Shown here: in pieces, positions 1 to 53,282 of the stretch
How positions within the stretch are numbered: the first letter of the stretch is position 1
Layout of the letters: each line of letters opens with the position of its first letter
The notes under the pieces: generated by a model
The model's database searches: none
Told to the model about the DNA's origin: nothing
What the model saw: the letters and a program-made list of their open reading frames with translations, nothing else
Translations under genes and position numbers: made by a program
Assembly: GCA_031372565.1 (NCBI GenBank)
Contig: JANMLN010000166.1
Coordinates: 1 to 53,282 of the forward strand
Length of the DNA: 53,282 nt
Reading direction: 5' to 3'
DNA from: Gemmatimonadota bacterium
GTDB lineage: Bacteria > Gemmatimonadota > Gemmatimonadetes > Gemmatimonadales > Gemmatimonadaceae

Positions 1-731
1 GTCCCCGGCCGGCCATCTTCGGTCGGCATGAACTTCGGCACGATGAAGAGCGAGATCCCCTTCGTGCCGGCGGGCGCATCCGGCAGCTTGGCCAGCACGA
101 GGTGCACGATGTTCTCGGCCAGATCGTGGTCGCCGGCCGAGATGAAGATCTTCTGTCCCGTGAGGTGGTACGCACCATCACCAGCCGGCACCGCCTTCGT
201 CGTGATGATGCCCAGGTCGGTGCCGGCGTGCGCCTCGGTCAGGCACATCGTGCCCGTCCATTGGCCCGACACGAGCTTCTCCATGTACGTCGCCTTGAGC
301 TCGTCGCTGCCGTAGGCATGGAGGGCGTTGTACGCGCCGTGCGTGAGGCCGGGGTACATGCCGAAGCTCTGGTTGCTCGCGCACATGAACTCTTCCATGA
401 TGCTGCGCAGGGAGTGCGGCATGCCCTGCCCACCATACTGCGTGTCGCACGACAGGCCCGGCCACCCCCCCTCGACGTACTGGCGATACGCCTCGATGAA
501 ACCCGGCGGCGTCTTCACGTTGCCGTTCTCGTAGGTGCACCCCACGCTGTCGCCGATCTGGTTGAGCGGCGCGAGCACTTCCTCGCAGAAGCGGCCGCCC
601 TCCTCGATGATCGTGTTGATCAGGTCGGGCGTCGCCTCCTCGTACCCCGGCAGTTTGCTCAGCTGCCCCACGTCGAGGAGCTCGTTGAGAAGGAACTTGA
701 CGTCGTCGATCGGAGCCTTGTACGTGGGCAT
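1..731 (-). CDS. acyl-CoA dehydrogenase (5' part only; runs off window start)
   Basis: Not in the ORF track. Manual translation from ATG 731 gives [20 protein letters not shown]...[16 protein letters not shown]...[10 protein letters not shown]...[17 protein letters not shown]...[23 protein letters not shown]...[10 protein letters not shown], typical of the long acyl-CoA dehydrogenase family. Confidence 0.92.
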   Translation of the reverse strand, partial: [243 protein letters not shown]

Positions 732-754
732 GGGCGTCTCGCAGGAGGTGGGGC

Positions 755-3079
755 TCAGTTCCGCAGCGGCTTGCCCGTCACGAGCATGTGCTCGATGCGG
801 GCCAGCGTCGCGGGGGTGCGCACGAGCGCGCCAAAGGCGGCGCGTTCGAGGTCGAACAGGTCATCTTCGGTCACCAGATCGCTCGGCGCGGCATCACCGC
901 CCGAGAGCACGCGCGCGAGGGCAGACCCGACCACCACATCGTGCGGCGTCGCTTGGCCAGCCGCCGCGCGCGCCTCGAGCTGCGACACCATCAGCTGCGC
1001 CCCCATCGGGCCGGGCAGGCGGATCTCGGGGGCGAGCGTCGGCACGAACGTCTCGCGCATCGCCACCGCCGTGGCCTTCGCGTCGGCCAGCAGGCGATCC
1101 TTGTTGAAGACGATCACGTCGTGCTCGCGCAGGTAGCCCAGCGACTTGGCGTGCTGCGCCGACTTCGAACTCTTGGCCATCAGGATCGTCTCGAATGCAC
1201 CGCCCAGCACCTTGAGCAGGTCGTTCCCGTGCTTGGCGAAGCCGCGCACGAGCATCTCCTTGCATCCACCCCAACCTGGCACGACGCCCACCGCCGTCTC
1301 CACGAGGCCGATCTGCAGCTCCGCGTGCGCGACGATGACGTCGGCGTGGAGGCAGACTTCACATCCGCCGCCGAATGCCATCCCGTGTGCCGCCGCCACC
1401 ACCGGAAAGGGCGCGTACTTGAGCGACTTCATCGCCTGCTGGCCGGCCTTGCCGCCCGCATCGAGCTCCGCGTAGGCGGCCACGTTCACGGCCAGCAGCA
1501 CGCCGGCCAGATTGGCGCCGACCGAAAAGTTGGGGCCTTCGTTGTGGATCACGAGCGCCGAGAAGCGCCCGGAATCGTCGCCCACGGTGCGCACGGCCGT
1601 CGAGATCATCGCGATCGAGAACGGATCGAGCGCGTTCATCTTGCTCGTGAACTCGAGACAGAGCACGCCGTCGCCCAGGTCCCACAGCGCCGCACTCGGG
1701 TTCTTGGCCACCGGGCGCGAGCGCCGCTTGATGTCCGACAGGAGCAGCACGCCGGGGGCGCGCACCATGGGCGTGTACACGCCCTGCACGTCGAGATGCT
1801 CCAGGCGACCGCTGTCCACCCGGTAGAACGGCCGTCCGGCCGCGCGCTGCAGCAACGCCGGTACCGCAGTGCCCTCCCTCGCGAGCCGTTCTGCAAACCA
1901 GCTGGTGCCGAGCGCGTCGAGCAGCTCGAACGGCCCCTTCTCCCAGCCGTAGCCCCACCGCATCGCTTCGTCGACCTGCACGATCGAGTCGGCAATCTCG
2001 GGCACCAGCGCGGCGGCATAGGCCAGCGTCTGCGACACGACACGCCATGCGTACTGGCCACCCTTGTCGGCGTGCGACACGAGCGCCTTGAGTTGGCGTC
2101 GGCCGGCGACGAGCGATGCCAGGCGCGGTTGCTGCGTCGGGCGATACTGCCCCGTCACGAGGTCCATCGATTCCTTGACCTTGCCCGCCGCGGACTTGCT
2201 CACGCGATAGAAGCCGCCCTTGCCCTTCCGACCGGTGAAGCCATCCGCAATCATCCGCGTGATCAGCGGCTGATCGACGCGAATGGCGCGATAGCCATCA
2301 TCGCTCGGCAACGTGGCCAGCATCGACTTCGACACATGCGGCATGAGGTCGATGCCCACGAGATCGAAGAGCCCGAACACGCCGGTGCTCGGAATGCCCA
2401 TCGGCTTGCCGTTGATCGCGTCGGCTTCTTCAACGGTCAGCCCGAGCGCGAACGCCTCGCGCACGGCGCACTCCATCCAGAACGTGCCGATGCGATTGGC
2501 GATGAACCCGGGCGTGTCCTTGCAGTCGACCACTCCCTTGCCCAATTGCACATCGCCGCAGTGGCGCACCGCCGCGATCGCCGCTGCGCGCGTCGTCGGA
2601 CCGGCGACAATCTCGAGGAGCCGCATGTACCGCGGCGGATTGAAGAAGTGCGTGATGCAGAAGTCGGCGGCGAACGAGGACGGCAACCCGTCCACGAGCA
2701 GACGCAGCGGGATCGTGCTCGTGTTCGACGAGACCACCGAGCCTGCCTTGCGCACGGCGTCGACCTTCGCGTAGAGCGCGCGCTTCACGTCCACGTCTTC
2801 GAGGACCGCCTCGATGATCCAGTCGCAATCGGCGAGCAGCGCCAGCGAATCCTCGATGTTGCCCGGCGTGATGCGCTGCGCCACCCCCGGATGCATGAAC
2901 GGCGCAGGCTCCTGCGTCTTCATCCGTTCGATGGCGCCCGCAGCAAGCACGTTGCGGTCGCTCGCGCCCGGTGGCACGATGTCGAGCAGCACCACGGGAA
3001 TGCCGGCATTCGCGAGCTGGGCGGCGATCCCGCTGCCCATGACGCCCGAACCGATGACGGCGGCGCGTTGGATGATCAT
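755..3079 (-). CDS. fadN: 3-hydroxyacyl-CoA dehydrogenase/enoyl-CoA hydratase (FadN-like)
   Basis: N-terminal GSGVMG Rossmann motif, SNTSTI, HFFNPPRYM, GFIANRI; C-terminal crotonase domain (FSVGANL, AFGGGCE); ends GKPLRN. Confidence 0.9.
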   Translation of the reverse strand: MIIQRAAVIGSGVMGSGIAAQLANAGIPVVLLDIVPPGASDRNVLAAGAIERMKTQEPAPFMHPGVAQRITPGNIEDSLALLADCDWIIEAVLEDVDVKRALYAKVDAVRKAGSVVSSNTSTIPLRLLVDGLPSSFAADFCITHFFNPPRYMRLLEIVAGPTTRAAAIAAVRHCGDVQLGKGVVDCKDTPGFIANRIGTFWMECAVREAFALGLTVEEADAINGKPMGIPSTGVFGLFDLVGIDLMPHVSKSMLATLPSDDGYRAIRVDQPLITRMIADGFTGRKGKGGFYRVSKSAAGKVKESMDLVTGQYRPTQQPRLASLVAGRRQLKALVSHADKGGQYAWRVVSQTLAYAAALVPEIADSIVQVDEAMRWGYGWEKGPFELLDALGTSWFAERLAREGTAVPALLQRAAGRPFYRVDSGRLEHLDVQGVYTPMVRAPGVLLLSDIKRRSRPVAKNPSAALWDLGDGVLCLEFTSKMNALDPFSIAMISTAVRTVGDDSGRFSALVIHNEGPNFSVGANLAGVLLAVNVAAYAELDAGGKAGQQAMKSLKYAPFPVVAAAHGMAFGGGCEVCLHADVIVAHAELQIGLVETAVGVVPGWGGCKEMLVRGFAKHGNDLLKVLGGAFETILMAKSSKSAQHAKSLGYLREHDVIVFNKDRLLADAKATAVAMRETFVPTLAPEIRLPGPMGAQLMVSQLEARAAAGQATPHDVVVGSALARVLSGGDAAPSDLVTEDDLFDLERAAFGALVRTPATLARIEHMLVTGKPLRN

Positions 3080-3219
3080 GATGCAATCTCGCGGGGCGAC
3101 CGCGCGCTATACAAGAGCGGGGCGCGGCGCCCGACTAGGACCCACGGTACAGGTGGCGGCGGAACCTCCCCGCGCTCCCCCCTCGGCGGGGAAGCCGCCC
3201 AGAGCCGGCCGCCACAGCC

Positions 3220-3720
3220 CTACGCGCGGCCGGCTCCCGGGGCCCGCGCGCTCCACCCGTCGTCCAGTCGCCATGCCTCGAGCTCCGCGAGGTACCCGGC
3301 GGGAAGCCCGTGCGTGCGCGCCGCCCGCAGCAGGTCCTCGAAATACGGGCCGCTGGTGCGCGTGGCGTCAGTGTTGCGCGCCATGTAGGTGAGCGCCGGT
3401 ATCGCGTGACCCTCCGGACGCTCTACCAATACCTCATGCCGGCGGTACAGCGCGATCGCGACACCTTCGTAGTCATCGAGCGCCGACTGATCGGCCTCGC
3501 TGATCAGCCAGAGGACGCCGTATACGCGCTTCCCGGCGGCCGGGAGGATGGTCGCGTGGTGATTGCGATTCACGCGAAAGGCGTGTCCCTCGAGCGTGGC
3601 GATGCCGACGAGCGTGGCACCGGGACACCGGACGGCCATCGCCTCCACGTCCATGTTCGATCCGTACGCGAAGTACGGTGTGCCGAGCGGCGGCGCGAGA
3701 GCCCCCGGCGATGCGCTCAC
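3220..3720 (-). CDS. gamma-glutamylcyclotransferase (AIG2-like) family protein
   Basis: YFAYGSNM motif and LDDYEG catalytic Glu motif; overlaps upstream stop (ATGA). Confidence 0.88.
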   Translation of the reverse strand: MSASPGALAPPLGTPYFAYGSNMDVEAMAVRCPGATLVGIATLEGHAFRVNRNHHATILPAAGKRVYGVLWLISEADQSALDDYEGVAIALYRRHEVLVERPEGHAIPALTYMARNTDATRTSGPYFEDLLRAARTHGLPAGYLAELEAWRLDDGWSARAPGAGRA

Positions 3721-4457
3721 CGGAAGGCAAAGCGCACGTGCACCGTCACCGTCACGTCCTTCTCGCGTGAGCTGGTGTCGTAGTTGCCGTAGTCCGACAC
3801 CGCCGTCGAGTTGGGCTGCGACACCTGAAAGACCCCGACCCGCACCCCCTTCACGCGCCCGACGGTCGCGCCCGCGGCCGACGCGATCTGCTCGGCGCGC
3901 ACACGGGCATCCTTCACGGCATCGGAGAGCAGACCGACGCGCAGTTCTGGCAGCTTGCTCACCAGGAACTCGGGATGATCCGAGTTCACCGGTACCCCCC
4001 GCGTGATGAGGTCACCCACGCGCGCGACCACGGCGGCCAGTCCGGCCACGTCGCGGCTGGTCACCGTCCAGGCCTGCGTCAGTCGGTATGCCGCGACGCG
4101 CCCCGTCTCGTTGCCATTGCTCAGCTCTTGCACGGTGGAGGTCGACAGGGGCGACACGGCGATGGACGTGTCGGCCACGCGCTGTTCCTTCAGAAATGCA
4201 CGAACCCGCTCCGACTGGGTGGTGACGTCGCGCAGCGCATCGGCCAACTGCGGATGGCTGGCACTCACGCTGAGGCGCCACACCATCAAGTCGCTCGTGA
4301 CAGCGCGCCGCGCGGACCCCGTGACCGAGAGTTCGTCGTCATCGGCGCGCACCTGTGTGAGCCCCCAGGCCAACACGGCGGCCGCGAGGACCACGGCGCC
4401 CGAAAGCAGCGACAGTCCCCGGCCGAGTCCCCGATCTGGTGGGCTCTCAGTGGTCAT
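3717..4457 (-). CDS. SIMPL (DUF541) domain protein
   Basis: N-terminal TM then 'LSVTGSARRAVTSD' and 'AVKDARVRAEQIA'; start moved to ATG 4457. Confidence 0.8.
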   Translation of the reverse strand: MTTESPPDRGLGRGLSLLSGAVVLAAAVLAWGLTQVRADDDELSVTGSARRAVTSDLMVWRLSVSASHPQLADALRDVTTQSERVRAFLKEQRVADTSIAVSPLSTSTVQELSNGNETGRVAAYRLTQAWTVTSRDVAGLAAVVARVGDLITRGVPVNSDHPEFLVSKLPELRVGLLSDAVKDARVRAEQIASAAGATVGRVKGVRVGVFQVSQPNSTAVSDYGNYDTSSREKDVTVTVHVRFAFR

Positions 4458-4608
4458 CACTGAAAAATGGCCGATGTCGCGGGAGGCGGCAGGGGGTGTT
4501 GCGTGCGGCCCAGTCTGTCTGTCATTTAGCGTGGTGGCCGGACCGCTCTGCCTCCCCGAACGGAACCGTGTCGGTTGCACGCCTCCTGTCCCCCGCCCCG
4601 AGGTGCCT

Positions 4609-5241
4609 GTGGCGAAGAAGATCCTGATCGGACTCGGCTCCCTGATCGCCGTCCTGCTCATCGTGGGCTTCGTGCTGCCGAACACGGTAACGGTGGCGCG
4701 CTCCGCGACGATCAATGCGCCCTCCGAGCGCATCTACGCGCTTGTGGCCACCCCAAGACAGTGGCCGCAGTGGTCGCCGTGGAATGGCCGTGACCCCAAC
4801 ATGACGATCACGTATAGCGGACCAGAGAGCGGCTCGGGCGCGACGTGGAGCTGGCTCAGCAAGAGCCAGGGCGACGGATCGATGACGATGGTGGACGCCC
4901 AGCCACCGAAAGCCATCGGGTTCGCGCTCACGCTCGTCGGAATGGGGCCGCCGAGTCAGGGCCGATTCGATCTTGCCCCGTCCGGAGCGTCGACCGATGT
5001 CACGTGGACGATGACGTCGACCATGGGCATGGGTCCCGTGGGGGGCTGGATCGGGTTGTTCTTCCGGTCGATGATCACGAAGGACTTCGATAGCGGACTC
5101 GCGAGCCTCAAGAAGCTGGCCGAAATGCCGAGCGCGCCGGAGCCCGCGCCCGCTGCTGGGGGCGAGCCCGCGGCAGCCTCCCCGGCCGCGAGCGGCGGCA
5201 TGGGGACCGCCCCAGAGCCTGCTCCGAAGCCGAAGCCGTAG
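4609..5241 (+). CDS. SRPBCC/START family protein with N-terminal TM and Pro/Ala-rich tail
   Basis: VARSATINAPSERIY...WPQWSPW...TDVTWTM...GLASLKKLAE; GTG start preceded by GAGG. Confidence 0.82.
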   Translation: MAKKILIGLGSLIAVLLIVGFVLPNTVTVARSATINAPSERIYALVATPRQWPQWSPWNGRDPNMTITYSGPESGSGATWSWLSKSQGDGSMTMVDAQPPKAIGFALTLVGMGPPSQGRFDLAPSGASTDVTWTMTSTMGMGPVGGWIGLFFRSMITKDFDSGLASLKKLAEMPSAPEPAPAAGGEPAAASPAASGGMGTAPEPAPKPKP

Positions 5242-5309
5242 CGCTCGCGAAGACCGTTCGGCACCACCACGGCTCCACCTGCGGGCAAGCAGGTGACCTC
5301 AGGACGCCC

Positions 5310-5340
5310 TTGACTAATCAAGAAATATTGATTGATTAAG
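5310..5340 (+). promoter_or_regulatory. putative arsR promoter/operator
   Basis: AT-rich patch with TTGACT (5310-5315) and inverted repeat AATCAA-N6-TTGATT (5316-5333) just upstream of arsR. Confidence 0.6.
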
Positions 5341-5343
5341 GAC

Positions 5344-5715
5344 ATGCTCACCGCCGCCCCCACTGATCTCGCACGCGCCGCGGCGCTCTTCCACGCGCTG
5401 TCCGACGAAACGCGGCTGGCGATCCTCGATCTGCTCCGCGAGCGTGAGCAGTGCGTGTGCGATCTGATGAGCGAGCTGGACGCGGCGCAGTCGCGCCTGT
5501 CTTTCCATCTCAAGGTCCTGAAGGACGCGGGCCTGGTGCGGGATCGCCGCGAGGGCCGTTGGTCGTACTACACGATTGTGTCGGCCGCGATCGACGAGGC
5601 GCACGATCGACTCATCGAGCGGCTGCCGCGCTCGGCCGAGCCCGCGCGACTGTACCAGCTGCGCACGAGGGGCGAGAGCGCAGTGGCACGGAGTCCCAAG
5701 ACGCCCTGCTGCTGA
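5344..5715 (+). CDS. arsR: ArsR/SmtB family As(III)-responsive repressor
   Basis: FHALSDETRL, EQCVCDL alpha3 metal site, QSRLSFHLKVLKDAGLV, REGRWSYY; C-terminal CC. Confidence 0.92.
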   Translation: MLTAAPTDLARAAALFHALSDETRLAILDLLREREQCVCDLMSELDAAQSRLSFHLKVLKDAGLVRDRREGRWSYYTIVSAAIDEAHDRLIERLPRSAEPARLYQLRTRGESAVARSPKTPCC

Positions 5716-5783
5716 GCGGTCCAATCCACCTGACGTCGATTGACGGTCAATCCATCAATTTTTCCTGTTGCAATGAGGCCCCG

Positions 5784-7085
5784 ATGCGCATGACGCAGAC
5801 GAACACCACACATTCGACTGACGCCCTCACGGCCATGGTCCAGGAGACCTACGGCGCCGCGGCACGACGTGTTATCGCAGGCGATGGTCTCCCGTCGGCA
5901 TGCTGCGACACCAGCTGCTGCGGCAGCTCCGCGACCGAGTCGAGCGACCCGATCACGAGCAACCTGTATGCGATGGGTGAAACGGCCGAGCTGCCCGCGG
6001 CCGCCGTGCTCGCGTCGCTGGGCTGCGGCAACCCGACCGCGCTCGCCGAACTCATGCCCGGTGAGGTCGTGCTCGACCTCGGCTCTGGCGGCGGCATCGA
6101 TGTACTGCTGTCGGCACGGCGAGTGGGCCCCACCGGCAAGGCGTACGGCGTGGACATGACCGACGACATGCTCCTGCTCGCGCGCCGAAACGCGGCGGAG
6201 GCGGGGGTGACCAATGTCGAGTTCCTGAAGGGCCAGATCGAACAGCTGCCGCTGCCGGATGCCTCGGTGGACGTGATCATCTCCAACTGCGTGATCAACC
6301 TGTCCGGCGACAAGCGCCAGGTGATGGGCGAGGCGATGCGCGTGCTCCGGCCGGGAGGCCGGTTTGCCGTGAGCGACGTGGTGGTGAAGGGTGACGCGCC
6401 CATCGAGGTGCGCGAGAGCCTCGTGCTCTGGGCTGGCTGCGTGGCCGGTGCGCTGCCGGAGCACACGTTTGAACAGCTGCTGCGCGAGGCGGGCTTCACC
6501 GATATCTCGATCGAGCCGACACGCGTGTACGACGCCGACGACGCACGCGCGATGCTCGCCGGCGCAGGGCTCAGCGATACCGACCGACTCGTCGCGCTCC
6601 TGGATGGGCAGCTCTTCTCGGCGTTCGTCCGCGCCTCCAAGCCGCGCGCGCCCTTCGCGATCCGCGCGGCTCGCCCGGACGACTGGCCCGCCGTGTCGAC
6701 GCTGCTGTCCGCCGCGAAGCTGCCGCTCGACGGCGCGGAGGCGCACCTCGCGGACTTCCTGCTGGCCGAGTCCGCCGGACGGCTCGTGGGGGTGATGGGA
6801 GTGGAGCGCCATGCCGATGGCGCGCTGCTGCGGAGTGCCGCCGTGGCAGCGACCTGGCGCGGGGGCGGTGTGGGGCGGTCGTTGCTCGAGGCGCTCGTGG
6901 CCCGGAGCCGTGATGCGGGCGATCGCGCACTCTTCCTGCTCACCGAGACTGCGGAGCACTGGTTCTCGCGGTTCGGGTTCGCTCGCATCTCGCGGGACGA
7001 GGTGCCGGCCAGCGTGCAGGCGAGCGTCGAGTTCACCACGGCGTGCCCGGCGTCGGCCACGGTCATGCGGCGCGAGTTGGCCTGA
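5784..7085 (+). CDS. arsM: arsenite S-adenosylmethyltransferase fused to ArsN2-like GNAT acetyltransferase
   Basis: SLGCGNP, VLDLGSGGGID, ISNCVINL, WAGCVAG and N-terminal CC..CC. The ArsM end (SAFVRASKP) continues without a stop into a GNAT domain ending SVEFTTACPASATVM. Start is 5784 or 5790. Confidence 0.9.
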   Translation: MRMTQTNTTHSTDALTAMVQETYGAAARRVIAGDGLPSACCDTSCCGSSATESSDPITSNLYAMGETAELPAAAVLASLGCGNPTALAELMPGEVVLDLGSGGGIDVLLSARRVGPTGKAYGVDMTDDMLLLARRNAAEAGVTNVEFLKGQIEQLPLPDASVDVIISNCVINLSGDKRQVMGEAMRVLRPGGRFAVSDVVVKGDAPIEVRESLVLWAGCVAGALPEHTFEQLLREAGFTDISIEPTRVYDADDARAMLAGAGLSDTDRLVALLDGQLFSAFVRASKPRAPFAIRAARPDDWPAVSTLLSAAKLPLDGAEAHLADFLLAESAGRLVGVMGVERHADGALLRSAAVAATWRGGGVGRSLLEALVARSRDAGDRALFLLTETAEHWFSRFGFARISRDEVPASVQASVEFTTACPASATVMRRELA

Positions 7086-7112
7086 ACCGAGCGGCAGGCC
7101 CCGGAAAGCGAA

Positions 7113-7141
7113 GGGCGCCCGTCCAGTCTGGACGGGCGCCC
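7113..7141. terminator. hairpin between convergent arsM and pilC (likely bidirectional terminator)
   Basis: gggcgcccgtccag-t-ctggacgggcgccc perfect inverted repeat. Confidence 0.7.
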
Positions 7142-7167
7142 CTGCGCTCGAGCGAGACGGGCCGAGC

Positions 7168-8358
7168 CTACTGCACGGCGTTGATCATGTCGAAGATCGG
7201 CAAGTACATGGCGACGACCATGCCGCCGACCACGGTGCCGAGGAACACGATCATGAGCGGCTCCATGGCGGAGAGCAGTCCGGAGACGGCCGCGTCGACC
7301 TCGTCATCGTAGAAGTCGGCGATCTTGGAGAGCATTTCGTCGAGCCCGCCCGTCTGCTCGCCCACCGCGATCATCGAGATGACCATGGGCGGGAAGACGT
7401 TGGACTTGGCGAGCGGCGCGGAGATGGTGTCGCCGCCCGCGATCGAGGCGCGGCTGGCGAGGATCGCGTCCTGGATGACGCGGTTGCCGGCCGTCTTCGC
7501 CGTGATCTCGAGGCCGTCGAGGATGGACACGCCCGAGGAGATGAGCGTGCCAAGCGTGCGGGTGAACCGGCTGACGGCCGACTTGCGGAGCACGTCACCG
7601 AGGACCGGCGCCTTGAGCAGGTACCCATCGACCCGGAGCTTGCCGCTGTCGGTCTTGTAGTACTTGCTGAACGCCTGCTTGCCGACGACACCGCCGATGA
7701 TGAGCGCCCACCAGAAGTTCTTGAGGAAGGACGACATCGCGATGACGATCTGGGTCGGCAGCGGCAGCTTGAGCCCCACCGAGCCGAACATGTTCTGGAA
7801 GATCGGGATCACGAAGATGAGCAGCACGGAGATGGCGATGGCCGCCACCGAGAGAATGACGCCCGGGTAGATCATGGCGCCCTTCACCTTGCGCACGAGG
7901 GCGTCGTTCTTTTCCATGAACGTCGCCAGGCGCATCAGGATCGTGTCGAGGATACCGCCCGCCTCGCCGGCCGCCACCATGTTCACGTAGAGATCGCTGA
8001 ACGCCTTGGGATGCTTGGCGAGCGCATCGGCCACGGTGTTGCCCGACTCCACGTCGAAGACCACGGTCCGGGTGACTTCGGCGAGCGCCTTCGACTCCGT
8101 CTGCTTGGAGAGGATGTCGAGGGCCTGCACGAGCGGCAGGCCGGCGTTGATCATGGTCGAGAACTGTCGCGTGAAGATCACGATGTCGCGCATCGTGACG
8201 TTCCCCTTCGCCTTGACCTTCGCCTGCTCGTCCACCTTCACGACGGTCATGCGCTGCTTCTTGAGCTGCGCAATCACCTCGTCCTTGTTCGTTGCCTCCA
8301 GCGTCGCCGACTTGAGCTCGCCGTTGGCGGTGCGGGCGGTATACGTGAACGTGGGCAT
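7168..8358 (-). CDS. pilC: type IV pilus platform protein (T2SS F family)
   Basis: FTRQFSTMINAGLPL, AGEAGGILD, VGEQTGGLDEML, YLPIF. Confidence 0.95.
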   Translation of the reverse strand: MPTFTYTARTANGELKSATLEATNKDEVIAQLKKQRMTVVKVDEQAKVKAKGNVTMRDIVIFTRQFSTMINAGLPLVQALDILSKQTESKALAEVTRTVVFDVESGNTVADALAKHPKAFSDLYVNMVAAGEAGGILDTILMRLATFMEKNDALVRKVKGAMIYPGVILSVAAIAISVLLIFVIPIFQNMFGSVGLKLPLPTQIVIAMSSFLKNFWWALIIGGVVGKQAFSKYYKTDSGKLRVDGYLLKAPVLGDVLRKSAVSRFTRTLGTLISSGVSILDGLEITAKTAGNRVIQDAILASRASIAGGDTISAPLAKSNVFPPMVISMIAVGEQTGGLDEMLSKIADFYDDEVDAAVSGLLSAMEPLMIVFLGTVVGGMVVAMYLPIFDMINAVQ

Positions 8359-8382
8359 CGGAATTCGTCCTCCCTTGGGGAA

Positions 8383-9534
8383 CTAGCGACGGGCCGCGGA
8401 GGCGGCCGGCGTCGCCTTTGACGGCTGGCCCGACTCGTCGAGCGGCGGCATGCCGATCATGCGCAGGAACTCGTTTCCGTCTCCGGAGACGCGCAGGCAC
8501 TCCTCGACCGTGACTTCCCGGTTCATGTACAGGACGTACAGCGAGTCGTTCAGCGTCTGCATGCCGAACTTCTTGCCGCCCTGCATCATCGAGTAGATCT
8601 GGTGGATCTTGTCATCGCGGATGAGGGCCCGGATCGCCGGCGTGATGACGAGGATCTCCGCCGCCATCGCGCGCCCCTTGCCACGCGCCTTCGGCAGCAG
8701 GGTCTGCGTGATGATCCCCTCGAGCACGAACGCGAGCTGCGCCCGCACCTGCGACTGCTGGTGACTCGGGAAGACGTCGATGATGCGGTTGATCGCCTCG
8801 GCGGCCGAGTTGGTGTGCAGCGTCGCGAAGGCCAGGTGGCCGGTTTCGGCAATCGTGAGCGCCGCCTGGATCGTCTCCAGGTCGCGCATCTCGCCGATGA
8901 GCACGACGTCCGGGTCCTCGCGGAGCGCGTACTTGAGCGCGTTCGCGAAGCTCTTCGTGTCGCTGCCGACCTCGCGCTGGTTGATGATGCTCATCTGGTG
9001 GCGGTGGATGAACTCGATCGGGTCCTCCACCGTGATGATGTGCCCCTTCATCTCGCGGTTGATCTTGTCGATCATCGCCGCGAGCGTCGTGCTCTTGCCC
9101 GAGCCGGTGGGGCCGGTGACGAGTACCAGACCGCGCGGCTTCTCCGCCAGCCGCGCCACGACCGCCGGCAGTCCGAGCTCCTGGAAGGTCTTGATCGCGA
9201 TGGGGATCTGCCGGATGCACATCGCGACGCAGCCGCGCTGCTTGAACGCGTTGCCGCGGAACCGCGCCAGGATCTGGATGCCGAAGGAGAAGTCGAGCTC
9301 GTCGTCCAGTTCGAAGCGCTTCTTCTGGTTCTCGGTCAACACCGAGTACGCCACCTGCAGCGTGTCCTTCGCCGTCAGCACGACATCGTACTTCGAACTC
9401 ACGATATCGCCGTCCACCCGAATCTTCGGGCATTCGCCGGCGGTGATGTGCAGGTCGGAGGCGTCGCGCTCGATCATCTCCTCGAGCAGCGATCGCAGGG
9501 AGACGGCGGTGGCGGGTGCGGCAGGACCGGTCAT
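8383..9534 (-). CDS. pilT: type IV pilus retraction ATPase
   Basis: ASDLHI, Walker A GPTGSGKST, EDPIE, LREDPD, GEMRD, TLHT, AIRALIRD. Confidence 0.95.
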   Translation of the reverse strand: MTGPAAPATAVSLRSLLEEMIERDASDLHITAGECPKIRVDGDIVSSKYDVVLTAKDTLQVAYSVLTENQKKRFELDDELDFSFGIQILARFRGNAFKQRGCVAMCIRQIPIAIKTFQELGLPAVVARLAEKPRGLVLVTGPTGSGKSTTLAAMIDKINREMKGHIITVEDPIEFIHRHQMSIINQREVGSDTKSFANALKYALREDPDVVLIGEMRDLETIQAALTIAETGHLAFATLHTNSAAEAINRIIDVFPSHQQSQVRAQLAFVLEGIITQTLLPKARGKGRAMAAEILVITPAIRALIRDDKIHQIYSMMQGGKKFGMQTLNDSLYVLYMNREVTVEECLRVSGDGNEFLRMIGMPPLDESGQPSKATPAASAARR

Positions 9535-9556
9535 GGCGGGGGAAGGATATGAGGGC

Positions 9557-11377
9557 TCAGGCCGCCGTCTCGCGGACCACCTGTTCGAGCGTGGTGATCC
9601 CCTTGATGACCTTGAGCCAGCCGTCCATGCGAAGGGTCAGCATCCCCTCGTCCACGGCAGCATCTCGAAGATCGGCAGCAGGAGTGTTCTGCATGATGAG
9701 CTTGCGAAGCGTCGGACTCATGAACATGACTTCGTACACCCCCTGACGGCCCTTCAGGCCGGTACCGCCGCAGGCGTCGCACCCCTTTCCCTTGAAAAAG
9801 GGGAGGTCCTTGAACTTCGAGTCGAGCGTCAGGTGTTCGAGGAACGGCTTCGACTCGGGGGTCGCGCGCGCCTTGGCGCCGTCGACCGCCTCCTGGCTGA
9901 ACTTGATGTCCCGGAGCGTCATCTCCGGCTTCACCTTGGCGGACCAGAGTTCGACGTCGTCCGGTGTGTACTTGAACTTGCAGCTGCCGCACACGCGGCG
10001 CAGCAGGCGCTGGGCCAGGATCAGGTTCACCGCGCTCGCGACGTTGAACGGCTCGAGCCCCATGTCCATCAGGCGCGTCACCGTCTCCGCGGCCGAGTTG
10101 GTGTGCAGCGTGCTCATCACCATGTGGCCGGTGAGCGCGGCCTTGATCGCGATACCGCCCGTTTCGAGGTCGCGGATCTCGCCGAGCATGATGATGTTCG
10201 GGTCCTGCCGGAGGAACGCCTTGAGCGCCGCCGCGAAGGTCATGCCGATTTCCGTCCGCACGAGCACCTGGTTGATCCCGTAGAGGTTGTACTCCACCGG
10301 ATCCTCCGCGGTCATGATGTTCGTGTCGATGGTGTTCACCTTCGACAGTGCGGAGTAAAGCGTCGTGGTCTTGCCCGAGCCGGTCGGGCCCGTCACGAGC
10401 ACCATGCCGTACGGGTTGGACACGGCTTCCATCAGCTCGCGCTCGGCGCGCGGCTCGATGCCGAACTTCTCGAGGTCGAGCGTCAGGTTGCCCTTGTCGA
10501 GAATCCGGAGCACGACCTTCTCGCCGAACAGGGTGGGCAGCGTCGACACGCGATAGTCGATGACCTTGTTCCCCATCTTGAGCTTGATGCGCCCGTCCTG
10601 CGGGACGCGCCGCTCGGCGATGTTCAGCTGCGCCATGATCTTGAAGCGCGAGATGAGCGCGGCGCGCATCTTGATCGGCGGCGTCATGAATTCGCTGAGC
10701 GCCCCGTCGATCCGGTAGCGGACGCGCAGCTCGGGCTCGAAGCACTCGTAGTGGATGTCCGACGCGCCGCGCTTGACCGCCTCCGTGAGGATGGCGTTGA
10801 TCAACTTCACGACGGGCGCGTCGTCCACGGCCGCGTTGAGCGCCGCGGCGGAAATCTCCTCTTCCTTCTCCTCGACGACCTCGACGTCCCCCGCGTCCTC
10901 GATCTCCTGGAGGATGTTGGACATCTGGAGGTCGGTCGACTCGTAGTGCTTCTCGATCGCCGCGCGCAACGTGAACTCGCCGGCAATGACCGGGAAGATG
11001 TCGTAGCGCGTGATGAACTTGAGGTCCTCGATGACCCCGAGGTTGGTCGGGTCCGCCATCGCGACCGTCAAGGTGCGACCGTCGCGCTTGAGCGGGAGGA
11101 CGAAGTGCTTGGTCGCGAGATCGGCAGGGATCAGCTTCGCGATCTTGGGGTCCACCTCGAACTTCGCGAGGTCGACGGCCGGCATCTTGTACTGCCGAGC
11201 GAGCGCCTTGGTCAGCTCGGTTTCCTTGATGAACCCGGCCTTGACGAGGTTGTAGCCCACGCGGGTCCCGTTCGCGCGCTGCTCCTGGAGGGCCTTCTCC
11301 AGTTGTTCCTTGGTAATCAGTCCCTCCCGGATCAGGAGGTCGCCCAGTCGTTCCGTCGTCGCAGCGGGAGCAGCCAT
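9557..11377 (-). CDS. pilB: type IV pilus assembly ATPase with MshEN N-terminus
   Basis: RLGDLL..GLI..QL..AL..Q, ERRVPQDGR, GPTGSGKTT, LRQDP, CxxC...CxxC; start set at ATG 11377. Confidence 0.95.
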   Translation of the reverse strand: MAAPAATTERLGDLLIREGLITKEQLEKALQEQRANGTRVGYNLVKAGFIKETELTKALARQYKMPAVDLAKFEVDPKIAKLIPADLATKHFVLPLKRDGRTLTVAMADPTNLGVIEDLKFITRYDIFPVIAGEFTLRAAIEKHYESTDLQMSNILQEIEDAGDVEVVEEKEEEISAAALNAAVDDAPVVKLINAILTEAVKRGASDIHYECFEPELRVRYRIDGALSEFMTPPIKMRAALISRFKIMAQLNIAERRVPQDGRIKLKMGNKVIDYRVSTLPTLFGEKVVLRILDKGNLTLDLEKFGIEPRAERELMEAVSNPYGMVLVTGPTGSGKTTTLYSALSKVNTIDTNIMTAEDPVEYNLYGINQVLVRTEIGMTFAAALKAFLRQDPNIIMLGEIRDLETGGIAIKAALTGHMVMSTLHTNSAAETVTRLMDMGLEPFNVASAVNLILAQRLLRRVCGSCKFKYTPDDVELWSAKVKPEMTLRDIKFSQEAVDGAKARATPESKPFLEHLTLDSKFKDLPFFKGKGCDACGGTGLKGRQGVYEVMFMSPTLRKLIMQNTPAADLRDAAVDEGMLTLRMDGWLKVIKGITTLEQVVRETAA

Positions 11378-11518
11378 GGCCAGTCGAGGGAGGTCCACGC
11401 GCGCCCCCGGGCGGCAGGCGGCCGTCGCAGGGGGTATCCGACTTAAGCTCCCCGGGGGAGAAGGGGCTGTCAAGCGCGCGAGAGGCAGACGTTCGAGTGT
11501 GCCGCGCGTCACGCGCCG

Positions 11519-12034
11519 CTACGTCGGCGCCACGCCAGCGAACGTCACGCAGTCGGCGAGCTTGCGCGCCAGCGCGGGTCCGACCCCGCGCACACGCCTC
11601 AATCCCGTCATCGAGCCGAACGGACCGCGCGCCACCCGGTCCTCCACGATGCGCTTCGCGAGTGCCGGTCCGATCCCTGGCAACGCCTCAAGTTCGGTCG
11701 CGCTCGCGCGCTCCAGGTCGACCGGCTTGGCGACCGGCCGCCGTTCAGCTGTGCTGGCCAGCGGTGCCCCCGGCATCGCCCCGACCGGCCGTGACTCGCC
11801 TGCCTGTCGGCGCTGCCCGTCCGCGGCCGCACGGCCCGCGAGCGCGCGATTCCGATGCCCCTGACGGAACCGTGCCGAGTCGACGGCCGCGAGTTGGCGC
11901 TCCAGCGGGGGCTGCTCGACCGCGGCGAGCGGTGAGCGCTCCACTTTGCGGGCTTGGGCGGCCTGCACCCCCGCCCCGAGGGTGACGAGGGCGGTCAGCG
12001 CCCCAAGTGCTCGTCGTTCTGCAGGAGTTCCCAT
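11519..12034 (-). CDS. comEA: ComEA-like helix-hairpin-helix DNA-binding protein
   Basis: N-terminal TM; ELEALPGIGPALAKRIVEDR...GPF...RVRGVGP. Confidence 0.85.
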   Translation of the reverse strand: MGTPAERRALGALTALVTLGAGVQAAQARKVERSPLAAVEQPPLERQLAAVDSARFRQGHRNRALAGRAAADGQRRQAGESRPVGAMPGAPLASTAERRPVAKPVDLERASATELEALPGIGPALAKRIVEDRVARGPFGSMTGLRRVRGVGPALARKLADCVTFAGVAPT

Positions 12035-12142
12035 GGCGGAAGAGTCGCCATGGGGCCGCGCACAGTGGTAACCGGATTCACGCAGGGGGGGCCGCCGTCT
12101 TGCGAGGAGGCCCCAGCTCCCGCACGCGCCAGGTGGTGACTG

Positions 12143-13060
12143 CTAGCGCAGCATCGCGAGCGCCACCTGTCCCACGATGGTCAAGCTCGACGTCGACACC
12201 TTGTCGACCGTGTCGTCGGTCGTGTGGTGATACGGATAGTCGAGGTCGATGACGTCGATCACATGCAGCCCCTTCTTGAGCAGCGGAATGTGGTCGTCCG
12301 TGACCGTGTACTTGGTCCCGGGGACGAACTGACGCTCATATCCGAGCTCCTTGGCTTTCGCCCAGACCCGGCCCACCACGTCGGGCGCCTGCTGCATCGA
12401 GTTGCCTTCCTGAAATATCTGCAGATCGCCGTCGCCGATCATGTCGAACAGGATGCCGAAGAGCGGCGCGTAGCCGGGATCGGGCAGATGCTCGGCGAAG
12501 TAGCGCGAGCCGAGGAGCACGTCGGCATCTGCCTTGAAGTCGCCGTAGTCCTCGCCGTCGACAAACAGCAGGTCCACGCCGTAGGGGGACGGTTGCAGCT
12601 TGAGCGCCTCGGCCACGCCGATGAGCAGCGCCACGCCACTGGCCCCGTCGTTGGCGCCCGGCGTCGGGAGCCGCCGCTTGGCGCTGTCGGCGGACTCTTC
12701 GGCCGTGGGACGGGAATCCCAGTGCGTCAGGTAGAGCACGCGTTGTGCCGTGGCGGGCTTGAAACGCGCCAGGATGTTGCGCATGCGCAGCGTGTCGCCC
12801 GCGACGGTGACGTGCGTGAAGGACTGCACGATGACCGTGTCCGCCAACGGCGTGAGCTGGGCAATGATCCAGTCACCCGCCTGCACGTGGGCGGGGGTGT
12901 TTGGCACACGGGCGCCCATATCGACCTGCGTCTTGACCCGCTCGAGGGCTTTCGCGCCGTCGAATGCGGGGGCGGCCTCGGCGCTGGGGCGGTCGCAGGA
13001 GGCGAGACTCACGAGCGCCACGAGGGCCGGGAGGAGGACGGAAGGGCGCGCGACAGGCAC
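12143..13060 (-). CDS. M28 family lipoprotein, glutaminyl-cyclase-like (start uncertain; ORF open to 13153)
   Basis: Lipobox LASC; HWDSRP, GANDGASG, DGEDYG, FDMIG, DDH, HHTTDD. Confidence 0.82.
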   Translation of the reverse strand: MPVARPSVLLPALVALVSLASCDRPSAEAAPAFDGAKALERVKTQVDMGARVPNTPAHVQAGDWIIAQLTPLADTVIVQSFTHVTVAGDTLRMRNILARFKPATAQRVLYLTHWDSRPTAEESADSAKRRLPTPGANDGASGVALLIGVAEALKLQPSPYGVDLLFVDGEDYGDFKADADVLLGSRYFAEHLPDPGYAPLFGILFDMIGDGDLQIFQEGNSMQQAPDVVGRVWAKAKELGYERQFVPGTKYTVTDDHIPLLKKGLHVIDVIDLDYPYHHTTDDTVDKVSTSSLTIVGQVALAMLR

Positions 13061-13182
13061 GAGAGGGGGGAAACGGGGTACCGATCGGGTCACGCCGCCA
13101 TCCGGCGCGCGCGCCACCAAGGCAAACTCGCTGGACACTTGGCCTTGAATCAACCCCTCGCAGAGCGCGAAGTTTCGGGTTC

Positions 13183-14790
13183 GTGAGCATTCTGAATCGG
13201 TACGTCCTCAAGGAGCATCTGGGGCCCCTCACATTTGCGGGGTCGGCCCTCACGTCGTTGATGCTCCTGAACTACATCGCGAAGGAGTTCGCGAAGCTGG
13301 CCGGCAAGGGGTTGGGCTGGGGTGTCATCGGCGAGTTCTTCCTGCTGGCGATTCCCTTCACCGTCGCGATGACGCTTCCCATGGCCGTGCTGGTCGCGAC
13401 ACTATACGCGTTCGGGCGCCTCGCGGCCGAGAACGAGATCACCGCGCTTCGCACGAGCGGCGTCGGCATCCGCGACCTGCTCGGTCCCGTGATGATCGGC
13501 GGGCTGGTGCTCTCGCTCGTCATGGTGGGCTTCAACGACCAGATCCTGCCGCGCGCCAATCATCGGCTGCGCAACCTGCAGGAAGACATCGCCCAGAAGA
13601 AGCCGACCTTTGCGCTGCGACCTCAGGTCATCAACGCGATCCAGGAGGGTCGGCTGTACCTGCGCGCGGGCCGTGTGGAGGCGTCGTCCAACCGGCTGCA
13701 CGAGGTGGCGATCTTCGACCTGGGCGATCCGTCGAAGCGGCGCACCATCTATGCAGATTCCGGCGATCTCGCGCTCACCAACGACGGTGCCGACTTGCGG
13801 CTCACCTTGTTCCATGGCTACATGCAGGAGGTCTCGCGCTCGACGCCGGGCGACCTGCAGCGACTGTTCTACGCGACGAACGTGATTCGCGTGCGCGGCG
13901 TCGGGAACCAGCTCAAGCGGAACGAGAACGACTACCGTGGCGACCGCGAGATGTCGGTGTGCGAGATGGGCGCTCAGGTGTCCACGCTCCGGCGCGAGCG
14001 TGCGCTCGTGTCGCGCGAGTTCACGGAGTCGCTCGTGAACCAGGCCCGCATCCTCTCCACGGGGCGCACGCGCCAGATCGCGAACGATCCGATGGACGTC
14101 CGGGAGGCGCCCTCCATCGACCGGATCTACTGCGGCCTGGTGGCATGGGCCGGATCGATGCTGCCGGGGGCGACGCCCCCTGCCGTGCCGGGGGGACCGC
14201 CGCCGCTCATTGCAGGCCAGGTCGACCCGAACCGCGTGTCCTCGCCTCCGGTGGAGGTTGCGCCGCGCCCCGGCGACAGCCCGGCCCAGCGGACGCCGCC
14301 GTTCCGGATGGAGCAGGTCGTCGTCGACATGGGGTCCACGCTGGCCGCGACCACCAACACCGCCGACGTCGCGCGCATTCGCCTGCTGACGGCCGAACAG
14401 GGGATCGACTCGCTGAGCGTGGAGATCCACAAGAAGTTTGCGCTCTCGTTCGCCTGCTTCGTGTTCGTGCTCTTTGGCGCCCCCATCGCCTTGCGCTTTC
14501 CGCGGGGCGGCGTCGGCCTGACGCTCGGCGTGTCGCTCTTCGTCTTTGCCCTGTACTACGTCGGATTGATTGCCGGAGAAGCGCTGGCCGACCGCGACCT
14601 GCTGCCGCCGTGGTTGGCCATGTGGGCGACCAACCTGATCTTCCTCACGATCGGCCTCCTGCTGCTGCGGACGGTCGGCAACGAGGGGGTGTCGTCGCGC
14701 GGCGGCGAGATGGCCGAGCGACTGGGCGAGTGGCGCGAGCGACTGGGCGCACTGGTCCGGCGCCGACCCCGTGCCGCGGCGGGCGCCTGA
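13183..14790 (+). CDS. lptF: LptF/LptG family permease (LptF-like)
   Basis: ILNRYVLKE, GRLAAENEITALRTSG, VEIHKKFALSFAC, AMWATNLIF. Confidence 0.85.
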   Translation: MSILNRYVLKEHLGPLTFAGSALTSLMLLNYIAKEFAKLAGKGLGWGVIGEFFLLAIPFTVAMTLPMAVLVATLYAFGRLAAENEITALRTSGVGIRDLLGPVMIGGLVLSLVMVGFNDQILPRANHRLRNLQEDIAQKKPTFALRPQVINAIQEGRLYLRAGRVEASSNRLHEVAIFDLGDPSKRRTIYADSGDLALTNDGADLRLTLFHGYMQEVSRSTPGDLQRLFYATNVIRVRGVGNQLKRNENDYRGDREMSVCEMGAQVSTLRRERALVSREFTESLVNQARILSTGRTRQIANDPMDVREAPSIDRIYCGLVAWAGSMLPGATPPAVPGGPPPLIAGQVDPNRVSSPPVEVAPRPGDSPAQRTPPFRMEQVVVDMGSTLAATTNTADVARIRLLTAEQGIDSLSVEIHKKFALSFACFVFVLFGAPIALRFPRGGVGLTLGVSLFVFALYYVGLIAGEALADRDLLPPWLAMWATNLIFLTIGLLLLRTVGNEGVSSRGGEMAERLGEWRERLGALVRRRPRAAAGA

Positions 14791-15875
14791 TGTCCCTCGT
14801 TCACCCTCTCGACCGATACGTGTTTCGCGAGTGGATCAAGATCTTCCTCTCGACCGCCTTCGGTTTTCCGGTCCTGCTCATCGTCATCGACCTGACGGAC
14901 CACCTCGACGGCTACCTCGGACGGAACCTGCCAAAGGTCGACATCGCGCTGTCGTACCTGTACTGGATTCCGGATTCGATGTTCAACGTGATGCCGGCCG
15001 CCGTGCTGTTTGCGACCGTCTTCTCGATCGGCGCCTTCACGCGCCACTCGGAGATCACGGCGGCCAAGGCGAGCGGCATCTCGTTCTATCGCCTGATGGC
15101 TCCCGTGCTGGTCGGGGCCGTGGGCGCCATGCTGTTGGCCCTGCTGGTCGGTGACGTGGCGCCGCTGGCCAACGCCCGCCGATTCGAGCTGTTGCAGGAG
15201 TCGAAGTTCCGCGCCGGGCGCAACGAGCGATCCAACTTCGCGTTCGCGGCGGAAGAGGGACGCGTGTACAAGGTGTCATTGCTGAACGCGCTGGAAGGAC
15301 GGCTCGACGGCCTCGAGGTGGAGCGCAAGGGAACGGGACCGGAGTATCCCACCTACGTCTTGACGGCGCAGACGGGGGACTATCGGGAAGGGCGAGGGTG
15401 GATGCTGCGGGCAGCGCGCATTCACCTGATCACCGGCCCGGGCGCCGATATCGCCTTTGCCGCCGATTCTGCGCTCGATCGCGACCTGCGGGAACGTCCG
15501 GCCGACCTGCTCGCCACGCCACGATCGCCCGAGGAGATGCGGTACGCAGAACTCGGCCGGTTCATCCGGTCGCTCGACCGCTCGGGTGGCGATGCGAGTG
15601 ATCTGCGCGTCGCGCGCGAACTCAAGCTGGCGATTCCCGTCACGTGCATCATCATCGCACTCTTCGGTGCGCCACTGGCGACGAGCACGCAGCGTGGTGG
15701 TGCGGCGTACGGTATCGGCATCTCACTCGCGACCACGATTCTCTTTCTGGTGCTGATCCAGATGACCCGGTCTGTGGGCGGCAAGGCGTTCGGCAGTCCC
15801 GAGTTCGCCGCCTGGATTCCCAATATCCTGTTCGCGAGTGCGGGACTGCTCCTGTTTCGCCGGGTGAGGACGTGA
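14790..15875 (+). CDS. lptG: LptF/LptG family permease (LptG-like)
   Basis: LDRYVFRE, RHSEITAAKASGIS, AAWIPNILF; TGATG overlap with lptF. Confidence 0.85.
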   Translation: MSLVHPLDRYVFREWIKIFLSTAFGFPVLLIVIDLTDHLDGYLGRNLPKVDIALSYLYWIPDSMFNVMPAAVLFATVFSIGAFTRHSEITAAKASGISFYRLMAPVLVGAVGAMLLALLVGDVAPLANARRFELLQESKFRAGRNERSNFAFAAEEGRVYKVSLLNALEGRLDGLEVERKGTGPEYPTYVLTAQTGDYREGRGWMLRAARIHLITGPGADIAFAADSALDRDLRERPADLLATPRSPEEMRYAELGRFIRSLDRSGGDASDLRVARELKLAIPVTCIIIALFGAPLATSTQRGGAAYGIGISLATTILFLVLIQMTRSVGGKAFGSPEFAAWIPNILFASAGLLLFRRVRT

Positions 15876-16726
15876 GCGGCGACCGACCGGACGCGAGCGC
15901 GCACGGCGACACGAGCCAGATGGCCGTGGTCAGCCGCGCGGCGGTCGGCTTCTTCCGGCCCTACGCGAAGATCACGTACGGGTTCTTTTCCGGAATCGGC
16001 AAGCGGTCCTACTTCATGCGCGACACGTTGCGCGCGGTGGGCGAGGGGCGCACGTGGGGCCCCGAAGCGTTCAAGCACATGCGCTCGATCGGCGTGGACT
16101 CCGTGCCCTTGGTCTGCCTCGTGGCCGCCTTCATCGGGTCGGTCATCGCCCTGCAGACGCGGTATCAGCTGTTTCCGGGCATCCAGCTCTCGGTCGTCGG
16201 CTTCATTTCGCGCCAGATGATCACGCTGGAAATGGCGCCGCTCATCACGGCGCTCGTGCTGGCGGGCCGTGTGGGGGCGCGTATCACGGCAGAGATCGGC
16301 ACCATGCGCGTGACCGAGCAGATCGATGCGCTCGAGACGCTGGCCTTCGACCCGATCGCGTACCTCGTGGTGCCGCGGGTCGTGGCCGGGTTGCTGATGC
16401 TGCCCATGCTGTCGATCCTCGCCAATGCCATCGGCCTGGTATCCGCCTGGATCACGGCGAGCTTGGCGACCGACGTGACCTCGGACCAGTTCCGGGAGGG
16501 TCTCCGCCTCGGCTTCACCTATTTTCAGGTAGTTTACAGCGTGCTGAAGGCCTTTCTCTTCGGCGGCGCCATTGCGTTCCTGTGCGCCTACGAGGGGTAC
16601 GTGACCGACGCAGGTGCCGAGGGGGTGGGACGTGCCACCGCCAAGGCAGTCGTGATCGGCTGCGTGGCCGTGCTGATCCTCGACGCCCTCACTGCCGTCC
16701 TCCTCGCGCCGTACCTCCAGTCATGA
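15872..16726 (+). CDS. mlaE: MlaE/YrbE ABC permease
   Basis: IGVDSVP, EMAPLITALVLAGRVGARITAEIGTMRVTEQIDAL, GAEGVGRAT. Confidence 0.92.
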   Translation: MSGDRPDASAHGDTSQMAVVSRAAVGFFRPYAKITYGFFSGIGKRSYFMRDTLRAVGEGRTWGPEAFKHMRSIGVDSVPLVCLVAAFIGSVIALQTRYQLFPGIQLSVVGFISRQMITLEMAPLITALVLAGRVGARITAEIGTMRVTEQIDALETLAFDPIAYLVVPRVVAGLLMLPMLSILANAIGLVSAWITASLATDVTSDQFREGLRLGFTYFQVVYSVLKAFLFGGAIAFLCAYEGYVTDAGAEGVGRATAKAVVIGCVAVLILDALTAVLLAPYLQS

Positions 16727-17601
16727 AGCGTCGCAACGAAGTGCTCGTCGGATTGCTGACCGTGATCGCGCTCGTCGTCGTGGTGGCGGGATCGATCTGG
16801 ATTGCACGCGGCGGGCTGACCAGTGGATACCGGCTCTACGTGAAGTTTCCGTGGAGCGCCGGGCTCAAGCTTGGACAGCCGGTCCTGTTGGGCGGCGTGT
16901 CGGTGGGTTTCGTGGAAGACGTGAAGCTGCGCGACGATGGGATCGTCGTGACGACGATCAACATCACCACCAATACGCCGATTCCACGGACGGTGGTCGC
17001 CGTGGTCGAGCCGAACGGCGTGTTCGGGGACAAGCAGGTCGCTCTGCGCGGCACGCCCAGCAAGGACGCGTGGCAGAAGAGCGACACGATCCCCGCGGGG
17101 ATCGAAGCGGCGGGCATAGACGCGCTCGTGGCCCGCATGGACACCGCCAGCGGCCGCCTCGCGGACGTCGTCAAGACGGTGAAGCTGAAGATGGTCGACG
17201 AGGGCGGGATCGAAGATCTGCGCAAGACGCTCGAGCGGATGAACGGGCTGGCCGGGACCCTCGGCCGTGTGGTCGAGGAGCAGAGCAGCAACCTGACGGC
17301 CACGATGGTGGCCGTGCGCAAGGGCGCGAGCGCGCTGGACTCGACGATGATCGACTCGACCGTGCGCAATCTGCGCGCGACGACCGCCACGGTGGCCAAA
17401 CTGACCGAAGACCTGCGCGGCACGACGGCGCGGGTGGACGCCCTGCTGGCCAAGGCGGACACGGGCAAGGGGACGCTCGGGATGCTGATGAACGATCCGG
17501 GCCTCTACAACGACCTGCGTCGCCTGTCGTCGCGGCTCGATACGCTGACCGCCGACTTCAAGGCGAACCCGCGCAAGTACATCAAGTTCTCGGTGTTTTA
17601 G
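16723..17601 (+). CDS. mlaD: MlaD/MCE domain protein with helical extension
   Basis: N-terminal TM; GLKLGQPVLLGGVSVGFV; GKGTLGMLMNDPGLY...NPRKYIKFSVF. Confidence 0.88.
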   Translation: MKRRNEVLVGLLTVIALVVVVAGSIWIARGGLTSGYRLYVKFPWSAGLKLGQPVLLGGVSVGFVEDVKLRDDGIVVTTINITTNTPIPRTVVAVVEPNGVFGDKQVALRGTPSKDAWQKSDTIPAGIEAAGIDALVARMDTASGRLADVVKTVKLKMVDEGGIEDLRKTLERMNGLAGTLGRVVEEQSSNLTATMVAVRKGASALDSTMIDSTVRNLRATTATVAKLTEDLRGTTARVDALLAKADTGKGTLGMLMNDPGLYNDLRRLSSRLDTLTADFKANPRKYIKFSVF

Positions 17602-17625
17602 GGCGCGAGGGGGAGCGACGGGGAG

Positions 17626-17660
17626 CGAGAAGCAGGTCCTTCGCTGCGCTCAGGACGACA
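17626..17660 (-). repeat. REP-like palindromic repeat, copy 1
   Basis: cgagaagcaggtccttcgctgcgctcaggacgaca; exact reverse complement of 39108-39142. Confidence 0.85.
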
Positions 17661-17693
17661 AACGGGCCACGAACATCATGTTCGTGGCCCGTT
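17661..17693. terminator. hairpin between convergent genes
   Basis: aacgggccacgaacat-c-atgttcgtggcccgtt perfect 16-bp inverted repeat. Confidence 0.75.
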
Positions 17694-17717
17694 GACTGTC
17701 AGTGACTGAATCGTTCG

Positions 17718-19046
17718 TTACGGCCTGAGCGGGATCAGCGGTCCGGCGAACGTGCCCACGGCTGGCGCCGTGGCCACGAAGCGGTCGGCGGACGTGGTGA
17801 GCGTCACCAGGGTCTGGGGCGACAGCGTCGGCCGTGCACCGTTGATACGGCTGCGGTTGAGGTCGATCCAGATGCGGTATCGCCCGCTCCGCAGCGAGCT
17901 GAAGGTGAAGGTGGGCAGCGCCACGGCCGTTCCAACGACCGCGCCGGTTCCCGTGGGCACGAGCGTTGCGGTCGTGACGACGCGTGACGAGGCCGCAGCG
18001 GTCGCGTCGTTGCGGAGTTGCACCACCACCGTGTCGCCGAAGCGGAGCCGCTCATCACGCCGCTTGAGCGAGGAAAAGGGCACGCCCGAAATCGTGCTAT
18101 CGACCGTGATCGAGTCCACGCGCGTCGAATCGTACGTGCCACTGTTGTCCAGGTCGACGAAGAAGCGTCCGGCGATCTGGCTCGGGAGGCTGAACGTGAC
18201 GGTCTGCGCCACGCTCTGGTTGGTTGCCGTCCCGGGCGTGGTGCCGGTCTGGGTGAAGCGTGAGGCCGTGTTCAAGCGGCCCGTGTCCGCGGCCACGAAA
18301 CCACCCGACGCAATGAACAGCGGCGCGTCGGGAATCGGCGTCGAGAGGCCCGCCGTGGCCGGGTTGAAGGTCATGCGGAACCGCGTCGTGATGCTGGCGG
18401 AGCCGGCCACCGGATTGACCGCCTGCGCGAAGGTCACCGCTCCGGTCGCGTCGGTGGGCAGCGATTGCACATCGGCAAACACGTTGTTCCCCGGCAGCGT
18501 CTCGCGCTGCAAGGTCACGAGCGTTCCGCCGAAGCGCACGGTGTTGGCCCGCGTGGTGTCGAACCAGCTGGCGAGCAGCGTACCGGCAATCGAGGCGCCG
18601 AGACGCACGCGCAGGATGCTCGTCGTGTCGGTCTGGCCTGCGGCGATCGTGAGCCGGATCGAGTCCCCCGTCTGCGCGCTGAGCGACGACGTGGATGACG
18701 CGGTGGAGAAAGTGCGCAACGACGGACGCACGACGTAGATGCCCGGCAGGAGTCCGAAAAAGCGGACCTGACCGCGGTTGGCCGCCGGTGCCGTGGTACC
18801 GGGGGTGGTGAGCGACGCGATCAGCGTCGTGTCGCCCGCGCGAAACAGGTTGAGGCGTGTGCCGCCGGCGGCATCGTTGATGAAAACCGGCGTCGTGGTG
18901 CGCGAGGTGTCGGTCTGGACGCGGACGACGATGTTGCCCGTCGTCGTCGGATCCAGCTGCAGCGCCGGTCCTGCCGGATCGCTGTCGCAGGCGGTCAGGA
19001 TCGCGGCACCCGCGAGCACCGCGACCGAAAGCTTAGAGGAGCGCAT
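17718..19046 (-). CDS. Thr-rich beta-sandwich lipoprotein (SdrD-B/Cna-B-like repeats), partner of TonB-dependent receptor
   Basis: Lipobox ILTAC; IAGRFFVDLDNSGTYD Ca-loop-like motif; F.GLLPG.Y and FSSLRSGRY motifs. Confidence 0.65.
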   Translation of the reverse strand: MRSSKLSVAVLAGAAILTACDSDPAGPALQLDPTTTGNIVVRVQTDTSRTTTPVFINDAAGGTRLNLFRAGDTTLIASLTTPGTTAPAANRGQVRFFGLLPGIYVVRPSLRTFSTASSTSSLSAQTGDSIRLTIAAGQTDTTSILRVRLGASIAGTLLASWFDTTRANTVRFGGTLVTLQRETLPGNNVFADVQSLPTDATGAVTFAQAVNPVAGSASITTRFRMTFNPATAGLSTPIPDAPLFIASGGFVAADTGRLNTASRFTQTGTTPGTATNQSVAQTVTFSLPSQIAGRFFVDLDNSGTYDSTRVDSITVDSTISGVPFSSLKRRDERLRFGDTVVVQLRNDATAAASSRVVTTATLVPTGTGAVVGTAVALPTFTFSSLRSGRYRIWIDLNRSRINGARPTLSPQTLVTLTTSADRFVATAPAVGTFAGPLIPLRP

Positions 19047-19064
19047 GGTCGAGTTCTCGTGTGA

Positions 19065-22000
19065 TCAGAAGGAGTAGCGAATGCCGAGCTGGATCTGCTG
19101 TTGCAGCGTCTGCCCGATGTCGAGCGGCGTGGCCTGACCGAAGGTCGGGTTGACCTGGTAGGTGTAGCGCCGGGTGTTCTGGTCGAAACCGCGGGCCGAG
19201 AGCAGCGACTGGTTGGCGCCCGAGACCGTGACGAACCGGCCCCAGTTGCTGTTGAGCGCGTTGCCGAGGTTGAACCAGTCGAACTGCAACTCCATGCTCT
19301 GGCCGCGCACGGTGAACTTGCGCGAGAGCCGCAGGTCGAGCGTCACGAGGTCCGGGTTCCGGCAGACGTTGCGCTTGGCGATCTGCCCGCGGATGGAATT
19401 GACGCAGGTGTTCGTGGCCACGATCTGGTTGAGCAGGTCACGCTGGTTCTGCGCATCGTTGAAGGTGGCGTTGGTGCCCATCGGCAGCGGCCCGACGAAG
19501 CCCGGTGTCGAACCACCGAGGTAGATGTCGCCTTCGGTCGGGATGTAGGCGCGGGCGTTGGCCGACCCGACACCCTGCACGTCCGTGCCGAACTGCGGCG
19601 TCCATGGCACCCCCGAACGCACGGTGAAGATGCTCGAGAGCTGGACACCGAGCGGGAGGTAGAACGTCGGCGAGAGCACCAACGTGTGCGTGCGCTGGAA
19701 GTCCGGGCTCGCCCACTGGTCCTCGAAGTTGTTCGGATTGGCCGACCACCGGCCTGCATTGAACATCGAGTTGGTGATGCAGCAGCTCGTCGACCCGTTA
19801 TCGGTCGACTTGTCGTAGGTGTACTGCGCGTAGAACTGGCCCCACGAGCCGCGGCCGCGCAGTTCGACCCAGCCCTGGCGGACTTCGGTCGAGCCGAGCG
19901 AGCGGTGCACGAGGACTCGGCCGAACTGCGTGCTGCGGCGGCTGAAGGTCTGGTTGGTGGCACCGGTGGCCGAGATCGAGGTCGGATCGGTGTACACGGG
20001 AATGCCGCCGAGCTCGGTGAAGAACGGCACCGGATTCAGGTTGTCATCCTGCACGAGGAAGTTCTGGCGGATGACGCCGAAGACGCCCTCGACCGAGACG
20101 CGCCAGCCGTTCACGATCTCGCGATCGTACCCGACGTTGGTCTTCCACGAGTAGGCAGGCTTGTAGTCGGCGTCGAATGCGTTGATGGTCGGTGCAGCGG
20201 GCGGTGCGCCCACGCCCACGCAGGCCGACGGAATCGTCGCCGGATTCGCGCCGAAACCGCCGAAGTTCGGTGTCGGAGCGGCAGCGCCCGTGCAACTCAC
20301 GGCCGACTGCGCGAGGCCGTTGTTCACGAAGGCGTTGGAGAGCGTCACGTACGGGTTGCGCCCGTAGATGACCGCCGTGCTGGCCCGGAAGAGCTGGCGG
20401 CCGTCGCCATCGGGATCGTAGGTCACGCCGATACGGGGCGAGATGGTCGCCGCGGTCGGCATGTTGGACGTCGAGAGGTACGGGAAGACGCGTGACAGGT
20501 TGCTGAAGGTCAGCGGCACATCAGGCGTCTGCTGACCGTCGAAGCGGAGTCCGTACGTGACGAACAGCTTCGGGTTGATCTGCCACTCGTCCTGCGCCCA
20601 CGCGGCGTACTCGAAGTAGCGGAACTGCGCGTCGATGATCGACGGCTGCCCAGGGACCGGAATGGCGCGGGTGTACTGGTTGACGACGCCGTTCTCGAAG
20701 TCGGACATCGAGTTGAACGACCAGGTGCCCAGCTCGTTGTTGCGGAACTTGTTGTAGACGTCGGTTCCGGTGAAGTTGCCGCCGAACTTGAGGTTGTGAT
20801 TGCCCAGCGTGACGCGGAAGTTGTCGACGAACTCGACGATGTCGGTGTTCAGGATGTTCGCGTGGAGCACCGGATCGGAACCGAACCGGATGGCCGTGAG
20901 GATCGACGAGCCGTTGCTCAGCACCGAGTTCACGTTGTTGATCGTGACCTGCGAGATCGGCGAGTTGAACTGCGCCGTGTTGTACGAGGGGCGCGGCTTG
21001 CGCACCGTGGCGTACTGCGCGCGGAACTCGTTCGAGTAGTTCTTCCACGCGGCCGTCCAGGCAAACACGCCGGACGTCGAGCCGTCGGTGTTGTCGCCCG
21101 CGTTGGACGTCAGCTCGGTCAACGTCGGACCGATCGTGAGGCGATCGTTCGAAATGTTGGTGCGGGTGGCGTTGACGCGGAGCGTCAGGTGGTTCACCTC
21201 ATTCGCCTGCCAATCGAGGCGCGCGAACACCGCGGACTCGTCGGAGTTCTGCACCTTGGAGCCCGTCTCGCTCGCGAGATCGAGCCCGTAGACGCGGTTC
21301 GCGATGCCGAGGAAGTTCTGCAGCGTATCGGGGTTGATGCCGCTCGCCCGGATCGAGTTGTCCGTGCGGTCGGGGTTCACGAACACCAGGCGCGGGTCGT
21401 AGCCGGTCTGGCGCTCGAAGTTGAACAGGAAGTGCAGCTTGTCCTTGACGATCGGGCCCGCGAACTGGAAGCCGAACTGCTGCCGCTCGAAGTTGACCGG
21501 GTCGCGACCGAGGAAGTCGACGCCCGTCGTTGCCGCGCCGAACATGCTCGTGGAGCGCCCGTACATCCAGGCCGCGCCGCTGAACTTGTTGGTGCCGCTC
21601 TTGGTCACGGCGTTGACCGCACCGCCCGTGAAGCTGCCGATCTCCACGTCGACCGCGTTGGTGATGACCTGGATTTCCTTGACGGTCTCCACCGAATACG
21701 AGAACGGGGCGCGGTCACCGCCGCGGGCGTCACCGCCGAAGAACCCTTCGTTGTTGTTGGTGCCGTCCATCAGGATGTTGCTGGCGCCCGTCCGGCCACC
21801 ACCAACCGACTGGCCACCGCCCGAGCCCGGGTTGCCCAGGTCCGACACGCCCGGGGTGAGCTTCACGAGGTCGCGGTAGTTGCGCCCGTTGAGCGGAAGC
21901 GCCGAGATCTGGTCCGATCCGATGCGCGTATTGGAGCCGGTCTTGCTGGTCTCGATCAGCGGCGAGACCTCGGCCGTGACCTTCACCGACGACAGCTGCG

Positions 22001-22361
22001 TGGCGACTTCACTGAGCTCGAAGTCGAGCCTCTCGATGCCGCCGAGCGAGACGCGCACGTTGGGCGTCTGCACCGCGCGATACCCGATGATCTGCGCCTT
22101 GATGGTGTAGAGACCCGGGTCAAGAAAGCCCAGACGGTACTCGCCGCCCGAACGGGTCACGGCGATCCGGCGAATGCCGGTCTCCTGGTTGGTCGCGATG
22201 ACCGTGACGTCGGCCATCGGCTTGGCAGCCGGACCGCGCACGGTGCCGCGCACCGTACCAGTGGTGGTCGAACCCTGAGCGGCGGCCGAGACCGGCGCCA
22301 CTGCAACACCCATCGCGAGCAAGATGCCGCTCACGAACGCACGGACAAACGAAGTGCTCAC
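19065..22361 (-). CDS. Oar-like TonB-dependent outer-membrane receptor with carboxypeptidase-regulatory-like N-domain
   Basis: Signal peptide, GTVRGTV...LDPGLYTI, LPLNGRNY..L..LTPG, NAVTKSGTN, GPIVKDKLHF, terminal QLGIRYSF; GTG start with AGGAAGG RBS. Confidence 0.9.
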   Translation of the reverse strand: MSTSFVRAFVSGILLAMGVAVAPVSAAAQGSTTTGTVRGTVRGPAAKPMADVTVIATNQETGIRRIAVTRSGGEYRLGFLDPGLYTIKAQIIGYRAVQTPNVRVSLGGIERLDFELSEVATQLSSVKVTAEVSPLIETSKTGSNTRIGSDQISALPLNGRNYRDLVKLTPGVSDLGNPGSGGGQSVGGGRTGASNILMDGTNNNEGFFGGDARGGDRAPFSYSVETVKEIQVITNAVDVEIGSFTGGAVNAVTKSGTNKFSGAAWMYGRSTSMFGAATTGVDFLGRDPVNFERQQFGFQFAGPIVKDKLHFLFNFERQTGYDPRLVFVNPDRTDNSIRASGINPDTLQNFLGIANRVYGLDLASETGSKVQNSDESAVFARLDWQANEVNHLTLRVNATRTNISNDRLTIGPTLTELTSNAGDNTDGSTSGVFAWTAAWKNYSNEFRAQYATVRKPRPSYNTAQFNSPISQVTINNVNSVLSNGSSILTAIRFGSDPVLHANILNTDIVEFVDNFRVTLGNHNLKFGGNFTGTDVYNKFRNNELGTWSFNSMSDFENGVVNQYTRAIPVPGQPSIIDAQFRYFEYAAWAQDEWQINPKLFVTYGLRFDGQQTPDVPLTFSNLSRVFPYLSTSNMPTAATISPRIGVTYDPDGDGRQLFRASTAVIYGRNPYVTLSNAFVNNGLAQSAVSCTGAAAPTPNFGGFGANPATIPSACVGVGAPPAAPTINAFDADYKPAYSWKTNVGYDREIVNGWRVSVEGVFGVIRQNFLVQDDNLNPVPFFTELGGIPVYTDPTSISATGATNQTFSRRSTQFGRVLVHRSLGSTEVRQGWVELRGRGSWGQFYAQYTYDKSTDNGSTSCCITNSMFNAGRWSANPNNFEDQWASPDFQRTHTLVLSPTFYLPLGVQLSSIFTVRSGVPWTPQFGTDVQGVGSANARAYIPTEGDIYLGGSTPGFVGPLPMGTNATFNDAQNQRDLLNQIVATNTCVNSIRGQIAKRNVCRNPDLVTLDLRLSRKFTVRGQSMELQFDWFNLGNALNSNWGRFVTVSGANQSLLSARGFDQNTRRYTYQVNPTFGQATPLDIGQTLQQQIQLGIRYSF

Positions 22362-22443
22362 ATGCCCTTCCTGAAGAGGTACGGGGAGGGGAAACGACGG
22401 CGGGACCGAACGCACCCTTGCGCCCGGCGCGCATAAGCCGTGA

Positions 22444-22471
22444 AACGTAACGGAGTCGGATGACGGGTCAA
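22444..22471 (-). promoter_or_regulatory. putative sigma70 promoter of the TonB-receptor operon
   Basis: TTGACC-N16-TACGTT on the minus strand. Confidence 0.4.
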
Positions 22472-22538
22472 TTCACCGCCGGGTTTCCGTGGCGGAGCCG
22501 TGACTTGGCCGCCGCTCGTCGTCGCCCCTTGGCGCCGC

Positions 22539-23891
22539 TCAGCCGGTGGCAGCCCGGCGCTTCTCCACGTAATAGAAAATTGGAATTCCCAGGGCGATCA
22601 CGCCGAAGATGGCCATGGTCGGAAGACGGGCGCCCGGGTCAGCCAACCCGTTGACCAGCAACATGATCGTACTGACAACGAACAGCGCCGGGACCAGCGG
22701 TCCCCCCGGCGCACGAAAGGCCGGCGCATAGCCCGGGCGCCGCCGCAGGCGGTACACCGACGCCACCGCAAGGGCGTAAAACGGAATGAGGGCGGTCACG
22801 AAAGTGTCGGCCAACTGCTCGAATGAGCCGACCAGGACGAACGCCACCCCGACGGCACCCGTCAGGATGATCGCGACCCACGGTGCCTGCGTTCGCGGGT
22901 GCACCGCCGCGACCTGCCGGAACAGGAGTCCGTCGTCCGCCATCGCAAAGAAGACGCGCGGCGACGTCAACAACGTGCCGTTCAGTGTGCCAAACGTCGA
23001 GAGCACCACCGTGACCCCGACAAAGACTACCCCAGGCTGCCCAAGCAACCGGTCCGCGACCGTGGCCGCCACCAGTCGCGAGGACCGGATCTCGTCCACG
23101 GTCAGCACGCTCAAATACGCGATGTTGGCCAACAAATAGATCGCCAGCACCATGCAGGTGCCCAGCACCAGAGCGCGGGGCAGCGTGCGCTGGGGGTCCT
23201 TCACCTCCCCGCTCATGAAGCTCAGATCCGCCCAGCCGTCAAACGCCCACAAAACGGAAACGAGCGCGAGCCCGAAGGGTGCCATCCGGAGGCTGCCCTC
23301 CGGGAAGAACGGCGTGAAGTGTCCCCCCGACTGTGGGAGCCCGATCGCGATGGCCAGCAAGGCGATGAACAGCAGCCCGCCGTACTTGGCGACGACCGTC
23401 ACGTTGGTCACGCGCGACCCCCACTCGACCCCCATGACATTCACCGCCGTGGTCAGGGCAATCGCAGCCGCCGCCACATAGTGCACGCGCTGGTCCCACG
23501 GCGCATGCGACGGATCGACCCCGGTCGCGCGCAGCAAGTACTCCGCAAACGTCGTCGAGATGGCGCCGAGCGACGCCGCCCGGATGATCACCAGCTCGGC
23601 CCACCCGAACAGGAAGGCCCAGAGCCGCCCCCAGACCTCGCGGAGGTACACATACACGCCGCCGGTCTCGTTCGGGAAGACACTCGCCACTTCGGCGAGC
23701 GAGAGCGCGCCGCACAGCGCGAAAATCCCGCCGGCGGACCAGACCAGAATGAGCGGAAAGGGTCCCGGCAGCTTGTCCGCGACGCCTGCCGGCGACCGGA
23801 AAATGCCGGAGCCGATGATCTGGCCCACGCAGACGGCCGATGCCGCCCAAATGCCGAGATGCCGCTTGAGGACCCGCGGGGAGCCAGCCAT
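22539..23891 (-). CDS. APC family amino acid permease
   Basis: IIGSGIF, GALSLAE, GGVYVYLRE, WAFDGW, EVKDPQR; start ATG 23891. Confidence 0.92.
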   Translation of the reverse strand: MAGSPRVLKRHLGIWAASAVCVGQIIGSGIFRSPAGVADKLPGPFPLILVWSAGGIFALCGALSLAEVASVFPNETGGVYVYLREVWGRLWAFLFGWAELVIIRAASLGAISTTFAEYLLRATGVDPSHAPWDQRVHYVAAAAIALTTAVNVMGVEWGSRVTNVTVVAKYGGLLFIALLAIAIGLPQSGGHFTPFFPEGSLRMAPFGLALVSVLWAFDGWADLSFMSGEVKDPQRTLPRALVLGTCMVLAIYLLANIAYLSVLTVDEIRSSRLVAATVADRLLGQPGVVFVGVTVVLSTFGTLNGTLLTSPRVFFAMADDGLLFRQVAAVHPRTQAPWVAIILTGAVGVAFVLVGSFEQLADTFVTALIPFYALAVASVYRLRRRPGYAPAFRAPGGPLVPALFVVSTIMLLVNGLADPGARLPTMAIFGVIALGIPIFYYVEKRRAATG

Positions 23892-24039
23892 GAGGCCCAA
23901 TGGTAGACGCGCGCGCCACGCTCCGCTACGCCCCACGCAACGCCGGGAACGGAGTTCCGGCTGCAATGCGTACATATTGTACGTCGCTGGTGGCGCTCTG
24001 CCCTTGGGCGCGTTGGCCTTTCCTCTCGTCATCTCCCCA

Positions 24040-24284
24040 GTGCGCTTCCCGTCTGGATTGAGTTCAGCCCTGTTCTGGCTCTGCGCCGCAGCCGCCGCAT
24101 GGGCGCAGCTCGCCCTGCTCCGCTCGGCACTCTCACCTGCGTCGGAGGTGGCACCGGAGCGTGCCGTTCATGTGTCGTCCTCGCGCTTCGCTGAACTCGC
24201 CTGGTCGGTGCTGCCGGCTGCGGGCCTCGTGGGCACCTTCGTGTGGGCCTGGATGCTCATGACCCCCGGATCGGGAGGCGCGCC

Positions 24285-24288
<4 letters not shown>
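24040..24288 (+). CDS. small two-TM hypothetical protein coupled to ctaB
   Basis: Two hydrophobic segments; ELAWSVLPA; its stop overlaps the ctaB ATG (ATGA). Confidence 0.6.
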
Positions 24289-25178
<890 letters not shown>

Positions 25179-25227
25179 AACGGCCGGTACGCGCCGACGC
25201 GCGCGGCGAAGCCCTGCCCCGCGCGTG

Positions 25228-26550
25228 TCAGGCCGATCGGCGTCGGGTGGCCCAACGGTGTACGCCAACACCAGCCGCGAGCAACGCGCTTCCGAAGAGG
25301 CTCGTGCGCAGCGAACTGAGGAACGCGCTGATCACCCCCACGAGTGCCGCCAGCACAAACAGGAGCGGCACCGCGGGATACCCGCTCACGCGATAGGGGC
25401 GCTCGAGGTCCGGGCGCGTCCGGCGCAGCACCAGGACACTGGCGGCCCCAAGCCCGAAGAAGATCCAGTCGGCAAAGACGACGCCCGAGAGCAACGCCCC
25501 GATCTCGCCGCGAGTGCCGATGAGGAGCGCCAACGACCAGCCGCCGAGCAGCGCGAGCGCCACGTGCGGCGAGCCGAACCGCGGATGCACCCGGGCGGCG
25601 CTCGTCAGGAAGGCGCCGTCGGCACCGAGGGCAAAGAGCACGCGCGCATTGGTCAGCAGCGCCACGCCCGTGAAGCCGAGGATGGAGAGCATGGCGGCCA
25701 CGGTGATCGCACTGGCGCCCGCCGGGCCGGCGAGTCGCGCCGCCGTATCTGCCGCGACCGCCGTACTCGCGGCCAAGCCATCGCGCCCGAGCACGTGCAG
25801 GTAGACGAGGTTGGCACCGAGGTAGATCGCGATCACGGTCGCGATGCCGATGACGAGGGCCCGCGGGATCGTGCGCTGCGGGTCGCGAATTTCGCCGGCG
25901 ACCATGTTCATCTGCTGCCAGCCACCGATCGTGAACAGCACCGCGACGAACGCCGTCGCGGCACCGGTGAGGAGATCGGGGGCCAGCGGGGGCGACACGA
26001 CCGGGAGCGGAACGACGACCTCCCAGCGCGCGAGCCCGAGCCCGATGAGGGCAAACAAGGCGACGCTCTTGGCGAGCGTGAGTGCGTTCTGCACGAACGC
26101 CCCGGGCTTGAGGCCCACGATGTTGGTCAGCGTGAGCACGACGATCGTGAGCGCCGCCAGCCCGATCCGTCCGCCAACCGGCGCCAGCGAGACGTATCGC
26201 TCGGCATAACCGGCGAAGCTCATCGCCACCGCCGCGATCGCCCCGCTGGCGATCATCGCCAACGTCATCCACCCGCAGAGAAAGGCGGGCAGCGGCCCGA
26301 ACGCTTCGCGAATGTAGATGTACGCCCCTCCCGCCTCGGGCAGCATGGCGCCGAGTTCGGCGTACGTCAGCGCCCCCGCCAATGCGACGAGACCACCGAC
26401 CACCCACACGGCGAGAATCGGCGTGGCGCCGGGCAGTGCACGCGCCACCTCGGCGGGGGTGAAGAAGATGCCGCTGCCGATGATGCCACCCACCACGAGC
26501 AGCGCCGCCGAGAAGAGGCCGAGCTCGCGGGTGAGCCGCGGCGCGGTCAT
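25228..26550 (-). CDS. APC family amino acid permease
   Basis: LTRELG, IIGSGIF, GALTYAEL, GGAYIY, EIRDPQR, RPYRVSGYP. Confidence 0.92.
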   Translation of the reverse strand: MTAPRLTRELGLFSAALLVVGGIIGSGIFFTPAEVARALPGATPILAVWVVGGLVALAGALTYAELGAMLPEAGGAYIYIREAFGPLPAFLCGWMTLAMIASGAIAAVAMSFAGYAERYVSLAPVGGRIGLAALTIVVLTLTNIVGLKPGAFVQNALTLAKSVALFALIGLGLARWEVVVPLPVVSPPLAPDLLTGAATAFVAVLFTIGGWQQMNMVAGEIRDPQRTIPRALVIGIATVIAIYLGANLVYLHVLGRDGLAASTAVAADTAARLAGPAGASAITVAAMLSILGFTGVALLTNARVLFALGADGAFLTSAARVHPRFGSPHVALALLGGWSLALLIGTRGEIGALLSGVVFADWIFFGLGAASVLVLRRTRPDLERPYRVSGYPAVPLLFVLAALVGVISAFLSSLRTSLFGSALLAAGVGVHRWATRRRSA

Positions 26551-27734
26551 CCGGTGATGATCAGCTCGCGCTGTGGTTCACGCGGGGTGACCTGCAGGCC
26601 CGTCGGCCTGACGATGCCGTTCACCTCGGACCGCACGCCGAAATCGCCGGCGAGATAGACGCCGGGCTCGATCGAGAAGGCGACGCCGGGGAGCAGCGCT
26701 CGCTCGTCGCGCGTCTCCATGTCGTCGAGATTGGGGCCCGAGCCGTGCAAGTCACGCGCGTCGATCGAGTGCCCGAGCCGGTGCGTGAAGTAGGGGCCGT
26801 AGCCGCGCTCGGTGATGAGGCCACGCGCGACCGCATCGGCGGAGCCACCCGTCACGGCACGGCCCGCGCCGAGTTCGCGCCCGAGGTGGGCGATCGCGGC
26901 GTCGCGGGCATCGCGAACCGCTTCCCACACGGCGACCACGCGCGGGGCGGGGGTTCCGAGCGACGCCATCCAGCACTGGTCCGCCCAGATGCCGTCCTGC
27001 CTGTTCTTCGCAAAGAGATCGATCAACAGCACGTCGCCCAGGGCGATCGGCAGGGCGAGCGCCGCCGTCGGCTCGTAGTGCGGATCGGCCGCGTGCGCGT
27101 TGACCGCCACCGTGGGGCCGTGATCGGTGGTCAGCCCCGCCGCGTCGAACCGCTCGCGAATCCACGCGCCCAACTCATGCTCAAGCACGGGCTGGCCAGC
27201 GCGCGCGGCCTCTCCGGCCCGTGCGAAGGCGGCCTTGGCGATCGCGGCGATGCGCTCTGCGGTGCGCTCGTGCGCCGCGATCTGCGCCTCGTCCCAGCCC
27301 GCGTAGCAGCGCGAGACCAGCTCCGCGGAGGTGACAACGGTCGCGCCCGCGTTGCGCACCATCTCGATGACGCCGGCCGGCACGCGATCCACGTACGGCA
27401 CTCCGTCCCCCGGGACGTACTCCATGGCGACGGTCTTGCCGTTCACGACATCGTGCAGCGCGGCCTCGAGCGGTCGCCAGCCGGCATAGATCGTGCGCGG
27501 CCACGCGGCGGGCCAGTACCGCCACGGCCCGGGCTCGATGGCATGGGCGATGCCCACGGGAGTTCCGGTGCGGGGGATGTACGCAAAGACGCGTCGTGTC
27601 GCGAGCCCTTCGACGCCGATGAGTTCGGCGGCGATCGGGTTGGTGCCACGGAAGTCGTACAGGAGCCAACCATCGACCCCCGCACTGACGATCGCAGCCT
27701 GGACGCTCGCGAGGTTCGCTTCACTCAGTCGCAT
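26547..27734 (-). CDS. M24 (Xaa-Pro aminopeptidase-like) metallopeptidase
   Basis: ADPHY, LLIDLFA, ADQCW, FTHRLGHSI, FSIEPGVY, GVRSE; start ATG 27734. Confidence 0.9.
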   Translation of the reverse strand: MRLSEANLASVQAAIVSAGVDGWLLYDFRGTNPIAAELIGVEGLATRRVFAYIPRTGTPVGIAHAIEPGPWRYWPAAWPRTIYAGWRPLEAALHDVVNGKTVAMEYVPGDGVPYVDRVPAGVIEMVRNAGATVVTSAELVSRCYAGWDEAQIAAHERTAERIAAIAKAAFARAGEAARAGQPVLEHELGAWIRERFDAAGLTTDHGPTVAVNAHAADPHYEPTAALALPIALGDVLLIDLFAKNRQDGIWADQCWMASLGTPAPRVVAVWEAVRDARDAAIAHLGRELGAGRAVTGGSADAVARGLITERGYGPYFTHRLGHSIDARDLHGSGPNLDDMETRDERALLPGVAFSIEPGVYLAGDFGVRSEVNGIVRPTGLQVTPREPQRELIITG

Positions 27735-27750
27735 CGGCGCTCCTGACGTT

Positions 27751-28389
27751 TCATCGCCCGGCAGCGCGCCATTCGGCGCGCCATTCACACACTCCCTCAC
27801 CACGTGACGCACACCGGACATGATCCACGGCGCCCGCGCCGTCGACCAGGAGCTTGAGCAGTTCGCGCAGCGCGGCTTCTTGCAAGGCGCACCCGGACTG
27901 CCGCGGCCCCGTGTCAAGGGTCACCGAGGACGGCACCGACAGGAGCACGGAGGAGCCGACACGTGCGACGGTGCCCCCGAGATACCGCACCGCGATGCGC
28001 CGCATGTGGCGCAGCGCCAGCGGGCGGGCGAGCATGCCCGGCAGGGTCCGCATGATGCTGCGCGATACCGGGGCGACGCGCGCATACGCCTCGTTTGCCA
28101 GGTAGCGTCCCGCCGATCGGAACACGACCTCGGCGTCGGTGCGCCGTCCGACCAAGCGGGCGAGGGCGACGGCCTCATCGAACGGGATGCGCTGACCACG
28201 GCGCACGGCGTCGCTGTAGCGGCGGATTTGCGCGTACACCGTCTCGGACAGGCCGAGGCGCTTGTTTCGCAGCTCCGGAACCAGTTCGGCCTCGAGGTCG
28301 CCGTCGGGGGCGTCCACGAGGCGAACCGCCTCGAGGAAAGCGAGGGGGAGGAGGGCGTCTACCGTGCGGGAAGGCCTTGGGTCAGTCAC
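27751..28389 (-). CDS. hypothetical protein with V4R-like C-terminus
   Basis: GCAL...HVRCASRGEGVCEW Cys pattern; start GTG 28389. Confidence 0.6.
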   Translation of the reverse strand: MTDPRPSRTVDALLPLAFLEAVRLVDAPDGDLEAELVPELRNKRLGLSETVYAQIRRYSDAVRRGQRIPFDEAVALARLVGRRTDAEVVFRSAGRYLANEAYARVAPVSRSIMRTLPGMLARPLALRHMRRIAVRYLGGTVARVGSSVLLSVPSSVTLDTGPRQSGCALQEAALRELLKLLVDGAGAVDHVRCASRGEGVCEWRAEWRAAGR

Positions 28390-28547
28390 GGCGGCGGAAG
28401 GTAACAGGTGCCCGGGCAGAAGGTGATCGTCGGGGCTGGGAACCGGAACGGACCGTTCCCGCTTATAGGGGGAACAACTGGACCACACCCGGTCTTTCCC
28501 TCTGGACCGGGGTTGGACCCGCATCCCTCACCTCCGGACGGCGCGGC

Positions 28548-28835
28548 ATGGCCACAGCTCGAGAGCAGCAGCACCAGCAGGCGCCACTCGAGTGCCACGA
28601 CTTCGCGCCGCACCTTGAGACGCTGCTCGACGGAGAGCTGAACGGGCACCAGCTGGAGTTCACCCTGCGGCACCTGCAGCGATGTACGGCCTGCCAGCGT
28701 GGTGCCGAGCACGCCAAGCGATATCGCGAGGCCATGCGCCGCGCGCACGAGGCCGACCGCGCGGAGCCGGAGCTGCTGGCCCGGATGCGCATGCGTGTTC
28801 GGCACGCCACCTCGACGGCGCAACCGCCACGTTGA
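28548..28835 (+). CDS. zf-HC2 (ZAS) anti-sigma-factor-like small protein
   Basis: LEC.......L...LDGEL.........HLQRCTAC (HxxxCxxC). Confidence 0.8.
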   Translation: MATAREQQHQQAPLECHDFAPHLETLLDGELNGHQLEFTLRHLQRCTACQRGAEHAKRYREAMRRAHEADRAEPELLARMRMRVRHATSTAQPPR

Positions 28836-29656
28836 TCGCGCGCACGCTTGCCGGCACCGCCGTCGCCGGTGGTGTGGCGCTGTTGGCGTGGCGCGCACGC
28901 TCGCTGTCCCGGTCGGGGGCCATCGCGGCCACGATCACGGGTGCCGTGGCCATCGGCGCCGGATGGGCATGGGGCGCCCTCCTGATCGGTTACTTCGTCT
29001 CATCGAGCGCACTCACGCGCATGGGTGCAGACAGGAAGGAACGGCGCACCGGGAGCGTGGTCGAGAAGGGGGGCGCACGCGATGCCTGGCAGGTGGCCGC
29101 CAACGGTGGCGTCTTCGCACTCGCCGCGCTGCTGGCCGCGTGGCAACATCCCGATGCAGCGCCGCCGGCGTGGGCTGCACTCGTGGGCGCTGGCACACTC
29201 GCCGCCGCAGCCGCCGACACCTGGTCCACCGAGATCGGCACGTTGCGTGGCGGCGAGCCACGACTGATCACCACATGGCGCCTGGTGCCGACGGGCACGT
29301 CAGGCGGAATCACGGGCTGGGGGACGCTCGGCGCGCTGTTGGGCGGCTCGGCGGTGGCAGCACTCGCGTTTCCGCTCGTCCTCGGGCCGGCAGGCCTGAG
29401 CGCGTGGTCAGGGGTCGTGATTGCGGCGTCGGGCGTGGTCGGCGCCTTTGCCGATAGCCTGCTGGGCGCCACGGTGCAGGCGCGCCGCCGCTGCCCCCGA
29501 TGCGACCGCGCAACGGAGCGACGGATCCACGATTGCGGCACCATCACGGTCCATGCAGGCGGCTGGCCCTGGATGACCAACGATGTGGTGAACGGGCTGG
29601 CGACCGTCGCGGGGGCGATCCCGCCGCTCGCGCTCGTCGCGCTGCTCGACCGGTGA
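28832..29656 (+). CDS. DUF92/TMEM19 family membrane protein
   Basis: LSRSGA, RDAWQVAANG, ADTWSTEIG, GTSGGIT, DSLLGATVQ, NDVVN; TTG start overlaps upstream TGA. Confidence 0.9.
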   Translation: MIARTLAGTAVAGGVALLAWRARSLSRSGAIAATITGAVAIGAGWAWGALLIGYFVSSSALTRMGADRKERRTGSVVEKGGARDAWQVAANGGVFALAALLAAWQHPDAAPPAWAALVGAGTLAAAAADTWSTEIGTLRGGEPRLITTWRLVPTGTSGGITGWGTLGALLGGSAVAALAFPLVLGPAGLSAWSGVVIAASGVVGAFADSLLGATVQARRRCPRCDRATERRIHDCGTITVHAGGWPWMTNDVVNGLATVAGAIPPLALVALLDR

Positions 29657-29746
29657 ACTCCGGAAAGCGCCCGATGACACGCTGTGTGTGCACGACTAGA
29701 CTCCGACGGTCAGGATGCGTGTTCGCGCCGAGAATCAGGGTGGCCC

Positions 29747-30973
29747 TTGCGATCGAGTGACGACGCTGACGTGATCGTGGTCGGTGGTGGCCCGGCCGGT
29801 GCGTCGGTTGCCGCGTTTCTCGCACGTGAGGGGGTCGATGTGGTCCTGCTCGATCGGGCCCGCTTTCCGCGCGAGAAGCCGTGCGCCGAGTACCTGAGCC
29901 CCGAGGCCTCACGCGTCCTGTCGGTGCTCGGCGCGCTCGAGCAGGTGGAAGCCGCGGGTGCCGCCCAGTTGGACGGCATGCTCGTGCGCGCGCCCAGCGG
30001 CCGTTCGTTTCACGGTGCCTTCGCGGCCGCCCGTGGCTTTCGCGGCTTCCGGAGCCGTGGCCTCGCGCTGCGACGACTGCACCTAGATGACATCGTGCTG
30101 GGTGCGGCGCGGGCGGCGGGGGTGCGGGTCGTCGAGGGGGCGCGCGTGAGCGCGCTCGTGACCGTGCAGGGGCGCACGGTCGGCGTGATGAGCGAGGAAG
30201 GCGGACGGCGCGTGGTGCGGCGGGCCACGCTGGTCATCGGCGCGGACGGGCTGCGTTCGGTCGTCGCGCGACGGCTTGGCCTGGCCGCGCACGCGTTCTG
30301 GCCGCGCCGCGTGGCCTTCGTCGCGCACTATCGCGGCGTGCGCGGCATGGGGCGCGCCGGCGAGATGCACGTGCACGCCGACGGCTACGTCGGGCTGGCG
30401 GACGTGGGCCACGGCGAAACCAACGTCGCCGTCGTGGTGCCGGCATCGCTGGCGCGCGCCGCCAAGGGGGACGCCGAGGGGTTCTTCGGGCGATGGCTCG
30501 CGGCGCGGCCACAGTTGACCGCGCGGCTCGCGGACGCCGAGCGCGTCAACGACGTGCGTGTGACCGGGCCCTTTGCCAGCCGAGCGCGGCGCGCGTGGTC
30601 GAGCGGTGCCGCGCTCGTCGGCGATGCCGCCGATTTCTTCGACCCGTTCACCGGCGAGGGGATCTACGCCGCGCTGCGGGGTGGCGAGCTGCTCGCGCCA
30701 TTTGCCGCCGAGGCGGTGCGCACCTCCGGTCGGGCACAGGACCGCGTGCTCGCGGGTTATGACGAGGCGCGGAAACGTGAGTTCGCGGGCAAGTGGCGCG
30801 TCGAGCGGATCATTGGAGCGGCGGTCGGTGTGCCGACGCTCATGAACCACGCGGCCCGTGTGCTTGGACGCGAACCTCACCTCGCCGACCTGCTCGTGGG
30901 GATCGCGGGCGACGTGGTGCCCGCCAATTCCCTCTTCGCCCCGCGCGTTCTCGCCCACTTCCTTCGGCCATGA
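29747..30973 (+). CDS. geranylgeranyl-reductase/FixC-family FAD-dependent oxidoreductase
   Basis: DVIVVGGGPAG, FPREKPCAEYLSP, IGADGLRS, VGDAADFFDPFTGEGI; start uncertain (29684-29771). Confidence 0.88.
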   Translation: MRSSDDADVIVVGGGPAGASVAAFLAREGVDVVLLDRARFPREKPCAEYLSPEASRVLSVLGALEQVEAAGAAQLDGMLVRAPSGRSFHGAFAAARGFRGFRSRGLALRRLHLDDIVLGAARAAGVRVVEGARVSALVTVQGRTVGVMSEEGGRRVVRRATLVIGADGLRSVVARRLGLAAHAFWPRRVAFVAHYRGVRGMGRAGEMHVHADGYVGLADVGHGETNVAVVVPASLARAAKGDAEGFFGRWLAARPQLTARLADAERVNDVRVTGPFASRARRAWSSGAALVGDAADFFDPFTGEGIYAALRGGELLAPFAAEAVRTSGRAQDRVLAGYDEARKREFAGKWRVERIIGAAVGVPTLMNHAARVLGREPHLADLLVGIAGDVVPANSLFAPRVLAHFLRP

Positions 30974-31446
30974 GCATCGATACGGACGACTTCCGCGCCC
31001 TCCTCGGGCGCTTCGCTTCCGGCGTGACGGTGGTCACCACCGTCGACGCCGAGGGACACGACTACGGCATGACGGTCAGCGCGTTCTCGTCGGTGTCGCT
31101 CGACCCACCGCTCGTGCTCACGTGCATCGCGAAGGATGCGTCGGTGTACGCCGCATTCGAGCGCGCCCCGTCCTTCGTGATCAACATTCTCGCGGATGGG
31201 CAGGAGGCGCTGTCGCGCCGGTTCGCCGGCCCCATCTGGGATCGCTTTGCCGGTATCGGGTACACGCGCTCCGAGAACGGCGCGGCGATCCTGTCCGACG
31301 TGCTGGCCTGGATCGAGGGGCGCGTCGTCGCGCGGCACGATGCCGGTGATCACCTGATCCTGGTGGCACAGGTCGAACGCGGTGCGGTCGAGGAGCATCG
31401 TCCGCTGCTGTACTACCGTGGGGGCTATGCCCAGCTTGAGCGCTGA
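30970..31446 (+). CDS. flavin reductase (DIM6/NTAB family)
   Basis: FRALLGRFASGVTVVT, GMTVSAFSSVSLDPPL, AGDH, PLLYYRG. Confidence 0.93.
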   Translation: MSIDTDDFRALLGRFASGVTVVTTVDAEGHDYGMTVSAFSSVSLDPPLVLTCIAKDASVYAAFERAPSFVINILADGQEALSRRFAGPIWDRFAGIGYTRSENGAAILSDVLAWIEGRVVARHDAGDHLILVAQVERGAVEEHRPLLYYRGGYAQLER

Positions 31447-32161
31447 CGCGCGCGCGGGCTTTCTCGTCCCCACGCGTCGGCGCGGCATCGAGCACCTCGA
31501 CGATCCGCGCTCGGCGTCAGCATCCGATGTGCTCGCCGAGCTGACCGACGTGTCGCGTGCGAATGCGCTGTTTGGTGGCACGCGCGCCGTGGTGCGCGAG
31601 GTGCTGGAGGCGTGCGCCAGCAGCACGCGGGTGCGCACACTGCTCGACGTTGGTACGGGGATCGGCGATATCCCGCGCGCCGCGCGAACGGCGGCCGCCT
31701 CCCGTGGCATATCATTGAGCGTGATGGGGCTCGAACTCTCGGAGCCTGCGGCACGCGCGGCGCATGCCGCATCCGGTGCGGCGATCGTGGCCGATGCGTT
31801 CCGGTTGCCGTTCGCCGATCGCAGCGTGGACATCGTCACCTGCTCGCAGGTCCTGCATCACTTCGACGCCACCGACGGAGCGCGACTGATCCGCGAACTG
31901 GATCGCGTGGCGCGCGTTCGCGTGATCGTGAGCGAGCTCCGTCGGTCGTGGGCCGCGGCGGCTGGCGTCTGGATGGCTTCGTTCCCGCTCGGGTTCCATC
32001 CGAACAGCCGGCACGACGGCGTGCTCTCGGTACTGCGCGGCTTCACCGCCGCCGAACTCGCCTCGCTCATTGGTCTCGCCGTGTCGCGACCGGCCGTGTC
32101 GCGCCGACGCGCCGGCTTCCGCGTGACCGCCCACTGGACCCCTTCGGGAGCATTCGCATGA
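31427..32161 (+). CDS. class I SAM-dependent methyltransferase
   Basis: EHLDDP, ANALFGG, LLDVGTGIGD, ADAFRLPF, SQVLHHF, RHDGVLSVLRGFT. Confidence 0.88.
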   Translation: MPSLSADARAGFLVPTRRRGIEHLDDPRSASASDVLAELTDVSRANALFGGTRAVVREVLEACASSTRVRTLLDVGTGIGDIPRAARTAAASRGISLSVMGLELSEPAARAAHAASGAAIVADAFRLPFADRSVDIVTCSQVLHHFDATDGARLIRELDRVARVRVIVSELRRSWAAAAGVWMASFPLGFHPNSRHDGVLSVLRGFTAAELASLIGLAVSRPAVSRRRAGFRVTAHWTPSGAFA

Positions 32162-32706
32162 CGGCACCGCCGCCAGAACGCGCCTTGCGCGCGCCCTACA
32201 AGCTCGGGCCCATGCCCCTGCGTCGCGCGATGTATACCCTCGACGAAGGGGTGTGCCGGACCGACGTCGAGACCATCTTCCGCCTCGTTGCCGACGTGGA
32301 GCAGTGGCCGCAACACCTGGCCCACTACCGCTGGGTGACGATGGTCGAGCGCACGCGCGACGGCGGCGGCATTGTCGAGATGGCGGCGAACCGCCCCTTC
32401 GGCCCCATCAACTGGCCGACCTGGTGGAAGTCGTACATGACGGTCGATCATGACGCGCCGGAAGTGCGCTTTCGCCACATCGGCGGCATCACGACGGCCA
32501 TGGACGTGTCGTGGAGCTTCAAGCGGGTCCCCGAGGGCACGCACGTGACCTTGCTGCACGTGTGGGACGGCCCGGACTGGCCGATCATCCGGACGGTCGC
32601 GGCCGTGGCCGTCATCGGCCCCGTCTTCGTCCATGGCATTGCCTCGCGCACGATGGCGGGCCTCATCGCGGCGGCTGAGCGCGGCGTCACATCGGAGCAG
32701 ACGTGA
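32158..32706 (+). CDS. SRPBCC/START-fold polyketide cyclase/aromatase-like protein
   Basis: IFRLVADVEQWPQHL, MDVSWSF, GTHVTLLH. Confidence 0.8.
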   Translation: MTAPPPERALRAPYKLGPMPLRRAMYTLDEGVCRTDVETIFRLVADVEQWPQHLAHYRWVTMVERTRDGGGIVEMAANRPFGPINWPTWWKSYMTVDHDAPEVRFRHIGGITTAMDVSWSFKRVPEGTHVTLLHVWDGPDWPIIRTVAAVAVIGPVFVHGIASRTMAGLIAAAERGVTSEQT

Positions 32707-33947
32707 GCGAACGTCGGCGCGTCGTCATTACCGGCATCGGGGCCATCACCCCGATCGGCACGGGCAAGGAAGGACTCTGGCGCGGCCTGCAGGCACGGCA
32801 ATCTGCCGTGCGCACGCTCACGCGCTTCGATCCGTCGATCTTCCGCTCGCACAATGCCGCACAGGTCGATGACTTCAGCGCCGCCGACCATCTCGAGACC
32901 AAGCGGGCCAAGCGGCTGGACCGGTTCGGGCAGCTGTCCGTTGTCGCGTCGCGCCTCGCGGTGGAAGACTCCGGACTCGACTTCGCCAAGGAGGACGGTG
33001 ACCGGATCGGCGCCTACATGGGTACCGCGCTTGGCGGCGTCGGCTACGCCGAGGAGCAGCTGGGCGTGTTCCTCAAGGACGGCCTGCGCGCGGTCGACGC
33101 GACGCTGGCACTGGCCGTGTTCGGCGGGGCCTCGAGTTGCAACATCGCGATCGAGTTCGGCGTGCGGGGACCGAATGCCACCAACGCGATGAGCTGCGCC
33201 TCGGGTGCGATTGCCATCGGCGAAGCGTTTCGGCAGGTGCGCGACGGCTACGCCGACGTGATGATCGCCGGAGGCGCCGAGGCACCGCTGGCCCCGCTCT
33301 GCTTCGGCGCGTTCGCGCTCATTCGTGCCATGAGCACGCGGAACGACGACCCGGCGCGCGCCTCGCGGCCGTTCGACAAGGATCGCGACGGCTTTGTCAT
33401 GGGCGAAGGAGCCGCGGTGCTGATTCTCGAATCGCTCGACCGCGCACAGGCGCGCGGCGCGCGGATCTACGCCGAGATCGCGGGCTACGGGACCACGAAC
33501 GATGCGTACCACATGACCGCCCCCCGTCCCGACGGTGCGCAGGCAGCACGCAGTATCCGACTCGCGCTCGATGACGCACACATTGGCGCGCACGAGATCG
33601 GGTATGTGAACGCGCATGGCAGCGCCACACCGCTCAACGACCCGACCGAGACGCTGGCCATCAAGCAGGTCCTGGGCGAGCACGCGCACCGGATTCCGGT
33701 GAGTGGCACCAAGGGGTACTACGGCCACGCGCTCGGCGCCTCCGGCGCGATCGAGGCCGCCATCAGCGCGCTGGCCATCGACCGGCAGTGGCTCCCGCCC
33801 ACGGTGAATCATGAGGCGGCCGCGCCGGACTGCGACCTCGACTATCTGACCGGCGAGGGGCGCAGTGCACGCGTCGAGCACGTGCTCTCCAATTCGTTCG
33901 GCTTCGGCGGGATCAACGCCGCACTGGTGTTCCGGCGCGTGGTGTAG
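32703..33947 (+). CDS. beta-ketoacyl-ACP synthase II-like ketosynthase (FabF/KS-alpha family)
   Basis: RRVVITGIG; intact Cys-His-His set (MSCASG, NAHGSAT, KGYYGHALGA); SRPFDKDRDGFVMGEG; SNSFGFGG. Confidence 0.93.
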   Translation: MSERRRVVITGIGAITPIGTGKEGLWRGLQARQSAVRTLTRFDPSIFRSHNAAQVDDFSAADHLETKRAKRLDRFGQLSVVASRLAVEDSGLDFAKEDGDRIGAYMGTALGGVGYAEEQLGVFLKDGLRAVDATLALAVFGGASSCNIAIEFGVRGPNATNAMSCASGAIAIGEAFRQVRDGYADVMIAGGAEAPLAPLCFGAFALIRAMSTRNDDPARASRPFDKDRDGFVMGEGAAVLILESLDRAQARGARIYAEIAGYGTTNDAYHMTAPRPDGAQAARSIRLALDDAHIGAHEIGYVNAHGSATPLNDPTETLAIKQVLGEHAHRIPVSGTKGYYGHALGASGAIEAAISALAIDRQWLPPTVNHEAAAPDCDLDYLTGEGRSARVEHVLSNSFGFGGINAALVFRRVV

Positions 33948-33960
33948 GCACACCACGCAC

Positions 33961-33998
33961 TGCGGGGCGGTACCGGAGGTCGCCGGCACCGCCCCGCA
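33961..33998. terminator. hairpin between convergent genes
   Basis: tgcggggcggt...accgccccgca inverted repeat. Confidence 0.65.
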
Positions 33999-34016
33999 GA
34001 TCGTTCACCGCCCGGG

Positions 34017-34427
34017 CTACGGCTTGGCGCGCTTCTGCATGCGCTCGCCGCGCGCTTCGCGCTGGTCACCGCGCTTCTGCATGCGCTCGCCCTGATTCTC
34101 CTTGCGCTCGCCGCGATTCTCGAGTCGCTCACCGCGCTCCTGCATGCGCTCGCCGGCGCGCTCCATCTTCTCGTTGCCCTTGGCTTCGCCCTTCTGCTCC
34201 AGCGCCTCACCGCGCTTCTGCATGCGCTCGCCGCGGGCGTCCTGCGCCTCCCCACGATTCTCGCGACGTTCGCCGCGGTTCTCGAGACGTTCGCCACTGC
34301 GCTCGACGCCCTTGCCGCGGGCGCCGAGGCCAGGACGGGCCGCACGGGCACTCGAATCCTGCGCGTAGAGCGGCATGGACGCCGCGAAGAGCGCGGCGAG
34401 GGCGATCGGGGTCAGGATGCGTCGCAT
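34017..34427 (-). CDS. secreted low-complexity heptad-repeat protein
   Basis: RBS AGGAG, signal peptide MRRILTPIALAALFAASMPLYA, then repeated GERxxxR units. Confidence 0.8.
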   Translation of the reverse strand: MRRILTPIALAALFAASMPLYAQDSSARAARPGLGARGKGVERSGERLENRGERRENRGEAQDARGERMQKRGEALEQKGEAKGNEKMERAGERMQERGERLENRGERKENQGERMQKRGDQREARGERMQKRAKP

Positions 34428-34592
34428 GGTATCTCCTGGCGGGAACGGTCCGCCGATGAACTCGAGAAGGTGTCGGCGCGCCACTCGGCGCGTCCGTCGG
34501 TCGTGTGCGCAGGTAGACTGTGCCTGGGGCCGAGACGTTAAAGGCGTGCGCCCGGTCACCAGCGGCTTCGTGACGTGCACCACGTGAATCGC

Positions 34593-34621
34593 TTGCCGCC
34601 CACTGGGGGCGCCTCTACCTT
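34593..34621 (+). promoter_or_regulatory. putative sigma70 promoter of the aquaporin operon
   Basis: TTGCCG-N17-TACCTT about 33 nt upstream of the ATG. Confidence 0.45.
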
Positions 34622-34654
34622 GCCCGCCAGATCATCTCCCAGACCATCTCCATC

Positions 34655-35341
34655 ATGCGCAACGTCCTTCGCATCTTTGCAGCCGAGTTCGTGGGCACCT
34701 TCGCCTTCACCTTCATCGGTGGCGCGTCCATCATGGCCACGCGCGGTGCCGAGGCCGGTGCGGGCCTGCTGATCGCTGCGCTGGCGCACGGGTTGATTTT
34801 CGCGCTGATGGTGAGCGCGCTCATGACGGTGTCGGCCGCCTTCAATCCGGCCACGTCGTTCGCCCTCGTGATCACGCGCCACATCAGTCCGGTGATCTTC
34901 GTGGTGCACCTCGTGGCGCAACTCCTGGGCGCCGTACTCGCTGCGCAGGCGTTGCTGGGGAACCTCCCGCCCGAGGCCGTGGGCGGCACGCGCATCGGCG
35001 GACAACAGGTGTCCACGCTGGTGACGACGGGGCAGGCGCTCTTCCTCGAGGGCATCGCGACCTTCTTTCTCGTACTCGTGATCTTTGGCACGTCGGTGGA
35101 CCCGAAGGGCGCGAAGCTTGGCGGCATGGCGATCGGACTCACGATCACCGCCGACATGCTCGCGATTGGCGCGCTCACGGGGGCGTCCATGAACCCGGCG
35201 CGGTCGTTCGGGCCTGCCTTCGTCTCGGGCATCTGGGAAGGACACGCGATCTACTGGATCGGCCCCATGGTGGGCGCCGCCATCGCGGGTCTGCTCTATC
35301 AGTTTCTCTTCCTGCGCGGCGACGACGCCGCCACCACCTGA
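34655..35341 (+). CDS. MIP family aquaporin
   Basis: AEFVGTF, two NPA motifs (FNPAT, MNPARSFGP), YWIGP. Confidence 0.93.
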   Translation: MRNVLRIFAAEFVGTFAFTFIGGASIMATRGAEAGAGLLIAALAHGLIFALMVSALMTVSAAFNPATSFALVITRHISPVIFVVHLVAQLLGAVLAAQALLGNLPPEAVGGTRIGGQQVSTLVTTGQALFLEGIATFFLVLVIFGTSVDPKGAKLGGMAIGLTITADMLAIGALTGASMNPARSFGPAFVSGIWEGHAIYWIGPMVGAAIAGLLYQFLFLRGDDAATT

Positions 35342-35349
35342 GGCCGTCG

Positions 35350-36663
35350 ATGCCACGCTCGCTTCGCAAGTTTGCGGTAGGGCTCTGCTCCGCGCTCGTC
35401 GTCCTTGCCGCGCGGCCAGTCGCCGCGCAGGAGCTGCGATCGCGCATCGACGCGGCCGTCGCACAAGCGAGCGACAAGATCATCGTGCTGCGCCAGCAGC
35501 TGCACCAGAATCCGGAGCTCGGCAACCGCGAGTTCGAGACGGGCAAGGTGGTCGCCGCACACCTCAAGGGACTCGGCCTCGAGGTGCGAACCGGCGTGGC
35601 CAAGACGGGCATCGTGGCGGTCCTCAAGGGAGGGCGTCCCGGTCCCGTCATCGCGATTCGCTCCGACATGGACGCGCTGCCTGTGACCGAAGCGTCGGGC
35701 TATCCGACGCCGAGCACCAAGCGCACGACGTACCTCGGCAAGGATGTCGGCGTGGCCCATGCCTGCGGGCACGACATTCACATGGCGGTCGTGCTCGGCG
35801 TCGCCTCGGTCCTCGCGCCGCTCAAGGCACAGCTCCCCGGCACGATCGTCTTCCTGTTCCAGCCGTCCGAGGAGGGACCGCCTGCGGGGGAGGAGGGAGG
35901 CGCCGAGTTGATGCTCAAGGAAGGGGTGTTCGCCGAGTTCAAGCCGACGGCCGTGTTCGGCCTGCACACGAGCCCCGACCTGCCCGTGGGCCAGGTGGGC
36001 TACGCCCCCGGCCCCTTCTTTGCCGAATCCGACCAGATCAGCATCACCGTCACCGGCAAGCAGGCGCACGGCGCGGCACCGCACGAGAGCGTCGACCCGA
36101 TCGTGATTGCGTCACAGATCGTGCTGGCGCTGCAGACCATCCGATCGCGGAACGTGCCGCCGCTCGCGGCGAGCGTGGTGACGATCGGCATCATCCAGGG
36201 CGGGGAGCGTGGCAACATCATCCCGGGCAAGGTCGAGATGGTCGGCACCGTGCGCACGTACAGCACGGACGTGCGCAAGTTGATCCAGCGACGCATCACC
36301 GAGATCGCCGAGCTCACGGCACGGGCGGGCGGTGGGAGCGCGGTGGTCAAGTATGAGCTCGGGCCCTCGCCCGTCATCAACGACACGGCGCTCACGCGTC
36401 GCATGGCCCCCACGCTCGAGCGCGTGCTCGGCAAGGGGAACGCGAAGATTGTCGATCCCACGATGGGCGCCGAGGATTTCGCACTCTTCGCCAATGCAAC
36501 GCCCGGCCTGTTCGTGCGCCTCGGCACCACGAGGCCCGGCGGGACGTCGGGGCTGTGGCACACGCCGGACTTTCTCGCGGATGACCAGAGCGTGCCGATG
36601 GGGATGAAGGTGATGGCGAACTTGCTCGTCGACTACCTCTCGCCCAAGGGCGTCACGCCGTGA
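35350..36663 (+). CDS. secreted M20D amidohydrolase
   Basis: Signal peptide; LHQNPELGNRE, RSDMDALP, HACGHD, FQPSEE, GLH, GAEDF. Confidence 0.92.
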   Translation: MPRSLRKFAVGLCSALVVLAARPVAAQELRSRIDAAVAQASDKIIVLRQQLHQNPELGNREFETGKVVAAHLKGLGLEVRTGVAKTGIVAVLKGGRPGPVIAIRSDMDALPVTEASGYPTPSTKRTTYLGKDVGVAHACGHDIHMAVVLGVASVLAPLKAQLPGTIVFLFQPSEEGPPAGEEGGAELMLKEGVFAEFKPTAVFGLHTSPDLPVGQVGYAPGPFFAESDQISITVTGKQAHGAAPHESVDPIVIASQIVLALQTIRSRNVPPLAASVVTIGIIQGGERGNIIPGKVEMVGTVRTYSTDVRKLIQRRITEIAELTARAGGGSAVVKYELGPSPVINDTALTRRMAPTLERVLGKGNAKIVDPTMGAEDFALFANATPGLFVRLGTTRPGGTSGLWHTPDFLADDQSVPMGMKVMANLLVDYLSPKGVTP

Positions 36664-39101
36664 GCACGACGCCGGCGGCGGATGCGCCCCGGCGGCTGGC
36701 GGCGATGCGCGCGGTGTCCGCACCGGCGCTGATCGCCGCGATTCCCACCGCGGTCGCGCTCGTGGGCGCCATGCGCTTTCAGTTCACCGCGAGCCCGGGC
36801 GCCGCCGGCGCACAGCTGCTCGCGGTGGTCGGCGGCCTCTCGCTTGCGTGTGCGATGGCCGTGCGCGGTGCCGCGCGACACGCGGACGGATTTCGCCGCG
36901 ACGTCGTGTGGGGCGCGACCGCCGCGCTCCTGCTGACCGCGGGCTGGGCGATCGTCGGACTCGCGAGTGAAGCGATGCGCCCCGCGTGCGGCAGCAGCAA
37001 GGGGCTCGTCCCGTTCGTGATCATCGCGGTGCCGGTCCTGCTGCTGCAGGGTGCCGTGGGTGCCTGGATCGGATGGCTCACGGGGCGAACGCGCCGCGCC
37101 GTCGCCATGCTGGTTGCGTTCGAACTGCTGGCGCTGCTCGCGCTCGGCGCCGGGTTCTACTTCGATCCGGCGTGGCGCGTCATGAGCCACCTGTTCGTGG
37201 CGCTGATCACGGAGCAGATGTGGGGGTCGGCGGCGCCTGAGGGCGTGGAGTCGTTCCGTGCCGCCACGTGCCTGTTCGCGATCGCCCTCGGCGCGTTCGG
37301 CGTGGCACTGTTTCCCGGTGCGCGGCACGCGGCAGTGGTTCGTCCCCGCCGCGCATGGATCGCAGGCGCGGTGCTGTTGACGCTGGGCCTGCTGGTCGAT
37401 CGCGCCGCACGGCCAGTCGTGGCGCCGACGCATGCTGCGCTCGCGCGCGCATACAGCCTGACGCGCTCGCGAGGTCCGCTGGTGCTCCACGCGGACCCGC
37501 TCGCCGTGCGCATCGCCGACCTCGACGTGCTGCTCGCCGAGGGGACGCTCTGGCTGGGCCGCATCGAGGCGCGACTCGGTCAGCGTCCACGGCAGCCGAT
37601 TCACGTCTGGGTCCACGCCACCCGGAGCGACAAGCAGCGGTGGACGGGCGCCTCGCTCGCAGACTTCGCGCTCCCGTGGCGACACGAGATCCATGTGCGA
37701 CTGGGCGGCGCGCAGCATCCGACGCTCGGACATGAGCTGGTGCACGTGATCGCCGGGGAGCCGCTGTCCACGCTCTTCGGGACCCCCGGTCGCTTCGTCG
37801 TGATGCAGCGTCCGGCGCTGGTCGAAGGGCTCGCGGTCGCCGTGGCGCACGAGCTCAAGCACTCCGATGATCTCACCGTGATCGAGGAGACGGCTGCGCT
37901 CACGCGATTGCACCGCGCGCCTGATCCCGAGCGGTTGTTCTCGGGGATCGCGTTTCTCGGTGAGGCGCACCAGAAGGCGTATGCGGCCGCCGGAGCGGCG
38001 CTTCAGGCACTGTCGATGCGCGCGCAGGACTCCGGGGCCACGCTGCGCCGCGTGTACGCGGCGGCATCGATCGAGGGCGCGCTCGGCCCGGACGCGAGCC
38101 GTTCATTTTTCGGAGCGTATCGCACGCTGCTCGACACGCTGACCCTGCCACCCGGTGCGCTGAGTGATGTGGACGGCGCGTTTGGCGCACCGTCGATCGT
38201 CGGCGGCACCTGCGGCGGTTCGACCGACGAACGCGGCCCCACGGCACGCCGCCTCGCGCGCAGCGGAGCGGTCGGCGCCGCGTTGACGGCACTGGGCCCG
38301 TCGCCGAGTGTGGCCACGCTCGAAGCGATCGAGCGCGACGTGCGAACGGTGGGCGACACGGCGGGGTTCGCGCCACTGGCCCGCGCGCTCGCGGCAGCAG
38401 GCGACAGCCTGACCGCGGCGCGACGACTGCTCTCTGCGGGCGACCTCTACTGGCTGGCCGACAGTGTGCGCGCCGCGAACGGTGCATGGGCGCAGGTGCC
38501 GATCACGCTCGCGACCGTTCCCCTCGCACGGGCTGTGCGCGTACGGCAGCTGCTCGGTGCGGTGGGCAGTGCGGCGGCTCCCGGGAGCATCGATGCGCGG
38601 ATCGCCCGCACCGCGCTGGCCATGCTGCTGCGACCGTCATGGCTCGGCTCCTCACCTGAGGCGGCGGTGCTGTTGCGGCTGCTCGACTCGGCCGATGCAC
38701 GCTCCGACGTGCGGACGTCGCTGGATGCGCGTCGCGTGCACTCGATGGCGCGGTATCTCCTCGCGCGCCGGCACACGCTCGCGGGGCGCCTGGATGCGGC
38801 CGAGCCGATGCTGGCGCGCGTGCAAGGCGAGCAGGTGCTGGACGCGCCGTTCCTCGAGGAAACGCTGATCCTGCGCGTGCGCGCGTTGGCCGGTGCCGGC
38901 CGCGCGGCCGAGGCGGCCGCGCTGTTGGCGCGCACGCCGCTCACCGGGGTGCGACGCGTCTTCGCCATGACGGTGTCGGACCTGCTCGAGCGCGCACAGC
39001 GCGCGGCGCTGGCACCTCATCGTCCGCGGAACCTCGACGAGGCCGCGGCCCCCGCGTGGGCCGACGCGCAGCTGCTGATGCCGTTCGACCCGTCGCCCTG
39101 A
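36660..39101 (+). CDS. multi-TM membrane protein with gluzincin-like peptidase domain
   Basis: About 7 TM segments, then HELVH and a downstream EGLA; helical C-terminus; GTGA overlap with the amidohydrolase. Confidence 0.6.
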   Translation: MSTTPAADAPRRLAAMRAVSAPALIAAIPTAVALVGAMRFQFTASPGAAGAQLLAVVGGLSLACAMAVRGAARHADGFRRDVVWGATAALLLTAGWAIVGLASEAMRPACGSSKGLVPFVIIAVPVLLLQGAVGAWIGWLTGRTRRAVAMLVAFELLALLALGAGFYFDPAWRVMSHLFVALITEQMWGSAAPEGVESFRAATCLFAIALGAFGVALFPGARHAAVVRPRRAWIAGAVLLTLGLLVDRAARPVVAPTHAALARAYSLTRSRGPLVLHADPLAVRIADLDVLLAEGTLWLGRIEARLGQRPRQPIHVWVHATRSDKQRWTGASLADFALPWRHEIHVRLGGAQHPTLGHELVHVIAGEPLSTLFGTPGRFVVMQRPALVEGLAVAVAHELKHSDDLTVIEETAALTRLHRAPDPERLFSGIAFLGEAHQKAYAAAGAALQALSMRAQDSGATLRRVYAAASIEGALGPDASRSFFGAYRTLLDTLTLPPGALSDVDGAFGAPSIVGGTCGGSTDERGPTARRLARSGAVGAALTALGPSPSVATLEAIERDVRTVGDTAGFAPLARALAAAGDSLTAARRLLSAGDLYWLADSVRAANGAWAQVPITLATVPLARAVRVRQLLGAVGSAAAPGSIDARIARTALAMLLRPSWLGSSPEAAVLLRLLDSADARSDVRTSLDARRVHSMARYLLARRHTLAGRLDAAEPMLARVQGEQVLDAPFLEETLILRVRALAGAGRAAEAAALLARTPLTGVRRVFAMTVSDLLERAQRAALAPHRPRNLDEAAAPAWADAQLLMPFDPSP

Positions 39102-39107
39102 GCCCGC

Positions 39108-39171
39108 TGTCGTCCTGAGCGCAGCGAAGGACCTGCTTCTCGTTGTCGTCCTGAGCGCAGCGAAGGACCTG
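39108..39171 (+). repeat. REP-like palindromic repeat, tandem copies 2 and 3
   Basis: tgtcgtcctgagcgcagcgaaggacctg at 39108 and 39144. Confidence 0.88.
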
Positions 39172-39187
39172 TTTCCCGCCCCGCCGC

Positions 39188-39727
39188 CTACGGCCGGGTC
39201 GGGTACTTGGCCGCGTATCGCTCGATGCTTTCCATCACGATCCGCGCCGCGACATCGCTCTTCTCCCAGCCGCTGATCTGCATGCGCTTCCCTTCCAGGT
39301 CCTTGTAGATCTGGAAGAAGTGCTCGACTTCCTTGAGGTAGTGCCCCGGCAGGTCGGCGATGTCGTAGTACTCCTCGTGATACGGATCGTTGACCGGCAC
39401 GCCAAGGATCTTGTCGTCCGGCTCACCACGATCGAGCAGCTTGAGGACCCCGATCGGGCGCACTTCGATGAGGCACCCGGGAAAGGTCGGCTCGTTCACG
39501 TGCACCAGCACGTCGAGCGGATCGCCATCCTCGTGCAGCGTGCGCGGCACGAAGCCGTAGTCGCCCGGGTAGTGCACGGCGGAATAGAGGACGCGGTCGA
39601 GCTTGATCAACCCCGTCTCCTTGTCGAGCTCGTACTTGTTGCGGCTTCCCTTCGGGATCTCGACGACCGTCGTGATGCGGTCGGGCGGATGGATGCCAGG
39701 GGGAACGTCGTGCCAGGCGTTGATCAT
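39188..39727 (-). CDS. ppa: family I inorganic pyrophosphatase
   Basis: EIPKGSRNKYE, YPGDYGF, DGDPLD, DDKI, FFQIYKDLE. Confidence 0.95.
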   Translation of the reverse strand: MINAWHDVPPGIHPPDRITTVVEIPKGSRNKYELDKETGLIKLDRVLYSAVHYPGDYGFVPRTLHEDGDPLDVLVHVNEPTFPGCLIEVRPIGVLKLLDRGEPDDKILGVPVNDPYHEEYYDIADLPGHYLKEVEHFFQIYKDLEGKRMQISGWEKSDVAARIVMESIERYAAKYPTRP

Positions 39728-39812
39728 GGGTACAGGAATCCGGATCCGGAGGGAAGGAACACAGGAGGAAGCTATCGACTGGCCGACGGCCACTCTACCG
39801 CGTGATCTGCCC

Positions 39813-40793
39813 CTACCCCAGCGCCCGCGCCGCGTCCACCGCGAAGTAGGTCAGGATGAAATCCGCCCCCGCACGCCGGATCCCGATCAGCGACTCCATC
39901 ATCACGCGGTCGCCATCGATCCACCCACGCTCCGCCGCCGCCTTGATCATCGCGAACTCGCCGCTCACCTGATACGCGCCCGTTGGATAGCCGGTCTCGG
40001 TCTTCACGCGGTGGATGATGTCGAGATACGGCCCCGCCGGCTTCACCATCACCAGGTAGGCCCCTTCATCGATGTCGAGCCAGACCTCGCGCATCGCCTC
40101 ATCCGAATTGGCCGCGTCCATCTGGTAGCCGCGCCGATCCCCGCTCTTGGGCGTGCTCTCGGCCGCCTCGCGAAATGGCCCGTAGTAGCCGGACGCGTAC
40201 TTCGCGGCATACGACAGAATGGGCAGTTGCTCGAACCCCTCACCGTCGAGCGCGTCGCGGATGGCGCGCACGCGACCATCCATCATGTCACTCGGCGCCA
40301 CGATGTCCGCGCCGGCGCGCGCGTGCGCGACGGCTTCCTTGGCGAGCAGCTCGAGCGACGCGTCGTTGTCCACCTCCCCCTCGTGCAGCAACCCGCAGTG
40401 CCCGTGGTCCGTGTACTCGCACATGCAGACGTCGGTGATCACGAGCAGCTGGCTCGTGGCCCGCTTGAGGGCGCGCACCGCCTGCGCCACGGGCCCCGCC
40501 TCATCCCACGCGCTCGAGCCGGTCGCGTCCTTGCGTTCCGGAATTCCGAACAGGATGACGCCGCCCACGCCCAGTGACTGCGCGAGCTCGGCGTCCTTCA
40601 CGCACTCGTCAACCGACGTCTGGAAGACGCCCGGCATCGAACCCACCGGCTCACGCACGCCACTCCCGGGCCGCACGAACAGCGGCCAGATGAGCTGCGC
40701 CGGATCGAGGCGCGTCTCCTGCATGAGCGCACGCAACGCCGCCGTACGGCGCATGCGGCGCGGGCGATACTCGGGAAATCGGGACATGGGCAT
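39813..40793 (-). CDS. hemB: porphobilinogen synthase (Zn-type)
   Basis: [45 protein letters not shown]. Confidence 0.96.
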
Positions 40794-40968
40794 GGTGCGG
40801 GAGGGACCCAACGGCGGGCGCGGGAAAGACTATCGCCCGGACCAACCGCCGTCACCCCCGCATCCACGGCACTCGCTGGGGCGGCGACACCGGCCCCTCG
40901 CATCCGGAGACCGCTTCCGTGCGCGCCCCGATGCGGCGGCGCGTCACGGAGTCCCGACAGACCGAGCG

Positions 40969-42339
40969 CTAGAAGAAGCTCTGACGGCGTCCGCCACCGA
41001 CGTTGGTCAGCGCATCGAGACGCGGATTGACCACGGTGTTGAAGATCGACCCGAAGGTGTACGACATGCCGACGTTCACGAAGAACCGGTAATCGGTCGC
41101 CAGTGCCAGCCGACGGACGAGCGCGTCCTGGTCGGACACGCCGGTGCCGACCAGATACAGCTGGTCGCGCACGCGGGAATAGAAGCCGCCAATGTTGAAC
41201 GCCAACCCGCGCGAGATGCGCAGGTCGGTGCCCAGACCCACGGTCGCCGAGTACTTGGTGACGTCATGCAGGTACTGCTCGCCGCGGAGCGAGGCGTTGA
41301 CCGACCCCCACGGCTGACGCTGAATCAACGAGGCGATGACCTTGTGCGTGGGGCGCGTCTCGGACATGCGCCCGAAGACCGTGACCCGCTGGTAGTCGAA
41401 GTGCGTGACACCGACGCTGTACAGGAAGGTCAGCTGTCGGCTCGTCGCTTCCTTCCATGGGTACACGTTGTATTCGATCGCCGGCCCCACGCGCGCGTAC
41501 AGTTCCTCGTTCAAGAAGTCCGAGAAGCCGACGTTGAGCAGCATCCCCGTCGACAGGTTGGAACCGAGTGAGCGCACCACCAGGACGTTCGCCTCCGCCC
41601 CATCACGGTCGAACCGCGACCGCGTGCCGTCCCGGAGCGTGAACTCCTGCACGTTCACGGATCCTCCCACCGCGATCGAGATCTTCCACAGATCGGACAC
41701 CCGACTCGCACTGGCAAAGAGGCTGAGGTCGCGCTCCGAAGTGCGGGTCTCCCCGCGGAAGGAGCCGTTGCCTCCGACGCGGAAGAGCCAGAAGTCCCAC
41801 GGATCCTTGACATTCGTCGGCATCATGCGCCCGGGCTGCGTCGTCGCCCCGCGGAAGGACACGTCGAGCCGCCGGGCCGCGCTGGTGCGGGCGGCATAGC
41901 GCGCGAGCCCCAACCGGAAGGTGCGCGCAAGGTCGCGACGGAGCACATCATCGGCGTCGTTCGGCAACGAGACATGCTTGAGCGTGTCGACGCTCCCCTC
42001 GAACCGCCGCTGACCGCGCACCGCGATCGTGTACTCCGTGCCGCCGTTTCCGGCGCGCAACGAGGTGACGAGAATGAGCACGTCGGCGTCGAACCGGTCG
42101 CGCATCCAGTACGCCCACGGCACCTCGGTGCGCACGAAATCGAAATCGCACCCGCGCTCGCGGCAGTCGAGAAAGACCTTGAGCTGGTCGCTCGAGTCCG
42201 TGCGCGCGGTGGCGCGCTCGGGAGCGGCCACAGCGGGAGGCGTCGGGGCCGGGGTCGGCTCCGGCTCCTGCGCAGCAAGCGAGCGGGCACCCAACATCAC
42301 AACAGCGCACGCGAGCGCGCGCGAGAAAGAGCGAGACAT
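40969..42339 (-). CDS. hypothetical outer-membrane beta-barrel-like protein
   Basis: Signal peptide; VFLDCRERGCD; amphipathic beta pattern; SYTFGSIFNTVVNPR near the C-terminus. Confidence 0.65.
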   Translation of the reverse strand: MSRSFSRALACAVVMLGARSLAAQEPEPTPAPTPPAVAAPERATARTDSSDQLKVFLDCRERGCDFDFVRTEVPWAYWMRDRFDADVLILVTSLRAGNGGTEYTIAVRGQRRFEGSVDTLKHVSLPNDADDVLRRDLARTFRLGLARYAARTSAARRLDVSFRGATTQPGRMMPTNVKDPWDFWLFRVGGNGSFRGETRTSERDLSLFASASRVSDLWKISIAVGGSVNVQEFTLRDGTRSRFDRDGAEANVLVVRSLGSNLSTGMLLNVGFSDFLNEELYARVGPAIEYNVYPWKEATSRQLTFLYSVGVTHFDYQRVTVFGRMSETRPTHKVIASLIQRQPWGSVNASLRGEQYLHDVTKYSATVGLGTDLRISRGLAFNIGGFYSRVRDQLYLVGTGVSDQDALVRRLALATDYRFFVNVGMSYTFGSIFNTVVNPRLDALTNVGGGRRQSFF

Positions 42340-42577
42340 CTGAAAAGGAGATTGGCGAGACGAAGGGCGGGACAATCGAACATCCCGATGCCGAGCACCT
42401 CCCATGCGGAGCCGTGCGAGTCGGCGCTTGGCGACCAGCCTTCGGACGCCTGCCCGTATTGGACAGCGCACGCCGACATCCGGTCGCTCGCTTTATCTAC
42501 GTCTCGCGTCGATCTTTCGTTGCAGGTCGCGCGGAGCGAAGCATCACTATTGTGATATTTACCTGTGGCTGCTCACG

Positions 42578-43522
42578 TCACACCGTCGTGCGCAGCTCCG
42601 CGAGAAGCTCCGCCCCGCCCTGCGCCTGCAGCGTCGCCGCCAGTCGGCGACCCGCGGCCGCCGCATCGCCCGCCCCGACCGGCTCGCTCCCGCGGAGCAC
42701 CGTCGTGCCGGCCAGATTCGCGATCAGGCCGTGCAGCACCAGGTCATCGTCTGTGCCCATCGACAGCGCCCCGATCGGCACCTGGCAGCCCCCTTCCAAC
42801 GCCGCCAGAAAGGCGCGCTCCGCGGCGACCGCGCGCGACGTCGACGGATGGTCGAGCGCGCCGAAGATCGCGACGCACGCCGCGTCATCGGCGCGGACCT
42901 GAATCGCGATTGCGCCCTGCCCCGCCGCCGGCAGCCACCGCGGCGCGTCGAGATACTCCACGATGCGCGTGCCAAGACCGAGGCGCCGAAGCCCCGCCGC
43001 GGCGAGGAACGCGGCATCCACCTGATGCTCATCGATCTTCTTGAGCCGCGTGCCCACATTGCCGCGCAGTTCCACCGGCACGAGGTCAGGCCGGAGCGCC
43101 GACAGCTGCGCCTTGCGCCGCAAACTCGATGAGCCGACGCGCGCACCGTGGGGCAACGTCATCAGCGTGTAGCGCGGCGAATCGGTGGGAAGCACCAGCG
43201 CGTCACGCGGATCCTCCCGCGTCAGGAGCGCCACGATCGCGAGCCCGTCAGGCGACGCCGTCGGCAGGTCCTTGAGCGAGTGCACCGCGCAGTCCGTGCG
43301 CCCCGCCAGCAGATCGTCCTCGAGCTCCTTCGTGAAGAGCCCCTTTTCGCCGATCTTCGACAGCGGCTTGTCGAGCACCTTGTCGCCCACGGTCGTGTAG
43401 GTGATCAGCTCGGCATGCACGCCACGCGCCGCCAGCAGTCCCTGCACCTGCTCCGCCTGCGCCAGCGCCAACGCGGATGACCGCGTGCCGATGCGCACCG
43501 TCGTGCCCCCTGCGCCGCTCAT
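42578..43522 (-). CDS. hemC: hydroxymethylbilane synthase
   Basis: IGTRSSALALAQ, GLFTKELE, VHSLKDLP, SSLRR, RGNVGTRL, LEGGCQVP. Confidence 0.96.
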   Translation of the reverse strand: MSGAGGTTVRIGTRSSALALAQAEQVQGLLAARGVHAELITYTTVGDKVLDKPLSKIGEKGLFTKELEDDLLAGRTDCAVHSLKDLPTASPDGLAIVALLTREDPRDALVLPTDSPRYTLMTLPHGARVGSSSLRRKAQLSALRPDLVPVELRGNVGTRLKKIDEHQVDAAFLAAAGLRRLGLGTRIVEYLDAPRWLPAAGQGAIAIQVRADDAACVAIFGALDHPSTSRAVAAERAFLAALEGGCQVPIGALSMGTDDDLVLHGLIANLAGTTVLRGSEPVGAGDAAAAGRRLAATLQAQGGAELLAELRTTV

Positions 43523-44343
43523 GCGCGCACCGCCTGTGCGCTCCACCGTTCGATCGCCGCCACCAGCCCCTCCGCCGAGTGTGGGTCTGCCTCGCAGGCT
43601 ACCGCGAGTCCCAAGTCCTTCGCTGCCGCCGTCGTCACCGGTCCCACGCTCGCAACCGGTAGCTGCACTCCCATGGCCTCCGAACGTGCAAAGGCCGCTG
43701 CCACGCCGCGCGCAATGCTGGGTGCCGTCACCGTGACCAGGTCGACGGCGCGCTGCCCCACGAGCACAGCCAGCCGTTGCTCGGCGTCGTTGTCAGGCAG
43801 CGAACGATACACGGTGCACACGGTCACGTCAGCACCGGCATCGCGCAGCATGACCGTCAGCGTGTCGCGCGCACCGGCCGCTGCCGGAAAGAGGACCCGC
43901 GTGCCTCGCGCGAGGCCGCGCTGCAACAAGGCTGCCGCGAGTCCCTCAGCGTCCTGCTGCGCCGGCACCAGCTCCACGCTCACCCCCAGCGCGTCGAGCG
44001 CCCGCGCCGTGCCCTCACCGACCGCCGCCACGGCAACGCCGGCCGCCGTCAACCGCTCGGCGAGCGCGGAGGTGGTCCGCCAACCCGACGTGATCTCGCC
44101 GCGCGCCGACACACGATCGGCCACCACCCGCACGCTGTTCGCGCTGGTCAGGCAGAGCCACGCGGTGCCGTCGAGCGCATCGAGCGCGACGTCGAGCGCC
44201 GAGGGGTCGAGCGCCTCGATGCGCGTGAGCGGCACGGTGTCGATCCAGGCGCCACGCTGCGCCAACCGCGCGGCGAGACCCGAGGCGTCGTCGGGGCGCG
44301 TGACAACCACGCGCAGCCCGGCCAGCGGCGCGACGGCGCTCAG
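43519..44343 (-). CDS. hemD: uroporphyrinogen-III synthase (possible CTG start at 44343; first canonical start GTG 44310)
   Basis: PLAGLRVVVTRP, LTSANSV, AVGEGTARAL, VYRS, SVGPVT. Confidence 0.88.
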   Translation of the reverse strand: MSAVAPLAGLRVVVTRPDDASGLAARLAQRGAWIDTVPLTRIEALDPSALDVALDALDGTAWLCLTSANSVRVVADRVSARGEITSGWRTTSALAERLTAAGVAVAAVGEGTARALDALGVSVELVPAQQDAEGLAAALLQRGLARGTRVLFPAAAGARDTLTVMLRDAGADVTVCTVYRSLPDNDAEQRLAVLVGQRAVDLVTVTAPSIARGVAAAFARSEAMGVQLPVASVGPVTTAAAKDLGLAVACEADPHSAEGLVAAIERWSAQAVRA

Positions 44344-44480
44344 CGCGCCTCCGCGCTCCGCTCGGCGAGCAGCCGGGCGCGCACGGCGCGCGCGCGCCAG
44401 AAGATCGAGACGATGTACCCGCCGAGCACGACGGCGGTCGCGACGTACGAGATCTCGTAGTAGATGGCGTTGTCAGGCAT
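44340..44480 (-). CDS. ccmD: heme exporter protein D (46 aa; below ORF-track cutoff)
   Basis: MPDNAIYYEISYVATAVVLGGYIVSIFWRARAVRARLLAERSAEAR: single TM plus basic tail, directly after ccmC (TGATG overlap). Confidence 0.75.
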   Translation of the reverse strand: MPDNAIYYEISYVATAVVLGGYIVSIFWRARAVRARLLAERSAEAR

Positions 44481-45199
44481 CAGCCGCGCCCCTCGAGGTG
44501 TTCCAGCTCGGCCTGATCCATGGCCAGGCGATAGCGTGCCCGCACGAGCCCCGCAAACAGCAGCAGCATGGCCGACATGCTGAACAGGAAGCTCACCAGC
44601 ATCTCGCTCGAGAGCGACGGCGACGACGGCTTGAGCACGATCGGCATGGGATGCAGCGTGCGAAACAGGTAGACGCTCAGGTGAATGAACGGCACGAGGA
44701 GCCCGGCGAGCACGCCGAGGACCGCCGAGTAGCGGGCACGCTGTTCGGGCTCCTCAACCGCCCCGCGCAAGATCTGGTAGCCGAGGAGGACGAACCAGAG
44801 GAAGAGCGACAAGGTCAGGCGCGCGTCCCATGTCCAGAATGCGCCCCAGATCGGACGCCCCCACAACGGGCCGGTGATGAGCACCACCGTCATGAACGCG
44901 AGGCCCACCTCGGTCGAGGCTTCGGCCACGCGGTCCAGCCGCTCATCCTTGAGCCAGAGCCAGAGCGCGCTGCACACGAGGACGAGGCCGCATGCGCAGT
45001 AGAGCGCGACGAACGCCGACGGGGCGTGGACGTAGAAGATCTTCTGCGCCAATCCCTGCGTGGCGTCGGGCGGCGTGAAGAATGCGGCGCGCACGAGCGC
45101 AGCCGCGAAGGCCACCACGCCGAGGACGAGGAGACCGTCGACGGATGGGGTGCGGATCGGTGAGGCCGCGAGCGGCGCCGGCTTGGCGGGAGAGGTCAT
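44480..45199 (-). CDS. ccmC: heme exporter protein C
   Basis: IFYVHAP, WGRPIWGAFWTWDARL tryptophan-rich motif, RTLHP. Confidence 0.95.
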   Translation of the reverse strand: MTSPAKPAPLAASPIRTPSVDGLLVLGVVAFAAALVRAAFFTPPDATQGLAQKIFYVHAPSAFVALYCACGLVLVCSALWLWLKDERLDRVAEASTEVGLAFMTVVLITGPLWGRPIWGAFWTWDARLTLSLFLWFVLLGYQILRGAVEEPEQRARYSAVLGVLAGLLVPFIHLSVYLFRTLHPMPIVLKPSSPSLSSEMLVSFLFSMSAMLLLFAGLVRARYRLAMDQAELEHLEGRG

Positions 45200-45227
45200 G
45201 GCGGGGTGAAAGCTGACGACCTGCGAC

Positions 45228-45911
45228 TCAGGCGTCGAGGGAGTGCGGGTAGATCCAGGTGCACGCGGCCACGAAGACGAGGTCGTAGGCCGCCAGCAGC
45301 TTGAGCCAGCTGGCGGCATCGGCGAGCGGCCGGCCTCCCAGCAACTGCGCGGTCGCCTGCGCGGCGCTCGTCACGATGGGGACAAAGAATGGCAACGCCA
45401 ACAGCGGGAGGAGAAGTTCCGCCAGCCGCGTGTTGGCCACGACACTCGAGAAGAGCGTGCCGACGGCCACCAGCCCGATGGCGGCGAGGACGGCGATGGC
45501 CGCGATCGGCAGCCAGGCGACACCGCCCCCCACGTTGTACAGCAGCACGACCGCGGGCATGGCGACCGCCTGGACCGCGAGGACGAACGCCGTGTTGGCG
45601 CCGGCCTTGCCGAGGAAGATCGCTTCGCGCGGAATCGGCGCGGCGAGCAGCGCATCCATCGCGCCATCGGCTCCTTCGACACCGAACGAACGGTGCAGCC
45701 CGAGCAACCCGCTGAACGCGAAGGTCACCCAGAGGACCCCGGGCGCGAGGTCGGCCGACGGAATGGCCGTCGGATCCCACGCGAAGTAGAAGATGGACAC
45801 AGCGAGGAGCGAGAAGACGACCGCGGAAAAGAAGGCGCTTCGCGTCCGGAACTCGATGGCGAGGTCCTTGCGGGCCACCAGCAGCGCGGCCGCGAGCAAA
45901 TCAGGTGGCAC
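45228..45911 (-). CDS. ccmB: heme exporter protein B
   Basis: KDLAIEFR, PGVLWV, IFLGK, LLLPLLALP. Confidence 0.92.
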   Translation of the reverse strand: MPPDLLAAALLVARKDLAIEFRTRSAFFSAVVFSLLAVSIFYFAWDPTAIPSADLAPGVLWVTFAFSGLLGLHRSFGVEGADGAMDALLAAPIPREAIFLGKAGANTAFVLAVQAVAMPAVVLLYNVGGGVAWLPIAAIAVLAAIGLVAVGTLFSSVVANTRLAELLLPLLALPFFVPIVTSAAQATAQLLGGRPLADAASWLKLLAAYDLVFVAACTWIYPHSLDA

Positions 45912-46647
45912 CGACAAGCTCCCGGTAGTCGGCCGCATAGCGCACTGGGTCAAGCGGCGGAGCGGGGTCGTGACGGACCACGCGCCCTGCGTTGAGGATC
46001 ATGGCGTGATGGGCGAGGGCGAGCCCCTCGCTGACCTGATGCGTGACGAGGACGAGCGCGGTGCCTGCGCTCACGAGCCCGTCGAGCGTCGCCGTGAGGG
46101 CCGCCGCACCGGCCGCATCGAGCCCGGTGTACGGCTCGTCGGCCAGCAACACGCGAGGCGCGTGCACGATGGCGCGCGCGATCGCGACGCGCTGCATCAG
46201 CCCGCGTGAGAGCGCGCGCACGGCGGTGTCGGCGCGATCGGCGACGCCGAGTCGCTCGAGCGCGGCCATGGCCGCACCGGCCGGGTCGGGAACGCCATAG
46301 AGGCGTGCCGTGAAGGTGACGTTCTCGCGTGCCGTGAGGGCGGCGTAGAGCATCACCTGATGGGAGATGAGCCCTGTGAAGGCGCGCGTGGCGATGTCGC
46401 CGACGGGCTGGCCGGCGATCTGCACCGTCCCCGCGGTCGCGCGGCGCAGGCCGGCCAGGACGCGCAGCAGCGTCGTCTTCCCGGCCCCGTTCGGACCGAA
46501 CAGGGCGAGGCACTGGCCGGGCGCGAGAGTGACATCGACCCCCGCCAACGCCGATCGACGTCCGTACCGCACGACAAGCCCGCGTGCCTCGATGGCCGCG
46601 GGATCGCGTTCGGTTGTCGGTGGGGCGAGGACTGCCGTTCCCGTCAT
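45901..46647 (-). CDS. ccmA: heme ABC exporter ATP-binding protein
   Basis: GPNGAGKTT, LSRGLMQR, LLADEPYTGLD; adjacent to ccmBC. Confidence 0.92.
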   Translation of the reverse strand: MTGTAVLAPPTTERDPAAIEARGLVVRYGRRSALAGVDVTLAPGQCLALFGPNGAGKTTLLRVLAGLRRATAGTVQIAGQPVGDIATRAFTGLISHQVMLYAALTARENVTFTARLYGVPDPAGAAMAALERLGVADRADTAVRALSRGLMQRVAIARAIVHAPRVLLADEPYTGLDAAGAAALTATLDGLVSAGTALVLVTHQVSEGLALAHHAMILNAGRVVRHDPAPPLDPVRYAADYRELVGAT

Positions 46648-46727
46648 GCGGGAACGTTACGCGCCTCGCCCCACCCTTGGGAACGGCTCTGCCCCCCGAC
46701 AGCGCCGACCCAAGGTGTCCCGCAGCG

Positions 46728-47039
46728 TCAGGTCACGATGCGGAACAAGTAGTCGAGGCGGGTGATGTCCAGCAGGTGGCGGAGTTCCGCAGCCGGCTGC
46801 TGGAGGACGGTGCGCATGCCACGTTCGCGCGCCCGCTTCTCAATCAGGACCAGAATGCCGAGCCCGCTCGCGTCGATCGCGACGGTGTGGGCGAGCTCGA
46901 GGACAAAGTCGCGCGCCCCGCGCCTCGATGCCTGTTCCAGCGCGGCGAGCGCGACCGTGCGGAACTCTCCGCGCGTCTCCGCCACGAGGCGGAGCGGGCC
47001 GGTGAGATGGAAGGCATGAGCGTCGGCCTGGATGAGCAT
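46728..47039 (-). CDS. STAS domain (anti-sigma antagonist-like) protein
   Basis: IDASGLGILV and LLDITRLDYLF; alternative starts up to 47105. Confidence 0.82.
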   Translation of the reverse strand: MLIQADAHAFHLTGPLRLVAETRGEFRTVALAALEQASRRGARDFVLELAHTVAIDASGLGILVLIEKRARERGMRTVLQQPAAELRHLLDITRLDYLFRIVT

Positions 47040-47119
47040 GCAGGGCTCCACGAATGGTGGGGGCGTGCCGGGTAGTGGGATGGCGACTGCCATCGTGGAA
47101 CTCATCTTGCGAGACTCGT

Positions 47120-47270
47120 GCCAGTGGAGTTATATGGTGATAAATTGTTGTTATATAACCACTTACGCTGTTTTACCTGTCCGATAGCGGGTCAGAAGCG
47201 TGGCGCGAACAGCGCAGTCTGTAGCGTAACGCTATACTGTATCGTTTTTTGATATACAGTTATTGACGGT
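47120..47270. promoter_or_regulatory. AT-rich divergent regulatory region between STAS and acs
   Basis: Sharp drop in GC; inverted repeats at 47222-47234 and 47236-47260. Confidence 0.55.
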
Positions 47271-47313
47271 TGGAAAGTGACAGGACGGGGCGAGCGGGTG
47301 ACGGGTGGGGGAC

Positions 47314-47344
47314 AAGCAGGTCCTTCGCTTCGCTCAGGACGACA
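47314..47344 (-). repeat. REP-like palindromic repeat, copy 4
   Basis: aagcaggtccttcgcttcgctcaggacgaca, one mismatch to copy 1. Confidence 0.85.
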
Positions 47345-47407
47345 GGGGCGACGCGCCTGCGCACGCCGACACTGCGAAATCGCTGCGCATCGCTCATGTT
47401 TTCCCGC

Positions 47408-49372
47408 ATGGAAGAAATCGACGCCCTCCTCACGGAATCCCGGACCTTCCCGCCGCCGCCCGCCTTTGCCGCCGCGGCCCACGTCAGCACGCGCGCGCTC
47501 TGGCAACAGGGCGAGGACGACTACGAGGGGTACTGGGCCGAGCAGGCCGCGCACCTCGAGTGGGCGACACCGTGGCAGCGCGTGCTCGATTGGCAGCCGC
47601 CCCACGCACAGTGGTTTCTGGGAGGACAGCTCAACGTCGCGGTCAACTGCGTGGACCGTCACGTGCGCGGTCCCAATCGCAACAAGGCCGCGATCGTCTG
47701 GGAAGGGGAACCGGGCGATCGCCGCACGCTGACCTACTGGGACCTCTACGTCGAAGTCCGCAAGTTCGCGAACGTCCTGACCTCGCTCGGCGTCGCCAAG
47801 GGGGATCGCGTCGGCATCTACTTGCCGCTGATTCCCGAGGCGTCCATCGCGATGCTCGCCTGCGCACGCATCGGGGCCATTCACTCCGTGGTCTTCGGCG
47901 GCTTCAGCCCCGAGTCGTTGCGCGACCGGATGAACGATGCCGAGGCCAAGGTGTTGATCACCGCCGACGGCGGCTATCGCCGCGGTCAGGTCGTGCCGCT
48001 CAAGCGCAACGCAGACAAGGCGCTCGCCGATGCGCCCACCGTGCAGCACTGTATCGTCGTGCGCCGCCTCGCGGCCGGCATCGTCGACGATTCCTTCTCG
48101 CAGATGCAGGAGGGGCGCGACCACTGGTGGCATCGCCTGATGGAGCACGCGCCGAGCGTGCACGAGCCCGCACCGATGGACGCGGAAGATCCGCTGTTCA
48201 TCCTGTACACCTCGGGCACCACGGGAAAGCCCAAGGGGATCGTCCACACCACCGGCGGCTACCTCACGGGGGTGGCGTCATCGACGCGACTCGTGTTCGA
48301 CCTCAAGGACGATGATGTCTTCTGGTGCACCGCCGACGTCGGCTGGATCACGGGGCACTCGTATCTCGTGTACGGCCCGCTCGCGAATGGTGCGACCTGC
48401 GTGATGTACGAAGGCGCTCCCGACTGGCCCGAGAAGGATCGGTTCTGGGCCCTCTGCGAGAAGCACGGCGTGACGATCCTCTACACCGCGCCGACCGCCA
48501 TTCGCGCCTTCATGAAGTGGGGGGAGGAGCACCCGAAGCGGCACGACCTGTCGCGACTGCGCCTGCTGGGCTCCGTGGGTGAGCCGATCAACCCCGAGGC
48601 CTGGATGTGGTATCACGAGGTGATCGGCGGCGGACGCTGCCCGATCGTCGACACGTGGTGGCAGACGGAAACGGGATCGATCGTGATCTCGCCGCTTCCG
48701 GGCGCGACGACGACCAAGCCCGGCTCGGCCACGCAGCCGCTGCCCGGCTATTCCGTGACGCTGCTCGACTCGATGGCGCACGAGATTGGCACCGGTGGCG
48801 GGCTGCTCGCGATCACCAAGCCGTGGCCCTCGATGCTGCGCACGCTGTGGGGCGACGACGCGCGCTACGTGAGCACGTACTTCTCCAAGTGGGAGGGGCG
48901 GCCCGACCTCTACTTCCCGGGCGACGGCGTCAAGCGCGATGCCGATGGCTACCTGTGGATTCTCGGCCGCGTGGACGACGTGCTCAACGTGAGCGGACAC
49001 CGGATCGGCACAATGGAGGTCGAGAGCGCGCTGGTCGAGCATCCCGCGGTCGCGGAGGCCGCGGTCGTGGGACGCACCCACGCGCTCAAGGGGCAGGCGA
49101 TCTGCGCGTTCGTCACCGTGCGCGAGGGGCAGCCGACCTCGCTCGCGCTGCGCGATGAACTGCGCGAGTTCGTGGCGAACAAGATCGGGGCGTTGGCGCG
49201 CCCCGACGACATCTTCTTCAGCGCCGACCTGCCGAAGACCCGCTCGGGCAAGATCATGCGACGGCTGCTCCGTGACATTGCCGAAGGGCGCGCGTTGGGT
49301 GATACCACCACGCTCGCCGATCCCGCGGTGGTCGCGGGGCTCAAGGCGCAGTACGAGGCGCAGGAGTCGTAG
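47408..49372 (+). CDS. acs: acetyl-CoA synthetase
   Basis: [52 protein letters not shown]; start 47396 or 47408. Confidence 0.96.
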
Positions 49373-49375
49373 CGA

Positions 49376-50671
49376 GTGGCAGCGCCTGCCGTCCCGGCTC
49401 GGAGGATGCGGATCGGGATCGTCACCGCCTGGTTCCCGCGCGGGGCCGCGTACGTCTCGCGGCAGTATGCGCAGACGCTCGCGGCGGCGCACGAGGTGCG
49501 CATCTACGCGCGCGGCGGGCAACGGCCGCCCGCGAGCGAGACGGAGTGGCATGGGCCCGAGGTGCACTGGGCGCGCGCGCCGGTGTTCGACGCAGGTCCT
49601 GACTCGATCGACCTGCCCGACTTTGACGCCTGGCTCGTGCGCGAGCGCCTCGACTGGGTGATCTTCACCGACCAGTTCTGGATGGAGCCGGTGTTGACCT
49701 GTGCGCAACGCGGCGTGCACGCCGCATCGTGCGTGATCGAGTATCACACCGAGCAGATCCCGCTCTACGACGCGTACGACCTGCTCATCTGCAACTCGCG
49801 GCAGCACTACGAGCTCTTTTCGGCCAGACATCCGGGGGCGCGCTACATCCCGTGGGGCACCGATCTCGCGACCTTCTACCCGGCGTCGCTCGAGGCCGTG
49901 GAACCGGGCTGGGTCACCTTCGTTCACGCCGCCGGACTCAATGCGCATCGCAAGGGCACGGACCTGGTGATGCAGGCCTTCGCCCAACTGGTCGACGAGG
50001 GAGCACGGCGGATCAAGCTGCAGCTGCGATCACAAGGCGCGATTCGCGCGCGTCTGGGCGAACGCGAACTCGCGAGGCTCGAGGCGCTCGGCGTGCTGGT
50101 CTATCGCGGGCCCGATGCCCCGGACCCCACCGCACGCGCGCCCGAGCCCGATCGACGCAGCCTGTATGCCCGCGGCGATGTGTACCTGTATCCCTGCCGA
50201 TTCGATGGCCTCGGGCTGTCGGTGCCGGAGGCCATGGCCTGCGGCCTGGTACCGATCAGCACCGACTATCCCCCGATGAACGAGTTCGTGTTCCCGGGCA
50301 GCGGACGGACCGTGGCGATCACGCACACGCACCAGGAGCCACGTGCGCATCATCGCTTCGCGGAGCCTTCGCTGGCCTCGCTCGTCGAGCAGATGCGCGC
50401 CTGCGCCGCGGACTTCGACTCCTCGTGGAAGCGACGCGCCCGCGCGGACGCGGAGGCGCATCTCGACTGGGTGCAGAACGCACGCGACTTGCCGGCGCTG
50501 TTCGGCGACCGTTCGTATCAGGACCCCGCGGTGCGTGAGCGAGCGCTGGCAGACGTGCGTGCGTTCGAGGCCTCACGGCGCACCAGCCTGCGCGCGCGCG
50601 TGGGCCATCGCTGGCCGGAGCTCGTGCGCGGTGGCCGCGCCGTGGCGCGCTGGCTACGCGGTCGCATATAA
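49376..50671 (+). CDS. glycosyltransferase family 4 (GT-B)
   Basis: RKGTD and DVYLYPCRFDGLGLSVPEAMACG motifs. Confidence 0.85.
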   Translation: MAAPAVPARRMRIGIVTAWFPRGAAYVSRQYAQTLAAAHEVRIYARGGQRPPASETEWHGPEVHWARAPVFDAGPDSIDLPDFDAWLVRERLDWVIFTDQFWMEPVLTCAQRGVHAASCVIEYHTEQIPLYDAYDLLICNSRQHYELFSARHPGARYIPWGTDLATFYPASLEAVEPGWVTFVHAAGLNAHRKGTDLVMQAFAQLVDEGARRIKLQLRSQGAIRARLGERELARLEALGVLVYRGPDAPDPTARAPEPDRRSLYARGDVYLYPCRFDGLGLSVPEAMACGLVPISTDYPPMNEFVFPGSGRTVAITHTHQEPRAHHRFAEPSLASLVEQMRACAADFDSSWKRRARADAEAHLDWVQNARDLPALFGDRSYQDPAVRERALADVRAFEASRRTSLRARVGHRWPELVRGGRAVARWLRGRI

Positions 50672-50677
50672 TCCGGC

Positions 50678-51058
50678 ATGGGAGTCCTCGACCGCCTTTT
50701 CCCCGACAAGCTCTTCCGGCATCGGCTGTCCGATGCGGCGGAGAAGCGACTCAAATTCGCCGTGGCGCGCGCCGAGGAAGCGATCGTCGAGGTGCACGTG
50801 CGCAACGCCCTGCTCTTTGTCGAGACGCTGGCGGGCGAATTGTCGTTCGACCGCGCGATCGACACCTACATCCGGGAAATGGCGATCCCCGAGCCGCTCG
50901 CGAGCACCGTGGCGACGCGCACGCTCGTTGGCTTGTCCGAAACGCTGCCACCCGCGCCTGACAGCGCGACCCCTCTGCTCGAGGACCGTCCTCCGCTTCG
51001 CCTGGATGATCAGGGGCGCGCGGACGGCGACGGTCCATCGGTGCGCCGCATCGGCTGA
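50678..51058 (+). CDS. hypothetical protein
   Basis: 126-aa ORF with normal codon usage, followed by a hairpin. Confidence 0.7.
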   Translation: MGVLDRLFPDKLFRHRLSDAAEKRLKFAVARAEEAIVEVHVRNALLFVETLAGELSFDRAIDTYIREMAIPEPLASTVATRTLVGLSETLPPAPDSATPLLEDRPPLRLDDQGRADGDGPSVRRIG

Positions 51059-51065
51059 GGGTCAA

Positions 51066-51103
51066 CGAACGCGGGGGACGCCACCTGGCGTCCCCCGCGT
51101 TCG
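51066..51103. terminator. hairpin between convergent genes
   Basis: cgaacgcgggggacgcca-cc-tggcgtcccccgcgttcg. Confidence 0.75.
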
Positions 51104-51124
51104 CATGGCCATCCGGGCGCCGTG

Positions 51125-51853
51125 CTACTGCGGCTTGCCCGTGTTGGCAGCGCTCGCCTTCTTCTGCTCGGCGAGGATCGCATCGACTTCCTTGCGGATC
51201 GCGTCGTACGTGAGGTTGCCGGTCATCAACCGATCGTTGATGTAGAACGTGGGCGTGCCATTGACGCGGCGCCGGTCGCCCTCGGCCCGGTTGGCTTCGA
51301 TCTGCAGCACGAACTCCTGGGAGTCGTAGCATCCTTCCCACTTGGCCATGTCGAGGCCGAGTTCCTTGGCGTACCCCACCATGAACTTGCGCGGATCGGA
51401 GGTGGCCTGGGTATTCCACTCGACCTGGCCGTTGAAGACGCGGTCGTGCATGTCCCAGAACTTGCCCTGCGCGTTGGCGCAGGCCGCTGCATGGGACGCG
51501 GCCATCGTGTTCTGGTGAATTTGCGTGAGCGGAAAGTCGTAATAGCGGAATGACACGACCCCCGAGTCGACGAGCCGCTTGCGCACGTCGGGCTCGGTGA
51601 CTGCGGCATAGAGCGCGCACTGCGGACACTCGAAGTCGCCGAACTCGGCAATCTGCACCGGGGCCGTCGGGCTGCCGAGGAGGTAGCCCTCCGCCTTGGT
51701 CTGGGCGAGGAGTGCCGGATCGACCTTCCGGGGCGCCGCGGCCGCCTTGGCGCGCGAGGCCATGTACCCGAGGATGCTGGCCCCTCCGAGGAAGATCACG
51801 AGCAGCATCGCGTAGAACGCGGGGGACGGGCGGGACTTGGTCTTCGCTACCAC
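51125..51853 (-). CDS. DsbA/BdbD-like thiol-disulfide oxidoreductase
   Basis: N-terminal TM; EFGDFECPQC; DFPL; QGKFWDMHD; cis-Pro GTPTF. Confidence 0.9.
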   Translation of the reverse strand: MVAKTKSRPSPAFYAMLLVIFLGGASILGYMASRAKAAAAPRKVDPALLAQTKAEGYLLGSPTAPVQIAEFGDFECPQCALYAAVTEPDVRKRLVDSGVVSFRYYDFPLTQIHQNTMAASHAAACANAQGKFWDMHDRVFNGQVEWNTQATSDPRKFMVGYAKELGLDMAKWEGCYDSQEFVLQIEANRAEGDRRRVNGTPTFYINDRLMTGNLTYDAIRKEVDAILAEQKKASAANTGKPQ

Positions 51854-52152
51854 TCGGGTCGTTCCTCGTCGTCAGGGGTCCAGCCGGGGGCCTCATACGA
51901 ACCATCGGTGGTGTGCTGGGCGTCAGCCACGATCCGGCGATTCTCGGCCACTTCGGGGGTGTCGTAGGTAATGCGGACTTCGTAGTGAAACAGTTCGCTC
52001 TTGATGTCGCCGACCAGCCGCATGAGTTCCGGCGCCCGGGCAAGCAGCTCGCCCTGGTCACCAAGCTCTCGAATCCGGTCCGCGAGCGCGCGCAACATGC
52101 GCTCGAGATTCCGCGCCCGCTCGTCGTCGTAGGTTTGCTCGCCGTCAGCCAT
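51847..52152 (-). CDS. hypothetical acidic protein
   Basis: GGAGG RBS before ATG 52152; overlaps the DsbA start. Confidence 0.7.
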   Translation of the reverse strand: MADGEQTYDDERARNLERMLRALADRIRELGDQGELLARAPELMRLVGDIKSELFHYEVRITYDTPEVAENRRIVADAQHTTDGSYEAPGWTPDDEERPEW

Positions 52153-52228
52153 GGCTGCCTCCGATGCCCCAACGCTAGCCCGCCGCCGGACGGGCGACAA
52201 GTCGCGAGGCGCGCTAGCATTCTCGGTC

Positions 52229-53065
52229 GTGCACCCCGATCGCTTGCGCATCAACGTGGGGCCCGGCGCTCTCGCCGTGACGCGCTACGGACACGCCGAC
52301 CGCGCCCTGGTCCTGCTCCACGGCTTTCCGCTGTCGTCGTTCACGTGGCGGGACGTCGCACCGGCGTTGGTGCGCGCCGGCTGGATGGTGATCTGTCCCG
52401 ACCTGCTCGGGCACGGGGAGTCCGACCGTCCGCTGGACGCACCGATCGGGCCGATTGCACAAGCGCGCTGGATCCGCGAGTTGTTGGCAGCTCTGGGGGT
52501 CACGCGCGCGGCCGTCGTGGGGCACGATCTCGGGGCGCTGGTGGCCTGCGCACTGGCGGCTGAGTCGCCGGCGTTGGTGTCGGCGCTGGTGCTGGTGTCC
52601 CCGCTCGCCCCCGAGTCGATGCCCCCCGCCGATGTGCGGGCGCTGCAGCGCGACACGGGCCGGATTGCGGTCCGCCTCGCGGGAGAGCTGCTTGGCGCCG
52701 CCGAGCTGTTGGATCCGCTGCTCCGGGCGCGGGCGCTCGATCCTGACGCGCTCGACGCCCGGGTGGTGGCCCGCGCGACGGCCCCGTTTGTCGGGCGGGA
52801 GGGGGTGCGGCAGCTGCTTGCGCTGGCACGATCGCTCGAGCCGGGGGACGAGCCTGCGATCGACCTCGCGATGGTGCGCCCACCCACGCTGGTCTGCCTT
52901 GGCGCGGGCGAGGTCGGCCCAGTCGAGCGCTTTGCGGCGGGGCTGGCCGGGGCACAGGTCGAGCGGCTGCCTGGCGCGTCGGCGCTCTCACCCGAGGAAG
53001 CGCCCGGCGCTCTGGCAGGCCTGATCGTGACCTTTCTGTCCGGGAACGTGACAGGGAGGGGCTGA
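52229..53065 (+). CDS. alpha/beta hydrolase fold protein (catalytic His apparently absent)
   Basis: LLHGFP, PDLLGHGESDRP, VGHDLG; C-terminal GASALSPEEAP. Confidence 0.85.
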   Translation: MHPDRLRINVGPGALAVTRYGHADRALVLLHGFPLSSFTWRDVAPALVRAGWMVICPDLLGHGESDRPLDAPIGPIAQARWIRELLAALGVTRAAVVGHDLGALVACALAAESPALVSALVLVSPLAPESMPPADVRALQRDTGRIAVRLAGELLGAAELLDPLLRARALDPDALDARVVARATAPFVGREGVRQLLALARSLEPGDEPAIDLAMVRPPTLVCLGAGEVGPVERFAAGLAGAQVERLPGASALSPEEAPGALAGLIVTFLSGNVTGRG

Positions 53066-53175
53066 GTTCAGACCACTTGGGGTGTTGCGTGCCAACGCGT
53101 CAACGTTCGGTTCCATGCGCGCGTACGATTGTTTAGATTCTCATAGCTGTACCTTACTTATTTCCCAGGAGCTGC

Positions 53176-53282
53176 ATGGCCAGGCAGAAGTCCCGTCCGC
53201 GTCCCGAGTCGACGAGCCCTACGCCCTTCGATCAGGCGCGAGACGAAATGTTCCAGCACATCATGCGGTGCGAAGTGATCGG
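53176..53282 (+). CDS. hypothetical protein, 5' fragment
   Basis: AGGAG RBS then ATG; MARQKSRPRPESTSPTPFDQARDEMFQHIMRCEVI open to the window end. Confidence 0.65.
   Translation, partial: MARQKSRPRPESTSPTPFDQARDEMFQHIMRCEVI

Follow-up and report, generated by a model that had tools for sequence, protein, structure and literature searches.

A four-gene ketosynthase-cyclase cassette of Gemmatimonadota as a candidate type III PKS-independent route to phenolic, pyrone or quinone-like lipids

The srsABC operon and the mycobacterial polyketide-quinone operons are related phenolic-lipid systems that combine a methyltransferase (MT) and an oxidoreductase with a type III polyketide synthase (PKS). Two papers describe an MT-oxidoreductase-type III PKS order for hidABC of picocyanobacteria and for the planctomycete mtr-fdo-t3pks operons (PMC10896814, PMC6836626). 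In type II PKSs, the mono-domain aromatase/cyclases TcmN, WhiE-ORFVI, ZhuI and BexL are accompanied by a KS-alpha, a chain-length factor (CLF) and an acyl carrier protein (ACP). The operon described here, from a Gemmatimonadaceae genome, has features of both. Its MT and flavoprotein are of the types found in the former operons, but two genes, encoding an SRPBCC protein and a FabF-like ketosynthase (KS), replace the type III PKS. Judged from sequence, we give about an even chance to the view that these four genes form a route, free of any type III PKS, that leads to a putative phenolic, pyrone or quinone-like lipid.

The operon was found in a window of 53,282 nucleotides, the whole stretch of DNA analysed, as a run of seven tightly packed plus-strand genes (Table 1). 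The earlier note had placed seven co-oriented genes here with overlapping junctions and a closing hairpin, and all of these were recovered where it had put them, although its title named the KS first and the KS gene is in fact the last. The five overlaps were TTGA at 28832, ATGA at 30970, a 20-base overlap from the ATG at 31427, ATGA at 32158 and GTGA at 32703, so that four of the six junctions were 4-base overlaps. The sole gap, of 27 bases, separated the DUF92 and flavoprotein genes, whose start codons were the least certain in the operon. The GC3 of every gene was 0.80-0.90. The hairpin had a perfect 12-bp stem and a folding energy of about -38 kcal/mol across a 63-base stretch; it had no T run on its 3' side and was not among the sites listed by a consensus terminator scan. 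No gene for an ACP, CLF, FabG or FabZ was found in the run or its flanks, as had been claimed. A UbiA-family gene near the operon encodes heme O synthase.

Table 1. Coordinates of the operon genes and the downstream hairpin in the window
Feature	Position	Strand	Description
Small ZAS-like zinc-finger gene	28548..28835	+	95 aa; H-x3-C-x2-C; GC3 0.81
DUF92 integral membrane protein gene	28832..29656	+	274 aa; PF01940, 219 bits
FAD flavoprotein gene	29684..30973	+	geranylgeranyl-reductase / halogenase-like fold family; core gene
Flavin reductase gene	30970..31446	+	158 aa; PF01613, 157.6 bits
Class I SAM methyltransferase (MT) gene	31427..32161	+	Methyltransf_11, 56 bits; core gene
SRPBCC gene, aromatase/cyclase-like fold	32158..32706	+	182 aa; Polyketide_cyc, 32.5 bits; core gene
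FabF-like ketosynthase (KS) gene	32703..33947	+	414 aa; TIGR03150, 515.4 bits; core gene
G+C-rich hairpin	33960..34001		between the KS gene and the convergent minus-strand ORF 34017-34583

The KS was similar to housekeeping FabF (KAS II) in length and in its catalytic set, in which Cys165, His305, His342, Lys337 and Phe401 aligned with those of E. coli FabF; the Cys-His-His triad was thus intact, in agreement with the earlier note. It scored above the equivalog cut-off of TIGR03150 (493.75 bits), and its closest solved structures were FabFs, both of which weaken the phenolic-lipid reading. The note had allowed that the KS might be the only FabF of the genome or might nest within housekeeping FabF, but it is a second paralogue: the housekeeping FabF is encoded in a fabH-fabD-fabG-acpP-fabF locus on a separate contig (C91). 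The two paralogues were 41% identical, whereas the operon KS shared 55-65% identity with its cassette counterparts in three non-Gemmatimonadota contigs (L124, L127 and L178). In the KS tree, all 30 cassette KSs fell in one clade (support 99/99), apart from a cluster of 11 FAS-type KSs (93/80); this clade was weakly sister to the type II KS-alpha (89/57) but lay outside the KS-alpha clade itself. Three signatures also differed, with GxALGG, LALxVFGGAxSCN and TKGYYGH in the operon KS in place of GSGIGG, PFFVPMFIGDIAAG and TKSxTGH in FabF.

By profile and predicted fold, the SRPBCC protein was nearest to the type II PKS aromatase/cyclases. In the profile search of solved structures, BexL was matched at 1.2e-8, and the WhiE cyclase and TcmN were also found; the E-values of aromatase/cyclases were 1e-8 to 1e-5, against 0.014 for the CoQ10-like 1t17. 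The predicted model had a pLDDT of 88.9, and the eight top matches in Foldseek were WhiE-ORFVI, TcmN, SCO5315 and ZhuI. The residues W50, H56, Y57, R58, R79, W90, H107, W119 and H134 were invariant or nearly so in the family, and a Tyr aligned with Tyr35 of WhiE/TcmN was kept. However, the position aligned with the TcmN catalytic residue Arg69 was an invariant Met in the Gemmatimonadota family and either Met or Gln among its distant members, and this lack of conservation weakens the phenolic-lipid reading. The type II PKSs also differ in what accompanies the cyclase, since the operon has no CLF, dedicated ACP or ketoreductase. No type III PKS, CLF or dedicated ACP was found anywhere in this genome, in which the only PP-binding domains were those of AcpP (contig C91) and a multidomain PfaA-like ORF (C70). 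Among 61 longer homologues, 56 were in-frame MT-SRPBCC fusions, one of which (P0312) was checked directly, and a single flavoprotein-SRPBCC fusion (P0266) was present; the MT-cyclase fusions echo the name given to TcmN in its PDB entries, cyclase-dehydratase-O-methyltransferase.

The earlier note had said that this MT type and this flavoprotein type often accompany type III PKSs, and the link was confirmed. In Paenibacillus, Deinococcus and Gemmatimonadota, homologues of both adjoined genes for type III PKSs, and two Gemmatimonadota genomes (G171 and G279) had the order MT-flavoprotein-type III PKS; such loci also occurred in Gemmatimonadota without the cassette. The motifs FPRxKxC(A/G)E, YVGL and GDAAxFxDPFTGEGI were common to the operon flavoprotein and the type III PKS-linked ones. 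The MT belonged to the same broad PRK06202-like family, with 114.8 bits against a cut-off of 243, where the type III PKS-linked MTs of Deinococcus and Paenibacillus scored 318 and 151; its position below the cut-off and its identity of only 30-33% to type III PKS-linked MTs weaken the phenolic-lipid reading. The flavoprotein scored 85.7 bits with FAD_binding_3, 135.9 bits with GG-red-SF (cut-off 158.8) and 91 bits with QhpG. Its best solved sequence relatives were the two-component FADH2-dependent halogenases CndH, CmlS, PltA and 8zop (79-99 bits), and a flavin reductase gene adjoins it, as in those systems. It lacked the halogenase motifs: GYVGLAD was read where WxWxIP was expected, and the residue aligned with the halogenase Lys was not Lys.

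The conserved core of the cassette is the MT, the flavoprotein, the SRPBCC protein and the KS. The KS gene directly followed the SRPBCC gene in all 143 loci with at least 400 bases downstream (79/79 in genomes and 64/64 in metagenomes), including L084, with a 15-base overlap. Gene order, on whose loss the earlier note would have given up its reading, was kept across the order, and the bare core recurred outside the phylum as MT-flavoprotein-SRPBCC-KS in L124, L127 and L178, which is the MT-flavoprotein-synthase order of the type III PKS operons. In L124, the GC content was 0.51 and the SRPBCC protein clustered at 90% with a protein of Paenibacillus catalpae, and the genes around the core were unrelated in L124 and L127. 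In Gemmatimonadota, the order was instead flavoprotein-reductase-MT-SRPBCC-KS. The flavin reductase gene lay between the flavoprotein and MT genes in 13 of 14 relatives' loci, and 12 of the 14 had the DUF92 gene upstream in the same orientation; both were absent from L124, L127 and L178 and are Gemmatimonadota-specific additions. The flavin reductase, whose HsaB-like score of 147.5 bits was below the cut-off of 230, probably supplies FADH2 to the flavoprotein. The zinc-finger protein scored below the cut-offs of zf-HC2 (18.9 bits against 22.2) and RsrA (36.3 against 62.5); with homologues in only 2 of the 14 loci (L035 and L039), its gene is genus-specific and outside the cassette. The 257-aa ORF, M24 peptidase and MIP channel flanking the operon were likewise syntenic across the order.

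Loss of the cassette was also concerted. The cassette KS was missing from all five Gemmatimonadota genomes without the SRPBCC protein (95-100% complete), and the core was co-lost or co-decayed in four of them: G047, G275 and G152 also lacked the MT and flavoprotein, and in G037 the locus remained in a decayed state, with TGA stops in frame. The fifth had lost SRPBCC-KS only, in a larger deletion. DUF92 was not found in three of the five. In a sample of 301 genomes of the phylum, the cassette SRPBCC was present in 4 of 25 type III PKS-positive and 191 of 276 type III PKS-negative genomes, counts that do not amount to a statistical test because the sampled genomes are related; the cassette and type III PKS genes are largely complementary in the phylum.

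The KS and SRPBCC protein might instead be a specialised branch of fatty-acid synthesis leading to a non-aromatic modified lipid, such as an acyl chain with a beta-keto, methoxy or hydroxy group or a methyl branch, or one that is unusually long or unsaturated. The chain would then be modified by the MT and flavoprotein, with the SRPBCC protein serving as dehydratase, isomerase or lipid-holding partner. This agrees with the FabF-level score and solved relatives of the KS, with its far greater conservation than that of its neighbours across the order (65-93% versus 37-87% identity), with the near-core occurrence of the cassette in two families (56/70 and 116/125 genomes) and with the unconserved Arg69 position; the flavoprotein, in the geranylgeranyl-reductase family and with its Cys motif, could reduce a C=C bond. 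We nevertheless regard such a branch as unlikely, given the closeness of the SRPBCC protein to aromatase/cyclases in sequence and fold, the use of the same MT and flavoprotein families in type III PKS operons, the largely complementary distribution and the position of the KS outside the FAS-type group. Tailoring or chaperoning of an isoprenoid quinone such as menaquinone is improbable. In that scheme the SRPBCC protein would be a COQ10-like quinone binder, the MT would be UbiE/MenG-like, the flavoprotein MenJ/UbiH-like and DUF92 prenyl-phosphate-kinase-like, and the KS would be only a co-transcribed FabF paralogue. The weak NCBIfam matches of the MT (MenG/UbiE, 29 bits) and the flavoprotein (MenJ, 80.6 bits; UbiH-type hydroxylases), the labels 'COQ10' or 'RatA' for the SRPBCC protein in some source annotations and the adjacency of DUF92 to a geranylgeranyl-reductase-family gene all point that way, but the matches were far under the cut-offs, 1t17 was a much poorer match than the aromatase/cyclases, the SRPBCC protein had its most constant partner in the KS, which was lost with it, DUF92 was absent from the cassettes outside the phylum, and the nearby UbiA-family gene was that of heme O synthase. 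Conserved order within the Gemmatimonadales is itself weak functional evidence because the flanking genes are syntenic too, yet functionally unrelated genes held together by inherited synteny in this order alone are scarcely credible. That explanation was largely refuted by the recurrence of the core between unrelated genes in contigs whose composition is quite different, the MT-SRPBCC fusions and the co-loss, with decay of the whole block in G037; the four 4-base overlaps also speak against it.

Replacement of the type III PKS by the KS and cyclase, with the fatty-acid ACP, to give a putative methylated and oxidised phenolic lipid is, on these sequence comparisons, evenly balanced between support and doubt. 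The KS, which we infer to act as a homodimer, would accept a fatty acyl chain from housekeeping AcpP and extend it iteratively with malonyl-ACP without reduction, so that its substrates would be carried on ACP and not on CoA as in the type III PKS operons. The SRPBCC protein would fold and cyclise the beta-keto chain, the MT would methylate the ring, and the flavoprotein would oxidise it with reduced flavin from the adjacent flavin reductase, yielding an alkylresorcinol- or quinone-like product. Against this, no lone FabF-type KS is known to build poly-beta-keto chains without a CLF, neither a thioesterase nor a release enzyme is present in the cassette, the trees of the MT and flavoprotein were weakly resolved with long branches, a type III PKS accompanies the cassette in four genomes, and G224 has kept DUF92-flavoprotein-reductase-MT with neither SRPBCC-KS nor a type III PKS. 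In type III PKS operons, too, what the oxidoreductase does is described as unsettled (PMC10896814). The reading of the earlier note was partly supported, by the extra KS, the conserved order and the type III PKS link; DUF92, the flavin reductase and the zinc-finger gene lie outside the core that recurs beyond the phylum. No published description of the cassette was found in the literature, and the operon suggests an undescribed way to phenolic or quinone-like lipids.

The operon consisted of seven open frames on the + strand at 28548-33947 (GC3 0.80-0.90) in a window of 65-71% G+C. Its features and those of the surrounding DNA are collected in the table. The junctions were, in order, TTGA, a 27-base gap after the DUF92 gene, ATGA, a 20-base overlap, ATGA and GTGA, and the hairpin preceded a convergent ORF. 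A look for transcript evidence of a shared mRNA found six sequencing runs, every one of them sediment metagenome DNA, and no RNA run. The seven-gene run with its overlapping junctions and closing hairpin was present as the earlier note had described it. All the genes named there were found, but the ketosynthase (KS) gene was the last of the run and not the first. Its reading that ACP, chain-length factor (CLF), FabG and FabZ were absent also held, for both the run and its flanks. The DUF92 protein scored 120 bits against TIGR00297, below the cut-off of 205.85, and the flavin reductase reached none of the NCBIfam equivalog cut-offs. The divergent 257-aa ORF was syntenic across the order (40-84% identity, 13 of 14 loci). 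The two ORFs of 813 and 507 aa were located near hemB, hemC and the inorganic pyrophosphatase gene.

Features of the operon and of its surroundings in the window
Feature	Coordinates	Strand	Evidence
257-aa ORF, divergent from the operon	27751-28524	-	V4R 21.8 bits, sole family match, weak, below cut-off
Small protein, 95 aa, H-x3-C-x2-C zinc-finger motif	28548-28835	+	zf-HC2 18.9 bits, RsrA 36 bits, both below cut-off
DUF92 protein	28832-29656	+	PF01940 219.1 bits (Pfam gathering score 27.5)
FAD flavoprotein	29684-30973	+	FAD_binding_3 85.7 bits; TIGR02032 135.9 bits
Flavin reductase	30970-31446	+	PF01613 157.6 bits (gathering score 27)
Class I SAM methyltransferase (MT)	31427-32161	+	PRK06202 114.8 bits, below cut-off 243
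SRPBCC (cyclase-like) protein	32158-32706	+	Polyketide_cyc 32.5 bits
FabF-like KS	32703-33947	+	TIGR03150 515.4 bits (cut-off 493.75)
Hairpin	33960-34001		3' of the KS stop codon; 12-bp G+C-rich stem, about -38 kcal/mol, without a T tail
813-aa ORF	36660-39101	+	no Pfam family at E <= 0.001
hemB	39813-40829		
507-aa ORF	40969-42492	-	no Pfam family at E <= 0.001
hemC	42578-43792		

The catalytic set of the KS was intact, as had been read from the DNA, with Cys165, His305, His342, Lys337 and Phe401 aligned with the set of E. coli FabF. The closest solved structures were FabFs (417 bits), and the actinorhodin KS scored 325 bits. The source genome (95.85% complete, 201 contigs) contained the separate fabF-acpP locus that the earlier note had proposed to look for, in the form of fabH-fabD-fabG-acpP-fabF on contig C91; the FabF encoded there scored 592 bits and was 41% identical to the window KS. 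In a maximum likelihood tree of 45 sequences with few references and only a midpoint root, all 30 cassette KSs formed one clade (99/99), and 11 FAS-type KSs grouped separately (93/80), namely six Gemmatimonadota FabFs, Bacillus and Listeria FabF, E. coli FabF and FabB, and a Streptomyces plasmid fabF. This phylogeny, of the kind suggested in the earlier note, placed the cassette clade outside the FAS-type group. The clade fell beside, not within, a pair of KS-alpha sequences from Streptomyces, as their weakly supported sister (89/57, small reference sample), and two CLF-type sequences were placed far off. Alignment revealed signatures common to the cassette KSs and missing from the housekeeping copies. 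Like a housekeeping FabF, the window KS passed the TIGR03150 equivalog cut-off, yet it had neither the FAS-type placement nor fab/acpP neighbours. Judged by these sequence comparisons, the KS is an extra paralogue distinct from the housekeeping FabF.

In contrast to a type II minimal PKS, which has a CLF and a cluster ACP, the operon contained neither. No CLF (KS-beta) was found in the window, and a genome-wide KS search gave, besides FabF and the cassette KS, just two domains of a large multidomain ORF on contig C70 and one weak match. No AcpP-like gene was detected in the window, in the loci of 14 relatives or in 80 metagenome loci by tblastn with the fatty-acid carrier AcpP at E up to 1, a search that very divergent ACPs may escape. 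In the genome, PF00550 was found only in AcpP and in the C70 multidomain ORF (2318 aa), so that AcpP was the sole free-standing ACP. Since no ACP is encoded in the cassette, the KS would be dependent on AcpP. At about 5900-13400 of C70, an ORF of about 2300 aa combined a KS domain with three PP-binding domains in tandem and was followed by a second KS-bearing ORF, an arrangement similar to that of PfaA-type synthases of polyunsaturated fatty acids or hydrocarbons.

The SRPBCC protein was related to cyclases by both profile and model. Against solved structures, the best matches of the family profile were the type II PKS aromatase/cyclases BexL (1.2e-8), WhiE cyclase and TcmN, and the CoQ10-like 1t17 reached only 0.014. 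In a Foldseek search with the AlphaFold model (pLDDT 88.9), ranks 1-8 were occupied by WhiE-ORFVI, TcmN, SCO5315 and ZhuI (E 3.5e-10 to 1e-8, TM 0.65-0.70); as predicted, the helix-grip fold is closest to the ARO/CYC structures. Tyr35 and Arg69 of TcmN are pocket residues. The nearly invariant Y57 of the SRPBCC protein, within an H-Y-R motif, aligned with this pocket tyrosine. Unlike the aromatase/cyclases of the TcmN/WhiE type, however, the protein had Met94 at the position of Arg69, and distant members had Met or Gln. The invariant polar residues H56, R58, R79, H107 and H134 could be substitutes for Arg69. Prediction of a KS-SRPBCC complex gave a score of 0.00 and no model, which bears neither way on binding. 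A profile search with a 15-sequence SRPBCC alignment was filled by near-identical Gemmatimonadota proteins, and a search of the plasmid collection gave no SRPBCC match. Some SRPBCC matches spanned one in-frame stop, TGA in G252, G314 and G301 (genomes of one genus), G260 and G002, and TAG in G014; the search may have read through the overlapping stop of the upstream gene, or the copy may be broken, or there may be another cause.

The closest solved relatives of the flavoprotein were FADH2-dependent halogenases. A halogenase role was rejected because the WxWxIP motif and the aligned lysine were missing: in alignments to 8zop, CndH and 5buk, GYVGLAD stood in place of GW(L/F)WYIP. The score for the geranylgeranyl reductase family TIGR02032 was also under its cut-off of 158.8. 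The flavoprotein and the adjacent reductase are best described, by homology, as a putative two-component flavoenzyme with a GG-reductase/halogenase-like fold that would act as a hydroxylase or a reductase. A nearby UbiA-family gene was considered as the prenyltransferase of the pathway and discarded, as it encodes heme O synthase (337 bits, cut-off 246).

Gene order was conserved in relatives, as the reading in the earlier note implied, with flavoprotein-reductase-MT-SRPBCC-KS in 13 of 14 longer loci (14 genomes, three families); DUF92 was upstream in 12 of the 14 and the small zinc-finger gene was found in two. The flanking genes were also syntenic, and therefore order conservation inside the bacterial order is weak evidence alone. 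The SRPBCC gene occurred in 39 of 41 relatives and, with the 15-sequence profile, in 195 of a phylum-wide sample of 301 Gemmatimonadota genomes. It was frequent in families f1 (56/70) and f2 (116/125), rare in f6 (4/23) and f7 (4/48), and absent from f9-f12 (0/20); these tallies include four genomes flagged as unpublished, G012, G084, G123 and G202, which support none of the other conclusions. Among loci with 400 or more bases of downstream sequence, the KS gene was directly 3' of the SRPBCC gene in 79/79 from genomes and 64/64 from metagenomes. Scanning metagenomes with distant homologues of the SRPBCC protein as seed returned mostly Gemmatimonadota-like loci, plus three contigs from outside the phylum, L124, L127 and L178 (GC 0.51, 0.61 and 0.74), which carried MT-flavoprotein-SRPBCC-KS without reductase and DUF92. 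The flanks examined in L124 and L127 were unrelated to the cassette. The SRPBCC protein of L124 fell in a 90% cluster with a Paenibacillus catalpae protein, and its KS scored 486 bits against TIGR03150, below the cut-off that the window KS passes. Further contigs contained flavoprotein-SRPBCC-KS or SRPBCC-KS only. At 9746-13090 of L124, 29 bases past the cassette KS, a fused B12-binding/MeaB/methylmalonyl-CoA-mutase protein (IcmF-like, 1114 aa) was encoded, which might provide branched starter units or have nothing to do with the cassette.

The members were also lost together. All five SRPBCC-less Gemmatimonadota genomes that were examined (95-100% complete) had no cassette KS, and each had only a FabF 42-45% identical to it. 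MT and flavoprotein were missing as well from G047, G275 and G152, and DUF92 from the first two. In G037 the cassette had decayed at its syntenic site, and TGA stops interrupted what was left of the flavoprotein and KS genes; this copy (about 6200-9950 of L121, G037:C5:280000-296000) also kept 29 aa of DUF92 and a truncated MT, and the SRPBCC gene was missing from it. In G224, DUF92-flavoprotein-reductase-MT was kept, and a block that starts with SRPBCC and reaches nearly to the pyrophosphatase gene was gone. Additionally, MT and Polyketide_cyc domains occurred together in 56 of 61 longer SRPBCC homologues, with a clean alignment across both halves of the fusion P0312, and one flavoprotein-SRPBCC fusion was found (P0266). 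Two apparent SRPBCC-KS fusions were artefacts, and none is claimed: the 629-aa frame of locus L151 was the KS frame open upstream, with SRPBCC in another frame, and P0340 (729 aa) was a gene call full of frameshifts. A different arrangement of a lipid-binding protein plus FabF was seen on a plasmid of Streptomyces sp. NBC_01383 (L208, 825-6852), with an FAD oxidoreductase, an SCP2 sterol-binding protein, fabF, a cytochrome P450, an ACP and FabG.

The statement in the earlier note that these MT and flavoprotein types often accompany type III PKS (T3PKS) genes agrees with homologues found beside T3PKS genes in Paenibacillus, Deinococcus and the Gemmatimonadota genomes G171 and G279. Only two MT matches at E <= 1e-10 were present in the plasmid collection, from Paenibacillus cellulosilyticus (L122) and Deinococcus sp. 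QL22 (L123), and in both records the T3PKS gene preceded the MT homologue, with genes for an FAD enzyme and a serine hydrolase coming after it. The last of these (L122 11314-12480, L123 10862-12340) was a serine hydrolase or beta-lactamase-family protein. With 318 bits, the Deinococcus MT was a full member of PRK06202. The Paenibacillus flavoprotein was of the same GG-reductase/QhpG-like type as that of the window, and the Deinococcus one was of a different type. The window MT shared 30-33% identity with the T3PKS-linked MTs, in a comparison without HidA and SrsB. MT-flavoprotein-T3PKS was the arrangement in G171 and G279, and flavoprotein-T3PKS in G151; all three flavoproteins matched that of the window over the full length, at about 30% identity and with common motifs. 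In quick MT and flavoprotein trees, with weak support and long branches, T3PKS-linked sequences were interleaved among KS-linked ones. According to passages of PMC10896814 and PMC6836626, the arrangement MT-oxidoreductase-T3PKS is found in hidABC and at 58 of 96 planctomycete T3PKS loci, the PKS of those operons makes alkylresorcinols, and recombinant HidA methylates one. Compared with an operon of the hidABC type, the cassette in the window has a flavoprotein homologous to a T3PKS-linked one but no T3PKS gene.

PF02797 was not found in the source genome, and no T3PKS was present in any cassette locus. T3PKS scored above cut-off in 25 of the 301 sampled genomes, mostly in families f6 and f7, where the cassette is rare. 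The cassette SRPBCC was found in 4/25 T3PKS-positive versus 191/276 T3PKS-negative genomes; because the genomes are related, no statistic is attached to these counts. Within f1 and f2, three of the five T3PKS-positive genomes (G125, G151 and G171) were without the cassette.

The simplest account of the collected evidence is non-orthologous displacement, in which a FabF-derived KS and an aromatase/cyclase-like protein replace the T3PKS in small phenolic-lipid operons, a reading on which we are evenly divided. Its fuller form is plausible, although we hold it with somewhat more doubt than conviction: a KS derived from FabF would, as a homodimer, form a two-protein synthase with a TcmN-like cyclase that works on the cell's AcpP without CLF, dedicated ACP or thioesterase; this synthase would have displaced T3PKS and would provide most Gemmatimonadales, and scattered members of other phyla, with a membrane or redox lipid that is near-core. 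The KS would extend the chain iteratively without reduction, the chain would then be cyclised and released, and the product would be methylated and oxidised.

A specialised, non-aromatic branch of fatty-acid synthesis would suit the FabF-like character of the KS; the cyclase-like fold and the T3PKS-linked relatives of MT and flavoprotein speak against it, and we consider such a branch unlikely. Tailoring of a quinone, with the KS a mere passenger, would be in keeping with the MT and the flavoenzyme, and appears improbable beside the constant SRPBCC-KS adjacency, the joint absence of both genes and the poor CoQ10-like match. Synteny alone would explain the shared gene order within Gemmatimonadales, where the flanks are shared too, and is very hard to credit for the contigs in which unrelated DNA surrounds the same cassette.

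Displacement of the T3PKS by a KS and a cyclase, if true, would provide a clean natural case of non-orthologous displacement within a small operon. It would also constitute a new minimal aromatic polyketide architecture of KS and cyclase, in which fatty-acid synthesis lends the ACP and a CLF is dispensed with. The open-access literature, covered as listings, abstracts and some passages, contained no account of a KS and SRPBCC cassette with these partners, which is not proof of unpublished status. Rule-based cluster miners that expect KS-CLF-ACP or T3PKS would probably miss the cassette. Gemmatimonadota are common in soil and sediment, and their lipid and quinone chemistry is little known; the displacement reading, if true, would attach a function to a set of genes that about two thirds of the sampled genomes of the phylum carry. 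Effects of related phenolic lipids and polyketide quinones on antibiotic tolerance and low-oxygen respiration have been reported (cited in passages of PMC10896814), and the cassette product could therefore, if the reading is true, matter for the physiology of these bacteria.
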